Of a DNA stretch of 32,000 nt, positions 1-32,000 are shown one piece after another (positions within the stretch are counted from its first letter, which is position 1; each line of letters opens with the position of its first letter). The notes under the pieces were generated by a model that did no database searches, was not told where the DNA came from, and saw nothing but the letters and a program-made list of their open reading frames with translations. The stretch is taken from contig CP001848.1 of NCBI GenBank assembly GCA_000025185.1, positions 5,400,001-5,432,000 on the forward strand, given 5' to 3'. The translations under genes and the position numbers were made by a program. The stretch is from Pirellula staleyi DSM 6068. GTDB taxonomy: Bacteria; Planctomycetota; Planctomycetia; Pirellulales; Pirellulaceae.

Positions 1-1582
1 GATCGAAGCTCACGCGGCCAAAGAAGGCGGCGAAATGGTAGTAGTCGTCTTGGGTGTATTTCTCGAGTGGATGATTGTGGCACTTCGCGCAGCCAACTCG
101 TGTGCCGAGAAAACCTTGAGCGACCGACGACACCACTTCCGATTCTTCCGCGCGACGAAATTCCCCCACGGTCACAATGTAGTAGCCGACTTGAGGTGTC
201 GTAATCACATCCCCTTTGGCCGTGAGAACATCGGCCGCCATTTCGTTCCAGGGACGATTTTTGGCCACTTGCTCGCGCACCCAAGCATGCAAAGAACGGA
301 CCCCCTTGGTGCCACGCACATCGTGATCGCGCTCACGACGGTTCTGCAAAATGTCGCATAGCTGAAGGGTCCAAAAATCGACAAATTCCGGCCGATTCAG
401 CAGCGAATCGACCAGTTTTTGACGTTTGCTGGGATCGGTGTCGGCGGTGAAAGCAAGCACTTCTTCGGGCGTCGGAAGTGTGCCAATGGTGTCGAGCATC
501 GCGCGACGCAAAAACGTCACGTCGTCGCACGGTGGCGAGACCGGAATACGAAGTGACGAAAGCTTGTTCATCACATGCTCGTCGACCGGGCTGTGGCGTT
601 GTGCATACTGCTCGGGAGCAGGCGATGCGCTGAACGGAATCGTCAGTGGCATCACTTCCACATGATTCTGGAAATGGATCCGCACCACGGTCTCGCCGCT
701 GCGGAGCATTTTGACCAGACCACCGGGAGAGACCTCCGCGACCGAAAGATCGTTCGAGAAAAACTGCGTCAGCCAGGTGACATCGCGGACGTCGCCATTT
801 TCATAGTGCGCACGCACCATCAACTGCTGCTCGTCTCCCGGCTGATAAATCGAAGGAGGGGGAAAGACCTCGAGCTTCACACACGCTGGCTCGTTTTCAA
901 CAAGCGCTGGCGTGCCGGCTTCGATCCAGCGAACGAGTGTTTGCACACTCGGATCGTTCTCGCTCCACAGTTTGCCACCACCGTGCGGAATCCGTCCAAG
1001 AGGCTTTTGTACGAGCAAGCTTTGGGCAGGCGCAGCGCGGTCGATGCGACGACCAAAAAACTCGCGCGTGATCCAGTCGTGATCCCATTCCGAAGCGTAG
1101 CCGCGCAGTGAAAGCTTGAAGCCGTTTTGCCCAGCGAGCTTGCCGTGGCAAGCCCCTTGATTGCAACCAAAGCGTGTCAGGATCGGCTGAATGTCGTGGC
1201 GGAAAGAAGGGACGAGCGGCGCGTCGGCTGTTGCCACTTTAACAACCACTGGCGCGATGAGGCCGTCGACTTCGACCATGAGTTTGGTTTCACCAGCAGC
1301 AGTGGCGACTACCGAAAGCTCGGTGCCGAGCGACACGATTCCTTGGGTATCGCCGGTGATCTTCGCAGCGCGTGTGACATCGACCGATCGCCCCGCATCG
1401 TCGACTTTCGAGACCAAAAGATGCTGCGTGGCCGATAGTCGAGGGAGGGTGATTTCAGAGGGGTACACCACAAGGCGTGTCTCGGCCGAGAGCATGCCAG
1501 CAGCCATCAACCCGAAGACGAGTGCGGCAATCGCAACAGCCGTGCGGCGAACGTTCGCACGCTCGTAAACTGGACGAATCAT
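1..1582 (-). CDS. PSCyt/DUF1549-family protein (planctomycete cytochrome-c-like plus DUF1549 region), C-terminus cut by the window edge
   Basis: Absent from the ORF track because it runs off the window. Manual minus-strand translation from ATG at 1580-1582 gives MIRPVYERANVRRTAVAIAALVFGLMAAG (signal/TM). It continues through FRHDIQPILTRFGCNQGACHGK and LRRAMLDTIGTLPTPEEV to GCAKCHNHPLEKYTQDDYYHFAAFFGRV, and is open to base 1. The CAKCHNHP..DDYY..FF block is typical of DUF1549. Plus-strand ORFs listed here are shadows. Confidence 0.8.
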   Translation of the reverse strand, partial: MIRPVYERANVRRTAVAIAALVFGLMAAGMLSAETRLVVYPSEITLPRLSATQHLLVSKVDDAGRSVDVTRAAKITGDTQGIVSLGTELSVVATAAGETKLMVEVDGLIAPVVVKVATADAPLVPSFRHDIQPILTRFGCNQGACHGKLAGQNGFKLSLRGYASEWDHDWITREFFGRRIDRAAPAQSLLVQKPLGRIPHGGGKLWSENDPSVQTLVRWIEAGTPALVENEPACVKLEVFPPPSIYQPGDEQQLMVRAHYENGDVRDVTWLTQFFSNDLSVAEVSPGGLVKMLRSGETVVRIHFQNHVEVMPLTIPFSASPAPEQYAQRHSPVDEHVMNKLSSLRIPVSPPCDDVTFLRRAMLDTIGTLPTPEEVLAFTADTDPSKRQKLVDSLLNRPEFVDFWTLQLCDILQNRRERDHDVRGTKGVRSLHAWVREQVAKNRPWNEMAADVLTAKGDVITTPQVGYYIVTVGEFRRAEESEVVSSVAQGFLGTRVGCAKCHNHPLEKYTQDDYYHFAAFFGRVSFD

Positions 1583-1868
1583 CGCCAGCGACTTTCTATG
1601 TAGGAAGCTGCCGTAGCGGCAAACTTATTCGGCGGGGTAGGAGAGGCAGGAGCCATCCATCAGAGGGCTCTGATAGCTTATTCGACCGACGGGGGGGCTG
1701 TAAAGCAATTCCAGTAGCCATTCTCGGCAAAGAATGGCTCCGAAATCGCCACTGGCAGTGCCACCTCTCAAGCGACTTCGAGCGTTCGACGAACCGAGGC
1801 CGGATGACTAGAATCGTATGACCTTCCCCTGATGGTTCGTTACTCCGCTGGTCGCTAGCAATCGCAAA

Positions 1869-2906
1869 ATGGCCTCGCTCGAAAGCAACCCGGCTTCCCC
1901 AGAATCTCCTCCGATTGTCTCGGACGAGATCATCGCGCGCGGAGCACAACTGCTTGCAGCGGGGGAACTTGTTGCGATTCCTACCGAGACGGTCTACGGC
2001 CTGGCAGCCGACGCGACCAACCCGATGGCAGTCCGGAAGATCTTCGCCGCGAAAGGGCGACCAGCCGACCATCCTCTGATCGTCCACATTGCCTATCCCG
2101 ACGAAATCGACCGCTGGGGAACGGAAATTCCACCAGCCGCCTGGGATCTCGCCGCCGCCTTTTGGCCCGGCCCTTTAACCATGATCGTGCGCCGCCGAAG
2201 CAACGTCGATAGCGTGGTGGCGGGAGGACTCGACACCATCGCGGTTCGTTGTCCGAGTCATCCGGTCGCCCAGCGGCTGCTACGTGAACTGGGTCGCGGG
2301 GTCGCCGCCCCCAGCGCCAATAAATTCGGACATGTCAGCCCCACCACCGCAGCGCATGTGCTGGCAGAGTTTGGAGATACGCTTCCGCTGGTGATCGACG
2401 GCGGGGCCTGCGAAGTGGGGCTCGAATCGACCATTGTCGACCTCTCCCAGTCCACTCCCACGATCCTCCGCCCCGGCGCGATCTCGCAAACCGACCTGGA
2501 ACTCGTCCTAGGCCTGGCGATCGGCGATCCGCACGCAAATAGCACCCCCTGTAGCGGCCGATTAGCCAGCCATTATGCCCCCAACTGCATTGTGGAAATC
2601 GTTACTGAGGAAGAACTTACATCGAAACTAGCCAGTCTCGATGCTTCGGGGCGACGCGTCGGTCTACTGGCTACCGAAGAGGGGAGCGTTCGAGCTCTCG
2701 CCGCACTACCAGCCGATCGGATTGTCTGGCTACCCTCCGATGCAAAGCTCTATGCCCGTGGACTTTACGGCGCGCTTCGAGCGGCCGACGAGCGCGGGTT
2801 CGACCATTTTCTGGTCGTTTCGCCCCCGCTGGGGCATCCGCTATCGGCAGCGATTCTCGACCGGCTTCAAAAGGCGGCTGGTCCGCGCGATTCCAGGCGG
2901 GGCTAG
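1869..2906 (+). CDS. tsaC: L-threonylcarbamoyladenylate synthase, long Sua5/YrdC type
   Basis: 345 aa. YrdC-domain signature AIPTETVYGLAADATN, KGRPADHPLIVH and APSANKFGHVSPT, followed by a Sua5-type C-terminal extension. ATG start. Confidence 0.85.
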   Translation: MASLESNPASPESPPIVSDEIIARGAQLLAAGELVAIPTETVYGLAADATNPMAVRKIFAAKGRPADHPLIVHIAYPDEIDRWGTEIPPAAWDLAAAFWPGPLTMIVRRRSNVDSVVAGGLDTIAVRCPSHPVAQRLLRELGRGVAAPSANKFGHVSPTTAAHVLAEFGDTLPLVIDGGACEVGLESTIVDLSQSTPTILRPGAISQTDLELVLGLAIGDPHANSTPCSGRLASHYAPNCIVEIVTEEELTSKLASLDASGRRVGLLATEEGSVRALAALPADRIVWLPSDAKLYARGLYGALRAADERGFDHFLVVSPPLGHPLSAAILDRLQKAAGPRDSRRG

Positions 2907-3088
2907 CGCCGCCACTGGCCGTTCCGCTGCAGTCCGGTTGTTCGGAACCTAGCGGAAGCTGCCGCCAGATTTTGTGGCATTATTCCGACCAAAATGTCGG
3001 CCGCTTTGTAGGTGGTAACTAGAGTGGAACTAGGCACTAAGGATCGTCGGCACTCACGCCGCGCCTAGCCAGCGACGAGATTTCCACG

Positions 3089-3607
3089 ATGCAACGTCCC
3101 TTCCTCCAGCGAGTCAGCCAGTCCACGGCCAGCGGTTCGCCTTATCGCGCCGCCCGGCTGCTGGCGATGTGGGGCGCCGCAATGTGGAGCGCAGTGATGC
3201 TCGCCGGTTGCAGCGATGGGGGGCTGCAAGGCCCTCACGCTTGCGTTCCGGTCACGGGCAAGGTGATGTACGCCGCTCATCCAGCCGCTGGTGCCCAGGT
3301 GTCACTTGTTCCCGAAGTCGCCTCTCCGGCGGATTGGCCCCTGGGCTATCCGCGCGGGACCGTTGCCGACGATGGCTCGCTCGTCATCAGCACCTTCAAG
3401 CCGGGGGATGGTGCCCCGATTGGTGCCTACAAGATTGCCGTTTATTGGCCCGCCACACCGATTGCCGCGCAGAGCGATCGCGAAGAGGACCTCGAGCCTC
3501 TCGACCGCTTGTACGGAAAGTTTAGCACCCCTGCGACTAGTCCACTGCGAGCTGTCATCGAACCCAGCTCCACTGAACTATCCCCGATCGATCTCAGCTT
3601 GCCATAG
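3089..3607 (+). CDS. hypothetical lipoprotein, possibly carboxypeptidase-regulatory-like fold
   Basis: 172 aa. Hydrophobic N-terminus ending in the lipobox-like VMLAGCSD. Small secreted proteins of this kind commonly neighbour DUF1559 genes in planctomycetes. No catalytic motif recognised. Confidence 0.5.
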   Translation: MQRPFLQRVSQSTASGSPYRAARLLAMWGAAMWSAVMLAGCSDGGLQGPHACVPVTGKVMYAAHPAAGAQVSLVPEVASPADWPLGYPRGTVADDGSLVISTFKPGDGAPIGAYKIAVYWPATPIAAQSDREEDLEPLDRLYGKFSTPATSPLRAVIEPSSTELSPIDLSLP

Positions 3608-3662
3608 TGGCATGTCACCGAATTCTTGTTTGCTGTCCTGCGATTTCCGAAGAGCGAATGCC

Positions 3663-4706
3663 ATGAGCCGACAGATCATCCTTTTCCCCTCGCGTCAAAC
3701 GGAGCGCCGCTCTGGCTTCACACTCGTCGAACTGTTGGTAGTGATCGCGATCATCGGTGTGCTTGTCGCGCTCCTTCTGCCCGCCGTACAAGCTGCCCGC
3801 GAAGCAGCTCGGCGCATGTCGTGCACCAACAACATGAAACAGTTCGGGCTGGCGCTCCACAACTTCCACGACACCATGCTGGTGCTGCCACCTGCTGCGG
3901 TTCTGCCCCCCAACATCGCCAACATGACGAGCGAGTCGCACACCAAGTTCAACATTCCCCTGAACGTGGAGCATGGCTGGGGCGTTTTCGTGCTCCCGTT
4001 CATGGAAGAGAAGAATCTCTCGGACCGATATCTGTGGAATGAAGATTGGCGATCGACTGGCAATGAACCGGTGCGAAGTGCCTACGTGAAGACCTTCATT
4101 TGCCCCTCTTCGCCCGAACAGAAGCGGATGAACAACTACGCGCCCAAAAACATCACCAACTCGGCCTGCGGCGATTATGCCGTGCTGAATGAAGTGGGAA
4201 GTCTCACGTATCTGAAGAACAATGGACTGATCGACAACGAGTCGGCTGCGAGTCCACTCGGGATCATGCGCCCCAATGGAGACTTTGTTACCCCCACCAG
4301 CACGTCGGCCATCGAACGCAACAATTCACGCGTAAATCTTTGCAATTTCGCGATGATTACCGATGGTTTGTCGAACACCAGTCTGCTGATGGAATCGGCC
4401 GGGCGACCAATTCGCTGGACCCTCGGCAAACCGAATTACGATCCGACTTCGAGCGTCGAAGGGGCAGGGTGGGCCGATCCTGAAAACGAATTCAACCTGG
4501 CAGGCTGCGATCCGGCCACAGGTTTTGCGCCAGGACCGATCGCCGTGAACTGCACCAACGGTGGCGAGATTTATGCTTTCCATCCAGCCGGCGCAAACGT
4601 GCTGCTGGCCGATGGCTCGGTCCGCTTCATGAGCAAGAACGTGGCGCTGCGTATCGTCGCTCGCATGGTCACGCGCTCGGCTGGTGAAGTGAACGCCGAC
4701 TTCTAA
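3663..4706 (+). CDS. DUF1559-family protein with prepilin-type N-terminal cleavage/methylation motif
   Basis: In-frame ATG at 3663 gives MSRQIILFPSRQTERRSGFTLVELLVVIAIIGVLVALLLPAVQAAREAARRMSCTNNMKQ. This is the G-FTLVELLVV pilin-like leader plus the DUF1559 core, with the typical C-terminal H-PGG-N-LLADGSVRF. The track ORF start at 3291 overlaps the upstream gene and is rejected. Confidence 0.85.
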   Translation: MSRQIILFPSRQTERRSGFTLVELLVVIAIIGVLVALLLPAVQAAREAARRMSCTNNMKQFGLALHNFHDTMLVLPPAAVLPPNIANMTSESHTKFNIPLNVEHGWGVFVLPFMEEKNLSDRYLWNEDWRSTGNEPVRSAYVKTFICPSSPEQKRMNNYAPKNITNSACGDYAVLNEVGSLTYLKNNGLIDNESAASPLGIMRPNGDFVTPTSTSAIERNNSRVNLCNFAMITDGLSNTSLLMESAGRPIRWTLGKPNYDPTSSVEGAGWADPENEFNLAGCDPATGFAPGPIAVNCTNGGEIYAFHPAGANVLLADGSVRFMSKNVALRIVARMVTRSAGEVNADF

Positions 4707-4716
4707 AGCGGCAAGT

Positions 4717-7374
4717 TCACGCTGCTGGCATCGACTCGATCGCGGCGAGCAACTTCGCGCGGATTTCTTCGAGCCGCTTTTCGTCGACGATCTTTGCCCC
4801 GCCGAGCGTGGTGACATAAAAAACGTCGACCACCTGATCGAGATGGGTGCCGATCTTCGCGATGCTCACCGACAACTCGAGTTCGAAGAGCGCGCGGGTG
4901 ATGGTGTAAAGCAGACCCATGCGGTCGTAGGCAAACACGGCAACGATGGTGAACCGCTCGGCAGTGTTGTTGTCGAACGAAACGCGCGTCGGTAGATGCT
5001 GAGCGCGCGAATCAGTCGCTTGCGAACGGTCTTGCCAGGTTCGACGAAATGTCGGCTCCCCTTGGCTCGCGGTCGTGAGTGCTTGCTCGAGTGCGCGGCA
5101 CACCTCTTGGCGACGATTCTCGGGTGGCGCTCCGCTGTAATCGCGGTCCTGCACATAAAACCGGTCGAGCACCAAACCATCGGCAAGCGTGTTGATCTCG
5201 GCCGAGAGAATCTGCTGACGCTGGCTGCTGAGTGCGCCGGTGAGCTTATGAAAAATGCCGGGAGTAATCTGGTCGTACGTCCCGACGGCATACTCGACCA
5301 CATTGCGCTCGGCCTGATATTTCGACCACGCCACCGCATCGCTCGGCGAGAGCTTGCGCAATCGCTCGAGCTGCGAAACCACTTCAGCCGCATTCCCTGC
5401 GTAGAGCGAACTCGAGGGCAACACTTCAATCTGTTTTTTCAGCCAAGCGCGATCGGAAAAATTCGCGGTCGCAGCCAGCAGTTCGTCCATGCGTGCGCGC
5501 CGGCGCGCGGTCATGGCGGTTGCCGGAGATTCACTCGACAGCAATCGCAGCGTGTGATGATACAGATCGGTGAGCAGCTCTTTCTTCCAATCGTTCAGCA
5601 CTCCGGGCCCCACCGCCGCGAGATCGGCGAGCGTGAGTACGTAGAGCATTTGCAGCAGCTCGGGAGAGCCGACTTCGACGGCGAATTGCACCACCACTTC
5701 ATCGTCGCTGATGTCGTGCTGCTGCGCCAGATGCGACATGCGTAGGTGCTTGTGCACGAGCAGCATCGTCGCTTCGGTCTCGTCTTTCGAGAGTCCCAAG
5801 CGATGCCCGGTTTGTTCGGCGAGACGGCGTCCCACTTCGCTGTGATCTTCGACATAGCCTTTGCCAAGATCGTGCAGCAGCATTGCGAGATGGAGCACCC
5901 GTTTTTGTTTGATTCCGCGATACACCTCGCCTGGCACCCCCCGATCATCTTTCAGCTTGGTGAGGTACTCGACCGCGCGCAGCGTATGCTCGTCGACGGT
6001 GTAGCGATGATAGGCGTTGAACTGCAGCAGCGAACGTGTGTGCGAAACAGCGGGGATGATTTGCTCGAGGACGCGGAGTTCGTGCAAGCGGCGGAGCAGT
6101 TCGCCGAGTCGCGCGGGCTGCGACAGGAGCGAGAGAAAGAGCTTCGAGATATCTTCGCGCAGTGGTTCGCTCGGATCGGCCGGAGGCATTTGCGAAACCG
6201 CTTCGCGAATGGTGCGCCAGGTGCCATGATCGATCCGCTTGTTGTAGAGGTTCGCAAGATCGACGAGCCGCAGCACTTCGCCCAGGTCGCGGCGCATTTT
6301 CGCGAGCCCTTGCTTGGTGCATTTGATGGTTCGTGGTCCGACGCGAAAATCCCCTTCGAACTGATGCGTGAGGAGCGGTTCGAGCAGCCACCACAAAGGA
6401 AACTGCGGGCGGCAGAGCTCTGCGAAACTGTTGACGATTTCGCGCACGTTGCTGGTGTGCTGAAAATACTCGCGCATGAACTGCTCGACCGGAAGCAGTC
6501 CCTCTTGCGGAGGTCGATTCTGCAATTCAGCCAGTCGCAGCTGCTCGGTTTTGTCGAGCAAATCGGCCGCTTTTCCCTGAGAAAAATGGAGATCGTTACG
6601 CAGCCAGAGCAGGAAGTCGCGCGCGGCGCGTAGTTTTTTGAGATCGTCCTTGAGCAGGTGGCCCGCTTGCTCGAGCAACTTGGGTTCGCTCTCGCCGAAG
6701 CGGCAGAAGCCGAGCCAGCGGACGAGCTGAATGTCGCGCAGTCCACCGCGCGAGCGCTTGACGTTGGGCTCGAGCAGGAAGACCGTTTCGCCAAACTCGG
6801 TTCGCTCTTCGCGACGTGCGTTTTCGATTCCGGGGAGGAGTTTTTTCCAGCGACGTTTGACGTACCAACGAAACTGATTATCAAACCGCTCGAAGAGTTC
6901 GGCGTTCCCCGCAATGCAGCGACTCTCGCTCAGCGAAGTGAGGACAGTGGTGTCTTGCATTGCCATCGAGATGGCCTGCGACACCGTGCGAGCGCTGAAA
7001 CCGACATCGAGACCAAGATCGTAGAGATGCTGCGAGAATTGGCGAATGATCGGGAGCGCCGCCTCTTCGCTGCGAATCGAGTGCAGCAGCATGACGTCGA
7101 CATCGCTGTAGGGCGCCATCTCGCGACGACCAAATCCGCTATGCGCGACGACGCAAAAATGTTGCTTGATTTTCTCGCGCTGATCTTCCGGGGCGTCGGC
7201 AATCACTGCGTTGAATAGCTCGACCACCATCCCTTCGAGCAGGTCGGTGAAGTGAGCGCACACTTGCACGCCAGGCGTTCCGCTGTTGTGCTGCTTACGT
7301 AGCTTCTCGCGCCCTTTGGCAAGTTTCTCGCGAGCTTCGACAACGGCGGGATGAATGCGGAGCGTGGTGGGCAT
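4717..7374 (-). CDS. glnD: [protein-PII] uridylyltransferase / uridylyl-removing enzyme
   Basis: About 885 aa. Nucleotidyltransferase region (HSGFGRREMAPYSDVDVMLL), HD domain (HLAMLLHDLGKG) and two C-terminal ACT-like repeats (FTIVAVFAYDRMGLLYTITRAL...). It lies directly downstream of a P-II gene. ATG at 7374 is preferred over the TTG at 7425 used by the track. Confidence 0.85.
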   Translation of the reverse strand: MPTTLRIHPAVVEAREKLAKGREKLRKQHNSGTPGVQVCAHFTDLLEGMVVELFNAVIADAPEDQREKIKQHFCVVAHSGFGRREMAPYSDVDVMLLHSIRSEEAALPIIRQFSQHLYDLGLDVGFSARTVSQAISMAMQDTTVLTSLSESRCIAGNAELFERFDNQFRWYVKRRWKKLLPGIENARREERTEFGETVFLLEPNVKRSRGGLRDIQLVRWLGFCRFGESEPKLLEQAGHLLKDDLKKLRAARDFLLWLRNDLHFSQGKAADLLDKTEQLRLAELQNRPPQEGLLPVEQFMREYFQHTSNVREIVNSFAELCRPQFPLWWLLEPLLTHQFEGDFRVGPRTIKCTKQGLAKMRRDLGEVLRLVDLANLYNKRIDHGTWRTIREAVSQMPPADPSEPLREDISKLFLSLLSQPARLGELLRRLHELRVLEQIIPAVSHTRSLLQFNAYHRYTVDEHTLRAVEYLTKLKDDRGVPGEVYRGIKQKRVLHLAMLLHDLGKGYVEDHSEVGRRLAEQTGHRLGLSKDETEATMLLVHKHLRMSHLAQQHDISDDEVVVQFAVEVGSPELLQMLYVLTLADLAAVGPGVLNDWKKELLTDLYHHTLRLLSSESPATAMTARRRARMDELLAATANFSDRAWLKKQIEVLPSSSLYAGNAAEVVSQLERLRKLSPSDAVAWSKYQAERNVVEYAVGTYDQITPGIFHKLTGALSSQRQQILSAEINTLADGLVLDRFYVQDRDYSGAPPENRRQEVCRALEQALTTASQGEPTFRRTWQDRSQATDSRAQHLPTRVSFDNNTAERFTIVAVFAYDRMGLLYTITRALFELELSVSIAKIGTHLDQVVDVFYVTTLGGAKIVDEKRLEEIRAKLLAAIESMPAA

Positions 7375-7668
7375 GATCGGCAACTGGTTGCTGGGCGGCA
7401 AGCAAAGAAGGGAGGCCGCTCGCAATTCGGAAGTTCGATCGGCGGCTGGTACGAAAGTGCGATGGTTGCGCGATCAGCCTGTGACCACTCGATCATCGCC
7501 AACAAGTGCCGCAGCAGAAGGAGCAGCAGCACGGAGAGATTGCTTACGCGTCGCCAGGAGACCAATCGCCGCTGGGTTCTACTTCACCAAGCCGCCTGCC
7601 CGGAAGAGATCCCCAGCTTCGTACGTTTTGTTGGGTTCGTCGTACGTGCGGGTGGTTCGCCTTCAGGA

Positions 7669-8025
<357 letters not shown>

Positions 8026-8697
8026 TCAATATCCGAGGCCAACTTGCCTCTCGACCTTCGCGACAGCGCCCGCTGCAGAAGTTCGAGAAGTCCCATTGCC
8101 CCGGTTTGTTTCAATCCCCATCCGTTGGAGAGGCCCGCTCCCGGAGAGCTTTAGCCACGATCGAAAACCGATCCTACGACGTCGTCAAACCGACCCAGCC
8201 CGTCAACTTTGCCCAGGTCGATCGATTTGCCACCAGTTCCACGATTATACACGGCTGTACACTTCGCGAAGCGAACTCTCCGCTGCGGTGGCGGGCGGAG
8301 AAAGCGCGCCACCGGTGTGCAACGGCTGCAAACCTAATCGAGCATGCAATTTAACGATCCTACAAGCATACGCTATCGGACCGCTCCTTGCAGCGTCAGT
8401 CGGCCCGCAAAGCGCTTGGTTCTCCCAAAAACCGCAGGCCGCAGCGAACTAAATACACCCTACGGCCCCAATAAACCTCAAAACCATACTTATTATCGGC
8501 AGCTAGCACGCCTTTAACTGCAATCCAACCGATTACAGGCTTCGGCCGAAAGCCGCCACTTTGTTCTTGAGTATCGACCTGAGCCGGCCTCCTAGCAAAG
8601 AGGAAACCGGCACTAAACCACACTTAACGGCTCAGAATAAGGCCTAACCAGCGATGTGGCAGGCCGTTCTGAGCTGCCGATCGATGGCAGGAAGATA

Positions 8698-10179
8698 CTA
8701 CAGGAAGATGTAGCCTTCTTCGCCATGCTGGCTGAGGTCGAGACCTTGCAGTTCTTCGTCGCGACGGACACGCAGCCCCATCGTTAGGTCGAGCACTTTC
8801 AGCAGCACGAAGGTCACAATCGCCGAAACCACCCAGGTGACGAGGGTGGCGACAATCTGACCCACCAGCACCCGCGTTTCGCCATCGACCAGGCCGAGGG
8901 GCTTGCCGTTGCTGATGAGGGCGGTGTCGGCCACGTTGACCGTTGCGAACACGCCGGTCAGGATCGCGCCGAGCGTTCCACCCACGCCGTGAACCCCGAA
9001 GGCGTCGAGCGAGTCGTCGTAGCCAAAGGTGTGCTTCAGCTTGGTGCAAGCGAGGAAGCAGACAATGCCAGCGATGAAGCCCATCGCGAGGGCCGCCATC
9101 GGGCCAACAAAGCCAGCCGCTGGTGTAATGCAGACGAGTCCCGCCACTGCGCCCGAGCAAGCACCGAGCACGCTGGGCTTGCCACGCAGTACCCATTCCA
9201 TCAAGGCCCAGCTGAGCGTTCCGGCAGCAGCCGAGAAGTGCGTCACGGCAAACGCCGACGAAGTGAGGCCATCGCTGGCCAGTTCGCTACCGGCGTTGAA
9301 GCCGAACCATCCCACCCACAGCATCGCAGCGCCGAGCGTGGTGTAGGTGAGGTTGTGGGGAGGCATCGGATCACTGCCGTAGCCCAAGCGTTTGCCAATC
9401 ACCAGCGCACAAACAAGCGCCGAGACACCCGAGCTGATATGCACCACGGTGCCACCTGCAAAGTCGAGTGCGCCACCCATTAAGCCGGGCCCTGCCATCC
9501 AACCTTTGCCATCATCGTTGGGCTTGAGGAAGGCGAGCAAACCACCATCCCACACCATGTGGCATAGCGGGCAGTAGAGAATCGTGCCCCACAAAATCGA
9601 GAAGACCACCATCGTGCTGAACTTCATTCGTTCGGCAAAGGCACCGCAGATGAGGGCCGGGGTGATGATGAAAAACATCCCCTGGAAAAGCATGTGCGTC
9701 AGACGTGGAATCGCACCTTCCATCGGAGTTTCGACTTCGCCGGTTTCGGCATTGAAAGTCCGCTCGACGTTGCGCATCAGCACGTAGTCGAAGTTGCCGA
9801 TGTACGGGTTGTAGCCCTCTTCGCCGAGCGTTCCGCCGAACGAGAGCGAGTAGCCATAGAGAGCCCAAATCACCGTCATCAGCCCCATCAGGAAGATGCA
9901 TTGCATCATCACACCGAGGACATTCTTCTTACGGACCAAGCCGCTGTAGAACATCGCCAGCCCTGGTGCTGTCATAAAGAGCACGAGTGCTGCAGAAGTG
10001 AGCATCCAGGCGTTATGTCCGGCGAGCGCTGCACTCGACGCAGCACCTTCCACCGCCGTAACACGCTCCTCGATCGACGGCGGTGCCGACGATCCTTCTT
10101 GAGCCCATCCCACCGTTGCGCAGCCGAGCAGCAGCAGTGCGAGCCAACTACATTTCACCACCGATAGAGTACTAGACAT
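8698..10179 (-). CDS. amt: ammonium transporter (Amt family)
   Basis: About 493 aa and multi-TM. Amt signatures DFAGGTVVHISSG and GAILTGVFA. N-terminal signal peptide MSSTLSVVKCSWLALLLLGCATVGWAQ. ATG at 10179 with AAGGCG upstream is preferred over the TTG at 10197. Confidence 0.9.
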   Translation of the reverse strand: MSSTLSVVKCSWLALLLLGCATVGWAQEGSSAPPSIEERVTAVEGAASSAALAGHNAWMLTSAALVLFMTAPGLAMFYSGLVRKKNVLGVMMQCIFLMGLMTVIWALYGYSLSFGGTLGEEGYNPYIGNFDYVLMRNVERTFNAETGEVETPMEGAIPRLTHMLFQGMFFIITPALICGAFAERMKFSTMVVFSILWGTILYCPLCHMVWDGGLLAFLKPNDDGKGWMAGPGLMGGALDFAGGTVVHISSGVSALVCALVIGKRLGYGSDPMPPHNLTYTTLGAAMLWVGWFGFNAGSELASDGLTSSAFAVTHFSAAAGTLSWALMEWVLRGKPSVLGACSGAVAGLVCITPAAGFVGPMAALAMGFIAGIVCFLACTKLKHTFGYDDSLDAFGVHGVGGTLGAILTGVFATVNVADTALISNGKPLGLVDGETRVLVGQIVATLVTWVVSAIVTFVLLKVLDLTMGLRVRRDEELQGLDLSQHGEEGYIFL

Positions 10180-10494
10180 GAAAACGCCTTGAGCCAAAGA
10201 AGCCCGCGTCGAAACGCAATTTCTCGCGTCGAGCGCAAGCCAACAACGAACGAGACCTCGAGCCGCCTAGGTGGCCGCCTCGCCACACTCGATGTCTACT
10301 GAGCTGCGTCCGTCTGGCCATCGAAACGATACGATTGTTCGATGGTTGCCTGGTTCCAGACGAGCCAACTCTTGGGCAGATGTTGCGAAACAGACTACAA
10401 ACCACATGCCGGAAGAGCAAGTGACTCGGCGGGCTTACGGCTTTGTAATTCTGAAAAACTGGCCCAGCTTCGATTCGCTAGAGAGCTGCTGAAG

Positions 10495-11043
10495 CTAACG
10501 ATGCTGCCACGGCACATCGGCCACACTGGCGGAATAATTCGCATAGCGGGCGGCGACAAACAGATAGTCGCTCAATCGATTGAGGTAGCGAATGATCCAA
10601 GGGGAAATCTCCACCTGCTCCGCCGCCCCCAGATGCACCACCCAGCGCTCCGCCCGTCGACAAACGCCCCGGGCCACGTGCAAGGTCGCCGCCGCTTTCG
10701 TGCCACCTGGCAAAATGAAATTTCGGAGCGGCTGAAGGGGCTCTTCCAGGGCATCGATCGCCAGTTCGAGCTGCGTCACATCGGCGTCGCCCACCAAGGG
10801 CATATTTAGCTTTTGAGGCTCCGGCGTAGCTAGTTCCGCCCCCACCGAAAACAGGTCGGCTTGCACTTGTTCCAGCACATGCTCGATCAGCGGCGGCAGC
10901 GTTTCACACCGCGCAAGACCCAAAAACGCATTTAGCTCGTCGACCGTGCCGTAGGCCTCGATGCGTGCATTATCTTTGCGGACCCGAGGGCCACCAAAGA
11001 GCCCCGTTTCGCCTTCGTCACCCGTGCGGGTATAGATTTTCAT
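10495..11043 (-). CDS. cob(I)yrinic acid a,c-diamide adenosyltransferase, PduO type
   Basis: MKIYTRTGDEGETGLFGG N-terminus and the LN..LSDYLFV C-terminal helix are characteristic of PduO-type ATP:corrinoid adenosyltransferases. Internal ATG at 11043 chosen. Confidence 0.85.
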   Translation of the reverse strand: MKIYTRTGDEGETGLFGGPRVRKDNARIEAYGTVDELNAFLGLARCETLPPLIEHVLEQVQADLFSVGAELATPEPQKLNMPLVGDADVTQLELAIDALEEPLQPLRNFILPGGTKAAATLHVARGVCRRAERWVVHLGAAEQVEISPWIIRYLNRLSDYLFVAARYANYSASVADVPWQHR

Positions 11044-11234
11044 TCCACTCCACCGTGGCACATAATGTGCCTAGCCGACTCGCCTGAACCACTCGAACGT
11101 CCCGTATAATACCGGGGAGTCGAGTCCCTCTCGATGCCCCGTCCAGGGCCGCATGCTTGCGTCGTGCAACCTGGCCCACCTCATCCACTCCCTCACCACC
11201 ACACTTCCTATCCACTTTCGTGAAGGATCTGCTG

Positions 11235-12317
11235 ATGAAAAATCGCCTACTTTCCTTGGTAACCCTCCTGGTCGGCCTGACCAGCGTCCATACGTCGGTC
11301 GTGGCGCAGCCTCCCGGAGTGGCGAGCAGCGGTCCTTCGATCGAGGCCAAAACACTCGGCAATATCAAGCAGCTGACCAGCGGGTTCGTGAAAGCGGGGG
11401 AAGGCTATTTCTCCCCCGATGGCAAGCAAATCGTCTATCAAGCTCAGCCGCTCGACTACCCGTTCTATCAAATCTTCCGGCAGTCGCTCGACGGTGGCCG
11501 CCCTTTGCAAATCAGCACCGGCCGGGGTCGCACCACCTGCAGCTATTTTTCGATCGACGGAACGAAGATCCTGTTCGCTTCGAGCCACCTCGATCCGGCC
11601 ATCGACGCCACCGAAGCGGCCGAGCGTAAGCAGCAGGAAGAAGACAAGAAGTCGGGGGTTCGTCGCCGCTACAAATGGGATTTCGATCCTTACACCGAGA
11701 TGTTCGAGGCTGATCTCGACGGGAAGATTTTGAAGCAGCTGACCAATGAGAAGGGGTACGACGCGGAAGGGGCCTACTCGAAGGATGGCAAACTGATCGC
11801 CTTTTGCAGCGACCGCGATGGGGATGCCGACCTCTATGTGATGAACAGCGACGGCACCGGCGTTCGCCAACTCACCAATGCCCCTGGCTACGATGGTGGT
11901 CCGTTCATTTCGCCCGATGGAAAGTGGGTGGTGTTCCGTAGCGATCGGAAAGAAAAAGATATGCTGCAGCTGTTTGTAATCGGCATCGATGGCAAAAATG
12001 AAACTCAGCTGACCGACACCAACGGTGTGAACTGGGGGCCATATTGGCACCCGAGCGAGCCGATCATCATTTGGTCGGGGGCAGACCATAGCGACCCAAC
12101 GGCACGTCCGAACTACGACCTGTGGGCTGCTCGCTACGAAATCGCCAGCGATGGGAAGTTCAAACTCGGCACCACGCAGCGCGTCACCGACTTCGCCGGG
12201 GCAGATGTTCTGCCGGTCTTCTCCCCTGACGGAAAAAAACTGATGTGGACCAGCACCCGCAGCGACGATCATAGCAGTCAGCTTTTCCTGGCCGACTTTC
12301 TCCTCGAGGTGAAATAG
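11235..12317 (+). CDS. TolB-like WD40/PD40 beta-propeller repeat protein, secreted
   Basis: Signal peptide MKNRLLSLVTLLVGLTSVHTSVVAQ after a GAAGGA RBS. Repeated PD40 motifs: SPDGKQIVYQA, SIDGTKILFAS, SKDGKLIAFCSDRDGDADLYVMNSDG, SPDGKWVVFRSDR, SPDGKKLMWTSTR. Confidence 0.75.
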   Translation: MKNRLLSLVTLLVGLTSVHTSVVAQPPGVASSGPSIEAKTLGNIKQLTSGFVKAGEGYFSPDGKQIVYQAQPLDYPFYQIFRQSLDGGRPLQISTGRGRTTCSYFSIDGTKILFASSHLDPAIDATEAAERKQQEEDKKSGVRRRYKWDFDPYTEMFEADLDGKILKQLTNEKGYDAEGAYSKDGKLIAFCSDRDGDADLYVMNSDGTGVRQLTNAPGYDGGPFISPDGKWVVFRSDRKEKDMLQLFVIGIDGKNETQLTDTNGVNWGPYWHPSEPIIIWSGADHSDPTARPNYDLWAARYEIASDGKFKLGTTQRVTDFAGADVLPVFSPDGKKLMWTSTRSDDHSSQLFLADFLLEVK

Positions 12318-12395
12318 CCTGCGCAAGCTGCCGTAGCAGTTGGCACCCCTGCGAGTGCCTTTGATTTCGCGTGCAATTCATGGAAGAATTTGGAT

Positions 12396-12839
12396 ATGGC
12401 CAAGCATCCCATAGCACGCTCGTGTGGCGTTCTCGTCCTCCGCGATAAGTTGAGCCAGAAGAAGAAAACCGTCGCGCGCGAGTTTCTGCTAATGCGCCAC
12501 AAAGATCGCTGGGATCTTCCCAAAGGGCATGTCGACCTGGGAGAGACCGACCACGACTGTGCGATGCGCGAACTTTGGGAAGAGACCGGAATAGAGCGCG
12601 ACGATATCGCTATCGATCCCACGTTTCGCTGGGAAACTCGCTACGACGTGAAGTGGGATGGCAAGCCGGTCGAGAAGACCCTCGTCATCTTTTTGGGACT
12701 GCTCACGCGTGAAGTAAAAATCAAACCGACCGAGCATGCTGGCTTCGAGTGGTTTCCCTGGAACCCGCCGCATGCCGTTCAAAAGCAAACGATCGACGCG
12801 CTGCTGGCAGCAGCGGAAAAGCATCTCGCGGCGCAATAG
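12396..12839 (+). CDS. NUDIX hydrolase
   Basis: Nudix box GHVDLGETDHDCAMRELWEETGI (G-x5-E-x7-REUxEExGU). ATG at 12396; the track start at 12390 is TTG. Convergent with the operon below. Confidence 0.8.
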   Translation: MAKHPIARSCGVLVLRDKLSQKKKTVAREFLLMRHKDRWDLPKGHVDLGETDHDCAMRELWEETGIERDDIAIDPTFRWETRYDVKWDGKPVEKTLVIFLGLLTREVKIKPTEHAGFEWFPWNPPHAVQKQTIDALLAAAEKHLAAQ

Positions 12840-12868
12840 CCGATTGCTTTTGAAGAGTCGCTGAGAAC

Positions 12869-13699
12869 TCAGGCCGCCCCGCGACCTCCGCCCACATTGC
12901 GGCAGCGTTTTGAGCCACAGCCATAGGTGGCGCAGCTTCCAAAATAGCTCCAGCAATCGCGATGATGGCTCGTTTTGCAGGCGGTGCATTGCACGAGCGC
13001 TCCGCTCAATTCGTCGCTGCAGACAGGGCAGGCGGTTTTCACGTCGACGAGCACACGCTTCTCGGAAATGATTTCGATTCCTGAATTGCACGCACCTAGC
13101 GCGGCTTCATAGAGGTCGGCAGCGGCGTCGATAAACGCACTCACAATCTCGGCGCTGCCACTGCCACGCGGCTTGGTGATCGCCAAAAGGCCGCGCATCC
13201 AAGTCACTTCGAGATCGCGATAGCTGTACATCGAGCTCCGTTCGTGAAGTTTGTACAGCCTCACAATCTGATGCTGCACCGAAGGCGTAAGCAACTCGCG
13301 AACCGCGCGCTCGTCTTCTCCGCTGATCATAAACAGGTCGTCGAACACAAAATTACCGACCTGGATATCCTGCATCCCCATCAGCTTGCCAAGCTTTTTC
13401 ATCGCATCTTCGACTTGCAACTGACACCGAAAACGAGCTTCGGGCCACGGCAAGCGAATCACCATGTAGTCGACCTTACCGCGGCGCACGTACTCCAGTT
13501 CACCTTGGGTCGAACCGACTTGAATGGAGAGCTTGGTATTGCTGAAAAAGCCCCCGGCGTAGAGAAGCTTGCCACGATACTTGCGCACCACCTGCTGCAG
13601 GTTGGCTTGCGCTTGCTGCTGGCTCAAGGTCGCGACCACAAAAATGATAATTATGACCGCAATGAAGAGAAAAAAGCCGAAGACTGGTCCGTCGTTCAT
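12869..13699 (-). CDS. membrane-anchored RING-like zinc-finger protein (putative E3), paralogue B
   Basis: 276 aa. N-terminal TM helix FGFFLFIAVIIIIFVVATL. C-terminal CPVCSDELSGALVQCTACKTSHHRDCWSYFGSCATYGCG follows C-x2-C-x10-C-x2-C-x4-H-x2-C-x6-C-x4-C, coded about 12917-13030. The ATG overlaps the upstream stop (ATGA). Confidence 0.7.
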   Translation of the reverse strand: MNDGPVFGFFLFIAVIIIIFVVATLSQQQAQANLQQVVRKYRGKLLYAGGFFSNTKLSIQVGSTQGELEYVRRGKVDYMVIRLPWPEARFRCQLQVEDAMKKLGKLMGMQDIQVGNFVFDDLFMISGEDERAVRELLTPSVQHQIVRLYKLHERSSMYSYRDLEVTWMRGLLAITKPRGSGSAEIVSAFIDAAADLYEAALGACNSGIEIISEKRVLVDVKTACPVCSDELSGALVQCTACKTSHHRDCWSYFGSCATYGCGSKRCRNVGGGRGAA

Positions 13700-14649
13700 G
13701 GCTGACTCTCCACGGGAGGCCCGGAGTCGCTATTTTCGGTCGGTTGTTCCTTCTGGGGCGACAGCTGCGCGATGCGGGGGGCGACCGCCCGGGTTTCTCC
13801 ACAGCCAAACGTGCTGCAAGCACCGGCATATTCCCAGCAGTCGCGATGATAGGGAGTTTTGCACTTCACGCAGCTCACGATGTCGGTCTCCAAAGTTTCT
13901 CCGCACACCACGCATCTTGCGCCGTCGATCACCACCGCATCGCCGGGCGCGACGAATTCAATCCCTTCACTCGAGGTGATGAGCAGCTGATCGTACAGCC
14001 CCACGGCAATGTCGGTGAACTCGATGAGATCGGTGGGGCGGGTCGACAACCATCGCTTGCGAATCGTGAGCATGGTGCGAGCGCAATTGACTTCCGCCCA
14101 CGAACGTTCAGGGAAACGGACCAGCTGCTCGATCGCCGCGCGCACCCCGGTGGAAAGGGACGCCGTGGCATCGCTGGGAGTTCGGGCAATCGTCCGAAAC
14201 TGCTGGTCAAACTCTGGGTCACCCGAGAGGACTTCGAGCAGCGGTGGGGGCAACTCCACATGCGCATGGCTGGCATGTCGCGGAAGGACATCGAGACGCG
14301 GATAAACGCGTGGCAACGTCATGCTGATCTCGAGGACCGGCAGCGAATCGCTCGTGCCATAAGCGGCAACCGTGACACTGACCCAGCTCTCGCCATAGCG
14401 AAAGGTGGTGCGCGGGGCCGAGCCCCAGCTCGACGGCTGAAAGTTACCCCGGCGATTCTCGGCCAAGCGCGCCAGCTGCGCAGGCCAAGGGGCTTTCGAC
14501 GTCCCGACCGCCAGATAGATTGCGAGCCAGACGGCGGTGGCGATCAGGATCAAACCAGCCAGTAAGGCGCACGTCACAGCAACTTCCTTCGGACGGTTGC
14601 TCTTCGAGGAGCCCGACGCACGTTCCTCGGCCAGGGAGCAAGCTGCCAC
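13696..14649 (-). CDS. membrane-anchored RING-like zinc-finger protein (putative E3), paralogue A
   Basis: 317 aa. TM helix CALLAGLILIATAVWLAIYLAV. C-terminal CVVCGETLETDIVSCVKCKTPYHRDCWEYAGACSTFGCG has ligand spacing identical to paralogue B, coded about 13801-13914. GTG start 15 nt after the upstream stop. Confidence 0.7.
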   Translation of the reverse strand: MAACSLAEERASGSSKSNRPKEVAVTCALLAGLILIATAVWLAIYLAVGTSKAPWPAQLARLAENRRGNFQPSSWGSAPRTTFRYGESWVSVTVAAYGTSDSLPVLEISMTLPRVYPRLDVLPRHASHAHVELPPPLLEVLSGDPEFDQQFRTIARTPSDATASLSTGVRAAIEQLVRFPERSWAEVNCARTMLTIRKRWLSTRPTDLIEFTDIAVGLYDQLLITSSEGIEFVAPGDAVVIDGARCVVCGETLETDIVSCVKCKTPYHRDCWEYAGACSTFGCGETRAVAPRIAQLSPQKEQPTENSDSGPPVESQP

Positions 14650-14664
14650 CTCGCCAAACTGCCG

Positions 14665-15348
14665 TTATTCAGGACCAATGTACAGCACATCGCCATCGCC
14701 ACTGGCCGCAGGACGATTCGCGGGGCGGATCGCGCGTCGCTCGGGGAGTTTGGGAGAGGGAGTATTCTCGTCGATGAACATCACTTCGCTGCTCGCAGCA
14801 CCACCGAGGGTCGTCGGCTGACCAGCGACGCGGCTGTAGCGGACCACGTTGCTCGAGACCACTTGGGTTTGCCCCACCAGCGGGCGATTGTCGAGCGGCA
14901 AGGTGTAAGTCGTTTGCTTCTCGAGCCAGTTGCGGGCGGTGAAGTCGACAACGCGATCTTCGTTGACGTAAGCAAGTCGAATCGCGTCCCACAGACGTTC
15001 GCAAACAACATCGAGCGACAGGGCAGGGGACCAATTGAGCCCTAGATCTCCCAGGTTTACGAATCCGCTGAACGAAACATTCGGATGCACAATCGGCGTA
15101 AGCCAACGGACATCAGGCGGACTCTCGGGATAGGAAAATGGCAAACGGATTTCCACCTCGTGCAGTTCGCTGATCGCCATTTCGCTCGACATCGACGTGC
15201 CGCGCGCGAGCCCCTTGCCACGAAAGCGAAGCATGAACCGTTCGACCGGTTCTCCGGTGGCTTCCACTTCAAACACGCGGCTCTGCTCGGCCAGCTCACG
15301 AAGCTTTTTCACATCGCCCGTAATTCGGCTCGTTCGATCTTCGCTCAC
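14665..15348 (-). CDS. E2-fold (UBC-like) protein lacking the catalytic Cys, UEV-like
   Basis: 227 aa and collinear with the E2 at 18779-19546. HPN falls at residues 88-90 in both proteins. Here the sequence is IVHPNVSFSGFVNLG, with Asn98 (AAC, 15055-15057) where the paralogue has Cys98. GTG start overlaps the upstream stop (GTGA). Confidence 0.75.
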   Translation of the reverse strand: MSEDRTSRITGDVKKLRELAEQSRVFEVEATGEPVERFMLRFRGKGLARGTSMSSEMAISELHEVEIRLPFSYPESPPDVRWLTPIVHPNVSFSGFVNLGDLGLNWSPALSLDVVCERLWDAIRLAYVNEDRVVDFTARNWLEKQTTYTLPLDNRPLVGQTQVVSSNVVRYSRVAGQPTTLGGAASSEVMFIDENTPSPKLPERRAIRPANRPAASGDGDVLYIGPE

Positions 15349-16907
15349 GCATCACCTCCTTCACGCTCACTCGAGGTCGAGCGATTTTCCGTACCTGCCA
15401 CTGCATCCTTCGCACTCGGAGGCGAAGACTTACTCAGCACGTTCTTACTCGGTTTCGTAGCAGTGCTCGACTTGTCGTCCGAAATCGTTGCCACCGATTC
15501 AGTATGACCACTCGAGCCCCCGTTTGGCGAGCGGCGGACGAAAAAGGTGACAATCGCAGCCAAAAGCCCCCCACCACCGAGCAACGACAACCCGATGATG
15601 GCCTGCTTTCGGCTGAACAGCGTCGTCTCGGCTTCTCCCTCCGTTTCGGCAGGTTTCTCAGCCGCTGCTACGGTGGCAGGTGTCGTGCTGGCTTTCAGCT
15701 CCCGGAGGGCGATTTCGAGTTCCGTTTTTTTCGTTTCCAGCTGCTCCACGGTGTCGGCGAGGCTGGCGATTCGTTCCTCGCTCTCGACGCGGAGCGCTTC
15801 GAGCTTCTCGACCGTCGCCTGGTTACTCGCTTGCAGTTCGCTGATCATCACTCGCTGCGACTCGCTGATCTCGCGCAGCGATTCGGTTTGATCGTACTTG
15901 GCTTGCAGCCGCTCGACAAAACCGGGCTCGCTGCCGCGCAGCTCTCGCATCATGTCGTCGTAGAACTCGGCGCGAGCCTCGTCGCGCGATTGGCTGCGAC
16001 TTTGCTTTACCGTTTCATCGACACGCGCCGTGAGCGCTTGAGTAACGTCGATCAAATCTTTGCGAGTGACAGCGGGCGCCGTATTCGCGGGAGCTGTCTC
16101 CGCCACGGGAGGCGAGGCGATCTTCCACACCAGAATCGCCAACAGAACCAGCTGCGCAAACATACCGACCTGCCCAGCGAGCTGCTGCCAAACTGGTGGA
16201 GGGGGAGGAGGAGGCGTGGTATGCAAATGGACGTGCGAAGTTCCGGAAATCTGCTTCGATGTGCTGCTCATCAGCTGTATTTCCTCGGGGGCGGTGAGGG
16301 AAGCAACAAACTGCTCCAGCTCTTCCGCGCGGTGCCTGCTCGTCATCAAAAAAAAGCCGCCGGTCTGCTGCGTACGTGGCTTGCGACCGGTGGTCCACTG
16401 AAAGAACCCACGATCGCGCCGACAGGGATCGATCACGAGCGCCACATCGAGCGGCTTATTAAAAAAATTGTCGCAGATAAAGAGATCGAGCCCCGATAAA
16501 AACACACCCCAATCGGGATGCGTGTGATACCAGCCCACCATCTGTAGTTCGGCGGGAAATTCCTCGCGCGTCCGCGTGATCTGCTCCCACGTGTCGTGCG
16601 TGAATTTGAAACTTCCACGGGTGCTTTCGTAGTGCGCAGCGCGGAGACTATCGGTCACCATCACGAACGGCTGTTGCTGCTCGTCTTCACAAAAATAGCC
16701 GAGCATCACGCCACCCAGCTCGACCGTTTTGTCGCTCACGGCATGCAGTTCCATGTCGCGCGCCGCATCGAGGTCGACGTAGATGGGGAGCTCACCTTCG
16801 CGCAGCTTCCCCACGGCCTGCACTGTCAGTTGCCGATTCTGATCGGGACGCAAACGCCGAGCGTGCGAATCTTCTTTCAGCTCACCAAAATCGATGTCGG
16901 AGCTCAC
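15345..16907 (-). CDS. JAB/MPN+ (JAMM) metalloprotease with two TM helices flanking a coiled coil
   Basis: 520 aa. N-terminal JAB domain: E63 in TVELGG and GWYHTHPDWGVFLSGLD (H-x-H-x7-S-x2-D, about 16485-16526). A P7 run precedes TM1 (about aa 244-264). A heptad-like Glu/Leu/Gln-rich segment covers about aa 285-405. TM2 is IIGLSLLGGGGLLAAIVTFFV, followed by RR and a Ser-rich tail. GTG start overlaps the E1 stop. Confidence 0.8.
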   Translation of the reverse strand: MSSDIDFGELKEDSHARRLRPDQNRQLTVQAVGKLREGELPIYVDLDAARDMELHAVSDKTVELGGVMLGYFCEDEQQQPFVMVTDSLRAAHYESTRGSFKFTHDTWEQITRTREEFPAELQMVGWYHTHPDWGVFLSGLDLFICDNFFNKPLDVALVIDPCRRDRGFFQWTTGRKPRTQQTGGFFLMTSRHRAEELEQFVASLTAPEEIQLMSSTSKQISGTSHVHLHTTPPPPPPPVWQQLAGQVGMFAQLVLLAILVWKIASPPVAETAPANTAPAVTRKDLIDVTQALTARVDETVKQSRSQSRDEARAEFYDDMMRELRGSEPGFVERLQAKYDQTESLREISESQRVMISELQASNQATVEKLEALRVESEERIASLADTVEQLETKKTELEIALRELKASTTPATVAAAEKPAETEGEAETTLFSRKQAIIGLSLLGGGGLLAAIVTFFVRRSPNGGSSGHTESVATISDDKSSTATKPSKNVLSKSSPPSAKDAVAGTENRSTSSEREGGDA

Positions 16908-18121
16908 TGAGCAGGCTCCTTTTTCTCGCGCGACGCAGCATCGGCCGGGAGTTTCACGAGCACACGATCGCGATCGGCAGCGAGCAAAAAGAACCCTTCC
17001 TCGCCCGTTGCTTCGCGCGTGATGCGAACAATGTCGTACAGAGGAATCCCGAGCGTCTTCAGGGGCCGATCGGACCAGGGGCTCGACTCGTCAATCGCAT
17101 GCGTGCGATCGACCGACATTACTTCGCGGCATTCGCAAACGGCATCGCGAAACGTGACGAGTGGACTCGCGCGCACGATCTCGCGGACCGCTCCGCACTG
17201 GGCGCACTTCATTCCCGTGACCAAATCGCGATCGAGGTGCAACGTGAGTGGACCTTCCCCCGGCAGATGCGCGGCCGCTGCCGTAAACAGATCTTTCGCC
17301 GTCGCAGTTTCCGACGACAGCGGAAGGTCGATCGCAGTGGGATAAGTGTCGTGACTCAGGCAGTCTTCTTTGCGCTGATAGCGCGTGGTGTAGAACTGAT
17401 TGGTGAGACCGCTATAGACGTACGCTTCGCCCCCTTTGACCGGCAAACCGTGCATCACCTTGAGCGCTTCCTGCACTTCAATCGCGGCCATAATCGACGC
17501 ACTGGTCGGCGCTGTCGGCACTTTACCAGCAAGCAAATCCTCGCGCGGCAAAAGAGGGCAGCTATAGCGCAAGTTGATCAGTTTGTAGTCGTTTTCGGTC
17601 ATCCCGCATTCGTAGCAGGGGCTCTCGGGTGGCGTAAACACCTTCACCACGCCGCTGATCTCTTGAATGCCGGCGTCGATCCACGGGGTGCTCGTTTTCC
17701 AGCAGCAGCGATTGACCCACAGCCTCGCCTCGCGATTGTCGAGGCAGCCAATCGCCACGTCGATATCGCGAAAGAGCCCCAGCCCCAGTTCCGTCATCAC
17801 ATTTCCGCGAATGGGTGTGATGACCACATCGGGATTGATCTCGCTGGCCATTTCCGCAGCAACATGCGCTTTACTTTGTCCTTCGTGACGAGCACGGAAC
17901 AGCACGCTGCGTGTGAGGTTCGAGTTTTCGATCGTGTCGAGGTCGATCACAATCAGATGGCCCACCCCCACCATCACCAGGTTCTTAATCACTTCGTTAC
18001 CGAGCGCCCCAGCGCCAACCACCAGCACTCGCGAACGCTGCAGCTTCGCTTGATCCCACCAGCCAATGAGTCGCAGGCGACTATAGCGGTCGTCTTGATC
18101 GACAATCAGTGGCTCGGCCAT
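16904..18121 (-). CDS. E1-like ubiquitin-activating enzyme (ThiF/MoeB/HesA adenylation superfamily)
   Basis: 405 aa. RYSRLRLIGWWDQAKL, VLVVGAGALGNEVIKNL (GxGxxG), VIDLDTIENSNLTRSVLF, CLDNREAR, CYEC (C169/C172), RYSCPLL (C188), CAQC (C306/C309) and CEC. AGGAGAG RBS 9 nt before the ATG. Confidence 0.85.
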   Translation of the reverse strand: MAEPLIVDQDDRYSRLRLIGWWDQAKLQRSRVLVVGAGALGNEVIKNLVMVGVGHLIVIDLDTIENSNLTRSVLFRARHEGQSKAHVAAEMASEINPDVVITPIRGNVMTELGLGLFRDIDVAIGCLDNREARLWVNRCCWKTSTPWIDAGIQEISGVVKVFTPPESPCYECGMTENDYKLINLRYSCPLLPREDLLAGKVPTAPTSASIMAAIEVQEALKVMHGLPVKGGEAYVYSGLTNQFYTTRYQRKEDCLSHDTYPTAIDLPLSSETATAKDLFTAAAAHLPGEGPLTLHLDRDLVTGMKCAQCGAVREIVRASPLVTFRDAVCECREVMSVDRTHAIDESSPWSDRPLKTLGIPLYDIVRITREATGEEGFFLLAADRDRVLVKLPADAASREKKEPAQ

Positions 18122-18182
18122 CAGTGGGCTCTCCTGGAAACATAGGGGGCGTGATTAGAAATCGGTCGTAGCGCCGTGAGGA

Positions 18183-18719
18183 TCAGGCCAAACGGCCGGT
18201 CACAAAACCACAAGGCTCGATCTGCCGATCACGCCAGTGAAAGAACCCGAGTTCCTTGCGGCGCGGATCGACCACCATAGCGACATGCCACGGCTGGGGG
18301 AAAAAATTGTGGTGGATGAACTTGTCGTAGCTCGACAAAAAAATGCCGAAGTCGGGATGCGTATGATGCCAGCCGACGATGGAAAGTCCGGGATATTTCA
18401 GCTCGGCTTCGCGATGAAGCTCGGCCCATGTATCGTGCGTAAAGACAAGCGATGCTGCCCGCGACTTGGCTTCCGCAGCGGGATGAAAATGCTTGATCAC
18501 GACCAGCATCGGCTTGGTGCCATAGACGCCGCCGAGCAAGAACCCGCCACGCTCGCGACGCAAATCTTGCTCGGAAAACGCGATGATTTCATCGAGCACA
18601 TTCTGGGGCAACACAATCGCCGCGCTCGACAAATAGACCGTCCCGACCGATCGCGGAGACTGCAAATCTCCGAGAGAAAACGTGTCGGTAGTCGGTACGC
18701 TGGGCATGGGTTGTAGCAA
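18183..18719 (-). CDS. JAB/MPN+ (JAMM) metalloprotease, soluble paralogue
   Basis: 178 aa (TTG at 18719; alternative ATG at 18707). E in RRERGG and GWHHTHPDFGIFLSSYD (H-x-H-x7-S-x2-D). Strongly similar to the N-terminal domain of 15345-16907 (FTHDTW..., NFF, DP.R...GFF.W). Confidence 0.8.
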   Translation of the reverse strand: MLQPMPSVPTTDTFSLGDLQSPRSVGTVYLSSAAIVLPQNVLDEIIAFSEQDLRRERGGFLLGGVYGTKPMLVVIKHFHPAAEAKSRAASLVFTHDTWAELHREAELKYPGLSIVGWHHTHPDFGIFLSSYDKFIHHNFFPQPWHVAMVVDPRRKELGFFHWRDRQIEPCGFVTGRLA

Positions 18720-18778
18720 AACTTAAGGTCGTAGCGGATGGAAGAAAACAGGCACTCGCGCGCCCCGCGAGGCCGGGA

Positions 18779-19546
18779 CTAAACGAACTCAATCCCGTCA
18801 TCAGCTGGCGGCGACGGAGGACGCGACGACTCTGCGCGGCGCGGCGGCGGAACAGGAGGTCGCGTTGGCGCTGCGCGACGTGGCGGGAACGGCCCCGCCA
18901 CCGGCGCTGGGCCCGCTGGCTCAGCATCGTCGATGAAGAACAGTCCCTCTTCCTCGGCTGCAGGGACAATCTCGGCCTGCACGGCAGAAGAGGTCGGAGC
19001 CGCTGCGGCGGGTCGCTGCGCGGTCGATGGAGGAGGCTGATGGGTGGCAGCTTCGCGCGAGGCAACCAGATCGCGCAGCGGACGCGGATCGAGTGGCAAG
19101 ATGCCGGGACCTTGCGATTTCGACCAGAGAGCCGCTTCGCGATTGTAAGGGCTGTTGGGGTCGTAGTTCTCGTAGCGAATCATGTCCCACAGCATCGTGC
19201 AGAGCTCGTCGAGCATCAAACTTGGGACCCAGTGCTTTCCATATCCTCCCAGGCAGACAATGCCGCCAGCCGAGATATTGGGGTGAAACACCGGGGATTT
19301 CCACGAGAGTTCGGGCATCGAGCGGGGGTATGAAGCCCCCAGACGCACATGCACTTCGTGAACTGCCAGCAGACGGGGCGCTTGTGCAGGGTCGGGACGA
19401 TACGCCCCACGACCATGAAATCGCAGCACGTAATATTCCGGCGGATTGCCGGTCGCTTCAAAGCGAAAAATGCTGCTGTCAGCGGCCAGTTGTGTTAGCA
19501 AGCGATGATCGCTAGCCAGTCGACGTTGACGAGGAGATTCGCGCAC
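18779..19546 (-). CDS. E2-like ubiquitin-conjugating enzyme with catalytic Cys
   Basis: 255 aa. UBC-core signature YPRSMPELSWKSPVFHPNISAGGIVCLG (HPN then Cys98, TGC at 19253-19255). A roughly 95-aa Pro/Ala-rich tail ends DDGIEFV. GTG start with GGAGGGAG RBS. Confidence 0.85.
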   Translation of the reverse strand: MRESPRQRRLASDHRLLTQLAADSSIFRFEATGNPPEYYVLRFHGRGAYRPDPAQAPRLLAVHEVHVRLGASYPRSMPELSWKSPVFHPNISAGGIVCLGGYGKHWVPSLMLDELCTMLWDMIRYENYDPNSPYNREAALWSKSQGPGILPLDPRPLRDLVASREAATHQPPPSTAQRPAAAAPTSSAVQAEIVPAAEEEGLFFIDDAEPAGPAPVAGPFPPRRAAPTRPPVPPPRRAESSRPPSPPADDGIEFV

Positions 19547-19565
19547 CGATGTATCGTCTCCCTCC

Positions 19566-19586
19566 GCGCGAGCAAAAACCTCGCGC
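19566..19586 (-). promoter_or_regulatory. intercistronic stem-loop abutting the E2 Shine-Dalgarno
   Basis: gcgcgag-caaaaac-ctcgcgc is a perfect 7-bp stem. On the mRNA it sits immediately 5' of GGAGGGAG (19558-19565). The function is inferred. Confidence 0.3.
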
Positions 19587-19657
19587 AGAACTTCCCAGTA
19601 GAGATGTCGATGACAAGTCTGCGCCGGCCACCATGGCTGAGCGCAGCTACCGACAAC

Positions 19658-19945
19658 TTAACCCGCGACGATCTCGGGATAAACAATCAAATGATGTCCA
19701 TCCTGAACACCGGCAGCGGGAAGCGTTTGATCTTCCTGCAAACGGCGGCCACCCTCTTTATGATCGAGGCTGTAGCTCATCGGCTGACCATCAGGGCCCA
19801 TCACCGGCAGATTCATCTTGGTGATGATGTTGGGCAGAATGCGTTTGGCAGTCACGGTGTCGGCGATCACCGCCTCGACACTCTTGGCGCCAGTCTGATC
19901 GAGAAACGTAACTCGTGTACCTTTTCGCTCCGTTTGTTCACTCAC
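19658..19945 (-). CDS. ubiquitin-like (beta-grasp) small protein ending in Gly
   Basis: 95 aa. GTG start preceded by AAGGGAG. The C-terminal half GRRLQEDQTLPAAGVQDGHHLIVYPEIVAG-stop parallels ubiquitin [30 protein letters not shown]. First gene of the operon. The fold assignment is inferred, not computed. Confidence 0.7.
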   Translation of the reverse strand: MSEQTERKGTRVTFLDQTGAKSVEAVIADTVTAKRILPNIITKMNLPVMGPDGQPMSYSLDHKEGGRRLQEDQTLPAAGVQDGHHLIVYPEIVAG

Positions 19946-20212
19946 AGTTTTTGCTCCCTTGGCTGTCGATCATTGCGACTGAGCTACACTAGGCCTATTG
20001 CCCACACACGCCATAAGTGGCGAGAAGTCCCGTCGTTGGGAGTAGCCTAGCCCGTCGAGAAGCGACAGCCTAGTGTGGTATTCGCCGATTCCCGGAAGAT
20101 CTTGAAAACCGCTGCGCGATTCAGCGCAGGGAGTCGCTGCGTGCGCTAGAAGAGGCAATCTGGCCTGAGTTTATGGAGTAGGACTGCGGCAGCCGAGCTT
20201 AGGCTGCAATCC

Positions 20213-21682
20213 TTACGACAAGATGCCGTGAATCACATGGCCATGCACATCGGTCAAGCGCATGTCGCGTCCCGAAAAGCGGAACGTCAGCTTCGTGTGA
20301 TCGACCCCCAGCAGATGCAGCATGGTGGCGTGCAAATCGTGCATTTCCACACGATTTTCGACCACTTTATAACCATAGTCATCGGAGCTGCCGTAGATCG
20401 TCCCCCCCTTGATCCCTGCGCCAGCCATCCAAATCGAATAGGCGTAAGGATTATGGTCGCGGCCATTCGACCCTTGAGCAAACGGGGTTCGGCCAAACTC
20501 GCCAGCCCATACCACCAGCGTGCTCTCGAGCAAACCACGGCGTTCGAGATCGGCCAGCAGCGCAGCGATCGGCTGATCGACAGCCCGCGCGTTGTCCTCG
20601 TGCCCTTGCTTCAAGTTCCCATGCTGATCCCAGCGATCGTGCCCCACATTGGGACAAGTGAGCTCAATAAAACGCACCCCTTCTTCCACGAGCCGCCGAG
20701 CCAAAATGCATTGTCGCGCAAACGACGCCGTCCCTTTGTGCTTCTGATCGATGCCGTAGAGCGCCTGCGTTTCGGCTGTCTCGCCCGAGTAGTCAGTCAG
20801 CCGCGGCACGACCGACTGCATCCGATAGGCCAATTCGTAGTTGGCAATTGCCGACTCCACCGCCGACGAACGGGTCGTATCTTGCGACTCGATCTGCTGA
20901 ATGAAATCGAGCTTATTCCGCTGCAGCTGCGTGTTGGGTTCGATCGGAATCACATTCGCCACCGGTGGATTCGAGGCAGCGAAGATCGAACCTTGGTAGG
21001 TCGCCGGCAAAAATCCGCTGTTGAAATTATCGAGCCCGCCCGGTGGCACGAGTCCACCATTCACGACCACGAATCCCGGCAGATCGCGGCATTCGCTCCC
21101 CAGGCCATACGTCGCCCAAGCTCCCATGCTGGGACGTCCTTGAATGCCAGTCCCGGTGTGCAAAAAGTAGTTCGCCGAGGTGTGCTCGGGAAACTGACTT
21201 GTCATCGAACGCACCACCGCCAGTTTGTCGGCATGCTTGGCAACTTCAGGAAAGAGCTCGCTAATCTCGATGCCACTTTGGCCATGCCTGGCAAACTTCC
21301 AGGGACTCCCGAGGGTCGCGCCGTTGTTGTTGAACTGCGTGGGCTCCATCTTCAGCCCGAACGGCTTCCCGTTCTCGGCTGTTAAGCGTGGCTTGGGATC
21401 GAACGTATCGACCTGACTCGGTCCACCATCCATGTAGAGGAAAATGACACTCTTGGCCTTCGCCGGAAAGTCGACTCCACGAAGTTCATTCGAAGGAGGT
21501 GCCAGATCGGCTGCCGCCAGTGGCAGCGCCAAATCCCCTTGGGCCACGAGCGCCGAAAGAGCCAGTGCGCCAAAGCCACCCGCCACTTGCTCGAGCATCG
21601 CGCGCCGCGATAGGGCCCGAGGACGCATCCGCTGGCAAGGGAACTCGCTCGACTTCGAAGGCTGGTGATGTTGTGGCGACAT
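20213..21682 (-). CDS. DUF1501 (sulfatase-like) domain protein with Tat signal
   Basis: 489 aa. Twin-arginine leader LSRRAMLEQVAGGFGALALSAL. DUF1501-typical blocks FLYMDGGPSQVDTFDPKP and GRDHNP. It is paired downstream of a DUF1549/DUF1553 gene, as is usual in planctomycetes. Alternative ATG at 21628. Confidence 0.85.
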   Translation of the reverse strand: MSPQHHQPSKSSEFPCQRMRPRALSRRAMLEQVAGGFGALALSALVAQGDLALPLAAADLAPPSNELRGVDFPAKAKSVIFLYMDGGPSQVDTFDPKPRLTAENGKPFGLKMEPTQFNNNGATLGSPWKFARHGQSGIEISELFPEVAKHADKLAVVRSMTSQFPEHTSANYFLHTGTGIQGRPSMGAWATYGLGSECRDLPGFVVVNGGLVPPGGLDNFNSGFLPATYQGSIFAASNPPVANVIPIEPNTQLQRNKLDFIQQIESQDTTRSSAVESAIANYELAYRMQSVVPRLTDYSGETAETQALYGIDQKHKGTASFARQCILARRLVEEGVRFIELTCPNVGHDRWDQHGNLKQGHEDNARAVDQPIAALLADLERRGLLESTLVVWAGEFGRTPFAQGSNGRDHNPYAYSIWMAGAGIKGGTIYGSSDDYGYKVVENRVEMHDLHATMLHLLGVDHTKLTFRFSGRDMRLTDVHGHVIHGILS

Positions 21683-21746
21683 AGCGTTTGTTTCTAGCGT
21701 TCTACGATTGTTTTACGGAAACAGGCCCGAGGAACCGGCGCGCCAA

Positions 21747-24700
21747 CTAATCGATGAAGATAAACTCTTTGACGTTCCAGAGTGCATGCGCTAGGTCGTT
21801 CCACAAACGTGGCTCGGCCAAAAGATGCTTCTCGTCCACTTTATATTCGCCCGCTTGCGTCACCAGGAAGTTGCGGGCGATCTTCAGTTCCGCTTCGCTC
21901 GGCTCGCGCGCGAAGGCTTCACGATAAAGCAGTGCAATTCGTCCCTCGACCGACTCTTTCTCAGCCTCACTCACCTTCTGAGCCCAGGTCGATGCCAACT
22001 GAGTGACAAGCGGATCGTTTAGCATAATGAGCGACTGCGCGGGCACATTCGAAACATTCCGCCGACCGATCGAGGTGAACGGAATCGGCGTATCGAAGGT
22101 GATCATCATCGGCGAGAGAAAATTGCGTCGAATCGAGATATAGACTGAACGACGTCCATTTCCATCGAGCGGGCCCGAGCCGGGTCGACCGCGACCTTGC
22201 ATGAACGGCGTGAGATGCACTGGCACGCTCGGTCCACCGATCTGCGTCTGCAAGCGCCCCGAGATGCGGAGCATCGAGTCCCGTATCGCTTCCCCCGGCA
22301 AGCGTTTCTGCAAGGCGCGGTGCCACAGCAGGTTCGACGGATCTCGTTCACTGTAAGTGGCATCAGCAGGAACACTTGCCATTTGATACGTGCTCGAAAG
22401 AGCAATCTGTCGAATCATTTTCTTCATCGACCAACCACTCTCGATCATTTGCTGCGCGAGATGATCGAGCAAGGCTGGATGCGAAGGCTGCTCGCCGAGA
22501 ACCCCAAAATTATCGACGCTGGCAACCACTCCGCGCCCCATCATGTAGTGGAACAGGCGGTTGGCAATCACGCGCGAGACAAGCGGATTCTCGGGCGAAA
22601 CAAGCTGCTGAGCAATTTCGAGTCGGCCACTTCCGCGCGTGGCTGCGAGCGGAGTTGGCTGAAGCGCTTGGGGCAAATTTCGCGGCACCAGTTCCCCCAC
22701 TGTCCGGACGTTGCCCCGAATCAGAAGCGGTTCGTCTTCACCACTCCCATCCAGCAGCGCCATGGCGAGTCGCGATTCCCACTTGATCTGGCTGGTCACT
22801 TTCTCGCGTTCAGCCAGGTACTCGGCTGCCACATTAGCAAGGGGACTGCGAGCGGCATCTCCGGACCAAAGTTTGCGATCGAGAAGTACACCGACTAGTT
22901 TCGCGCGATCGGCGGACGATTCGTCGGCGGCCAGTTTGGCAATCGCATCGGCATTCAGAAGCGAAGCGATCCGCTTAGCGGCTTCGAGGTCGAGCGTGTC
23001 ACTGTTTTCGGGAACAAGCAGGGCGCTAACTTGGTTGGTCGTCGCATCCCCTGGATGCGCACCTTCAACGACGCGATAGATACGTGTGTCGCTCGCCCCT
23101 TTGGGTACGAATTCCAGATGGATACGGTGCCCTTGGTAGGCCGAGAGGTCTTGCGTGATCCAGCGGAGAGGTGATTTTTCATCACCATGGTCGAGCACGA
23201 TTTGACCATGCAGCGGACCGTGAATTACCGAGTGCGAGTCGACAGCGGCGTAGACCATCACACCACCACTCACGAGGTAATGCAGCTGACCATTCTCGAC
23301 AGTGAACGTGGGAGTTTTGAGGGTGCGTCCACTCCGCTCGAGAGCAGCCAAACAGCCGTTCTCACCCATCGACCCAGGTGCGATCCGAATTTTGTCCCAG
23401 GTGAAATCACGCAGCGCTCCGCTGCGTGCGACAAGCTCCACTTGCTGTGGCGCTGAGGGCAAGTAGCGCCACCTCCCCGCCGACTGAATTCCGAGGCCAA
23501 ACGTCACACCATCCGCATACCAGTCGTCGGCGTTTTGCTCTTCGTAGGAGATGATCTGCCGCGTTTTTGCAAGTCGATCTTGGGCTGCCAGATGCTCTTC
23601 GTTCACGCGTTCGAGAACCCCCGGCTCTAGTTTTCCCGAGGCGGCATTGACATGCGCGAGCAAGTGCAGCGGATGAGCGCGGTCGTCGCGAGCCGTAGCC
23701 AAAAGTTCGGCCCAGGCCGAAAGTCGAGCGACATCGAGTTTACTTTCCTCCGCGGCAGCAGCGAGCAGTTTCGATTTCTCTTCCGCAGGCTGTTTAGCGG
23801 CGGGAATGAGTTTGCGAGCAGCCGTGAGATAGCGGGCCAGTTCATCGCTCTGGACTTCTATCCCCTCAACACTCGCGCGGGTAAAGAGCGGCTGATACTT
23901 GGCGTCGATCGCTGCGAGTTCTTTGGCAATTTTCAGATGCTCGCGCTCGGTATCGAAGCGCGCGAGGCGATAGGAACTGCTCTGTAAGAATCCGAGCATC
24001 GCGGAGTAGTCGGCCTGCGAAATCGCGTCGAACTTGTGATCGTGACAGCGTGCGCAGCTGACCGTGATCGCCAGGAACGATTTGCTGAAAACATCGACCG
24101 CATTGTCGTAGCGATCGGTTTCATCCTTACGAATATCGACCGGCGAATGGACCCATTCTCCAAGGTGCCAAAAGCCGGTGGCAATCACCGATTCGTTGTA
24201 CTTTTGCTCGCCGCCGAGCCGGGGCGTTTCGAGCAAGTCGCCTGCCAGGTGTTCGATCAGAAACTGATCGTAAGGAAGATCGTCGTTGAAAGCGCGGATG
24301 ATGTAGTCGCGATACTCGAAGGCATTGGGAATGTCGTAATCGAATTCGTGGCCACGCGATTCAGCGTAGCGCGCGAGATCCATCCAGCGGCGAGCCCAGT
24401 GCTCGCCAAATTCCTGGCGCGAGAGGAGATCGCTTACCAGTTCTTCGGTGGCACTCGACGAATTGTCGTCGAGATACTTCTGCACTTCCGCTGGAGTGGG
24501 TGGCAGTCCAATCAGATCGAAATAGAGACGCCGCACGAGCTGCTGTTTGGTAGCTGGTGCGGCGGGATTCATGCCCGACGCTTCAAGCTTGGCGAGGATG
24601 AAATGGTCGAGCGGCTGCTGGGGCCAAGTGGCGTTTTTCACCGCAGGAATAGCTGGCTTGGCGATCGGCTGCCAGCACCAATGTTCGGCGCGACGTTTTT

Positions 24701-25166
24701 CGAGATCAAAAGCCTTGGGTTTGGCAGTTGCGGGGCCTGCCGAAACGGGAAACGGGGCACCCATGTCGACCCACTTGGTGAGGATCGCGATTTCCTCGGC
24801 AGGCAGCTTCGACTTGGGGGGCATTTGATAGATCTCGCCATAGTTCACGGCGTCGATCAGCAAACTTTTCTTGGCATCGCCCGGCACAATTGCGGCGCCG
24901 GTATCACCGCCGGCAAGTAGCGCCTCGCGGGAGTCGACCGCCAGGCTCCCTTTCACTTCCCCTTTCGAGGCGTCGTGGCATTCGTAGCAGCGTGCGACAA
25001 GGATCGGGCGGACCGATTTTTCAAAATATTCGATCCCAGCAGCGTCGGCTGGGGGCGCAGCATCGTCGGCAGCGAGCGTCAGCGACGGGCTCAGCAGAAG
25101 GGATGCAAATAGGGTGGCCACACGGAGGGACCGACCAACCGCTGAGACGTCGCAGGAGATGCGCAT
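21747..25166 (-). CDS. PSCyt1/DUF1549/DUF1553 (PSD1) family protein
   Basis: About 1139 aa from MRISCDVSAVGRSLRVATLFASLLLSPSLTLAADD (signal peptide). CYECH heme-like motif, DUF1549 block (FGEHWARRWMDLARYAES) and CARCHDHKFD, followed by a DUF1553-type C-terminal region. The 31-aa N-terminal extension in the track is rejected. Confidence 0.85.
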   Translation of the reverse strand: MRISCDVSAVGRSLRVATLFASLLLSPSLTLAADDAAPPADAAGIEYFEKSVRPILVARCYECHDASKGEVKGSLAVDSREALLAGGDTGAAIVPGDAKKSLLIDAVNYGEIYQMPPKSKLPAEEIAILTKWVDMGAPFPVSAGPATAKPKAFDLEKRRAEHWCWQPIAKPAIPAVKNATWPQQPLDHFILAKLEASGMNPAAPATKQQLVRRLYFDLIGLPPTPAEVQKYLDDNSSSATEELVSDLLSRQEFGEHWARRWMDLARYAESRGHEFDYDIPNAFEYRDYIIRAFNDDLPYDQFLIEHLAGDLLETPRLGGEQKYNESVIATGFWHLGEWVHSPVDIRKDETDRYDNAVDVFSKSFLAITVSCARCHDHKFDAISQADYSAMLGFLQSSSYRLARFDTEREHLKIAKELAAIDAKYQPLFTRASVEGIEVQSDELARYLTAARKLIPAAKQPAEEKSKLLAAAAEESKLDVARLSAWAELLATARDDRAHPLHLLAHVNAASGKLEPGVLERVNEEHLAAQDRLAKTRQIISYEEQNADDWYADGVTFGLGIQSAGRWRYLPSAPQQVELVARSGALRDFTWDKIRIAPGSMGENGCLAALERSGRTLKTPTFTVENGQLHYLVSGGVMVYAAVDSHSVIHGPLHGQIVLDHGDEKSPLRWITQDLSAYQGHRIHLEFVPKGASDTRIYRVVEGAHPGDATTNQVSALLVPENSDTLDLEAAKRIASLLNADAIAKLAADESSADRAKLVGVLLDRKLWSGDAARSPLANVAAEYLAEREKVTSQIKWESRLAMALLDGSGEDEPLLIRGNVRTVGELVPRNLPQALQPTPLAATRGSGRLEIAQQLVSPENPLVSRVIANRLFHYMMGRGVVASVDNFGVLGEQPSHPALLDHLAQQMIESGWSMKKMIRQIALSSTYQMASVPADATYSERDPSNLLWHRALQKRLPGEAIRDSMLRISGRLQTQIGGPSVPVHLTPFMQGRGRPGSGPLDGNGRRSVYISIRRNFLSPMMITFDTPIPFTSIGRRNVSNVPAQSLIMLNDPLVTQLASTWAQKVSEAEKESVEGRIALLYREAFAREPSEAELKIARNFLVTQAGEYKVDEKHLLAEPRLWNDLAHALWNVKEFIFID

Positions 25167-25477
25167 CGCCAGACAATCCTTTGGTGAAATTCGCTGCTGC
25201 CCGGAAGGTGGGAACACGAAACGTGGGCAGTGGCTTGTCGTAGGTGCCAAGCGGCACATGCATCAGGTTAGCTGGATGCCATGCGCGGAGCAAGAGAAAG
25301 GGGGCTCACTGGGCGTCAAACGCCCCTTGTGGCCGCTGAATTCCCCAAGAGCTTTGGGCTAAGAGATGTCAAGAAACCCAACAAGGTGCCAGAGAGCGAA
25401 CTCTCCGACACCTTGCGAGTCGTGCTGACGGTTAGGCAGCGGCGGTGCGGCTGAGTCGAACTTCGGGAGAAGTCCGA

Positions 25478-26173
25478 CTACTGATAGTCGCAATCCATGC
25501 CGAGCTGCATCTTGAGTTCTTCAAATTTTTGGTAGTACTTATCGCTCGAGCTGTGGACATGCTCGGCTTCAGTAATGAACTTCAGCGACTCGTCGCACTT
25601 CACATTGAAGCGACGCATGACCGCTTCGTAGTCGGTGAGTGGACTGCCGTAGACGATCAGCAGTTTGTGCTCGTCGAATTGCACTTCCTGCGGGATCGCT
25701 GGGTTGAGCACGGCAATGCCGGTGCATCCATCGTTCATCAGCAGGTCTTCAAAATCCCAGAGGGTGCTTTTGAGGACCGGCATGTCGATATGTTCGCGAT
25801 AGAGGTCGGTGTGACCGGCGGCATCGCGATGGTGACTCGTTTCCAGGACCACATCGACCTCGTTACCGAGGGGCTCGATGAGCTCGAGGAACAGATCGAA
25901 GAGAACTTCGCGGCTGGCCGATGCCATAAGCACTGGCACTTTGGCTCGCGACTCTTCGTCTTGGTAGTGGTCGTGGCGATAGCCCTGTTGGGGAACCACC
26001 TTCAGGTCGTAGCTTGGTCGAATGGCGTCGGTGAGCATGAACTTTCCATAGCGCTCAACACCGAGGTGGGTTTCGAGCTCTTCCTCCGAAAGATGTTCGA
26101 AGCTGCTGCTTGTGGCAGCGGCGGCGGCACCTTCGTGGAAAACACCTCGAAAAAATCGTTTCAGGAAGCCCAT
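25478..26173 (-). CDS. hypothetical protein
   Basis: 231 aa from MGFLKRFFRG, with a GAGGA RBS 6 nt upstream. Globular-looking composition. No motif I recognise. Confidence 0.55.
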   Translation of the reverse strand: MGFLKRFFRGVFHEGAAAAATSSSFEHLSEEELETHLGVERYGKFMLTDAIRPSYDLKVVPQQGYRHDHYQDEESRAKVPVLMASASREVLFDLFLELIEPLGNEVDVVLETSHHRDAAGHTDLYREHIDMPVLKSTLWDFEDLLMNDGCTGIAVLNPAIPQEVQFDEHKLLIVYGSPLTDYEAVMRRFNVKCDESLKFITEAEHVHSSSDKYYQKFEELKMQLGMDCDYQ

Positions 26174-26855
26174 CGGAGTCCTCAGTCGCTTGCTCGCGAG
26201 TGGTTTGAATTGGCAGATGTGTGACAACAAAAACTGGCTGCACACCCCAAACGTAGGTCACGGTTTTGTTAACTTCGCGGAGCGGAAAAAACCTTGCCAA
26301 ATCGCTTGTTTTTCCAGCCCGACTAATCGTTACAACCGCAACCCAGCTACCACCTGTGCATGCACCCGCCGTTTGGCTGGTCGTGCCCAAGATGCGGAAC
26401 TCTACCACCCTGTGCTGGCAATGCCAGCAAAGTGTCTACTAGCAGAGAACAATTGCGTGAACTTGCCGTCTGTTGTTCCGAGCGGCGAAAATTTGCCGCG
26501 CAAACGGCTCCGCATTCAAGCTGCGAAGAGTCGGGTCGTAGCGAGAGAATTCGTCGTGAGGTGGGCGACCCTGCCAGCAAGCCAGCGATGCGAATCCCTG
26601 TCCCAAGATTCGCGCCGACAACAGGGGAGCAGAGAGTTCAAAATCGGCCATCGGCCGACGAACCAATCGCGATCCAAGAACCGCTATACTGCCGCCGAGC
26701 GTATCGACCACCTTTCCGCCTCGAGTTGCTGCTTCCTGAACAAGCACTTCGAGAGGATCTGTGGCACCAAACGCCAGACGGCAAGCGCACCTTTGACGCG
26801 CGATCTCCACCGTTGTCTCGAGATCCCTACGCATCAGCTCCCCCGAGCGTTCGCT

Positions 26856-28493
26856 ATGAAATTTCCAGGTTTTCGACAATGGCACGGCGTCTGCCACTCG
26901 TGGCTCAGGCTACTTAGTGCAATTCTGCTGGCGATGTTCGTGGCCGGTTGCCAAACGGAAACGCCTCCCGATCAAGCTCCACCGTCGCCAGAACTGCCAA
27001 CTTCGGTGGCGGTTCCCACGGAGTCGCTCGAGACCTGGGAAGCCTGTTTTTTGCGGAACTCCGCAGCACTTCCCGCCGGGGCAAAGCTCGGAACGGGGAG
27101 CGAAGCTGCGTACTTGGGCCTCGCGCGCATCGGCTACGTGCAAACGATCGTCGAGCCGATCGAGGAAGCGGGCGAAAAATGCTTGCGGACGACATCGCGA
27201 TCGGTCAGCAGTTTTCAGCGGCTCGGACAAACGGTGCGACAAGAGGTGGTGGTGACATCGGTGGAACGTCTTTCCGGAGAAGTGATTCGGCTTGAGTCGA
27301 CGATGAATGGGGGGGATGCACCGGTCGTTACGAAAGCGAAATTTGGCGAGAACAGCGTCGCGCTAGTGACTGAAACCGCGGGCAAAAAAAGCGAGCAGTC
27401 GCTGCCGTGGTCGCCCGATTATCGAGGTCCATTTGGAGTCGAGCAGTCGCTGCAAGCCGAGCCTCTGAAAACGGGTAAAACCAGGGAAATCAGCCTGTTT
27501 TTGCCTGTGCTGAACATTGTGGGACAAGCCCGACTGGAAGCAGTGGGGCGCGAGCGGGTGGAACTGCCCGGGGGTCAGCAGGAGCTGATTCGGATCACCA
27601 GCAGCACGAAAATCGGCCCACAATCGCTCGACATGCTGATGTGGCAAAACGACGAAGGACAGGTCCTGAAAACCGAAGTGGTTGGCATTGGCCAAGTGAA
27701 CTTTCGAGCGACCCGCGAGGAAGCACTCCGCGATGCCGAGCAGGCCGAACTCGACCTCATGATCACCAGCACAGTGAAGCTGAAAAGTCCTGCGAAAATT
27801 CCGCTCAACGCCAGTAAAGCGGTCTACCTGGCCAAACTGCGTGGAGGAATCGGGAGCACAAAGTTCGAAACCGGTCTATCGCAGCAGGTCGAGAAGCTCG
27901 CCGACGATCAGCTGCGGATCACCGTAAGTCGGGTCACCCCCACAACTCCGCTACCTGAAGATTCCGCGACTAAAATCGAATTCCCCACTGACGACGATTC
28001 CCGCAGCAACTCGCTCATCCAGTCGGATGATCCTGCGGTCGTGGCGCTCGCCCAAGGGGTGGCTGCTGGGGAAACCGAACCCGCTAAAATTGCGATCGCA
28101 CTTGAGCAGCAGGTGCATAGTACAATTACGAAGAAGAACTTTTCGCAGGCGTTTGCTTCGGCAGCCGAAGTGGCGGTCAGCAAGCAGGGGGATTGCACGG
28201 AACACGCGGTCCTTTTGGCGGCGATGTGTCGTGCTCGCGGAATTCCGGCGCGCGTTGCTTTTGGACTGGTGTACTATCCCCCTGAGCAAGGATTCCTGTA
28301 TCACATGTGGAACGAGGTTTGGACTGGCGACCGCTGGGTTCCACTCGATGCCACCTTGGGACAAGGGATCGCGCCGGTCGATCGACTGAAGTTGGCGAGT
28401 TCGAGTCTCGCCGGAGCCAGCCCCTATGCGGCGATGCTCCCGGTGGTGCAAGTGTTTGGACGTTTGGAGCTGGAGGTGATTGAAGTCGAGTGA
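26856..28493 (+). CDS. transglutaminase-like domain lipoprotein
   Basis: In-frame ATG at 26856 gives MKFPGFRQWHGVCHSWLRLLSAILLAMFVAGCQTE (lipobox). The C-terminal transglutaminase-like core is QGDCTEHAVLLAAMCRARGIPARVAFG...YHMWNEVW...WVPLDAT (Cys/His/Asp). The 248-aa upstream extension in the track is Arg/Ser-rich and rejected. Confidence 0.8.
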   Translation: MKFPGFRQWHGVCHSWLRLLSAILLAMFVAGCQTETPPDQAPPSPELPTSVAVPTESLETWEACFLRNSAALPAGAKLGTGSEAAYLGLARIGYVQTIVEPIEEAGEKCLRTTSRSVSSFQRLGQTVRQEVVVTSVERLSGEVIRLESTMNGGDAPVVTKAKFGENSVALVTETAGKKSEQSLPWSPDYRGPFGVEQSLQAEPLKTGKTREISLFLPVLNIVGQARLEAVGRERVELPGGQQELIRITSSTKIGPQSLDMLMWQNDEGQVLKTEVVGIGQVNFRATREEALRDAEQAELDLMITSTVKLKSPAKIPLNASKAVYLAKLRGGIGSTKFETGLSQQVEKLADDQLRITVSRVTPTTPLPEDSATKIEFPTDDDSRSNSLIQSDDPAVVALAQGVAAGETEPAKIAIALEQQVHSTITKKNFSQAFASAAEVAVSKQGDCTEHAVLLAAMCRARGIPARVAFGLVYYPPEQGFLYHMWNEVWTGDRWVPLDATLGQGIAPVDRLKLASSSLAGASPYAAMLPVVQVFGRLELEVIEVE

Positions 28494-29092
28494 ATCAAGT
28501 TACCCGCGAACGCTATCTGCCCCCGTCCGACCTGCCACTTCCGTCGTTACAGCCCGTGCTGAGCACGCCCCGGCTGGCGCTTCGCCCATTCACTCCGGAC
28601 GACGCCGCTGAGGTCCAGCGATTGGCTGGCGACCGCGATGTCGCGGCCACAACTCGGCTGATCCCGCATCCCTATCCCGATGGACTGGCGGAAGCCTTCA
28701 TCCGGTCGCTTCCCGAGCAGTACGAGCATGGCAAAGGGGCCACCTTTGCGATCGCACTCACCGACGGGGCACTAATCGGGGCGATTTCGCTCGCCTTTCA
28801 CTGGGAAGACCAGCATGCCGAGATGGGCTACTGGGTCGGCAAGCCCTACTGGAATCGTGGCTTTTGCACCGAAGCTGCCCGGCGGATCCTCGAATTTGGC
28901 TTTGGCCCGCTGAAACTCTCGCGCGTGTTTGCCAACTACCTGGCCAACAATCCGGCCTCGGGGCGGGTGCTCGCGAAACTAGGCATGCGGCAAGAGGGTT
29001 GCCTGCGACAGCATCGGCTGAAGAACGGCCGATTCGAAGACCTCGTGCTGTGCGGCATTCTGGCCGCTGAGTTTCCACTCGCGCGGAAATAG
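28490..29092 (+). CDS. GNAT family N-acetyltransferase (RimJ/RimL-like)
   Basis: 200 aa. LRPFTPDDAAEVQRLAGDRDV..., YWVGKPYWNRGFCTEAARRILEFGF and NPASGRVLAKLGM are typical GNAT motifs. GTG start overlaps the upstream TGA by 4 nt. Confidence 0.85.
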   Translation: MNQVTRERYLPPSDLPLPSLQPVLSTPRLALRPFTPDDAAEVQRLAGDRDVAATTRLIPHPYPDGLAEAFIRSLPEQYEHGKGATFAIALTDGALIGAISLAFHWEDQHAEMGYWVGKPYWNRGFCTEAARRILEFGFGPLKLSRVFANYLANNPASGRVLAKLGMRQEGCLRQHRLKNGRFEDLVLCGILAAEFPLARK

Positions 29093-29584
29093 TGTTACCA
29101 CGCCGGACGAAGAATCGGTCCCGGCAATCTCTTCTCAGATTCGCCAGTCTTCCAAACGCATAAATAGCACCGCTGATCGGTCCGTCCAAACCTGCGCTGC
29201 TAGCAGGCCAACCGAGCGTAAACACGGTAATTTAGGGCGTTGACTTTCGATTCGTATCAGCCCCGAACTCGCCATACGTACCGAGCGAAATCACCTGCCT
29301 GCTGCGCGTTAAAATCTTTGCACTCACCGCAAACCACCAGAATCTGGCTCTTGGCAATGCTTTTCCCTGCGCATACGCACCACCCAAGCGGGTGTGAGAA
29401 CGCAAATTGCGTAAACTAAGTGCCGAGAGAAAGCTTGGCGATATTAGGTACTACAGGGCATTTGAAGCCACCTTGCCGCCCGTTCCGCTTGTAGTGATGA
29501 ACGGCGACCGTTTCGACGAACCTAGTGATAAGCCCTGGTGAAACTGTCACGGGCGTAGGGGTTCTAACGCGCAAGGCGAAAACG

Positions 29585-30814
29585 ATGAGCGTGCAAGCTG
29601 CAAACCTGATAGCTCGATCAGCGATCCTCTCCACGGCGAGTCTCGTGCTCGTCATGCTCGCTGCCTCGTTTGCCTCGGCCCAGGGGGGACGTCCGTTTGC
29701 ACAGCCGCTGTTCGACCCACCGAACTATGCCCGGTTCGACAACTGCCGCCCGGTGCCTCTGGCTTGGGGCGATTCGCCGTTCTACGACTTCGGCAACTGC
29801 GGCAACGGCGACTGCGGACCGCAGTGTGAAGAGAATGGGGTCAATGGACCAGCGGCTCTAGTCGTCCATCGTCCCAATCTGTGGTACGCCACGGTCGACT
29901 TTGCACCGATGATGTACGATCCCAACACCGGAGTGACGTTCGCACGCGTCGGCCCCACGGGACCTCCCGTCCTGAGCGAAGGGAGCCAGGAATACGAATT
30001 CGATGCGGGGGGCGAATTCACTCTCGGCTTACGTTTTGCCGATCGCTGGCGCGTCGAAGGAACTTATCTCGGCAGCTACCAGTGGCAAGACACCGCCGTC
30101 GCCACTGACACCACCAACCCGAATGATATCGGCGGCATTGGTAACCTCAGTACGCTGCTGTCAAACTTCAACGATCCTGCCGTTGCGGGGCTCGATTACA
30201 ACAGCCAAGTGACGGTCGATACGCGAGCCAGTCTCGAGTCGGCCGAAATCAACTTTCGTTATCGTGTCGACATGCCTGCGGGACCTTTCGATGTCCATCT
30301 GCTGTTCGGTGGCAAATACCTGTCGACCGGCGAGAATCTCGATTTCACTTCGATCGCCGATAGCCCCGGCCCCGACGGCGCAATCAATAACGTGGTGGTC
30401 GATACGCGCAATGAGTTGTGGGGGATGCAGCTTGGCTTTGCCACAAACTGGATGGTGTCGCCACGGTTCTTTCTCGAGACCGATTTGCGTGGCGCTCTCT
30501 GCATGAACGACGCCTCGCAAACCACGGTGTATACCAACACCGACGAGAACAGTGCCGTGACAGTGTTCAACACTGGCGCTGTCCAGGACCGCACCAGTTT
30601 TACCGGCGATCTGGCGATCATCGGCAACTGGCAAGTGACTCCCTATCTCGTGTTCCGCGCTGGCTATCAAGCGTCGCTCGTCACGGGACTTGCCCTCGCC
30701 TCCGAAAACTTGCAAACCAACAACACGCTGCTGCGAAATGGTCCAGGTGTGCTCGTCGACACGGGCGAACTGGTCTATCACGGTCCCGTCGTCGGTTTCA
30801 CCATCATGCGATAA
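29585..30814 (+). CDS. putative outer-membrane beta-barrel protein (BBP7-like)
   Basis: ATG at 29585 after AAGGCGA. Signal peptide ...LVLVMLAASFASAQG. The sequence has alternating amphipathic strand-like segments rich in G/Y/F/T/N (FTLGLRF, RVEGTYLGSY, FGGKYLS, LVFRAGYQASL). The BBP7 family assignment is from memory of planctomycete barrels and is not verified. Confidence 0.5.
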   Translation: MSVQAANLIARSAILSTASLVLVMLAASFASAQGGRPFAQPLFDPPNYARFDNCRPVPLAWGDSPFYDFGNCGNGDCGPQCEENGVNGPAALVVHRPNLWYATVDFAPMMYDPNTGVTFARVGPTGPPVLSEGSQEYEFDAGGEFTLGLRFADRWRVEGTYLGSYQWQDTAVATDTTNPNDIGGIGNLSTLLSNFNDPAVAGLDYNSQVTVDTRASLESAEINFRYRVDMPAGPFDVHLLFGGKYLSTGENLDFTSIADSPGPDGAINNVVVDTRNELWGMQLGFATNWMVSPRFFLETDLRGALCMNDASQTTVYTNTDENSAVTVFNTGAVQDRTSFTGDLAIIGNWQVTPYLVFRAGYQASLVTGLALASENLQTNNTLLRNGPGVLVDTGELVYHGPVVGFTIMR

Positions 30815-30829
30815 GGCAGTGAAATCAAA

Positions 30830-31372
30830 ATGCGGTTCGATTTCGATGCTTTAGTTGAAGTGCTTCGCCTTGCCGTGCTCAGCGCGATTTCTGACCGTGA
30901 CGTTACGATTCGTGAACTGAGCCGCATCGAACCCCTCTGGGCGGTTTCGTTGGATATTCTTCCCTGGCAACCCTATGTCGGCATCGCTTTCAGACTGGAG
31001 AGCGAGTCGGACTATGGTGCCTCATCGAATTCTGCCGACTGGAAGCACTCGCATTTCATCGAAAATATTTCCAGTGCGCCGCTTTCCGTTGCTGCTGACT
31101 ATGTGCATCGCCTACACCAAGAGTTCAACGAAGATGTCTCTTTAGAAGTCTCGCACCTGATCCTCCTGGCTGGTGCTCATGCTCTACTAGACAGTCGTGT
31201 CGCACTGCTTTTGCGGTCCATTGGAATCGATGCACCTGAAATCAATGAGCGACTGAGTGGCACATACTTCAAGTACTTCGTAATCGATTCCGATGGGACA
31301 ATCAAAGCAAATTACTGCGACATCGTCCGGGCAAATCGGGCCACTCGATTCATGCTCGGTCGCATTGCGTAA
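30830..31372 (+). CDS. hypothetical protein
   Basis: 180 aa. ATG 16 nt after the upstream stop. Visibly more A/T-rich than its neighbours. No recognisable motif. Confidence 0.5.
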   Translation: MRFDFDALVEVLRLAVLSAISDRDVTIRELSRIEPLWAVSLDILPWQPYVGIAFRLESESDYGASSNSADWKHSHFIENISSAPLSVAADYVHRLHQEFNEDVSLEVSHLILLAGAHALLDSRVALLLRSIGIDAPEINERLSGTYFKYFVIDSDGTIKANYCDIVRANRATRFMLGRIA

Positions 31373-31620
31373 CCCGTATTGACCAGCTCTTGTTTCGTCC
31401 AAAAGTGGCAAAGATACGCACGTATAGCCTAACTAGCGGTTCAACCCGACGTATGCCGCGATAAGAGTTTGGTATATCACGTCACGTCTGGGTACACGCG
31501 GGTTAACCTGGGCGATAGAGCGAGTGCAGTCGGCAAACAGCTCCACTGCTGGGCAAGACAGCAGTGCCACCCGAAAAACGTGTCATTGTTTGAATTACAG
31601 ACGACTAGAACACGCTCAAG

Positions 31621-31660
31621 AAAATAAAAAAGACATCGCCAGGGAGAGTGGCGATGTCTT
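31621..31660 (-). terminator. intrinsic terminator (minus strand)
   Basis: Perfect 10-bp stem agacatcgcc / ggcgatgtct (31631-31640 and 31650-31659) with a 9-nt loop. On the minus strand it is followed by TTTTTATTTT (complement of 31621-31630). It lies about 90 nt downstream of the stop at 31751. Confidence 0.6.
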
Positions 31661-31750
31661 ACGGAGAGGTTGATTTTTACGCTGCGAACGAATCGTTCGT
31701 TTTGAAGGCAACTGCCTAAGTGAGCAGTGCCGCGAGCTTGGCAGTCCAAA

Positions 31751-32000
31751 TTAAGGATTGACCATCACGCCAGGCTGTCCGGTTGCTGTCGGAGCAACGA
31801 CCGGCACGTCAATGTCGAACTTCCCATTGGCGCTCGTCAGATCCACCGCTTTCTCGAAGCGTGGAAACATCCGGACGTTAGAGACTTCGTCTCCCCCTTC
31901 GCCAGCCCCTGCTGCAGAGGCTGGAGCAAAACCTTCGACAGCCACGATCATCGGTCCCGAAGGGGCTCCCATGCCACCATCCGACGAGGTGTCGTACTTG
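31751..32000 (-). CDS. hypothetical protein, N-terminus beyond the window
   Basis: The reading frame ending at 31751 stays open to base 32000 (...KYDTSSDGGMGAPSGPMIVAVEGF...VMVNP-stop). The track shows only the part from an internal Met at 31972. Confidence 0.45.
   Translation of the reverse strand, partial: KYDTSSDGGMGAPSGPMIVAVEGFAPASAAGAGEGGDEVSNVRMFPRFEKAVDLTSANGKFDIDVPVVAPTATGQPGVMVNP

Follow-up and report, generated by a model that had tools for sequence, protein, structure and literature searches.

The eight adjacent genes Psta_4142 to Psta_4149 of Pirellula staleyi DSM 6068 raise the question of whether a planctomycete tags proteins by a Ubl conjugation cascade and, if so, to what end. 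In our view the most probable answer (about 60%) is that they encode a chromosomal Ubl conjugation and deconjugation system of the Pirellulaceae, passing from E1 to E2 to RING and reversed by JAMM peptidases, which would serve regulation or quality control in preference to phage defence.

Organisation of the locus

All coordinates are positions in the window, the 32-kb stretch of Pirellula staleyi DSM 6068 that was analysed. Its ORF set lists all eight of the minus-strand genes originally predicted:

19658..19945, minus strand: Ubl (Psta_4149), 95 aa, YukD-clade beta-grasp modifier
18779..19546, minus strand: E2a (Psta_4148), 255 aa, UBC-fold E2 with Cys98 present
18183..18719, minus strand: JABa (Psta_4147), 174-178 aa, soluble JAMM/MPN+ metallopeptidase
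16904..18121, minus strand: E1 (Psta_4146), 405 aa, ThiF-type adenylating enzyme
15345..16907, minus strand: JABb (Psta_4145), 520 aa, N-terminal JAMM domain and two transmembrane (TM) segments
14665..15348, minus strand: E2b (Psta_4144), 227 aa, UBC-fold pseudo-E2
13696..14649, minus strand: RINGa (Psta_4143), 293-317 aa, TM anchor and Prok-RING_1
12869..13699, minus strand: RINGb (Psta_4142), 276 aa, TM anchor and Prok-RING_1

The predicted spacings of 111, 59, 61, -4, -4, 15 and -4 nt are exact for the longest ORFs; public gene calls begin JABa further in (174 aa) and, on 2 of 3 contigs, RINGa too (293 aa), and with these starts two of the spacings become 71 and 87. We infer that all eight genes lie on a single transcript. 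RefSeq already names the products as E2, ThiF-family, MPN, EsaB/YukD and RING finger proteins. Judged by Pfam and motifs, the operon encodes a modifier, an activating enzyme, carrier enzymes, membrane RING ligases and deconjugating peptidases. Each of the eight proteins matched its Pfam family with a score above the curated cut-off (in bits: YukD 27, UQ_con 27, JAB 22.5, ThiF 28.1, Prok-RING_1 29.1), and the domain roles first read from motifs were confirmed both by these profiles and by catalytic residues kept in about 80 related loci. In a hydropathy scan each RING protein showed a single TM segment and JABb showed two, while the remaining five proteins, JABa included, had none; this bears out the predicted membrane-tethered JAB and two membrane RINGs.

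The putative modifier and its activating enzyme

The ORF at 19658-19945 does end, as claimed, in ...IVYPEIVAG directly before the stop. Its product belongs to the Pfam family YukD (61.4 bits, E 1.5e-16) and has no detectable similarity to ubiquitin in sequence comparison (E=0.77). The abstract of Burroughs, Iyer and Aravind (Mol Biosyst 2011) reportedly proposed that YukD-like Ubls are conjugated by systems of this kind. The ending HLIVYPEIVAG shows no variation in the 82 orthologous genes read; the stop follows the Gly directly in 55 of them, and 26 carry a variable, non-conserved tail of 1-16 aa. On sequence grounds, an invariant ...VAG followed by variable tails is the signature of a putative processed, C-terminally activated modifier, the tails being read in this way by comparison with the pro-ubiquitin of Caldiarchaeum, whose tail is shown to be cut by a JAMM peptidase (PMC5654768). 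Of 90 positions, 60 are at least 95% conserved, K21, K43 and K63 are nearly invariant, and identity between species is 75-94% (median 87%), a constraint that we read as what a modifier recognised by many partners should show. Eukaryotic ubiquitin is likewise highly conserved.

The E1 has the predicted ThiF/MoeB-type features, namely VVGAGALGNE, DLDTIENSNLTRS and Cys pairs (C169xxC172, C306xxC309, C329xC331), with the GxGxxG loop at nt 17993-18016, and matches ThiF with 189.3 bits (7.7e-56). In the PDB it comes closest to the active adenylation domains of UBA7, UBA1 and SAE2 (110-100 bits), ThiF and MoeB scoring lower (about 91-87 bits). There is no separate catalytic-Cys domain; a short crossover loop of about 28 aa, LRYSC188PLL (nt 17549-17572), carries an invariant Cys188 instead, and because of this we assume a thioester on Cys188, following the example of the crossover-loop Cys in Uba5 and in enzymes of the MoeB/ThiF type. 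Cys169, 172, 188 and 254 are found in all 65 orthologues, and Cys306, 309, 329 and 331 in 64. The C-terminal domain, some 150 aa long, contains a Zn-ribbon (nt 17129-17206); searches with this domain did not identify it as a UFD.

A predicted active E2 and a pseudo-E2

The predicted E2 core motif, FHPNISAGGIVCLG, is present in E2a, with HPN at 88-90 and Cys98 (nt 19253-19285) and a UQ_con score above the cut-off (45.2 bits, 9e-12). Its closest PDB structures are eukaryotic UBC cores; for E2b as for E2a, the PDB matches are weak (E 1e-8 to 3e-10), extending over no more than about 80-90 residues of that core. Cys98 occurs in 79 and N90 in all of 80 orthologues, and the W-V-P-S-L of loop 7 is conserved. 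The Pro-rich tail bears two short acidic-plus-hydrophobic motifs (nt 18926-18943 and 18782-18799), the C-terminal one, D-[IV]-x-F-[IL]-[DEN], being kept in 72 of 79 orthologues. By its sequence, E2a is predicted to be an active E2.

E2b, 41% identical to E2a, carries VHPNVSFSGFVNLG, in which Asn98 replaces the catalytic Cys as originally noted (nt 15055-15087; UQ_con 44.9 bits, 1.1e-11). Across 48 orthologues this position is N in 26, S in 6, R in 4, H and D in 3 each, Q and K in 2 each, G and A in 1 each, and never Cys. The description of E2b as UEV-like holds for the missing Cys but not for HPN, which is kept in 48 of 48 orthologues and which true UEVs are not known to have. Loop 7 of E2b is not conserved; the tail has VMFIDE and then a terminal DVLYIGPE, this last motif being present in 42 of 47. 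E2b and JABa co-occur, both being there or both missing across loci; they are an accessory module, duplicated from the core E2 and JAB. E2b probably regulates chain building or removal and does not carry Ubl. The Ubc13-Mms2 (E2-UEV) pair likewise joins an active E2 to a Cys-less E2-fold partner, but E2b differs in keeping HPN and in its non-conserved loop 7.

Membrane RING proteins and JAMM peptidases

RINGa and RINGb, homologous along their entire length, both match Prok-RING_1 (48.4 bits, 9.1e-13, and 47.5 bits, 1.7e-12), a Pfam entry (PF14446) that reportedly describes the bacterial RING versions as having TM helices. RINGa has an N-terminal TM anchor (nt 14506-14562), a middle domain and a C4HC3 finger (nt 13801-13914), and RINGb an anchor (nt 13628-13684), a DUF3137-like middle domain (26.7 bits against a cut-off of 26.1) and a C4HC3 finger (nt 12917-13030). 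It had been claimed that the two proteins end in an identical eight-ligand finger: the ligand spacing is indeed identical (C-x2-C-x10-C-x2-C-x4-H-x2-C-x6-C-x4-C), but the sequences differ and tails of 34 and 15 residues follow. The ligand pattern is kept in 65 and a single TM segment in 71 of 73 RING proteins, and DUF3137 matches 6 of 10 family members. In structure comparison with the AF2 model of RINGb (pLDDT 77.7) the finger region weakly resembles the RINGs of BIRC7 and IDOL, and a structural search with the middle domain gave no significant match. The RINGb anchor has no positive residue before it and RKYRGK after it, a charge distribution that would place the RING in the cytoplasm. The tethered RINGs of the eukaryotic membrane ligases Hrd1 and Doa10/MARCH (RING-CH) also face the cytosol, and the C4HC3 ligand order is found in RING-CH and PHD fingers too, but neither anchors nor middle domains give a sign of common descent.

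Both predicted JAMM proteins score above the JAB cut-off and have full motifs. JABa (JAB 32.4 bits, 8.8e-8; Prok-JAB 3.9e-7) carries GWHHTHPDFGIFLSSYD at nt 18324-18365, its HxHx7SxxD being kept in 61 of 61 orthologues. Its paralogue JABb (45% identity; JAB 36.1 bits, 6.4e-9) carries GWYHTHPDWGVFLSGLD at nt 16485-16526, with the motif in 60 of 62 orthologues. In JABb the first TM segment (nt 16125-16181) is followed by a helical loop of about 175 aa, the second (nt 15543-15599) and a short tail; two TM segments are found in 60 of 65 orthologues, with loops of 115-175 aa in 60.

Distribution and genomic setting

Such operons are described as scattered and frequently absent from close relatives (PMC4197634), whereas we found E2 relatives in 221 species genomes. 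The 80 loci fetched from these, almost all of Pirellulaceae or other Planctomycetota, keep the gene order around a five-gene core of Ubl, E2, E1, TM-JAB and TM-RING. The RING gene is missing in cis at 10 of 55 evaluable loci, so that the E3 may not be obligatory. Median identity across loci is 87% for Ubl, 58% for E1, 53% for E2a, 49% for JABa, 42% for JABb, 41% for E2b and 28-32% for RING. Upstream, 34 loci have a transglutaminase-like gene; downstream, NUDIX, Tricorn-like and cobalamin adenosyltransferase genes are each found in 11-20 loci. Such common flanking genes suggest vertical inheritance in the Pirellulaceae, and co-variation of the operon with a flanking gene is modest (Spearman 0.27). 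Within the window the neighbours are housekeeping genes, with no proteasome or Cdc48-type reader, and the surroundings of the operon hold no gene for a target, a reader or degradation machinery.

Relation to known systems

Bacterial Ubl/E1/E2/RING/JAB operons, those of planctomycetes among them, were the subject of a computational study by Burroughs, Iyer and Aravind in 2011, which PMC4197634 cites for related operons in Planctomycetes, Actinobacteria and Acidobacteria; that these authors predicted such neighbourhoods is thus correct. The Pirellula locus matches these operons part for part, shares their RING family, Prok-RING_1 (PF14446), and is an instance of that operon kind with nothing essential different. 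We found no experimental work on these operons in the literature, and those with RING E3s were still termed uncharacterized in 2023 (PMC10557695).

The archaeal Caldiarchaeum cascade was indeed reconstituted in vitro (PMC5654768). The Ub/E1/E2/srfp-RING/Rpn11 cluster of Caldiarchaeum subterraneum covers the same five roles as the minimal Pirellulaceae set of Ubl, E2, E1, JAB and RING, and its cut pro-ubiquitin tail parallels the tailed Ubl genes. Its modifier, however, is homologous to ubiquitin proper (31% identity to the human protein, PMC11354881), ending in Gly-Gly, not a YukD-clade Ubl ending in Ala-Gly; its E1 has a reported Cys domain of about 60 aa (PMC11354881), against the short loop here; its RING is a RING-H2 for which a TM segment is nowhere mentioned (PMC5654768), against C4HC3, TM anchor and middle domain; and it lacks the pseudo-E2, second JAB and membrane-bound JAB, all present in Pirellula. 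The term 'eukaryote-like' fits the locus in part only, given the YukD-clade Ubl with its Ala-Gly end and the E1 without a Cys domain.

Bil (BilABCD) resembles the locus in its separate Ubl, E1, E2 and JAB and in E1-to-E2 thioester chemistry (PMC10557695), but has no RING E3 and an E2 with a CEHH motif (PMC11354881) in place of the UQ_con-type HPN...C. Type II CBASS Cap2/Cap3 and Bub share the E1-type adenylation domain and the JAB-type peptidase, seen as weak NCBIfam and PADLOC domain matches. To our knowledge neither has a RING E3, a YukD-type Ubl or membrane anchors. Cap2, in which an E1 and an E2 are fused, is related to Atg7 and conjugates a signalling enzyme, and Bub is a more diverged pathway with proteins of its own, such as BubE (PMC11601596).

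Proposed pathway and alternatives

All the biochemistry proposed here draws on family knowledge. The 95-aa Ubl would be produced with a free C-terminal Gly or, elsewhere, as a short-tailed precursor trimmed by a JAMM peptidase. The E1 would adenylate this Gly and then hold Ubl as a thioester on Cys188, from which it would be handed to Cys98 of E2a. A membrane-anchored RING protein would bind the charged E2a, and its DUF3137-like middle domain would pick membrane or membrane-proximal targets, whose lysines would be modified; the membrane-hairpin JABb and soluble JABa would remove the tag. The site of action is probably the cytoplasmic face of the inner membrane. The cascade is supported by eight families above their Pfam cut-offs with catalytic residues conserved in about 80 species, by an order of identity with Ubl at the top, and by the membrane topology, gene order and flanks common across loci, as well as by the housekeeping neighbours, a phage search without a match and PADLOC matches at the domain level only. 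We count against it the E1 without a separate Cys domain and with a C-terminal domain not matched to a UFD, the absence of nearby genes for a target, a reader or degradation, the RING middle domain without a structural match, the loci without RING in cis, the modest co-variation with the flank and the defence view in the literature.

That defence view would make the operon a Bil-type anti-phage or conflict system tagging invader proteins, for example virion parts at the membrane, with the JAMM enzymes limiting harm to the cell's own proteins. We hold it to be unlikely, though it is the alternative to be taken most seriously. Bil and CBASS Cap2/Cap3 are bacterial E1/E2/Ubl/JAB sets able to defend (PMC10557695, PMC11601596), a selfish or conflict role for such operons was proposed by Aravind and colleagues (PMC3417536), and the first describers and Chambers et al. 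prefer conflict or defence roles (PMC10557695). PADLOC gives weak matches to BilC (1.8e-4) and BilD (8.7e-8), but none to BilA or BilB and none for Ubl, E2a or the RING proteins. The plasmid search returned a single match, a distant RING-less cousin on a mobilizable cyanobacterial plasmid; a search for phage homologues found none, and the window holds no defence or mobile genes. Bil is described as sparsely distributed and defence-linked. Flanking genes on both sides of our operon are common across species, and a Ubl of such high identity fits many fixed cellular partners, not an arms race. Common flanks and a housekeeping neighbourhood make it likelier that the cell's own proteins are being regulated or quality-controlled.

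The membrane anchors of the E3 and one peptidase in nearly all species, the large conserved loop between the TM segments of JABb and the absence of a protein substrate from the operon could also point to a non-protein acceptor, a lipid head group (as in Atg8-PE) or an envelope precursor, with the RINGs as ligase and JABb as delipidase. This is improbable: we know of RING E3s only as promoting transfer to protein amino groups and of no RING in the Atg8 system, a precedent that speaks against a lipid target, and profile searches found no resemblance to Atg3, Atg7 or Atg4 in the operon. It is more doubtful still that Ubl goes unconjugated, as a ThiS/MoaD-like sulfur carrier or a YukD/EsaB-type subunit of a secretion machine. 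Ubl does share its Pfam family with the YukD/EsaB of type VII secretion, whose role lies in assembling the secretion complex and not in conjugation (PMC12637312), and weakly matches the EccD N-terminus; ThiF and MoeB models do score the E1, but all its scores fall far short of the NCBIfam equivalog cut-offs (ThiF, MoeB and UbaA). The neighbourhood has neither cofactor-biosynthesis nor type VII secretion genes; Ubl adjoins instead an active E2, RINGs and two isopeptidase-type JAMM enzymes that have no place in such pathways, and its invariant terminal Gly, followed by variable tails, speaks for C-terminal activation. Least credible of all is a recent eukaryotic import, or a set of effectors manipulating a eukaryotic host's ubiquitin system: the best solved relatives of the E1 and both E2s are eukaryotic, but the E2 matches are weak and confined to the UBC core, Ubl is unrelated to ubiquitin in sequence, the RING is of a prokaryotic family, and the operon proteins are membrane-anchored, not secreted, and widespread in free-living Pirellulaceae.

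The operon type is not new, as the genes come annotated in a reference genome of 2009 and operons of this kind have been published on since 2011, but the system of the Pirellulaceae is real and worth experiments.

A predicted ubiquitin-like conjugation operon in P. staleyi

The original prediction held that eight genes of the window (12869-19945, Psta_4142 to Psta_4149) encode a complete eukaryote-like ubiquitylation toolkit. All eight appear in the ORF list where they had been placed, on the minus strand and with spacings of exactly 111, 59, 61, -4, -4, 15 and -4 nt, and every motif that had been quoted was found in its ORF. Each protein also exceeds the curated cut-off of the Pfam family expected for it: the ubiquitin-like modifier (Ubl, Psta_4149) matches YukD (61.4 bits), the two E2-fold proteins match UQ_con (E2a, Psta_4148, 45.2 bits; E2b, Psta_4144, 44.9 bits), the two peptidases match JAB (JABa, Psta_4147, 32.4 bits; JABb, Psta_4145, 36.1 bits), the E1 (Psta_4146) matches ThiF (189.3 bits), and the two RING proteins match Prok-RING_1 (PF14446, gathering cut-off 29.1; RINGa, Psta_4143, 48.4 bits; RINGb, Psta_4142, 47.5 bits). 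Ubl, E1, E2 and JAB peptidase genes lie in one co-directional cluster (ORF list and Pfam). By a hydropathy scan, RINGa and RINGb each have a single transmembrane (TM) segment and JABb has two; the remaining five proteins lack one. The operon thereby shows the RING profile, the Ubl/E1/E2/JAB neighbourhood and the TM-bearing RING of a Prok-RING_1 Ubl-conjugation operon. Given the profile matches and the conservation of catalytic residues across related loci, reading these genes as a ubiquitylation toolkit was right.

The suggestion that the system is new did not survive. The kind of system has been known since Burroughs 2011, the operon adds no new kind, and its genes, identified by exact-sequence look-ups as ADB18792 to ADB18799 for Psta_4142 to Psta_4149, are already correctly named in their records ('EsaB/YukD family protein', 'ubiquitin-conjugating enzyme E2' twice, 'ThiF family adenylyltransferase', 'Mov34/MPN/PAD-1 family protein' and 'RING finger protein'). 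Two start codons are ambiguous, those of JABa (window 18183-18719) and RINGa (window 13696-14649). JABa is called as 174 or 178 aa, the shorter form starting at an ATG four codons inside the longest ORF, and for RINGa the public calls differ between contigs, with 293 aa on two and 317 aa on another. In the 293-aa form the TM segment would follow almost directly on the start, as it does in RINGb. No sigma-70-like promoter site was found, and terminator-like sites numbered 11, against 7.3±2.9 expected by chance.

Related loci: a core and an accessory module

E2a has 1,379 database relatives. When each species was represented by a single genome, 221 species genomes contained a relative, and the best 80 of them were fetched. 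These are nearly all from Pirellulaceae or other Planctomycetota, the isolate Anatilimnocola sp. NA78 among them. When gene order was read by tblastn with the eight window proteins, the arrangement Ubl-E2a-JABa-E1-JABb-E2b-RING, with one to three RING copies, recurred throughout these best 80 of 221 loci, and a short form, Ubl-E2a-E1-JABb-RING, was found in about a dozen. JABa and E2b come and go together (both in 42 loci, neither in 10, discordant in 3), and at least two RING genes are present in 18/42 loci with E2b versus 0/12 without it. Within the window there are three paralogue pairs, E2a/E2b (41% identity), JABa/JABb (45%) and RINGa/RINGb (26% full-length). The short form, the co-occurrence of JABa and E2b and the paralogue pairs show a core of five genes, whose roles are those of the Caldiarchaeum cluster, and an accessory module duplicated from that core.

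A RING gene is absent in cis in 10/55 evaluable loci. In L037 (Anatilimnocola sp. NA78 chromosome, 9629-14984) and nine others no RING gene lies within the fetched flank, the last gene of the operon being E2b, or JABb in loci that lack E2b too; in L037 it is followed by a convergent PSCyt-type gene, of a type seen elsewhere in the fetched loci. As the related A. aggregata has a RING-family protein (P0150), the E3 of such loci may be encoded elsewhere in the genome. Two further loci, both from MAGs, are unusual. One (L023:2086-3314) has no stop between Ubl and E2a, the frame ...EIVAG-LGFSI...MRESPR... entering E2a; the two genes may be naturally fused, or the assembly may be wrong. The other (L045, 82-4782, labelled Abditibacteriales) carries the operon in a MAG assigned outside the Planctomycetota, with a second E2 that is E2a-like and has Phe at the Cys position, which suggests either horizontal transfer or faulty binning.

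The modifier and its E1

All 82 Ubl genes read encode ...HLIVYPEIVAG at the C-terminus, without variation. The stop codon follows directly after the Gly in 55 of them, 26 extend 1-16 residues beyond it with a tail of unconserved sequence, and one reads through into E2a. The fixed Gly and the disposable tail mark Ubl as a putative modifier, processed and activated at its C-terminus. Processing of a pro-ubiquitin, by Rpn11, has been demonstrated experimentally in Caldiarchaeum (PMC5654768). JABa does not emerge as a dedicated processor of the Ubl tail, tails being found in 20/58 cases with JABa and 5/13 without, with no association.

Across species, Ubl is 75-94% identical to that of the window (median 87%); conservation reaches 95% or more at 60 of 90 positions and is almost complete at K21, K43 and K63. 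Median identities of the other components are 58 for E1, 53 for E2a, 49 for JABa, 42 for JABb, 41 for E2b and 28-32 for RING; eukaryotic ubiquitin systems show the same conservation ranking of components. Ubl lacks the marks of the ubiquitin family proper: it has no detectable similarity to human ubiquitin (BLASTP, E=0.77), and it ends in Ala-Gly, not Gly-Gly. It has no solved relative among PDB sequences, and its beta-grasp fold is supported through the YukD profile only.

The E1 has an active adenylation domain (ThiF at 189 bits, nucleotide-binding GxGxxG). Among PDB entries it is closest to the active adenylation domains of UBA7, UBA1 and SAE2, with ThiF and MoeB ranking behind them. The PDB alignments to eukaryotic E1s end at residue 172, where the eukaryotic Cys domain inserts. 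Here the fold resumes only about 28 residues after C172, and a separate catalytic-cysteine domain of the Uba1/Uba2/Uba3 type is absent. Cys169, Cys172, Cys188, Cys254 and His257 are invariant in the orthologue alignment, Cys188 lying in a short crossover loop, LRYSCPLL. The C-terminal domain is conserved, about 150 aa long, and contains a four-Cys Zn-ribbon. In the abstract of Burroughs 2011, a C-terminal ubiquitin-fold domain (UFD) of the E1 is said to present the E2. A profile of 18 orthologous E1 C-terminal domains had no match among PDB sequences, the same 18 scanned singly against Pfam gave Zn-ribbon models only, and an AF2 model of the domain from a single sequence was unusable (pLDDT 35.6).

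An active E2 and a conserved pseudo-E2

A protein counted as an active E2 if it had the UQ_con fold and, 7-8 residues beyond an HPN motif, a catalytic Cys. E2a is an active UBC-fold E2 on this definition and E2b is not. In E2a, H88, P89, N90 and C98 are each kept in at least 78/80 orthologues, and the W-V-P-S-L of loop 7 is nearly invariant. In E2b the HPN is kept in 48/48 orthologues and position 98 is never Cys (N26, S6, R4, H3, D3, Q2, K2, G1, A1; n=48), nor do the orthologues hold any other conserved Cys near the site. E2b is thus a pseudo-E2 that has been conserved and not a gene in decay. It had been predicted to be UEV-like. The UBC fold (44.9 bits) without Cys, in 48/48, agrees with this, but the invariant HPN does not: eukaryotic UEVs of the Mms2/Uev1/Tsg101 type have lost the motif. 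The closest relative of E2b is the E2a of its own operon (41% identity), and its best solved match is the active Ubc13, not a UEV. Loop 7 of E2b is canonical-looking in P. staleyi (WSPAL) and unconserved across orthologues; a role for E2b as a second RING-binding E2 was rejected, the Trp being the only loop-7 residue that the orthologues conserve.

Both E2a and E2b carry long, Pro-rich, low-complexity tails, in which the following acidic-plus-hydrophobic motifs lie:

18782-18799 and 18926-18943, minus strand, E2a tail motifs
14668-14691 and 14767-14784, minus strand, E2b tail motifs

The terminal motif is D-[IV]-x-F-[IL]-[DEN] in 72/79 E2a and D-V-x-Y-I-G-[DP]-E in 42/47 E2b, and each tail has a conserved internal ...F-I-D... 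copy. We take these motifs to resemble SUMO-interaction (SIM-type) motifs. A candidate role is the docking of the E2s to Ubl or to the middle domain of the RING proteins.

Peptidases and RING proteins at the membrane

The HxHx7SxxD zinc motif is present in 61/61 JABa and 60/62 JABb. Two TM segments are predicted in 60/65 JABb, in which (60 orthologues) the JAMM domain is followed by a TM hairpin with a loop of 115-175 residues. The inter-TM loop of the P. staleyi protein (residues 262-436) has weak, below-threshold matches to coiled-coil families, which suggest a largely helical structure. The JAMM domain would be cytoplasmic and the loop would, by topology, face the periplasm, a predicted placement that hints at a sensing or spacing role for this membrane-bound peptidase.

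Both RING proteins carry a C-terminal finger of the form C-x2-C-x10-C-x2-C-x4-H-x2-C-x6-C-x4-C, in C4HC3 order. A single hydrophobic TM segment is found in 71/73 RING proteins, and the Pfam description of Prok-RING_1 has bacterial RING versions carrying TM helices. In RINGb the segment has no positive charge on its N-terminal flank and RKYRGK on its C-terminal flank, a charge distribution that predicts a cytoplasmic location for both the middle domain and the RING. An AF2 model of RINGb (pLDDT 77.7) comprises a long N-terminal helix (residues 4-40), a mixed alpha/beta middle domain without significant structural match, and a small C-terminal finger whose superposition on the RINGs of BIRC7 and IDOL is weak. 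Ten family members were aligned; all 10 match PF14446, and in 6 of them the middle domain reaches the Pfam threshold of DUF3137; a literature search found no paper on the function of DUF3137. Word-index searches had returned only 4-8 relatives of the RING proteins. This small number was an artefact of search method, as an exhaustive profile search found 532 clusters (50% identity) at E<=1e-30, and the family is, to judge from these sequences, large and fast-evolving.

A resident system or a mobile defence island

The position of the operon bears on whether it is a resident chromosomal system or part of a mobile defence island. The 32,000-nt window contains no mobility or defence genes; its other genes are of the ordinary, housekeeping kind and encode Sua5, GlnD, an ammonium transporter, a cobalamin adenosyltransferase, a NUDIX hydrolase, a Tricorn/TolB-like protein and planctomycete DUF1501, PSCyt and DUF1559 proteins. 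One DUF1559 (SBP_bac_10) protein, at 3291-4706 on the plus strand, has an N-terminal prepilin-type methylation motif and is unrelated to the operon; the family is typical of planctomycete genomes. The flanks are shared between loci. Upstream of Ubl lie a transglutaminase-like lipoprotein gene (34 loci, about 275 nt away, same strand) and a GNAT acetyltransferase gene (13 loci). Downstream are NUDIX (14 loci), Tricorn-like (11) and cobalamin adenosyltransferase (20) genes, then Amt and GlnD. In P. staleyi the upstream pair is displaced by about 6 kb and inverted, with a DUF1501/PSCyt pair in between:

26112-28493, plus strand, and 28490-29092, plus strand, transglutaminase/GNAT pair of P. staleyi
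L030:905-2587 and L032:8654-9259, examples of the upstream flank genes (transglutaminase-like/GNAT) in other loci

This adjacency may reflect nothing more than common gene order, or the genes may be functionally linked. The Spearman correlation of pairwise identities is a modest 0.27 between E1 and the flanking transglutaminase-like gene, and 0.64 between E1 and E2a.

E2a has no match in phages, and its sole plasmid match is distant (28% identity), on a mobilizable Crinalium plasmid. This cyanobacterial locus (L084, Crinalium epipsammum plasmid pCRI9333.03, 6254-9731) has the order E1-x-x-E2-JAB, with a ThiF-type E1, two small ORFs, a UBC E2 and an MPN protein, adjoins a type IV secretion coupling protein and has no annotated RING protein; the plasmid cluster is a distant relative of the operon, and mobile. 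PADLOC returned domain-level JAB and E1 matches only, and the operon has neither the variable position nor the defence or mobility neighbours of a mobile or defence island. The shared flanks, the lack of a phage match, the single distant plasmid match and the domain-level character of the PADLOC matches make residence in the chromosome more probable than a mobile defence island, with defence as the less likely role.

Comparison with known systems

The operon does not match either of two RING-less defence systems. For Bil (BilABCD), PADLOC gave only weak, domain-level matches to BilC (1.8e-4) and BilD (8.7e-8), and nothing for Ubl or the E2s, so that the BilA-BilD model set is not matched as a whole. 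Type II CBASS (Cap2/Cap3) has an E1-E2 fusion, whereas the P. staleyi E1 and E2 are separate genes, the PADLOC E1-E2 matches covering the adenylation segment only. No CD-NTase or recognisable effector was found among 20 Pfam-scanned window proteins and the three flank genes called on locus L001. The closest experimentally tested system is the Caldiarchaeum cascade, which differs in that (i) its modifier is a true ubiquitin ending in Gly-Gly, against the Ala-Gly of the P. staleyi Ubl, (ii) its RING is a RING-H2, with no transmembrane segment mentioned in the paper describing it, against C4HC3 RINGs with a TM segment, (iii) its E1 has a larger Cys domain, and (iv) it has, unlike the P. staleyi operon, neither a pseudo-E2 nor a membrane-bound JAB.

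Burroughs, Iyer and Aravind reportedly defined Prok-RING_1 in 2011 and described bacterial Ubl/E1/E2/JAB/RING neighbourhoods. One later paper cites that work for related operons in Planctomycetes, Actinobacteria and Acidobacteria, which it calls sporadic and uncharacterized (PMC4197634), and another cites it for 'complete prokaryotic Ubl-conjugation' systems (PMC7159879). E2s in Planctomycetes were reported by Arcas et al. in 2013, as cited in PMC5493775, and Chambers et al. describe the RING-containing operons as still uncharacterized (PMC10557695). Our literature search turned up neither a paper that mentions the Psta locus tags nor experiments on a Ubl operon of bacteria that includes a RING gene.

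Meaning for the Pirellulaceae

Our analysis adds the breadth of the operon and its shared gene order within the Pirellulaceae, the precursor tails of Ubl and the ubiquitin-like constraint on it, the division into core and accessory genes, the strict absence of the catalytic Cys from an E2b that keeps HPN, and the conserved tail motifs on both E2s. The comparison shows the operon to be widespread and stable within one bacterial family, rather than sporadically imported. One might speculate, with a probability of only about one in five, that it specifies a Pirellulaceae-wide housekeeping 'bacterial ubiquitin' under ubiquitin-like constraint (87% median identity), in which membrane RINGs would tag membrane or envelope-biogenesis proteins, E2a and E2b might build chains on K21, K43 or K63, and the two JAMM enzymes would edit the tags. 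If true, such a housekeeping system would be a bacterial counterpart of ER- and plasma-membrane ubiquitylation, without a proteasome.

Complete E1-E2-RING-DUB cascades are usually regarded as archaeal and eukaryotic, and work on bacterial Ubl systems has centred on RING-less defence systems; a large survey reported no bacterial genome with a complete toolkit (PMC4327156). As a stable trait found in a cultured type strain, with a conserved Ubl and a core plus an accessory module, the operon offers a practical system in which to address both the role of a RING-dependent Ubl cascade in a cell without a proteasome and the first origin of E2 variants and multiple E3s.

Follow-up and report, generated by a model that had tools for sequence, protein, structure and literature searches.

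Two adjoining genes of Pirellula staleyi DSM 6068, here called RING-A and RING-B, each encode a protein with a membrane anchor near one end and a RING-like finger near the other. The question they raise is whether such proteins could serve a bacterium as E3 ligases and, if so, in what system. Our answer is that RING-A and RING-B are predicted E3 components of a complete bacterial Ubl conjugation system, chromosomally inherited in Planctomycetota, a reading to which we give a probability of roughly 70%. Their most likely function, judging from the genes, is that of cytoplasm-facing, membrane-tethered RING E3s of a bacterial Ubl cascade. Very few complete Ubl/E1/E2/RING/DUB cascades are known outside eukaryotes. 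The planctomycete version is found in cultivable bacteria and has predicted features usually deemed eukaryotic elaborations, namely an E3 of the RING type tethered to the membrane, a RING paralogue beside it, an E2 variant that lacks the Cys, and a deconjugase bound to the membrane. The system bears on the role of RING E3s where the operon encodes no proteasome or unfoldase, and on the assembly of the eukaryotic ubiquitin system. All coordinates refer to the window, i.e. the whole 32-kb stretch of DNA that was analysed.

Two overlapping genes with a common layout

Both minus-strand reading frames of the original prediction were present, the stop codon of RING-A and the start codon of RING-B sharing an ATGA (gap = -4; Table 1), implying translational coupling. 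A 4-base ATGA overlap is also present at the closest relative, locus L001, whose operon is identical to that of P. staleyi; the overlap was checked at these two loci. RING-A begins with a TM helix at its N-terminus, which is followed by an alpha/beta middle domain and, after a GIEF linker, by a C4HC3 finger of the Prok-RING_1 family; the layout of RING-B matches it. This agrees with the common layout that had been proposed (N-terminal TM, a domain of about 170-200 aa, GIE linker, finger). The two proteins are paralogues with 32% identity over 157 aa (E = 6e-22), in an alignment that runs from the middle domain through the GIE linker and the finger. RING-B is the same protein as Psta_4142 of NCBI (100% identity), a hypothetical protein already tagged with PF14446 in the database, and its AlphaFold model had a mean pLDDT of 88.2. 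The start of RING-A is uncertain. A 293-aa database version shows 99% identity over 92% of RING-A, consistent with an internal start. However, Cys27 within the TM region is present in 89% of the A clade, and this conservation favours the longer 317-aa form.

Table 1. Features of the operon in the window, listed from its first gene to its last.
Feature	Position	Strand	Description	Basis
Ubl	19658..19945	(-)	95 aa, YukD-like beta-grasp, ending ...YPEIVAG	PF08817, 61.4 bits
E2a	18779..19546	(-)	active UBC-fold E2, HPNISAGGIVCLG, Pro/Ala-rich tail	PF00179, 45.2 bits
JABa	18183..18719	(-)	178 aa, soluble MPN/JAMM peptidase	PF01398/PF14464
E1	16904..18121	(-)	405 aa, ThiF-family adenylating enzyme	PF00899, 189 bits
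JABb	15345..16907	(-)	520 aa, MPN/JAMM peptidase, HxHx7Sx2D intact	PF01398/PF14464; motif from translation
E2b	14665..15348	(-)	UBC-fold pseudo-E2 (UEV-like), Asn replacing catalytic Cys, HPNVSFSGFVNLG	PF00179, 44.9 bits
RING-A	13696..14649	(-)	317 aa, GTG start; single-pass, operon-core A clade	NJ tree
RING-A TM segment	14503..14580	(-)	about aa 24-49, VTCALLAGLILIATAVWLAIYLAVG	Kyte-Doolittle (KD) 19-aa window maximum 2.45
RING-A finger	13801..13914	(-)	C246-C283, CVVCGETLETDIVSCVKCKTPYHRDCWEYAGACSTFGC	regex, Pfam stretch 243-281, ligand conservation
ATGA overlap	13696..13699	(-)	RING-A stop/RING-B start	sequence
RING-B (Psta_4142)	12869..13699	(-)	276 aa, ATG start; accessory B-clade paralogue	
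RING-B TM segment	13622..13684	(-)	about aa 6-26, VFGFFLFIAVIIIIFVVATLS; predicted N-out/C-in	KD maximum 3.14
RING-B DUF3137-like core	13214..13402	(-)	aa 100-162, with G-x-x-D-I-x-x-G-x-x-x-F-D block	PF11335
RING-B finger	12917..13030	(-)	C224-C261, CPVCSDELSGALVQCTACKTSHHRDCWSYFGSCATYGC	regex; finger-only AlphaFold model

The C-terminal finger

The finger sequences quoted in the original prediction occur verbatim at the sites given in Table 1, and the eight-ligand spacing claimed for them, C-x2-C-x10-C-x2-C-x4-H-x2-C-W-x5-C-x4-C, was correct and is exact in 57 of 60 family members. The two fingers had been called identical, which is true of their ligand spacing but not of their sequences. 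A looser eight-ligand regex with variable spacers matched only these two sites in the six-frame translation of the 32-kb window. In the Pfam search that had been recommended for Prok-RING families, both fingers scored above the cutoff of Prok-RING_1 (PF14446; GA 29.1), with 48.4 bits for RING-A and 47.5 bits for RING-B (E ~1e-12), and the same HMM matched all 60 aligned relatives. A chance motif was rejected by these scores together with the uniqueness of the two sites, and a simple zinc ribbon was rejected because weak Zn-ribbon matches appeared in only 2 of the 60 members. The eight ligands (C,C,C,C,H,C,C,C), which would bind zinc, were 100% conserved in both the A and the B clade described below, in the sets of 60 and of 112 relatives, and W250 was invariant alongside them in both sets.

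In the cross-brace of RING and U-box domains, ligands 1, 2, 5 and 6 form one site, ligands 3, 4, 7 and 8 form the second, and a central helix follows ligand 5/6. The finger-only AlphaFold model of RING-B had a ligand-core pLDDT of 93-96 and contained a beta-hairpin and a helix at residues 247-253. A Foldseek search with this model placed RING/U-box E3 domains at the top, above ZZ, PHD and SP-RING. The best PDB matches were Ring1B, Rad18, RNF8, cIAP2, IDOL and BIRC7, with probabilities up to 0.99 and E-values that were weak for this small domain (best 0.014). Membership in a RING-clan family, the invariant ligands and the closeness of the model to RING/U-box E3 domains support the RING-type finger that had been proposed.

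The residues expected of a catalytic RING were conserved unevenly. The C1+2 residue, which is the hydrophobic E2-contact position, was V or I in 112 of 112 sequences, and is V248 in RING-A. The C7+1 residue was S, A, T or C and never Pro, so that the canonical Pro is without counterpart. At C8+1, the canonical position of the linchpin R/K, Gly was found in 45/57 B-clade and 21/55 A-clade sequences, and Arg in 17/55 of the A clade. A basic residue between ligands 3 and 4 was present in 55/55 A-clade sequences versus 17/57 in the B clade; RING-A bears it as K262, within C-V-K-C. This invariant A-clade residue may substitute for the linchpin.

The same finger could also be read as a PHD-like or other non-catalytic module that binds a peptide, a Ubl or a lipid head-group, which would make the proteins membrane receptors or substrates of the Ubl system and not E3 ligases. 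The C4HC3 signature has PHD-type spacing, and PHD (PF00628) was the second-best Pfam family, with 19.7 and 18.3 bits and matches at E no more than 0.01 in 23 of 60 members; C1_1 gave weak scores, the sole match in a PDB sequence search with RING-B was the KAP-1 PHD finger (weak), and the Pro and linchpin positions are not conserved. However, PHD (GA 24) and C1_1 both remained under their gathering thresholds, the structure search ranked RING/U-box E3 domains over PHD and ZZ, and the E2-contact V/I is invariant. The RING genes, moreover, come immediately after E2-family genes in most loci, and the operon is without any other E3 candidate. We consider the non-catalytic reading improbable.

Membrane anchor and middle domain

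Each protein has one strongly hydrophobic N-terminal segment, in line with the single TM helix predicted for it, and the AlphaFold model of RING-B places a helix at aa 4-40. Pfam describes the bacterial members of Prok-RING_1 as having a transmembrane helix. Such a helix was present in this family, where a TM segment (KD peak > 1.6) is kept by 95% of 112 relatives. RING-B has no K/R before the TM segment and four after it, and over the 112 relatives the K/R around the TM numbered 1.1 before versus 4.1 after. A prediction of TM topology, which had been advised as a check, therefore favoured a cytoplasmic finger, a location supported by the positive-inside rule over the relatives.

The original prediction had likened the middle domains to DUF3137 proteins. 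For RING-B this likeness held marginally, with 26.7 bits against a GA of 26.1 for DUF3137 (PF11335) and partial coverage (30-92 of 139), and DUF3137 was matched at E no more than 0.01 by 42 of 60 relatives. For RING-A, no Pfam match to DUF3137 was found. A block around F-D had been proposed as common to both middle domains. The two copies do align there, GDPEFDQQF pairing with GNFVFDDLF, but near-invariance does not extend outside the RING-B clade (F119 100% and D120 93%, versus F 67% and D 40% in the A clade). The whole RING-B middle domain (aa 44-205) showed weak structural resemblance to TtfA 6t84 and to 6w6l_7. A literature search for DUF3137 and a CCDC47-TtfA link returned nothing relevant.

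A predicted Ubl conjugation operon

The original prediction was made without operon context, and the RING pair is the operon's end. The eight genes are, in order, a YukD-like Ubl, an active E2 (E2a), a JAB peptidase (JABa), an E1, a membrane JAB (JABb), a Cys-less pseudo-E2 (E2b), RING-A and RING-B, and three of the junctions have 4-base overlaps. Because the RING genes close an operon with a Ubl, an E1, E2 genes and two JAB peptidases, the predicted E3 role is much stronger than the original prediction could know. Neither a proteasome or AAA+ unfoldase gene nor an E3 candidate other than RING-A and RING-B was found in the operon. Scanning the operon for promoters and terminators told us little, giving 0 promoter-like sites and 13 terminator-like sites versus 8.4 +/- 3.2 expected.

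In 24 of 39 orthologues the Ubl ends naturally at the C-terminal VAG. The 2011 abstract of Burroughs and colleagues is said to propose YukD-like Ubls as being conjugated by such systems. In the PDB ranking of the E1, the eukaryotic UBA7, UBA1 and SAE2 were nearer in sequence than ThiF or MoeB. All 38 orthologues of E2a examined retain the catalytic Cys, and the best PDB relatives of E2a are canonical eukaryotic E2s. E2b is 41% identical to E2a and has Ubc13 as its best PDB relative; none of its 36 orthologues has the Cys. A hydropathy scan found no TM segment in JABa. JABb has hydrophobic segments at aa 242-269 and 435-458 and is probably a membrane-tethered deconjugase.

Distribution and inheritance of the locus

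The operon is found repeatedly across Planctomycetota. An E1 gene lies upstream of the RING gene in 34 of 44 related loci that have at least 7 kb of flank, and the RING genes directly follow E2-family genes in most loci. Some RING clusters (L010 and L015) have no E1/E2/JAB within 9-10 kb, Anatilimnocola sp. NA78 is an example of a genome with a RING-only cluster, and RING-less paralogues are located inside the clusters. The family spreads to about 500 species genomes and is nearly confined to one phylum, which suggests vertical inheritance and not a mobile defence island.

Such an operon might still act in anti-phage defence in the manner of Bil or type II CBASS, its membrane RINGs steering the Ubl to phage components that enter or assemble at the envelope. 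A commentary predicts an antiviral defence role for uncharacterised bacterial Ubl/E1/E2/RING/DUB operons (PMC10557695), and such operons have been termed mobile selfish elements (PMC3417536). BilABCD and the Cap2/Cap3 system of type II CBASS likewise represent bacterial E1/E2/JAB-based Ubl conjugation, the JAB and E1 proteins here match the PADLOC models JAB, E1-E2 and Bil weakly, and the copy number of B varies across genomes. However, the similarity of JAB and E1 is generic, and PADLOC models gave no match for RING-A, RING-B, E2a, E2b or the Ubl. BilABCD and type II CBASS are mobile defence cassettes without a RING E3, whereas the P. staleyi locus looks vertically inherited. No member of the family turned up among 2.9 million viral contigs or 72,556 plasmids. 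The flanks in the source stretch are housekeeping genes (Sua5, GlnD, Amt and cobalamin adenosyltransferase) with even GC content, and 14 of 61 loci still have the same NUDIX/PD40 flank, some with a RING identity of no more than about 25%. An origin in a mobile element or defence island was rejected by the PADLOC result, the flanks, the retained neighbourhood and the absence from viral contigs and plasmids. Together with the near-restriction to one phylum, this leaves the defence reading very unlikely.

Core and accessory RING copies

In an NJ tree, A and B formed two ancient clades, and their order was conserved as A then B. Operon-first copies belonged to A in 48 of 50 cases and second or third copies to B in 27 of 27, and the A-B(-B) order was maintained even in clusters without E1/E2. 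Two or more RINGs are present in 18 of 34 complete operons. The other 16 have A alone; therefore B seems dispensable for the core reaction. B occurs solo or in two or three copies, and five MAGs carry a single-A operon and a solo B copy on a separate contig. We take A as the core copy and B as the accessory copy.

A heteromeric E3 made of RING-A and RING-B is plausible but unproven; it would fit the ancient clades and the fixed A-then-B order. Against an obligate pair stand the A-only operons (16/34) and the retention of every ligand in both copies. RING-A and RING-B could instead be independent, redundant E3s that act on different substrates and do not associate, the tandem reflecting local duplication only. 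All ligands and the E2-contact residue are present in both copies, and A alone and B-type copies, solo or multiplied, both occur. However, the order is held over deep divergence, also in clusters detached from E1/E2, and the ATGA overlap recurs in the source stretch and L001. RING-less paralogues within the clusters suggest assembly via the TM or middle domains, and A and B differ in how well they conserve the basic residue in Zn site 2. We regard independence as possible, though on the whole doubtful.

A proposed mechanism

The analysis established the genes present, their families, the conservation of the ligands and of the operon, the predicted fold and topology, and the division into A and B clades. 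In the scheme that follows, the binding of zinc and E2, the catalysis, the association of A with B, the substrates and the role in the cell are inferred. The E1 would adenylate the YukD-like Ubl at its C-terminus (...VAG), then form a thioester with it, and the Ubl would pass to the catalytic Cys of E2a. RING-A, held by one N-terminal helix in the cytoplasmic membrane, would have its DUF3137-like domain and finger in the cytoplasm. The finger would recruit E2a~Ubl, the conserved V/I after the first Cys being the canonical E2-contact residue, and the middle domain would pick membrane-proximal targets. RING-B is an old paralogue whose middle-domain motif is better conserved but which has no counterpart of the A-clade basic residue in Zn site 2. 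It may act alongside RING-A, either as an accessory or as an alternative subunit for substrate selection, and the two may form a heteromer. The Cys-less E2b may be a UEV-like partner of E2a, and the two JAB peptidases, one of them membrane-bound, would carry out maturation of the Ubl and reversal of conjugation.

The most specific form of this scheme is a vertically inherited housekeeping system that tags membrane or membrane-proximal proteins, as a bacterial counterpart of ERAD/MARCH-type ubiquitination. In it, the E3 would be heteromeric: RING-A would be catalytic and supply its own basic 'linchpin' in Zn site 2, RING-B would select the substrate, and both would be served by an E2/pseudo-E2 pair like Ubc13/UEV and a membrane JAB as eraser. 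We put this forward tentatively and, taken in all its parts, as rather unlikely. If true, bacteria evolved heteromeric RINGs, UEV partners and membrane-tethered pairs of E3 and DUB before eukaryotes did or independently of them.

Comparison with known systems

The family and the operon type are already known as a comparative-genomic prediction, both in Pfam and in the 2011 literature, and in this respect our result is a rediscovery. Related ubiquitylation operons were described in Planctomycetes, Actinobacteria and Acidobacteria in 2011 (Burroughs, Iyer, Aravind; Mol Biosyst 7:2261, as cited in PMC4197634), and according to a review the prokaryotic RINGs have C4HC3 ligands, the last two of which are more widely spaced (PMC11354881). 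RING-A and RING-B are above-threshold members of Prok-RING_1 and do not differ in kind from these operons, having the C4HC3 ligands with a long last pair and the Ubl, E1, E2 and JAB neighbours. No experimental work on planctomycete RING/Ubl systems was found in the literature searched. Details seen here include the division into A and B clades, an E2 whose lack of Cys is conserved, a JAB predicted to lie in the membrane, a domain resembling DUF3137/TtfA, and the presence in about 500 species genomes.

Hennell James et al. (2017; PMC5654768) achieved an in vitro reconstitution of the Ub-E1-E2-srfp(RING)-Rpn11 operon of Caldiarchaeum subterraneum, and this archaeal system was the only reconstituted prokaryotic RING-containing cascade found in the literature searched. 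Like the P. staleyi locus, it is a compact prokaryotic operon with one modifier, eukaryote-like E1/E2, a RING E3 and a JAMM peptidase. The hydrophobic I30 of its RING, which follows the first Cys pair, is essential for activity (PMC5654768), and the equivalent position is the one that is V or I in all 112 sequences here. The Caldiarchaeum RING, however, is small, soluble and of the RING-H2 type (C3H2C3), and its linchpin is an Arg, R69, whereas the P. staleyi RINGs are predicted to be membrane-anchored, have an extra domain of 170-200 aa and C4HC3 ligands, and mostly lack the linchpin position. The P. staleyi modifier is YukD-like and not a true ubiquitin, and its E2, JAB and RING are each duplicated.

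MARCH/RING-CH, Doa10 and Hrd1 are alike in concept, being membrane-tethered, cytoplasm-facing RINGs with membrane-proximal substrates. RING-CH fingers also have C4HC3 ligands. These proteins have an N-terminal finger and multiple TMs, whereas the P. staleyi RINGs have a single N-terminal TM and a C-terminal finger; the ligand spacing differs as well, and neither P. staleyi protein had a Pfam match to RINGv at E no more than 0.1. The likeness to eukaryotic membrane RING E3s is one of analogy, not membership.

The active E2a beside a Cys-less paralogue recalls Ubc13-Mms2/Uev1a, but E2b is a recent paralogue of E2a and not a UEV orthologue. Two paralogous RINGs with asymmetric conservation recall the heterodimers BRCA1/BARD1 and RING1B/BMI1; compared with these and with RNF8 and TRAF6, the P. 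staleyi pair differs in that both RINGs keep all zinc ligands. The top Foldseek matches of the finger include the Ring1B/Bmi1 and RNF8-Ubc13/Mms2 complexes.

Paired RING-finger genes and their operon

The two overlapping genes originally noted for membrane-anchored RING-finger proteins, RING-A and RING-B, lie on the minus strand, and both quoted finger sequences were recovered from the window translation. The stop codon of RING-A overlaps the start codon of RING-B in the sequence ATGA (13696-13699). When variable spacers were allowed, the eight-ligand pattern matched the six-frame translation twice, at these two fingers. The position of the RING-A start codon is somewhat uncertain. RING-B (Psta_4142 of Pirellula staleyi DSM 6068) is annotated as a hypothetical protein. 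The two are related as paralogues, with 32% identity across 157 aa (E 6e-22) in an alignment that takes in the middle domain, GIE linker and finger. The observation of paired RING-finger genes is thus confirmed with minor corrections. The fingers had been called identical; their ligand spacing is common to both, but their sequences differ. The proposed common F-D block does align between the proteins (GDPEFDQQF opposite GNFVFDDLF), but is strongly conserved only in the clade of RING-B.

The original prediction lacked the operon context of the pair. RING-A and RING-B form the 3' end of a co-directional cluster of eight genes, in which genes for a ubiquitin-like modifier (Ubl), E2, JAB, E1, JAB and E2 proteins precede them, with 4-base overlaps at three junctions (E1/JABb, JABb/E2b and RING-A/RING-B).

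Table. Genes of the Ubl-RING operon and its flanks (window positions).
Feature	Position	Strand	Description
GlnD/Amt region	4717-10197	-	nitrogen-regulation genes: GlnD uridylyltransferase, Amt ammonium transporter
PD40	11157-12317	+	PD40/TolB-like beta-propeller
NUDIX	12390-12839	+	NUDIX gene
RING-B	12869-13699	-	276 aa, ATG start; putative accessory RING
RING-A	13696-14649	-	317 aa, GTG start; operon-core RING
E2b	14665-15348	-	UBC fold, 41% identical to E2a, catalytic Cys replaced by Asn
JABb	15345-16907	-	long JAB/MPN protein, JAMM motif intact, two hydrophobic segments
E1	16904-18121	-	ThiF family, 405 aa
JABa	18183-18719	-	soluble MPN/JAMM peptidase
E2a	18779-19546	-	UBC fold, HPN...C intact
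Ubl	19658-19945	-	YukD-like beta-grasp modifier, ends ...YPEIVAG
PSCyt/DUF1501 region	20213-25259	-	PSCyt1/PSCyt2/PSD1 protein (1170 aa), DUF1501 protein (489 aa)

E2a and E2b showed the greatest similarity to canonical eukaryotic E2s (best match of E2b, Ubc13), and E1 was nearer to UBA7, UBA1 and SAE2 than to ThiF or MoeB. The upstream E2 kept its Cys in all 38 loci compared, and the downstream E2, in the position of E2b after E1, had it in none of 36 orthologues (mostly Asn). The HPN and WSPAL motifs are still present in E2b. E2b is thus a conserved pseudo-E2, a bacterial UEV-like variant paired with an active E2. The Ubl C-terminus is VAG in 24 of 39 orthologues. Most Ubl orthologues end exactly at the Gly of VAG and some carry 1-5 extra residues, which would need trimming. 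The hydrophobic segments of JABb (aa 242-269 and 435-458) bracket a highly charged coiled-coil-like stretch, followed by a Ser/Thr-rich tail; JABb is probably a membrane-tethered deconjugase.

Family and fold of the finger

Both proteins scored above the gathering score (29.1) of the Pfam family Prok-RING_1 (PF14446), with 48.4 bits for RING-A and 47.5 bits for RING-B. A HMMER search of the whole library with RING-B gave 2,494 cluster representatives at E <=1e-3, of which 571 reached E <=1e-10; most are proteins of 260-290 aa matching over their full length. In a 60-sequence alignment, the seven ligand Cys, W250 and F119 were invariant, the ligand His was at least 90% conserved, and 57 sequences kept the spacing C-x2-C-x10-C-x2-C-x4-H-x2-C-x6-C-x4-C. 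All eight ligands were 100% conserved in 112 relatives from genomes. Prokaryotic RINGs are described as C4HC3 fingers with a long last ligand pair (PMC11354881).

The confident AlphaFold2 model of full-length RING-B (mean pLDDT 88.2) comprises a helix (aa 4-40), an alpha/beta domain (44-205), a floppy linker (210-219) and the finger. Modeled alone, the finger had a ligand core with pLDDT 93-96, forming a beta-hairpin and then a helix across H-x2-C-W-x-Y. We considered the possibility that the finger is a non-catalytic PHD-like binding module. Pfam models of PHD, C1 and C3HC4 RING domains all remained below threshold on both proteins. The top PDB matches of the finger model in Foldseek were RING/U-box E3 domains (Ring1B, Rad18, RNF8, cIAP2, IDOL, BIRC7 and TRIM21), with ZZ, PHD and SP-RING fingers ranking after them. 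The E-values were weak (best 0.014, prob 0.99), as expected for a finger with only about 45 ordered residues. From this fold match, the ligands of the modeled finger would pair in a cross-brace.

Middle domain and topology

The suspected relation to DUF3137 membrane proteins appears correct, since RING-B narrowly passed the threshold (26.7 vs 26.1 bits) and 42 of 60 relatives matched at E <=0.01. The modeled middle domain (aa 44-205) weakly resembled the mycobacterial MmpL3 accessory factor TtfA (6t84, E 1.5e-4), a 290-residue chain of the ribosome-TMCO1 translocon (6w6l_7, E 4e-4), which from its length is presumably CCDC47, and 2plg. All three are single-pass membrane-tethered proteins. Taken only as a lead, the resemblance suggests that the middle domain may have a membrane-proximal scaffold fold common to them. 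RING-less paralogues with a TM helix and a DUF3137-like domain sit between RING genes in some clusters, such as L002 (7343-8044, plus strand) and L003 (second gene of the RING cluster, about 8505-9110).

A single strongly hydrophobic segment lies at the N-terminal end of each protein, in line with the single TM helix proposed, and a TM helix is present in 95% of 112 relatives. Across these relatives, K/R residues numbered 1.1 in the 20 residues before the TM helix and 4.1 after it; the positive-inside rule thus predicts a cytoplasmic location for both the middle domain and the finger, as the original prediction required. E1, E2 and Ubl have no signal and are placed in the cytoplasm like the finger.

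Distribution

With one genome scanned per species, 513 relatives were found, and the 76 loci among the matches listed were nearly all from Planctomycetota, chiefly Pirellulaceae. The operon proteins of the window were run by tblastn on these 76 loci. The E1 count was limited to the 44 loci whose sequence extends at least 7 kb upstream of the first RING gene; E1 was upstream in 34 of them. The order Ubl-E2-JAB-E1-JAB-E2 was followed by one RING gene in 11 of these 34 loci, by two in 15 and by three in 3, and about 5 had a reduced Ubl-E2-E1-JAB-RING form. At nine loci, Ubl-system genes were absent within about 10 kb of the RING genes; the A-B-B clusters of L010 and L015 are among these nine.

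Two clades of RING proteins

A neighbour-joining tree of 113 RING proteins split into two clades. Of the 50 operon-first copies, 48 (RING-A among them) fall in the A clade; the B clade takes in all 27 copies in second or third position (RING-B among them) and most solo genes. Single-RING operons are nearly all A-type, and the gene order A, B, B is kept in RING-only clusters. Three such clusters, L010 (Anatilimnocola sp. NA78, complete genome), L015 and L002, lack E1, E2, JAB and Ubl genes within 9-10 kb; their RING proteins may work without these enzymes, or the enzymes may be encoded at another place. We also considered that RING-A and RING-B are independent rather than associated. Five MAGs with a single-A operon have a B-type gene on another contig.

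The ligands are all kept in both clades, and the residue two positions past the first Cys, the canonical E2-contact site, is V/I in 112 of 112 proteins. The residue at this position (I30) is essential in the Caldiarchaeum RING (PMC5654768). A basic residue between ligands 3 and 4 occurs in 55 of 55 A-clade and 17 of 57 B-clade proteins. Features of the A clade alone are Gln221, which is invariant, and Glu and Pro immediately past the finger, which are nearly so; the middle-domain block G-x-x-D-I-x-x-G-x-x-x-F-D is near-invariant in the B clade. The canonical Pro after ligand 7 was absent from the family finger sequences compared, and Gly usually occupies the canonical linchpin position that follows ligand 8. 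The asymmetry between clades fits A as a putative E2-engaging subunit and B as a putative accessory subunit.

Proposed function and earlier descriptions

The explanation with the best support takes RING-A and RING-B to be RING E3s that are tethered to the membrane, face the cytoplasm and serve a bacterial Ubl cascade. In this scheme, E2b would be a UEV-like partner to E2a, and the two JAB peptidases would serve as maturase and eraser.

Related ubiquitylation operons in Planctomycetes, Actinobacteria and Acidobacteria are attributed to Burroughs, Iyer and Aravind (2011) in PMC4197634, and RING-containing operons of this type were still listed as uncharacterised in a 2023 preprint (PMC10557695). 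Together with the Prok-RING_1 membership, these sources indicate that the system had already been predicted, and the original interpretation is essentially the published one. The feature is therefore real, well supported and described before. Several details may be new: the deep A/B split with its constant gene order, a second E2 that lacks Cys throughout, the clade-specific basic residue, the TtfA-like fold, and a distribution across the phylum that appears to be vertical. Our literature searches found no experimental work on planctomycete RING/Ubl systems. The system is eukaryote-like and tractable and, as far as these searches show, experimentally untouched.

Genomic flanks

An anti-phage defence role of the operon was weakened by several observations. 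PADLOC gave no matches for the RING, E2 or Ubl proteins, the family was absent from the viral contigs and plasmids searched, and housekeeping genes of even GC content flank the operon. In addition, the NUDIX/PD40 pair, which converges on the operon 3' end, also comes after the RING genes at 14 of 61 related loci, an arrangement that probably reflects conserved synteny and not a functional link.

The closest relative, L001, has an identical eight-gene operon, a RING-B with 57% identity and the same RING-A/RING-B overlap. Immediately upstream of the Ubl gene, both the window and L001 have the planctomycete-typical PSCyt1/PSCyt2/PSD1 and DUF1501 pair. The GlnD/Amt neighbourhood is also conserved with L001, indicating a housekeeping chromosomal setting.

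Follow-up and report, generated by a model that had tools for sequence, protein, structure and literature searches.

A Selectively Maintained Cysteine-Less E2 Paralogue in a Ubl-Conjugation Operon of Pirellulales Chromosomes

Organization of the Operon

All coordinates are positions in the window, which is the whole 32,000-nt stretch of Pirellula staleyi DSM 6068 (CP001848.1) that was analysed, and every feature described lies on the minus strand. A single operon was formed by eight consecutive genes, in the order YukD-like Ubl, active-type E2 (E2C), JAB, E1, membrane JAB, Cys-less E2 paralogue (E2N) and two membrane Prok-RING_1 proteins. Ubl, E1, E2, JAB and Prok-RING_1 were all assigned by Pfam across these genes, and their joint presence identifies the locus as a Prok-RING_1-associated Ubl conjugation operon. 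The eight-gene order was repeated in dozens of loci.

The Ubl (19658..19945) was a beta-grasp modifier of 95 aa with the C-terminus ...IVYPEIVAG (Pfam YukD, E=1.5e-16). It was the most conserved protein in the system, and its identity was about 85-95% across 24 loci. Moreover, the best 120 of 1068 clusters were all 83-96% identical, and the lysines K21, K43 and K63 were invariant. The conservation of the Ubl is about as tight as that of ubiquitin. The E1 (16904..18121) comprised a ThiF-type adenylation domain (Pfam ThiF, E=7.7e-56) and a C-terminal domain. The E1 cysteines C169/C172, C188 and C254 were invariant, and C306/C309 and C329/C331 were near-invariant.

Two JAB proteins were encoded. 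The first (JABs, 18183..18719) was a small soluble JAB/MPN+ metalloprotease (Pfam JAB and Prok-JAB) that retained E56, H119, H121, S129 and D132 in 27/27 sequences. The second (JABtm, 15345..16907) had an N-terminal JAB domain (Pfam JAB) and two TM helices, predicted by hydropathy at residues 242-269 and 435-458, that flanked a coiled-coil; H128, H130, S138 and D141 were retained in 44 of 46 sequences. RING1 (13696..14649) was composed of an N-terminal TM helix (residues 20-52 by hydropathy), a cytosolic domain and a C4HC3 Prok-RING_1 finger (E=9.1e-13) in which all eight Zn ligands were conserved. RING2 (12869..13699), which was 32% identical to RING1, had an N-terminal TM helix, a DUF3137-like region (Pfam DUF3137) and a Prok-RING_1 finger (E=1.7e-12). 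The JABtm stop overlapped the E2N start by 4 nt, and an overlap of the same length joined the RING1 stop to the RING2 start.

Comparison of the Two E2 Paralogues

The original prediction placed two UBC-fold paralogues in this operon, and both open reading frames were present: E2N, with 227 aa and Asn98, at 14665..15348, and E2C, with 255 aa, Cys98 and a Pro-rich tail bearing two acidic-hydrophobic motifs, at 18779..19546. The UQ_con scores (PF00179) were 44.9 bits for E2N and 45.2 bits for E2C, both over the Pfam cut-off of 27 bits, which assigned them to the UBC/E2 superfamily. The BLASTP alignment had 62/153 identities (41%), one gap and E=2e-38, and it spanned residues 5-157 of one protein and 6-157 of the other. 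The similarity far exceeds chance. All of the proposed shared blocks were found, namely, F.(V/F)EATG.P, LRF.G.G, HEV.(I/V)RL..SYP, HPN at residues 88-90 (15079-15087 in E2N and 19277-19285 in E2C) and LPLD.RPL at residues 150-157. The predicted codons were also exact, with AAC at 15055-15057 for Asn98 (SGFVNLG) and TGC at 19253-19255 for Cys98 (GGIVCLG). The two proteins had been described as collinear through about residue 157. The alignment did extend to residue 157, but the likeness continued beyond it: the disordered tails had two short acidic-hydrophobic motifs in common, and their order was kept.

The E2N core (residues 1-160) was modelled by AF2 with pLDDT >94, and the tail (residues 161-227) was disordered. 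Foldseek searches with E2N gave a probability of 1.00 to Ubc13, Cdc34, UbcH5 and UbcH7, and the best matches were Ubc13 and other E2s. Furthermore, the E2N profile matched PDB E2 chains at about 1e-9.

Active Site, Origin and Maintenance of E2N

In an active E2, the catalytic Cys follows HPN and lies eight residues upstream of a conserved Trp. This residue was present in 120/120 E2C homologues. Of the 27 ORFs labelled E2C across the loci, 26 had it and the remaining one was an alignment gap. Asn98 occupied the position in E2N. Cys was found at E2N position 98 in 0/120 close homologues and 0/81 loci, and the position was non-Cys in 87 of 150 representatives at 50% identity. The residues observed there were N, R, D, H, Q, K, S, T, E, G and A. 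The position is freely variable and therefore holds no conserved alternative nucleophile. The HPN motif was preserved. H88 and P89 were invariant and N90 occurred in 104/120 homologues; the E2N loci had HPN in 76/81 cases and HPS in 5/81.

Only one locus was recovered when genome contigs were scanned with a single E2N protein as the query, and further loci were obtained from a metagenome scan with the E2N alignment. In the NJ tree, 80 Cys-less sequences formed a pure clade against 58 Cys sequences; the Cys-less E2s have a single origin, and the catalytic cysteine was lost once. The clade is deeply diverged, with members about 35% identical, and the nearest relative of E2N is the active E2 of its own operon. 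The dN/dS value was 0.085 for E2N and 0.078 for E2C, with dS saturated, and internal E2N genes were intact in 68/68 cases, with lengths of 218-347 aa. The orthologous loci kept the Cys-less copy, and neither its absence nor its degeneration was seen when they were checked. The proposal that this copy is maintained rather than decaying was thus upheld by intact genes, low dN/dS and conserved loci. E2N is a pseudo-enzyme of ancient origin that purifying selection has preserved in a Ubl-conjugation operon on the chromosomes of Pirellulales.

The expected coexistence with an active E2 was observed, with E2C upstream of E2N in 19/19 loci that had enough DNA. JABtm was located directly upstream of E2N in 37/38 loci, and a RING was located downstream in 35/42. 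The gene order was identical in two very divergent loci (L088 and L089), and two others (L002 and L007) had the JABtm-E2N pair without an adjacent RING. In simple E1-Ubl-E2-JAB operons, E2N, the TM-bearing JAB and the RING were all absent together. The genomic surroundings link E2N with the membrane-anchored JAB and not with E2C. JABs and JABtm (45% identity) and E2C and E2N (41%) are about equally diverged, which fits the duplication of an E2-JAB pair, and the adjacency of E2N and JABtm may be a mere trace of this duplication history. A Rosetta-stone search among long homologues returned no informative fusion of a Cys-less E2; one YukD-E2(Cys) fusion and one possible TerB-like tail were noted in the same search.

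Proposed Role of E2N and Alternative Readings

E2N is probably a non-catalytic helper. The reading that we lean towards, at slightly under an even chance, is that it binds the Ubl non-covalently and acts as an adaptor for the membrane JAB/RING arm. The covalent relay would pass from the E1 (with Cys188 as the candidate residue) to Cys98 of E2C and then to targets. The two membrane-tethered RING proteins would assist Ubl transfer, and both JAB proteases would take part in Ubl processing and removal. E2N cannot be charged covalently with Ubl, and we infer that it binds Ubl or Ubl-modified proteins non-covalently via the preserved groove around the dead site (HPN, SFSGF) and three acidic-hydrophobic tail motifs that active E2s also have. 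The adaptor would act for the two-TM JAB encoded directly upstream, possibly together with the downstream RINGs, and it may present conjugates to the JAB or keep the acceptor close to E2C~Ubl. The adaptor reading is favoured by the dead but maintained active site, the single origin, the conserved gene context, the enzyme-type surfaces that are relaxed in E2N, the docking features that it retains (both detailed below) and the rank of the Ubl as the most conserved protein. Against it, the mirror-tree partial correlations given below did not favour JABtm over E2C or JABs, the adjacency to JABtm may stem from the duplication, and the partner of the tail motifs could be the E1 or a JAB.

A second reading, which we consider unlikely, is a Ubc13/Mms2-style pair, in which an E2N-E2C heterodimer forms, E2N positions the acceptor Ubl and E2C~Ubl builds chains of defined linkage. 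The co-occurrence of active and inactive UBC paralogues in one operon in 19/19 loci is consistent with such a pair, the three invariant Ubl lysines could be chain sites, and Ubc13 ranked first, by a narrow margin, among both the structural and the profile matches to E2N. In a mirror-tree analysis of 20 loci, the partial correlation of E2N was highest with E2C (0.53), followed by JABs (0.47) and JABtm (0.44), and these values were not distinguishable. However, in simple operons a lone E2 suffices to conjugate this Ubl family in the absence of E2N, and in 37/38 loci the neighbour of E2N is JABtm, not E2C. Moreover, E2N and UEVs are related through the common fold only, and the HPN of E2N appears to be missing at the aligned positions of human Mms2.

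The surfaces and tails of the two paralogues also bear on a third reading, in which the unchargeable E2N is a decoy or throttle that fills the E1, JAB or tail-motif site of active E2s and tunes the conjugation flux. This is a distinctly improbable explanation. In its favour, E2N retains R5, R8 and L9 of helix 1, the P151/D153/R155 segment and every tail motif that active E2s carry. Motif A (SNVVRY, residues 166-171, 14836..14853) is conserved among E2N orthologues, and its counterpart in the sole E2 encoded by simple operons is GDNVIRL. Motif B (EVMFIDENTP, residues 188-197, 14758..14787) corresponds to GLFFIDDAEP in E2C and EILIIDENTP in simple-operon E2s. Motif C (DVLYIGPE, residues 220-227, 14668..14691) ends the protein; a C-terminal motif was found within the last 12 residues in 119/120 E2N and 111/120 E2C homologues, compared with 0-1 for shuffled tails. 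The single E2 of simple operons also has tail motifs; hence, their partner should be a core component, that is, the Ubl, E1 or JAB. The E1 or JAB, rather than the Ubl, could be what the motifs bind.

Other residues that are invariant in E2C were relaxed in E2N. These were the N-terminal S3, P4 and R7, together with L1 (R75, M76) and L2 (V107, P108, L110), loops that were assigned by alignment to UbcH5b rather than from the structure of a complex. N127, Y134 and E137 of the helix 2-helix 3 loop behaved likewise. Past helix 2, the MAFFT alignment of eukaryotic E2s was unreliable, and the HMMER alignment was used for that region. Conservation thus appears to be lost in E2N both in the loops that canonically bind E3 and E1 and in the loop that follows helix 2. 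The relaxed N-terminus and L1/L2 argue against faithful mimicry of the E1/E3-binding face. Furthermore, E2N has invariant residues of its own (R37, R49, Y71, R81, F93, F96, E117, R118 and K139), which suggests a gained function instead of pure mimicry.

Catalysis by E2N via a non-cysteine nucleophile, with an oxyester intermediate as for the Cys-less BubB of Bub pathways, is very improbable. The precedent is instructive: an E2-like domain of the Bub operon class was regarded as inactive in 2006 (PMC1779556), and BubB catalysis was later found to require Ser333/His335, with a Cys-less partner E1 (PMC11601596). E2N retains HPN, and its close homologues show no variation at S92 or S94. However, E2C has an invariant S92 as well, and divergent Cys-less members have P, A, G or F in place of both serines. 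No nucleophile is conserved at the Cys position, and the helix 2-helix 3 loop, invariant in E2C, is relaxed. The E1 of the operon has conserved cysteines, as a thioester pathway would. Finally, E2N has a higher rate of evolution than E2C (mean pairwise distance 0.81 vs 0.48), but the reading of E2N as a decaying, functionless duplicate or pseudogene has a negligible probability and was rejected: none of the 68 internal genes is broken, the dN/dS value is near 0.09, the fold is confidently predicted, and synteny is conserved throughout an old and diverse clade.

Significance

A bacterial chromosomal system of eukaryote-like parts has independently fixed a pseudo-E2 and kept it across a deeply diverged clade. 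A broader interpretation, which we regard as doubtful, is that E2N is a bacterial E2 variant, independent of eukaryotic UEVs, that reads or positions a modifier with ubiquitin-grade conservation. For instance, it could dictate the chains formed by E2C or gate a membrane-bound writer/eraser of three paralogue pairs (E2/pseudo-E2, JAB/TM-JAB and RING/RING). If this were true, the E2/pseudo-E2 partnership would be a convergent and general solution in ubiquitin-type signalling, and the operon would provide a genetically simple bacterial model of it. Determining the partner and role of E2N would yield an operon-sized model for functional gain by pseudo-E2s and a clue to the membrane activity of the planctomycete tagging system.

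Comparison With Known Systems

The value of these results is tempered by two points. The operon class and planctomycete E2s are already described computationally, and the mechanism given for E2N is a proposal from sequence data. Prokaryotic Ubl/E1/E2/JAB/RING operons were reported by Burroughs, Iyer and Aravind (2011, Mol Biosyst; as cited in PMC7159879 and PMC3417536), and E2 enzymes of Planctomycetes were reported by Arcas et al. (2013; as cited in PMC8382908). The Pirellula locus resembles the Burroughs-type operons in its YukD-like Ubl, E1, UQ_con-type E2, JAB and Prok-RING_1. No experimental work on the Prok-RING_1 Ubl operon system was found in the literature search.

With PADLOC, neither the Ubl nor any of the E2s and RINGs was matched, and the output comprised generic JAB and E1 similarity only, with weak BilC (1.8e-4) and BilD (8.7e-8) hits, and all NCBIfam matches were under their own cut-offs. 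The models or defining architecture of Bil, CBASS Cap2/Cap3 and Bub/6E did not fit the locus. The chromosomal neighbourhood was conserved among divergent genomes, and amtB, glnK and glnD are among the genes that neighbour the operon. An anti-phage defence reading was rejected on the grounds of this conserved neighbourhood and the absence of PADLOC system matches.

BubB of the Bub (6E) systems is, like E2N, a bacterial E2-fold protein without a catalytic cysteine in a Ubl operon. In contrast to BubB, E2N shows no conserved nucleophile in or around the active site, and its operon also encodes a canonical Cys-E2 and an E1 whose cysteines are conserved. Complexes of the JAMM protease BRCC36 contain the UEV-domain protein BRCC45/BRE, and the pairing of a non-catalytic E2-fold subunit with a JAMM/MPN+ deubiquitinase is alike by analogy only. 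E2N has no sequence relationship to BRCC45/BRE, and an E2N-JABtm complex is hypothetical.

In eukaryotes, Cys-less E2-fold proteins are specificity factors, with Mms2/Uev1a acting for K63 chains and Tsg101 for ESCRT. The eukaryotic UEVs (Mms2/Uev1a with Ubc13; Tsg101/Vps23) and E2N share a Cys-less UBC fold that is under selection alongside an active E2 and a ubiquitin-like modifier. The suggested UEV character of E2N did not extend to family membership: E2N kept HPN and was closer to active E2s than to UEVs. The E2N-family HMM scored 29.7 bits for Ubc13, 25.4 for UbcH5b and 18.1 for Mms2, and the top 50 Foldseek matches of E2N were all active E2s, with no UEVs among them. E2N differs from the eukaryotic UEVs in its independent origin, in keeping HPN together with the helix set of its active paralogue, in a disordered tail that bears three docking motifs and in a gene position beside that of a membrane JAB protease. 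UEV domains of the Tsg101/Vps23 type occur in Asgard archaea too, according to PMC9192718.

The Ub/E1/E2/small-RING/Rpn11 operon of Caldiarchaeum subterraneum was reconstituted in vitro (PMC5654768), and each of its components is single-copy as summarised in PMC4197634. In both cases, a single prokaryotic operon supplies a minimal eukaryote-like cascade that includes a RING E3 and a JAMM protease. In the Pirellula operon, however, the E2, JAB and RING are each duplicated and one E2 is dead, and the operon contains three membrane-anchored proteins and a YukD-like modifier.

Conservation of the Cys-less E2 paralogue

The Cys-less protein E2N (227 aa, 14665–15348, minus strand) is a conserved E2 paralogue that forms no thioester, always occurs with an active E2, and adjoins a JAB protein bearing two predicted TM helices (JABtm). 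As originally predicted, ORFs 14665–15348 and 18779–19546 (E2C, the active-type E2) were paralogous, with a BLASTP identity of 41% over 153 residues, one gap and E = 2e-38. The codons also read as claimed, AAC at 15055–15057 giving Asn98 in E2N and TGC at 19253–19255 giving Cys98 in E2C, and HPN occupied residues 88–90 in both. E2N was 100% identical to the NCBI protein of P. staleyi DSM 6068 annotated as "ubiquitin-conjugating protein E2".

The proposal that the Cys-less copy is maintained and not decaying was borne out by gene integrity, the absence of cysteine throughout, the dN/dS value and conserved synteny. Position 98 was N in 104 of the best 120 E2N homologues, followed by D (7), S (3), H (3), T (2) and R (1), and was never Cys; H88, P89, S92, S94, G95 and W106 were invariant in the same set. 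Cys98 was present in 120/120 of the best E2C homologues. At 50% identity, the 150 representatives comprised 60 with Cys, 87 without (D, S, N, R, T, Q, H, E, A, K and others) and 3 truncated at the site. Across 87 loci, Cys was found in 0/81 E2N genes, and the triad was HPN in 76 and HPS in 5. All 68 E2N genes clear of contig ends were intact (218–347 aa). The dN/dS relative to the closest relative (L005) was 0.085 for E2N and 0.078 for E2C, both rough values with dS >1. The mean distance was larger for E2N (0.81) than for E2C (0.48), and RING1 evolved far faster than E2N (1.54). In the NJ tree, the Cys-less sequences formed one pure clade (n = 80), apart from a pure Cys clade (n = 58), and therefore a single ancient loss of the cysteine was concluded.

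Operon organization and synteny

Eight consecutive minus-strand genes formed one operon according to the window ORFs and Pfam. They encoded a YukD-like ubiquitin-like modifier (Ubl, 19658–19945), E2C (18779–19546), a small JAB protease (JABs, 18183–18719), a ThiF-type E1 (16904–18121), JABtm (520 aa, 15345–16907), E2N, and two Prok-RING_1 proteins, RING1 (13696–14649) and RING2 (12869–13699), each with a predicted N-terminal TM helix. Both E2s scored above the Pfam UQ_con cut-off, and 4-nt overlaps were present at E1/JABtm, JABtm/E2N and RING1/RING2. Three paralogue pairs lay within 12869–19546: E2C/E2N (41% identity), JABs/JABtm (45%) and RING1/RING2 (32%). The H-x-H...S..D ligands were retained by the homologues of both JABs and JABtm, the eight Zn ligands by both RING families, and the cysteines by E1. 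Judged by sequence, E2N is the sole paralogue with its catalytic residue lost, and the E2s alone make an active/dead pair. In JABtm, a cytosolic JAB domain was followed by predicted TM helices at residues 242–269 and 435–458, which flanked a coiled-coil segment of ~165 aa. This segment would be extracytoplasmic because the two helices bracket it, a layout unusual for a JAMM protease.

The order Ubl–E2C–JAB–E1–JABtm–E2N–RING(–RING) was repeated in Anatilimnocola, other Pirellulaceae and many metagenomic contigs, and also at two loci (L088, L089) whose members were only ~35% identical to E2N. Among loci with enough flanking DNA, a Cys-E2 lay upstream of E2N in 19/19, JABtm immediately upstream in 37/38, and a RING gene immediately downstream in 35/42. 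Two Anatilimnocola genomes (L002, L007) kept Ubl–E2C–JAB–E1–JABtm–E2N, with no adjacent RING gene in the locus neighbourhood. Five simple operons (L078, L081, L085–L087) consisted of E1–Ubl–E2(Cys)–JAB, with a Ubl of ~80% identity, and were without E2N, TM-bearing JAB and RING. Therefore, E2N is an accessory of the membrane arm and dispensable for conjugating the Ubl. The four-gene operon probably represents the system's ancestral state.

The operon was flanked by nitrogen-regulation genes (GlnD, 4717–7425; PII, 7669–8022; Amt, 8698–10197) and by genes for a cobalamin adenosyltransferase (10495–11061), a PD40 protein (11157–12317) and a NUDIX hydrolase (12390–12839). Subsets of them adjoined the operon in divergent genomes too (L004, L005, L088), and these recurring neighbours suggest vertical inheritance at a stable chromosomal position, not a mobile island. 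Directly upstream of the Ubl, a gene for a transglutaminase-core (papain-like) protein was observed at L004 (3795–5063) and L006 (3694–5439). In the window, such a protein (26112–28493, plus strand) was encoded a few kb off, with a DUF1501/PSCyt-PSD1 gene pair between. This protein may belong to the system as an additional component.

The Ubl and the tail motifs

The Ubl was ~85–95% identical across loci whose E2N was only 35–55% identical (those of the window and of L002–L007, L023, L026, L029, L042, L044, L047, L053, L055, L056, L069, L077–L079, L081 and L085–L087 were compared). The Ubl search gave 1068 clusters, the best 120 of which were all 83–96% identical. By these comparisons, the conservation of the Ubl comes close to that of ubiquitin. 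K21, K43 and K63 were invariant, and the end was always IVYPEIVAG; 1–6 residues beyond AG in 10/24 loci suggest processing of a precursor.

Short conserved acidic-hydrophobic motifs were found in the otherwise disordered tails of E2N (14668–14877) and E2C (18782–19075), namely (E/D)-(V/I)-x-F-I-D plus, at the C-terminus, D-(V/I)-x-(F/Y)-I; with the simple-operon E2 included, the C-terminal one reads D-[VI]-x-[FYI]-I-[GE]. A motif fell within the last 12 residues in 119/120 E2N and 111/120 E2C homologues, against 0–1 for shuffled tails. The single E2 of the simple operon had three motifs in common with E2N (GDNVIRL, EILIIDENTP and DDLLIIE); therefore, the E2N tail is ancestral, and whatever binds these motifs must belong to the core set of Ubl, E1 and JAB. 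The motifs look like putative SIM-like or strand-addition docking motifs. We prefer the Ubl as candidate partner because it is extremely conserved and because the motifs, with acidic residues on either side of a hydrophobic strand, resemble SIMs. Two variant proteins were also seen, each either real or an assembly artefact: a YukD-E2(Cys) fusion (P0306, 309 aa, a metagenome representative) and a Cys-less protein with a TerB/DUF533-like C-terminal region (P0258, 299 aa).

Possible roles of E2N

Conservation was compared position by position between 120 E2N and 120 E2C homologues. E2C had an invariant R75 (aligned with UbcH5b F62) along with M76, and kept the loop V107, P108, S109 and L110 (aligned with UbcH5b S94-P95-A96-L97); these aligned positions correspond to the canonical E3/E1-contact loops. 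E2C also retained N127, D129, S132, P133 and Y134 in the helix 2–helix 3 loop and the N-terminal S3, P4 and R7. E2N was relaxed at most of these positions. Kept in both were R5, R8, L9, H63, W82, HPN, W106, L119/W120/D121/R124 and P151-x-D153-x-R155; R37, R49, P70, Y71, D79, R81, T84, F93, F96, L104, E117, R118 and K139 were invariant in E2N alone.

The reading tentatively favoured is that E2N would bind the Ubl or its conjugates non-covalently, as an adaptor for the membrane arm, meaning JABtm alone or together with the RINGs. The Ubc13/Mms2-style E2C–E2N heterodimer of the original prediction is possible, if rather unlikely; rate covariation with E2N was 0.53 for E2C, 0.47 for JABs and 0.44 for JABtm, which did not discriminate the partners. 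A decoy function is a somewhat poorer candidate still. Catalysis without cysteine has a precedent: in 2006, the E2-like domains encoded by 6E/Bub operons were classed as inactive (PMC1779556), and later work on the BubB E2 showed that it acts through oxyester intermediates needing Ser333 and His335 (PMC11601596). An alternative nucleophile was therefore sought in E2N. However, its active-site position held no conserved nucleophile, S92 was common to E2C, and S92/S94 were replaced in divergent Cys-less members among the 50%-identity representatives; residual catalysis thus appears very unlikely. A decaying duplicate is hardly conceivable for a gene so maintained.

Comparison with known systems

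The operon corresponds to the Pfam Prok-RING_1 class, known from comparative genomics (Burroughs et al., 2011, as cited in PMC7159879 and PMC3417536), and related operons are reported in Actinobacteria, Planctomycetes and Acidobacteria (PMC4197634). E2 enzymes in Planctomycetes have been described (Arcas et al., 2013, as cited in PMC8382908), and either of these two studies may already mention the Cys-less paralogue. No experimental study of this system was found in the literature searched. A recognized anti-phage system was rejected, as PADLOC gave no match for the Ubl, E2s or RINGs.

In the AF2 model of E2N (92-sequence alignment), the UBC core had a pLDDT of 94–98 at residues 10–150, and the tail was disordered. 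Against the PDB, Foldseek ranked active E2s highest (Ubc13, Cdc34, Ube2S, UbcH5 and UbcH7), with no UEV among the top 50. The joint E2N and E2C profile matched E2-25K, Ubc13 and UbcH7 at ~1e-9, and the E2N-only HMM gave 29.7 bits for Ubc13, 25.4 for UbcH5b and 18.1 for Mms2. Orthology with eukaryotic UEVs was rejected, since active E2s outscored Mms2 and the top Foldseek matches held no UEV. Thus, E2N is an independently inactivated E2, that is, a pseudo-E2, a kind of protein already known.

Follow-up and report, generated by a model that had tools for sequence, protein, structure and literature searches.

The window analysed here, 32,000 nucleotides of the Pirellula staleyi DSM 6068 genome (contig CP001848.1, positions 5,400,001 to 5,432,000), carries an operon on its minus strand that includes two JAB genes, in the order Ubl-E2-JAB-E1-JAB-UEV-RING-RING. 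In window coordinates, its genes are:

19658..19945, minus strand: YukD-like ubiquitin-like protein (Ubl) ending ...VAG (Pfam YukD, E = 1.5e-16; sequence)
18779..19546, minus strand: E2 with catalytic Cys, HPN...C (Pfam UQ_con, E = 9e-12; sequence)
18183..18719, minus strand: short soluble JAB/MPN+ protein, 178 aa from TTG (ORF, Pfam)
16904..18121, minus strand: E1 of the ThiF family, between both JAB genes (Pfam ThiF, E = 7.7e-56)
15345..16907, minus strand: long JAB/MPN+ protein, 520 aa (ORF, translation, Pfam JAB and Prok-JAB)
14665..15348, minus strand: UEV-like, Cys-less E2 paralogue (Pfam UQ_con, E = 1.1e-11)
12869..14649, minus strand: pair of Prok-RING_1 proteins, both TM-anchored at the N-terminus (PF14446, E ~1e-12 each)

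The order Ubl-E2-[JAB]-E1-JAB(TM)-[UEV]-RING is kept in six other genera. The operon encodes a predicted eukaryote-like, ubiquitin-type tagging system of planctomycetes, and its JAB genes are real and conserved. In the UEV-like paralogue an Asn occupies the position of the active-site Cys, with HPNVSFSGFVNLGD aligned to HPNISAGGIVCLGG of the active E2. The TM anchors of the Prok-RING_1 proteins were assigned from N-terminal hydrophobic segments found on both, and these two are the only Prok-RING_1 copies in the genome. Since the Ubl already ends in Gly, it needs no C-terminal processing, and the JABs are dispensable for its maturation.

The long JAB protein consists of a JAMM domain, a Pro-rich linker, TM1, a coiled-coil region, TM2 and a disordered tail, with the following features:

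16293..16829, minus strand: MPN/JAB fold, aa 27-205 (AF2, Foldseek, phmmer)
16485..16526, minus strand: JAMM motif H128-T-H130-x7-S138-x2-D141 (regex match)
16191..16238, minus strand: Pro-rich juxtamembrane linker, aa 224-239 (sequence; conservation)
16113..16181, minus strand: TM1, aa 243-265 (Kyte-Doolittle mean 1.97; AF2 helix 239-264)
15603..16112, minus strand: inter-TM loop, aa 266-435, putatively periplasmic (AF2, periodicity)
15534..15602, minus strand: Gly-rich TM2, aa 436-458, with RR after it (Kyte-Doolittle mean 2.08)
15348..15533, minus strand: Ser/Thr/Lys-rich C-terminal tail, aa 459-520, putatively cytoplasmic (pLDDT, composition)

Its gene overlaps both neighbours: the GTG start shares 4 nt with the E1 stop, and at the other end the stop codon runs into the start of the Cys-less E2 gene. 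A database entry of 520 aa is identical to the protein, and the consensus of the family begins at the same residue. Pfam scores were 36.1 bits for JAB (cut-off 22.5) and 25.9 for Prok-JAB (cut-off 25). AF2 modelled most of the MPN domain at pLDDT >90; the best Foldseek matches were Rpn11, CSN5, Rpn8 and CsRpn11, with target-length-normalised TM-scores of at most 0.73, and phmmer against the PDB returned CSN5 and Rpn11 at E ~2e-6. A conserved FTHDTW segment (aa 102-107) lies in the Ins-1 region. The catalytic Glu63 (16719-16721), H128, H130, S138 and D141 align with the catalytic residues of CSN5 and are invariant in all 104 aligned long homologues.

The short JAB probably begins at the ATG at 18707 rather than at the TTG, which makes it 174 aa long, like database entry P0121. 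It scored 32.4 bits against Pfam JAB and 30.4 against Prok-JAB, and its best PDB matches were AMSH/STAMBP (E = 3e-7). Glu56 (18552-18554) and the motif H119-T-H121-x7-S129-x2-D132 (18324-18365) make up its JAMM site, and no hydrophobic segment above 1.3 was found in the protein. The paralogues are 45% identical over 111 aa (BLASTP, E = 8e-28), and each keeps the HxH-S-D motif in 120/120 homologues; such conservation, like that of the five catalytic residues in the long JAB, goes far past chance expectation. An earlier, sequence-only reading of this DNA had called both paralogues MPN+ with every JAMM ligand in place; the motifs are indeed there and are conserved throughout the homologues. Both JABs are apparently catalytically competent, putative isopeptidases.

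We then turn to the region that sets the long protein apart. P224, P231 and P238 of the linker are conserved at 90% or more in long JAB homologues. The poly-Pro run singled out by the sequence-only reading is present in the long JAB (PPPPPPPP, aa 232-239) but is not a family trait: runs of at least four Pro occur in just 21 of 120 homologues, whereas a Pro-rich juxtamembrane linker is general. Kyte-Doolittle means over 19 residues peak at 243-261 and 437-455. TM1 lies at the same position in 120/120 long homologues, with Gln252 invariant and G247, L249, L258, A260 and W261 conserved at 90% or more. This conservation, including the invariant Gln, exceeds what a mere anchor needs and would allow for a role in signalling or assembly. 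The second TM follows 162 ± 8 aa past TM1 in 111/120, so that the proposed pair of hydrophobic helices recurs across the family; W438 and G446 of TM2 are conserved at 90% or more, and AF2 models this helix at low confidence (low pLDDT). These results support the long JAB being an integral membrane protein in which two conserved TM helices flank a helical, heptad-periodic loop. The RR past TM2 and the Ser-rich tail (15 Ser and 5 Lys in 62 aa) were also correctly read; the tail is disordered (pLDDT <50) and unconserved (mean top-residue fraction 0.15), and tails average 32 aa across the family.

Among the genomes searched, the two-TM coiled-coil JAB is confined to Pirellulaceae (121 of 250 species genomes). 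Some Pirellulaceae have a soluble version of the post-E1 JAB, so the system can do without the membrane tether. The JABs encoded after E1 in other Planctomycetota families have a single TM, ~105 aa past the motif, followed by 150-200 aa of helical tail, and 108 of the best 149 cluster representatives have a TM ~90 aa past the motif. LysM, a peptidoglycan-binding domain, is found in 49 of 113 long representatives, C-terminal to the TM wherever it could be placed. A locus from a Candidatus Zipacnadia MAG (L039) has the order Ubl-E1-JAB(TM, LysM)-JAB-E2-RING-JAB. Six relatives (P0243-P0250) carry two complete JAMM domains ahead of a TM helix, a hint that two MPN+ domains can act as a unit.

If the hydrophobic segments did not span the membrane, the long JAB could be a soluble or peripheral protein whose helical C-terminal region resembles that of proteasome-lid MPN subunits. 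The Foldseek alignments to Rpn8 and Rpn11 at full length, C-terminal helices included, span ~330 columns (rmsd >25 Å), and both the low pLDDT of TM2 and the uninformative positive-inside statistics given below fit such a protein. We nevertheless consider it very improbable: both segments average ~2.0 on the Kyte-Doolittle scale and hold fixed positions in 111/120 homologues despite diverging surroundings, and in relatives the corresponding position holds a TM with LysM behind it.

MPN domains commonly dimerise, as in Rpn8-Rpn11, CSN5-CSN6 and BRCC36-Abraxas, and the short and long JABs might likewise form an MPN+/MPN+ heterodimer, both subunits active, docked to the membrane by the long protein. 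The long JAB matched Rpn11 and Rpn8 chains alike in Foldseek, operons with several JABs recur (L039), the six fusions join two JAMM domains, and at least two JAB matches were found in ~76 of the 121 positive Pirellulaceae genomes. However, with five candidates scored per genome, ~45 of the 121 had a single match. In at least two genera (L020, L021) the operon is otherwise intact but lacks the short JAB, each genome having one JAB match. In the tree, short and long JABs form separate, well-supported clades, the short one taking in sequences from other families and providing the one JAB present in E1-Ubl-E2-JAB operons that have no RING (L031, L032). By BLASTP bit score both domains of the tandem fusions are closer to the short type; they are therefore not fusions of the two JAB types in the window. 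A heterodimer thus seems quite unlikely. The paralogues are old, separate lineages, and the short JAB, because it is missing from some intact operons, is no obligate partner of the long one. The contrast once drawn with MPN+/MPN- pairs of the Rpn11/Rpn8 type is inapt, since it presumes a heterodimer, while the short JAB is optional and the clades are separate.

With respect to the membrane, the JAB domain is likely inside and the loop outside, because the hydrophilic N-terminus has no signal peptide, the ATP-dependent conjugation cascade requires a cytoplasmic location, and homologues in equivalent operons have a TM followed by LysM. The positive-inside argument originally made for this orientation found no support in the flanking charges. 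Counting K+R up to 15 aa from each TM end in 111 homologues gave means of 2.4 on the proposed inside and 3.0 on the proposed outside, and inside exceeded outside in only 24. Because the long JAB is an integral membrane protein, its catalytic domain shares a membrane with the TM-anchored Prok-RING_1 proteins, in agreement with the suggestion that removal activity is placed beside membrane E3s.

In the AF2 model the loop runs from a Pro/Ala-rich spacer through a helix (280-324), a break (325-329) and a second helix (330-408) to another spacer, with pLDDT 90-97 over residues 340-400. The predicted coiled coil held up in part. The loop is helical, and a 3.5-residue hydrophobic period ranks top in 100 of 111 family loops (mean z = 6), but there are two helices, broken at G325/P328/G329, and the signal in the P. 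staleyi loop alone is moderate (z = 2.8). The loop contains no Cys and matched no Pfam domain or PDB fold. Its mean top-residue fraction is 0.37, the lowest of any folded part, versus 0.88 for the JAB domain.

Two TM helices around a helical loop of ~160 aa recall two-TM sensor kinases and chemoreceptors, and the protein could be a transmembrane signalling deubiquitinase, its periplasmic coiled coil sensing envelope or cell-wall state and switching the isopeptidase via TM1 and TM2. The high conservation of TM1 with its polar, invariant Gln252, the conserved W438 and G446 of TM2, a partly conserved charged pattern in the membrane-proximal first half of the loop (family consensus), and the wall-binding LysM at the loop position in relatives are consistent with signalling. 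On the other hand, no folded part is less conserved than the loop, which matched no ligand-binding domain or known fold; TM1 connects to the JAB domain by just a Pro-rich, low-confidence linker, with no HAMP-like or other transducing module; helix-pair motion within one chain is impossible for single-TM relatives; and soluble variants of the JAB exist. We regard signalling as unlikely, and envelope-state sensing, which the sequence-only reading had proposed, is speculation given this poor conservation, the missing domain match and the soluble relatives. More probably, ligand binding being less likely, the loop would set the position or spacing of the enzyme with respect to the envelope, or make it oligomerise; this is the most likely role because the loop sits where related operons have LysM or a single-pass helical tail.

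On balance, we think it fairly probable that the operon encodes two independent, competent JAMM isopeptidases of a membrane-centred Ubl system, the long one in the inner membrane with a periplasmic loop and the short one optional. Each would act on its own as an eraser of the same ubiquitin-like conjugation system. The Rpn11/CSN5-like N-terminal domain of the long JAB would face the cytoplasm on its Pro-rich tether; TM1 would exit, the ~160-aa helical coiled coil would stand in the periplasm, and TM2 would return to a short disordered cytoplasmic tail. With its catalytic domain held on the membrane face that also carries the two TM-anchored RING E3s, the long JAB may strip the YukD-like Ubl off membrane-proximal targets or the RING ligases themselves. 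The short JAB, an old lineage that some operons do without, would work in solution as an eraser, acting on cytosolic conjugates or serving to recycle the Ubl.

Burroughs, Iyer and Aravind (Mol Biosyst 2011; PMC5938088) reportedly predicted a class of operons combining a YukD-like Ubl, E1, E2, Prok-RING_1 and JAB. The P. staleyi operon resembles that class in its YukD-like Ubl ending in Gly, ThiF E1, UQ_con E2, Prok-RING_1 and JAB, and in a gene order conserved in relatives; the two-TM coiled-coil JAB is a variant of the system predicted in 2011. Our literature search turned up no experimental work on such operons; the 2011 prediction is cited in PMC3417536 and PMC7159879.

The JAB-TM-LysM and JAB-TM-helical-tail proteins (L039; L022-L033 from other Planctomycetota families) occupy the same slot directly past E1, share a JAB with an FTH[DE][ST]W segment, and resemble the long JAB in having a TM ~90-110 aa past the JAMM motif and an extracytoplasmic part beyond it. 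They are single-pass, with LysM or an open-ended helical domain outside, whereas in the long JAB a second TM re-enters the membrane and a cytoplasmic tail follows. Rpn11/PSMD14, CSN5 and AMSH/STAMBP, the best solved-structure matches, have in common with the JABs described here the fold and a complete Glu/HxH/Ser/Asp site, at a sequence identity of just ~20%. Rpn11 and CSN5 act with an MPN- partner inside large complexes, and AMSH is recruited peripherally to endosomes; to our knowledge none of the three is an integral membrane protein.

CsRpn11 (PDB 6FJV/6FJU), from the Ub-E1-E2-RING-Rpn11 operon of Caldiarchaeum subterraneum (PMC6043591, PMC5654768), is likewise prokaryotic, an Rpn11-like MPN+ enzyme whose gene shares an operon with those for Ub, E1, E2 and RING; it matched both JABs by sequence and the long JAB by fold. 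In that operon the enzyme is one soluble protein, with processing of a Ub precursor as a further function; the P. staleyi operon, unlike it, has a Ubl that needs no processing and two JABs, one of them integral to the membrane. The JABs of anti-phage systems, BilC (Bil) and Cap3 (CBASS), are also bacterial isopeptidases reversing cognate E1/E2 conjugation. PADLOC/NCBIfam matches were weak and at the domain level only (BilC, E = 1.8e-4; 6A-MBL model, 25 bits against a cut-off of 320), and Bil and CBASS are not known to have the RING E3s and the membrane anchoring of the P. staleyi operon.

ORF calling and Pfam searches identified an operon of eight minus-strand genes that spans 12869-19945. The window is part of a complete genome of 6,196,199 bp, in which the total of two JABs of this type and two Prok-RING_1 fingers is accounted for by this operon.

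Genes of the operon in the window
19658-19945, minus strand: YukD-like Ubl with C-terminal end ...VAG
18779-19546, minus strand: UQ_con E2 with the catalytic Cys present
18183-18719, minus strand: short JAB, the soluble JAB/MPN paralogue
16904-18121, minus strand: ThiF-type E1
15345-16907, minus strand: long JAB, the 520-aa JAB/MPN protein
14665-15348, minus strand: second UQ_con protein, with Asn replacing the catalytic Cys
13696-14649, minus strand: Prok-RING_1 protein with an N-terminal hydrophobic anchor
12869-13699, minus strand: Prok-RING_1 protein with an N-terminal hydrophobic anchor

By these coordinates, the start of the long JAB overlaps the E1 stop by 4 nt, and its stop overlaps the start of the next gene. 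For the short JAB, the longest reading frame opens with a TTG at 18719; its database entry, like the homologues, has the ATG at 18707 as start, which gives 174 aa. Genes flanking the operon are ordinary (an ammonium transporter, GlnD, a cobalamin adenosyltransferase, a PD40 propeller, and DUF1501 with PSD1), and they were not found adjoining the operon in the loci of relatives. The PD40 (TolB-like) beta-propeller gene lies on the plus strand at 11157-12317; a 359-aa minus-strand ORF that overlaps it (11247-12326), without a Pfam match, is probably spurious. A promoter and terminator scan was uninformative, with 0 promoter-like sites and 13 terminator-like sites versus 8.3 ± 3.2 expected.

Both JABs scored above the Pfam cut-offs for JAB (PF01398) and Prok-JAB (PF14464), and a motif search recovered a catalytic set in each: Glu63 and H128-T-H130-x7-S138-x2-D141 in the long JAB, Glu56 and H119-T-H121-x7-S129-x2-D132 in the short JAB. 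The five catalytic residues of the long protein are invariant in 104/104 aligned homologues. The HxH-S-D motif is present in all 120 homologues of the long JAB and in all 120 of the short JAB, among which three seeming misses of the Glu were regex or fragment artefacts. Judged from these alignments, the JAB catalytic residues are under selection, and the proposal that both paralogues are MPN+, with every JAMM ligand kept, holds across the homologues of each. The two proteins are 45% identical across a 111-aa catalytic core. In phmmer searches of the PDB, the long JAB matched CSN5 and Rpn11 (E ~2e-6, with the catalytic residues aligned), while AMSH/STAMBP was the best match of the short JAB (E = 3e-7), which also matched CSN5; the Caldiarchaeum Rpn11 homologue (CsRpn11) was matched by both. 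By this measure, eukaryotic JAMM DUBs are the nearest PDB matches of both JABs. An AF2 model of the long JAB, with 104 homologues as input, gave a confident MPN domain, and Foldseek matched the model to Rpn11, CSN5, Rpn8 and CsRpn11. The MPN fold of JAMM/MPN+ metalloisopeptidases is thus predicted for the long JAB from its model, and for the short JAB from sequence comparison. A segment of the form FTH[DE][ST]W in the Ins-1 region occurs in 119/120 long and 109/120 short homologues. It reads FTHDTW at window positions 16590-16607 (long) and 18392-18409 (short), is found in most relatives too (consensus TFTHETW), and is a signature of the family that the CSN5 alignment lacks.

Past its catalytic domain, the long JAB contains two hydrophobic segments, 243-265 and 436-458, with 19-residue Kyte-Doolittle means of 1.97 and 2.08. 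At a hydrophobic-segment threshold of 1.6, two segments are found at constant positions, 162 ± 8 aa apart, in 111 of the 120 best homologues of at least 849; the remaining 9 comprise four clearly shortened proteins (304-384 aa) and five of full length (478-485 aa) with one segment. In the AF2 model, a TM1 helix (239-264) is followed by two loop helices (280-324 and 330-408); TM2 comes next, and the tail is disordered. Loop residues 340-400 have pLDDT values of 90-97, and the TM1-loop-TM2 fragment modelled from the single sequence agrees with the full-length model. Two TM helices, as proposed earlier, are therefore well supported by hydropathy, by recurrence and by the model. The accompanying proposal of a coiled coil stood for the family, in which the hydrophobic residues of the loops have 3.5 as the strongest period in 100/111 members (mean z = 6 versus shuffles), but was less marked for the window's own loop, where the heptad signal was modest (z = 2.8). 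Because the two segments recur, AF2 renders them and the loop helical and the 3.5 period is family-wide, the membrane helices and the coiled-coil character of the loop are genuine properties of the family. Conservation is poor in the loop (0.37, versus 0.88 in the JAB domain) and good in TM1 (0.69). A polar residue in the middle of TM1, Gln252 (window 16152-16154), is invariant in 104/104 homologues, a hint that it makes a defined contact between helices, either with TM2 or with another partner, for instance the RING anchors. A match to TIGR04211 ('SH3_and_anchor') was rejected, as its score of 21 bits versus a cut-off of 65 reflects only the coiled coil and anchor.

The sequence-only reading had placed the JAB domain and tail in the cytoplasm by the positive-inside rule. 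That argument fails: K+R in the flanks is 2.4 on the proposed inside versus 3.0 on the proposed outside, inside exceeds outside in only 24/111 homologues, and the outcome is neutral or leans slightly the other way. Other evidence bears on the orientation. The N-terminus of the long JAB is hydrophilic, a signal peptide is absent, and an ATP-dependent Ubl cascade would be cytoplasmic. In other Planctomycetota families, the JAB is followed by a single TM ~105 aa past the motif, beyond which lies a charged helical stretch of 150-200 aa. When the outer parts of single-TM relatives were scanned with Pfam, the outcome was sub-threshold coiled-coil noise only. A search of the full library with the short JAB as seed returned 2857 cluster representatives at E <= 1e-10. 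Among the best 149 of these, 108 have a TM ~90 aa past the JAMM motif, and 49 of the 113 longer representatives have a Pfam LysM match; a LysM-like motif search finds 26 of the LysM proteins, with the order JAMM, TM, LysM in 21. Since LysM binds peptidoglycan, the post-TM part of the JAB-TM-LysM homologues should be extracytoplasmic, and the Pirellulaceae loop, being homologous in position to the LysM part, would be extracytoplasmic as well. Homologue architectures and the lack of a signal peptide thus favour a topology with the JAB inside and the loop outside.

In a maximum-likelihood tree of 27 JAB domains, three well-supported groups were resolved: the post-E1 JABs of Pirellulaceae (the JAB genes directly after E1), comprising 2-TM forms and four soluble forms (95/93); the short soluble JABs, including sequences from two other families (96/94); and the single-TM JABs (99/97). 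The long and short JABs fall in separate groups, and the pair is therefore old and not a recent duplication. The second JAB is also optional. In two other operon loci, L020 and L021, the E2 gene leads directly to E1 without a short JAB, and each genome has one JAB match; across the positive Pirellulaceae genomes, ~45/121 have one match and ~76/121 two or more, counts that rest on five candidates scored per genome. Intact operons that have no short JAB, and genomes with one match, disfavour an obligate dimer like that of Rpn11 and Rpn8. The two JABs do not fit pairs of that type, with which the sequence-only reading had contrasted them: an MPN- partner is absent, with all ligands kept in both. 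One observation bears the other way. In six relatives of 600-1100 aa (among P0243-P0250), two full JAMM domains stand one after the other, ahead of a single TM helix and an extensive outer region that is either Pro-rich or beta-rich, and these fusions indicate that two MPN+ domains can work in one molecule. The idea that the tandem JAB-JAB-TM proteins are short-long fusions was rejected, both domains being nearer the short type. We read the second JAB as an old and optional paralogue, not as a partner in the manner of Rpn8; this argues against the pair as a forerunner of eukaryotic MPN+/MPN- dimers.

The 2-TM form is present in 121/250 Pirellulaceae species genomes and 71/126 genera, and none was found among 400 other Planctomycetota genomes, where matches cover the JAB domain only. 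Operon synteny is kept in six other Pirellulaceae genera; in other phyla the order is rearranged. In the Pirellulaceae loci L034-L037, a soluble JAB of 217-264 aa stands after E1, in an operon cut down to Ubl-E2-E1-JAB-(RING), so some members of the family lost or never gained the membrane tether. Loci from other Planctomycetota families (L022-L030 and L033) have the order Ubl-E1-JAB (1 TM and helical tail), then ~2 kb, 2 to 4 RING genes and E2. L031 and L032, from families f90 and f118, carry a compact E1-Ubl-E2-JAB operon in which a soluble short-type JAB is the sole JAB; no RING gene was found in the stretch fetched. Their Ubls are 68-77% identical to the window's Ubl, versus ~40% for the Ubls of single-TM operons. 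In a Candidatus Zipacnadia MAG (L039:3058-8737), the operon reads Ubl-E1-JAB(TM, LysM)-JAB-E2-RING-JAB, with three MPN+ JABs, and its post-E1 protein has the JAB at 25-130, a TM at 203-221 and LysM at 261-308. The patchy spread in Pirellulaceae and the differing flanking genes bear on whether the system is housekeeping or accessory.

Taken as a class, these operons join E1, E2, a UEV-like E2 (an E2 paralogue lacking the catalytic Cys), RING E3s and Rpn11-like erasers with a Ubl whose C-terminal Gly needs no processing. In most cases the post-E1 eraser is a membrane protein, part of which lies outside the cytoplasm: LysM in many lineages, the 2-TM coiled-coil loop in Pirellulaceae. This makes the inner membrane and envelope the likely site at which the system acts. 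We infer the activity, substrates and topology of the JABs. The long JAB would be a membrane-fixed eraser beside membrane-fixed RING writers, the short JAB would act as an accessory soluble eraser, and the ectodomain most likely serves to hold the long JAB in place, set its spacing or oligomerise it at the envelope. Envelope-state sensing by the loop, proposed earlier, found little to support it, and we regard it as no better than possible: the loop has no Pfam match, comparison of the TM1-loop-TM2 fragment model with the PDB gave no sensor or hairpin fold and no match better than E = 5, and only a Pro-rich linker lies between TM1 and the JAB. A bolder scheme, which we consider improbable, is outside-in coupling. 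Here the membrane JAB would be the cytoplasmic output, and the coiled coil (or the LysM or helical tail in relatives) would read, or be fixed to, the wall or envelope, setting where and when RING-written Ubl marks are erased; the operon would then exert ERAD-like or endocytic-sorting-like control of inner-membrane proteins, in which the soluble MPN+ protein would be a second eraser and the E2/UEV pair would handle chains. If true, this would amount to spatially addressed control of inner-membrane proteins in a bacterium.

The prediction of this operon class goes back to Burroughs, Iyer and Aravind (2011), a paper cited in both PMC3417536 and PMC7159879. The window operon has the components of the Prok-RING_1/YukD type, namely a Ubl with C-terminal Gly, a ThiF E1, a UQ_con E2 with its Cys, Prok-RING_1 and JAB; literature searches found no experimental work on the Ubl-E1-E2-RING-JAB operon type. 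Membership in Bil or CBASS-Cap3 was considered and rejected, as PADLOC and NCBIfam gave weak domain-level matches only, far below cut-offs, and placed the JABs in no defence or named family. Bil and CBASS-Cap3 systems are without a RING E3 and UEV, whereas the window operon has both; it belongs to neither Bil, Bub nor CBASS. Unlike two-TM sensors of the chemoreceptor or histidine-kinase type, the long JAB is without a recognisable sensor domain or transducing module, and its juxtamembrane segment is the Pro-rich linker, of low AF2 confidence. What is particular to the window is the 2-TM coiled-coil insertion and its pairing with an old soluble MPN+ paralogue.

Follow-up and report, generated by a model that had tools for sequence, protein, structure and literature searches.

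We find that a short gene of Pirellula staleyi DSM 6068, located at 19658..19945 on the − strand of the stretch of 32,000 nucleotides that was analysed here (the window), encodes a putative beta-grasp modifier of 95 aa, referred to below as the Ubl, in which Ala94-Gly95 is followed at once by TAA. On the evidence of sequence and gene context, we propose that the Ubl is the modifier of a eukaryote-like conjugation system kept across the Pirellulaceae and that it is conjugated through G95, a reading to which we give a probability of roughly 80%. This is the function that we hold to be most likely, because genes for E1, E2 and a pair of JAB proteases accompany that of the Ubl. The gene, the fold of its product, the invariant Ala-Gly end, the operon, the extent to which it is conserved and the enzymes' catalytic motifs were all computed directly, and are taken up here in turn.

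The Ubl ORF starts with a GTG codon at 19945 and closes with TAA directly after ...YPEIVAG (C-terminal sequence ...HHLIVYPEIVAG), and a Shine-Dalgarno-like AAGGGAG (19954..19960, − strand) lies 8 nt upstream of the start. A previous sequence-only reading of this DNA had claimed an AAGGGAG ribosome-binding site, a GTG start and an ORF ending right after PEIVAG, and on all of these points it is confirmed, the TAA being directly 3′ of the Gly95 codon. It had also described the Ubl as the first and best-initiated cistron; the Ubl is indeed the first, but the Shine-Dalgarno sequences of E2a (GGAGGGAG) and E2b (AAGGAGGTGA) are better. Likewise, its count of five lysines is right but its K64 is not, the five being K8, K21, K34, K43 and K63, and, as candidate chain sites, K21, K43 and K63 are invariant in the Ubl of 80 species while K8 and K34 are not. 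Between the Ubl and E2a lies a spacer of 111 nt (19547..19657, − strand) with two predicted RNA hairpins, the second of which ends just 5′ of the E2a ribosome-binding site; with an MFE of −46.9 kcal/mol and z = −2.4 relative to shuffles, the folding signal of this spacer is modest. A scan for sigma-70 promoters, which is uninformative for Planctomycetes, found none, and terminator-like matches fall inside genes and were disregarded.

The window holds many chance ORFs of similar size in other frames, and two ORFs on the + strand that overlap the Ubl (19505-20050 and 19549-19824) are antisense by-products. The Ubl ORF itself is a real gene and not a chance ORF. It matches Pfam YukD with E = 1.5e-16 and 61.4 bits against a gathering cut-off of 27, it has 1068 homologs in the protein database, the best 120 of which are each at least 83% identical to it, and a relative is encoded in 277 species genomes of a species-representative set. 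In the 55 orthologs that align to it without gaps, the mean identity of the core is 89% at the amino acid level and 90% and 92% at codon positions 1 and 2, versus 44.5% at third codon positions. The difference between protein identity and identity at third positions indicates strong purifying selection on the Ubl, the synonymous sites being near saturation while the protein has barely changed.

The sequence-only reading had proposed structure prediction in search of a beta-grasp fold, and a ubiquitin-type beta-grasp is the fold that our model predicts. As searching the solved structures directly with the Ubl sequence returned nothing meaningful, the case for the fold is made through the model and Foldseek. 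From a shallow alignment of 27 sequences, all at least 83% identical, AlphaFold2 gave a model with a mean pLDDT of 88 and a pTM of 0.77, while two of the five models were poor (pLDDT 52 and 39). In the model, strands span residues 10-16, 22-27, 55-62 and 84-92 and a helix spans residues 33-43, in the order beta-beta-alpha-beta...beta, and confidence is low only at residues 1-4, the C-terminal tail being softer. When the model was compared with the PDB, the top match was the ubiquitin of Caldiarchaeum subterraneum (6fnn_C, E = 3e-6; also 6fno_D and 6fj7), followed by SUMO1, ubiquitin and NEDD8 at ~14-22% identity; the top matches have E-values of 3e-6 to 6e-5, a target-normalised TM of ~0.7-0.8 and a probability of 1.00. 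By sequence the resemblance is much fainter. The Ubl has no match to Pfam ubiquitin, its best Pfam family being YukD, and BLASTP against human ubiquitin gives a non-significant E = 0.77 in a register that differs from the alignment made by eye in the sequence-only reading. The likeness to the ubiquitin C-terminus seen in that alignment is weak, though real: aligned without gaps from the end, the last 30 aa share 7 identities with ubiquitin and score 26 with BLOSUM62, against −29.6 ± 12.2 for shuffles, for one register that was chosen after the fact.

The Ubl is followed by seven further genes on the same strand, and the eight co-oriented genes (12869-19945, − strand), with gaps of −4 to 111 nt, bring Ubl, E1, E2, RING and JAB, that is five component types, into one operon. 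E2a (18779..19546, − strand) has a UBC fold with an HPN motif, a catalytic Cys98 and a Pro-rich C-terminal tail; it matches Pfam UQ_con with E = 9e-12 and aligns to UbcH5/Ubc4 with FHPN...C kept, and Cys98, at the position of the UbcH5 active site, is kept in 78/78 orthologs. JABa (18183..18719, − strand) is a soluble JAMM metalloprotease (HTHPDFGIFLSSYD; motif HTHx7SxxD) that matches Pfam JAB and Prok-JAB, with JAMM ligands invariant in 54 orthologs, and the solved structures closest to it are AMSH, CSN5, CsRpn11 and Rpn11. Its TTG start, which is without a Shine-Dalgarno site, is uncertain. The E1 (16904..18121, − strand) is an adenylating enzyme of the ThiF fold (Pfam ThiF, E = 8e-56) with a conserved CxxC zinc site in the crossover loop, a Cys4 cluster at the C-terminus and a conserved Cys188 (RYSCP), which is kept in 70 of the 72 loci where an E1 was matched. 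Among solved structures it is closest to active adenylation domains, namely those of UBA7, UBA1 and SAE2 (E 1e-31 to 1e-27), and ThiF and MoeB rank behind them.

The start of JABb (15345..16907, − strand) shares 4 nt with the stop of the E1 gene. In JABb, a JAMM protease (HTHPDWGVFLSGLD; Pfam JAB, E = 6e-9; ligands kept in 53 orthologs) is joined to a linker rich in Pro, to hydrophobic segments and to a long region that resembles a coiled coil. E2b (14665..15348, − strand) is a UEV-like paralog of E2 (Pfam UQ_con, E = 1e-11) in which HPN is kept and Asn98 replaces the catalytic Cys; its best matches among solved structures are Ubc13, aligned with Asn at the active-site position. Among 47 orthologs the HPN is invariant and the catalytic position is occupied by N, D, S, R, G, H, K, A or Q, and never by Cys. 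A serine nucleophile in E2b, like that of the oxyester-based Bub enzymes, was considered and rejected since the position is variable, with Ser in only 4/47 orthologs. The last two genes encode RING1 (13696..14649, − strand; Pfam Prok-RING_1, E = 9e-13), a candidate E3 that has a hydrophobic anchor at its N-terminus and a Prok-RING_1 zinc finger at its C-terminus, and RING2 (12869..13699, − strand; E = 1.7e-12), a second Prok-RING_1 protein with anchor and finger at the same two ends; the start of its gene shares 4 nt with the RING1 stop. The membrane topology of RING1, RING2 and JABb was judged by eye from charged residues, and the hydrophobic segments of JABb were read from the sequence. Next to RING2, on the opposite strand, is a gene for a NUDIX hydrolase (12390-12839). 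The wider window includes genes for Sua5, GlnD, AmtB, cobalamin adenosyltransferase, a PD40 protein, DUF1501, PSCyt/PSD1, a transglutaminase-like protein and GNAT. These surroundings are housekeeping and planctomycete-typical, and among the annotated ORFs of the window we found no gene for type VII secretion, none of phages or mobile elements and none for a known defence system.

For synteny and for the C-terminus we counted over 80 fetched loci, nearly all of which are labelled Pirellulaceae, Planctomycetaceae or Planctomycetota. The order Ubl-E2-JAB-E1-JAB-E2b-RING is kept across these loci and is complete where the length of the contig allows, and a minority carries a shorter arrangement of five genes, Ubl-E2-E1-JAB-RING, that is without JABa and E2b. 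RING1 is syntenic in 53/80 loci, in 21 of which tandem RING paralogs are present; the rest are without a detectable match, several of them on contigs that end within the operon. Averaged over the 41 complete loci, identity to the proteins of the window is 87% for the Ubl, 58% for E1, 54% for E2a, 50% for JABa, 44% for both JABb and E2b, and 32% for RING1. The Ubl is thus far more conserved than the enzymes of the operon (87% versus 32-58%). The downstream NUDIX, cobalamin adenosyltransferase and AmtB genes recur in about one third of the fully flanked loci, and the E1 is only ~55% identical in loci that share these neighbours, a combination more in keeping with long vertical inheritance than with recent transfer.

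The C-terminus of the Ubl is the feature on which the sequence-only reading had dwelt. It had claimed that the carboxylate of the terminal Gly would be exposed without proteolytic maturation, and for this genome the end of the ORF bears it out: as the gene ends at Gly95, no C-terminal trimming would be needed in P. staleyi. A94-G95 is invariant in the Ubl of 80/80 species; the stop codon follows Gly directly in 57 of them, and the remaining 23 have an unconserved tail of 1-17 aa. Among the best 120 of the 1068 database homologs, 83 stop at PEIVAG while the other 37 run on for 1-43 residues, and all three stop codons are in use across the 80 loci (TAA 35, TAG 26, TGA 19). In the wider family, sampled as representatives of 50%-identity clusters down to ~38% identity, 115/119 domain ends are Ala-Gly, followed by anything from nothing to more than 400 residues, although cluster representatives may favour long sequences, so that these tail proportions are not frequencies. 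An invariant Ala-Gly followed by either a stop or an unconserved tail is what marks a C-terminus that takes part in chemistry, any extension being discarded. Tailed Ubls are found in 15/47 two-JAB operons and in 3/12 one-JAB operons. With tails in ~30% of close orthologs, in operons of both kinds, the family very probably retains C-terminal trimming. The proposal that both JABs act purely as deconjugases is consequently unsupported as a general rule, and so is the view of the mature form as an exception, since it is the majority state in this family. The mature form is the commonest allele state of a family with a drifting stop-codon position, and not a special adaptation.

ThiS, MoaD, the SAMPs and Urm1 are normally translated in mature form as well. 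ThiS, MoaD, SAMP1/2 and Urm1 end in Gly-Gly, and Atg12 and mature UFM1 or Atg8 in a single Gly; in these Ubls the carboxylate of the reactive Gly is free as soon as the protein is made or once it has been minimally trimmed, and a penultimate residue other than Gly is tolerated. To our knowledge, the ThiS, MoaD, SAMP, Urm1, Atg12, UFM1 and Atg8 systems are without a RING E3 and JAB operon of this kind. In Type II BilA a conserved Gly is followed by up to nine variable residues that are trimmed by the system's own JAB, and in part of these proteins a stop right after Gly is also normal (PMC10557695). The C-terminal pattern of the family is in keeping with Caldiarchaeum pro-ubiquitin too: its 9-aa tail blocks E1 activation until it is cut by CsRpn11, and the ubiquitin is activated only once this tail is removed or a stop codon has been placed after Gly-Gly (PMC5654768; PMC6043591).

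The ubiquitin operon of Caldiarchaeum subterraneum, which encodes ubiquitin, E1, E2, a small RING E3 and an Rpn11-like JAMM protease, has been reconstituted in vitro (PMC5654768, PMC6043591). The Pirellula operon resembles it in combining the five component types in one cluster, in its eukaryotic-type E1 and E2, in having JAMM proteases as sole deconjugases, a role that is proposed for the Pirellula JABs, and in the presence of a second E3 paralog, and no solved structure matches the Ubl model better than CsUb. On the other hand, CsUb is made as a precursor of 87 aa, in which 9 aa follow Gly-Gly, whereas the Pirellula Ubl stops at Ala-Gly; the Ubl is only ~21% identical to CsUb and scores as Pfam YukD; and the Pirellula operon also encodes a Cys-less E2 and a second JAB, which has a membrane/coiled-coil region, and its RINGs are membrane-anchored and of the Prok-RING_1 type. 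In bacteria, including Planctomycetes, operons of Ub, E1, E2, RING and JAB genes were predicted by Burroughs, Iyer and Aravind in 2011 (Mol Biosyst 7:2261), as cited in PMC4197634, PMC3417536 and PMC10557695. From what these citing papers convey of that work, and from the Pfam Prok-RING_1 and Prok-JAB matches of its proteins, the Pirellula operon very probably belongs to the same class. It differs in one respect, as the operons of the 2011 study are described in the citing papers as sporadic and mobile (PMC4197634, PMC3417536), while the Pirellula operon is family-wide and syntenic in the Pirellulaceae.

The first four genes of the operon are in the exact order Ubl-E2-JAB-E1 of Type II Bil (BilABCD) (PMC10557695; 10.1101/2024.11.21.623966), which raises the alternative that the Ubl belongs to a Bil-type anti-phage defence and is conjugated to phage structural proteins during infection instead of serving a housekeeping role. 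Both systems have a single beta-grasp Ubl, and the conserved Gly with zero to several variable residues behind it is as in Type II BilA, where the Gly is universally conserved and up to nine unconserved residues follow (PMC10557695). A JAB that both trims and deconjugates would be a further common trait, which for the Pirellula JABs is proposed. PADLOC gives weak matches of JABa to BilC (2e-4) and of E1 to BilD (9e-8), but these stand among generic JAB and E1 models, and there is no PADLOC match for the Ubl, for either E2 or for the RINGs, hence none to BilA or BilB. Further, both E2s are eukaryotic-type UQ_con proteins, and RING E3s and a UEV-like protein are present in the Pirellula system. 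Its operon lies in the chromosomal core and not in a defence island: the surroundings are housekeeping, without mobile or defence genes in the window, and the neighbouring NUDIX, cobalamin adenosyltransferase and AmtB genes are partly kept. It is found in 277 species genomes with conserved synteny, the fetched loci being nearly all of Pirellulaceae or Planctomycetota label, and a conservation of 87% for the Ubl is unlike that of fast-evolving defence genes. We therefore consider the Bil-type reading unlikely. Membership in Bil or CBASS defence was rejected on the PADLOC results and the gene context.

The Pfam YukD match, which is above the gathering score, together with the names given by NCBI ('EsaB/YukD family protein') and JGI and a weak match to the EccD N-terminal domain that lies far below its cut-off, could suggest a non-conjugated ubiquitin-fold adaptor of the YukD/EsaB type that acts by binding alone. 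YukD/EsaB (PF08817; PDB 2bps) shares both Pfam family and beta-grasp fold with the Ubl, and YukD of B. subtilis has been reported not to be conjugated (PMC1779556). However, YukD sits in ESX/T7SS clusters, while type VII secretion genes (FtsK-like ATPase, WXG100, EccD) were not found among the annotated ORFs of the window, and the Ubl gene is always linked to genes for E1, E2, JAB and RING. Unlike YukD, the Ubl has an invariant terminal Ala-Gly, with variable tails beyond it, and its structural neighbours are conjugated Ubls. We find the adaptor reading quite improbable. By sequence the Ubl groups with the YukD clade, and it is neither a member of Bil by model match nor of the ubiquitin family by sequence; in its proposed action it would be a modifier of ubiquitin or SAMP type.

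A mature terminal Gly, as in ThiS and MoaD, and an E1 of the ThiF/MoeB superfamily would also be in keeping with a sulfur carrier, whose terminal Gly is thiocarboxylated by the E1 for the thiolation of a cofactor or tRNA. Against this, every NCBIfam ThiF/MoeB match of the E1 is far below cut-off, the nearest solved E1s are UBA7, UBA1 and SAE2, and the E1 is without a rhodanese domain. No ThiG, MoaE or sulfurtransferase gene is found nearby, and sulfur transfer has no use for the E2, the UEV-like protein, the RINGs and the two JABs, all of which makes a sulfur carrier highly improbable. Finally, that the mature end is a sequencing or assembly artefact and the true protein a longer precursor, as the tails in ~30% of orthologs might hint, is barely credible when 57/80 species genomes have a stop after Gly independently, with all three stop codons in use, and 83 of the best 120 database homologs stop there too.

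Returning to conjugation through G95, we point out that several properties of the Ubl were counted against it: the terminus is Ala-Gly and not Gly-Gly, by sequence the protein falls in Pfam YukD and not in Pfam ubiquitin, with YukD of B. subtilis reported not to be conjugated (PMC1779556), and BLASTP finds no significant likeness to ubiquitin. The shallow alignment behind the model and the topology judged by eye were counted on that side as well. We infer adenylation, thioester transfer, E3 activity, targets, chains and the division of labour between the JABs, and suggest that the pathway could run as follows. The Ubl would adopt a beta-grasp of the ubiquitin type, from which a short and flexible tail, ...PEIVAG, extends; in this genome the tail ends at Gly95 and would be ready for use as translated. 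E1 would adenylate the Gly95 carboxylate and take up the Ubl as a thioester on Cys188, from where it would be handed to Cys98 of E2a. The membrane-anchored RING1 and RING2 may then act as E3 adapters that promote transfer to target lysines at the cytoplasmic membrane, possibly including lysines of the Ubl itself. The Cys-less E2b may be a UEV-type cofactor or a Ubl-binding subunit. JABa and JABb would reverse the modification, and in the ~30% of relatives with a tailed Ubl they would also trim the tail.

The ready-made terminal Gly matters little in itself, being the usual state in this Ubl family and in several other Ubl families, and the operon is of more interest than the C-terminus of the Ubl. 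The mature end is nevertheless convenient, as recombinant Ubl could be used in E1 assays without a processing step. We also note that the public name "EsaB/YukD family protein" is misleading for the Pirellulaceae clade of Ubls. This type of operon was already predicted in Planctomycetes in 2011, as the citing literature relates, its archaeal counterpart has been reconstituted, and the Pirellula operon very probably belongs to this known class. Our literature search found no paper on the Pirellulaceae system or on conjugation in this bacterial family, and no description of an E2/UEV-like pair in bacteria was found in the literature examined.

In conclusion, the operon is a bacterial equivalent of the E1-E2-RING-JAMM cascade of archaea and eukaryotes, one on which we found no experimental work in the literature, and its appeal is that it is present throughout a bacterial family with cultured members, that its modifier is almost as constrained as ubiquitin, and that it includes an E2/UEV-like pair as well as membrane RINGs and a membrane JAMM protease. 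Going further, we can only tentatively suggest, as a possibility on the doubtful side, that the Pirellulaceae have a vertically inherited housekeeping ubiquitin system, and not a sporadic mobile or defence module, whose modifier is under ubiquitin-like constraint (87% identity versus 32-58% for its enzymes, with K21, K43 and K63 invariant). In it an active E2, a UEV-like pseudo-E2, membrane RING E3s and an AMSH-like membrane JAMM protease would together write and erase Ubl marks, possibly chains, on membrane proteins. If true, bacteria would have an analogue of the control that ubiquitin exerts over membrane proteins.

The second E2 paralog of the operon, E2b (14665–15348, minus strand), has kept the HPN motif and carries Asn at the position where the catalytic Cys is expected. 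None of its 47 orthologs has Cys at this position, the residues seen there being N, D, S, R, G, H, K, A and Q. With a catalytic position that is never Cys and an HPN motif that is kept, E2b is a UEV-like pseudo-E2 that accompanies an active E2. Ubc13 is the top match to E2b among solved structures, and the pairing of E2b with an active E2 recalls Ubc13-Mms2. The strongest ribosome-binding site in the operon is also that of E2b, AAGGAGGTGA.

Three junctions in the operon (E1/JABb, JABb/E2b and RING1/RING2) are 4-nt overlaps. The Ubl and E2a genes are separated by a 111-nt spacer (19547–19657, minus strand) that is predicted to form a pair of stable hairpins, with an MFE of -46.9 kcal/mol (z=-2.4). 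The second hairpin finishes immediately before the ribosome-binding site of E2a, and folding of this kind might set the ratio of Ubl to enzyme expression. The start listed for the JAMM protease JABa is a TTG at 18719 without a Shine-Dalgarno site, and the true start may lie downstream of it. On the plus strand, two ORFs run antisense to the Ubl gene (19505–20050 and 19549–19824, 181 and 91 aa, respectively); we rejected both as genes and regard them as by-products of a GC-rich coding strand.

The second JAMM protease, JABb (15345–16907, minus strand), is 520 aa long and keeps its JAMM motif intact. After the motif come a poly-Pro run, a pair of hydrophobic segments and a long coiled-coil-like region rich in Glu and Leu, and from this sequence the protease is probably membrane-anchored. 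RING1 and RING2 are tandem paralogs (12869–14649, minus strand), each with a hydrophobic anchor at the N terminus and a Prok-RING_1 finger at the C terminus, and RING2 has an additional match to DUF3137. A RING gene is detectable in 53 related loci, and 21 of these have at least two RING paralogs.

A shorter form of the operon, Ubl-E2-E1-JAB(b)-RING, without JABa and the UEV-like E2b, is found in ten of the related loci (L021, L032, L034, L040, L046, L052, L057, L068, L069 and L072), and corresponds to the five-component set of Caldiarchaeum. Tailed Ubls persist in some of these short-form loci, for example L068 and L072.

Homologs of the Ubl are publicly named "EsaB/YukD family protein" or "type VII secretion system protein YukD", as for P0080 from Lignipirellula cremea. 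For this clade the naming is misleading, because the clade is without type VII secretion system context. Among remote relatives outside the window, the Ubl domain of P0177, P0183, P0220 and P0236 ends in AG with a Cys immediately after, and the domain that follows has, by eye, a Hint/intein-like look (...AG|CF...VHN); in P0220 it appears to sit between two Ubl units. Self-cleavage by such a domain could free or activate the Ubl Gly without a protease. Another remote relative, P0121, is a tandem di-Ubl with AG at the end of both units, similar to polyubiquitin. P0130 and P0187 read as Ubl-E2 fusions, in which a linker and then an HPN...Cys E2 come after the AG. Such proteins may be genuine fusions or read-through gene calls.

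When loci L001–L080 were compared with the operon (12869–19945), identity between species was 81–94% for the Ubl, against 44–58% for E1, E2 and the JABs and ~32% for the RING genes, the fastest-evolving of the operon. At third codon positions identity of the Ubl gene is only 44%. This ubiquitin-like constraint on the modifier suggests that the Ubl would have many interaction partners.
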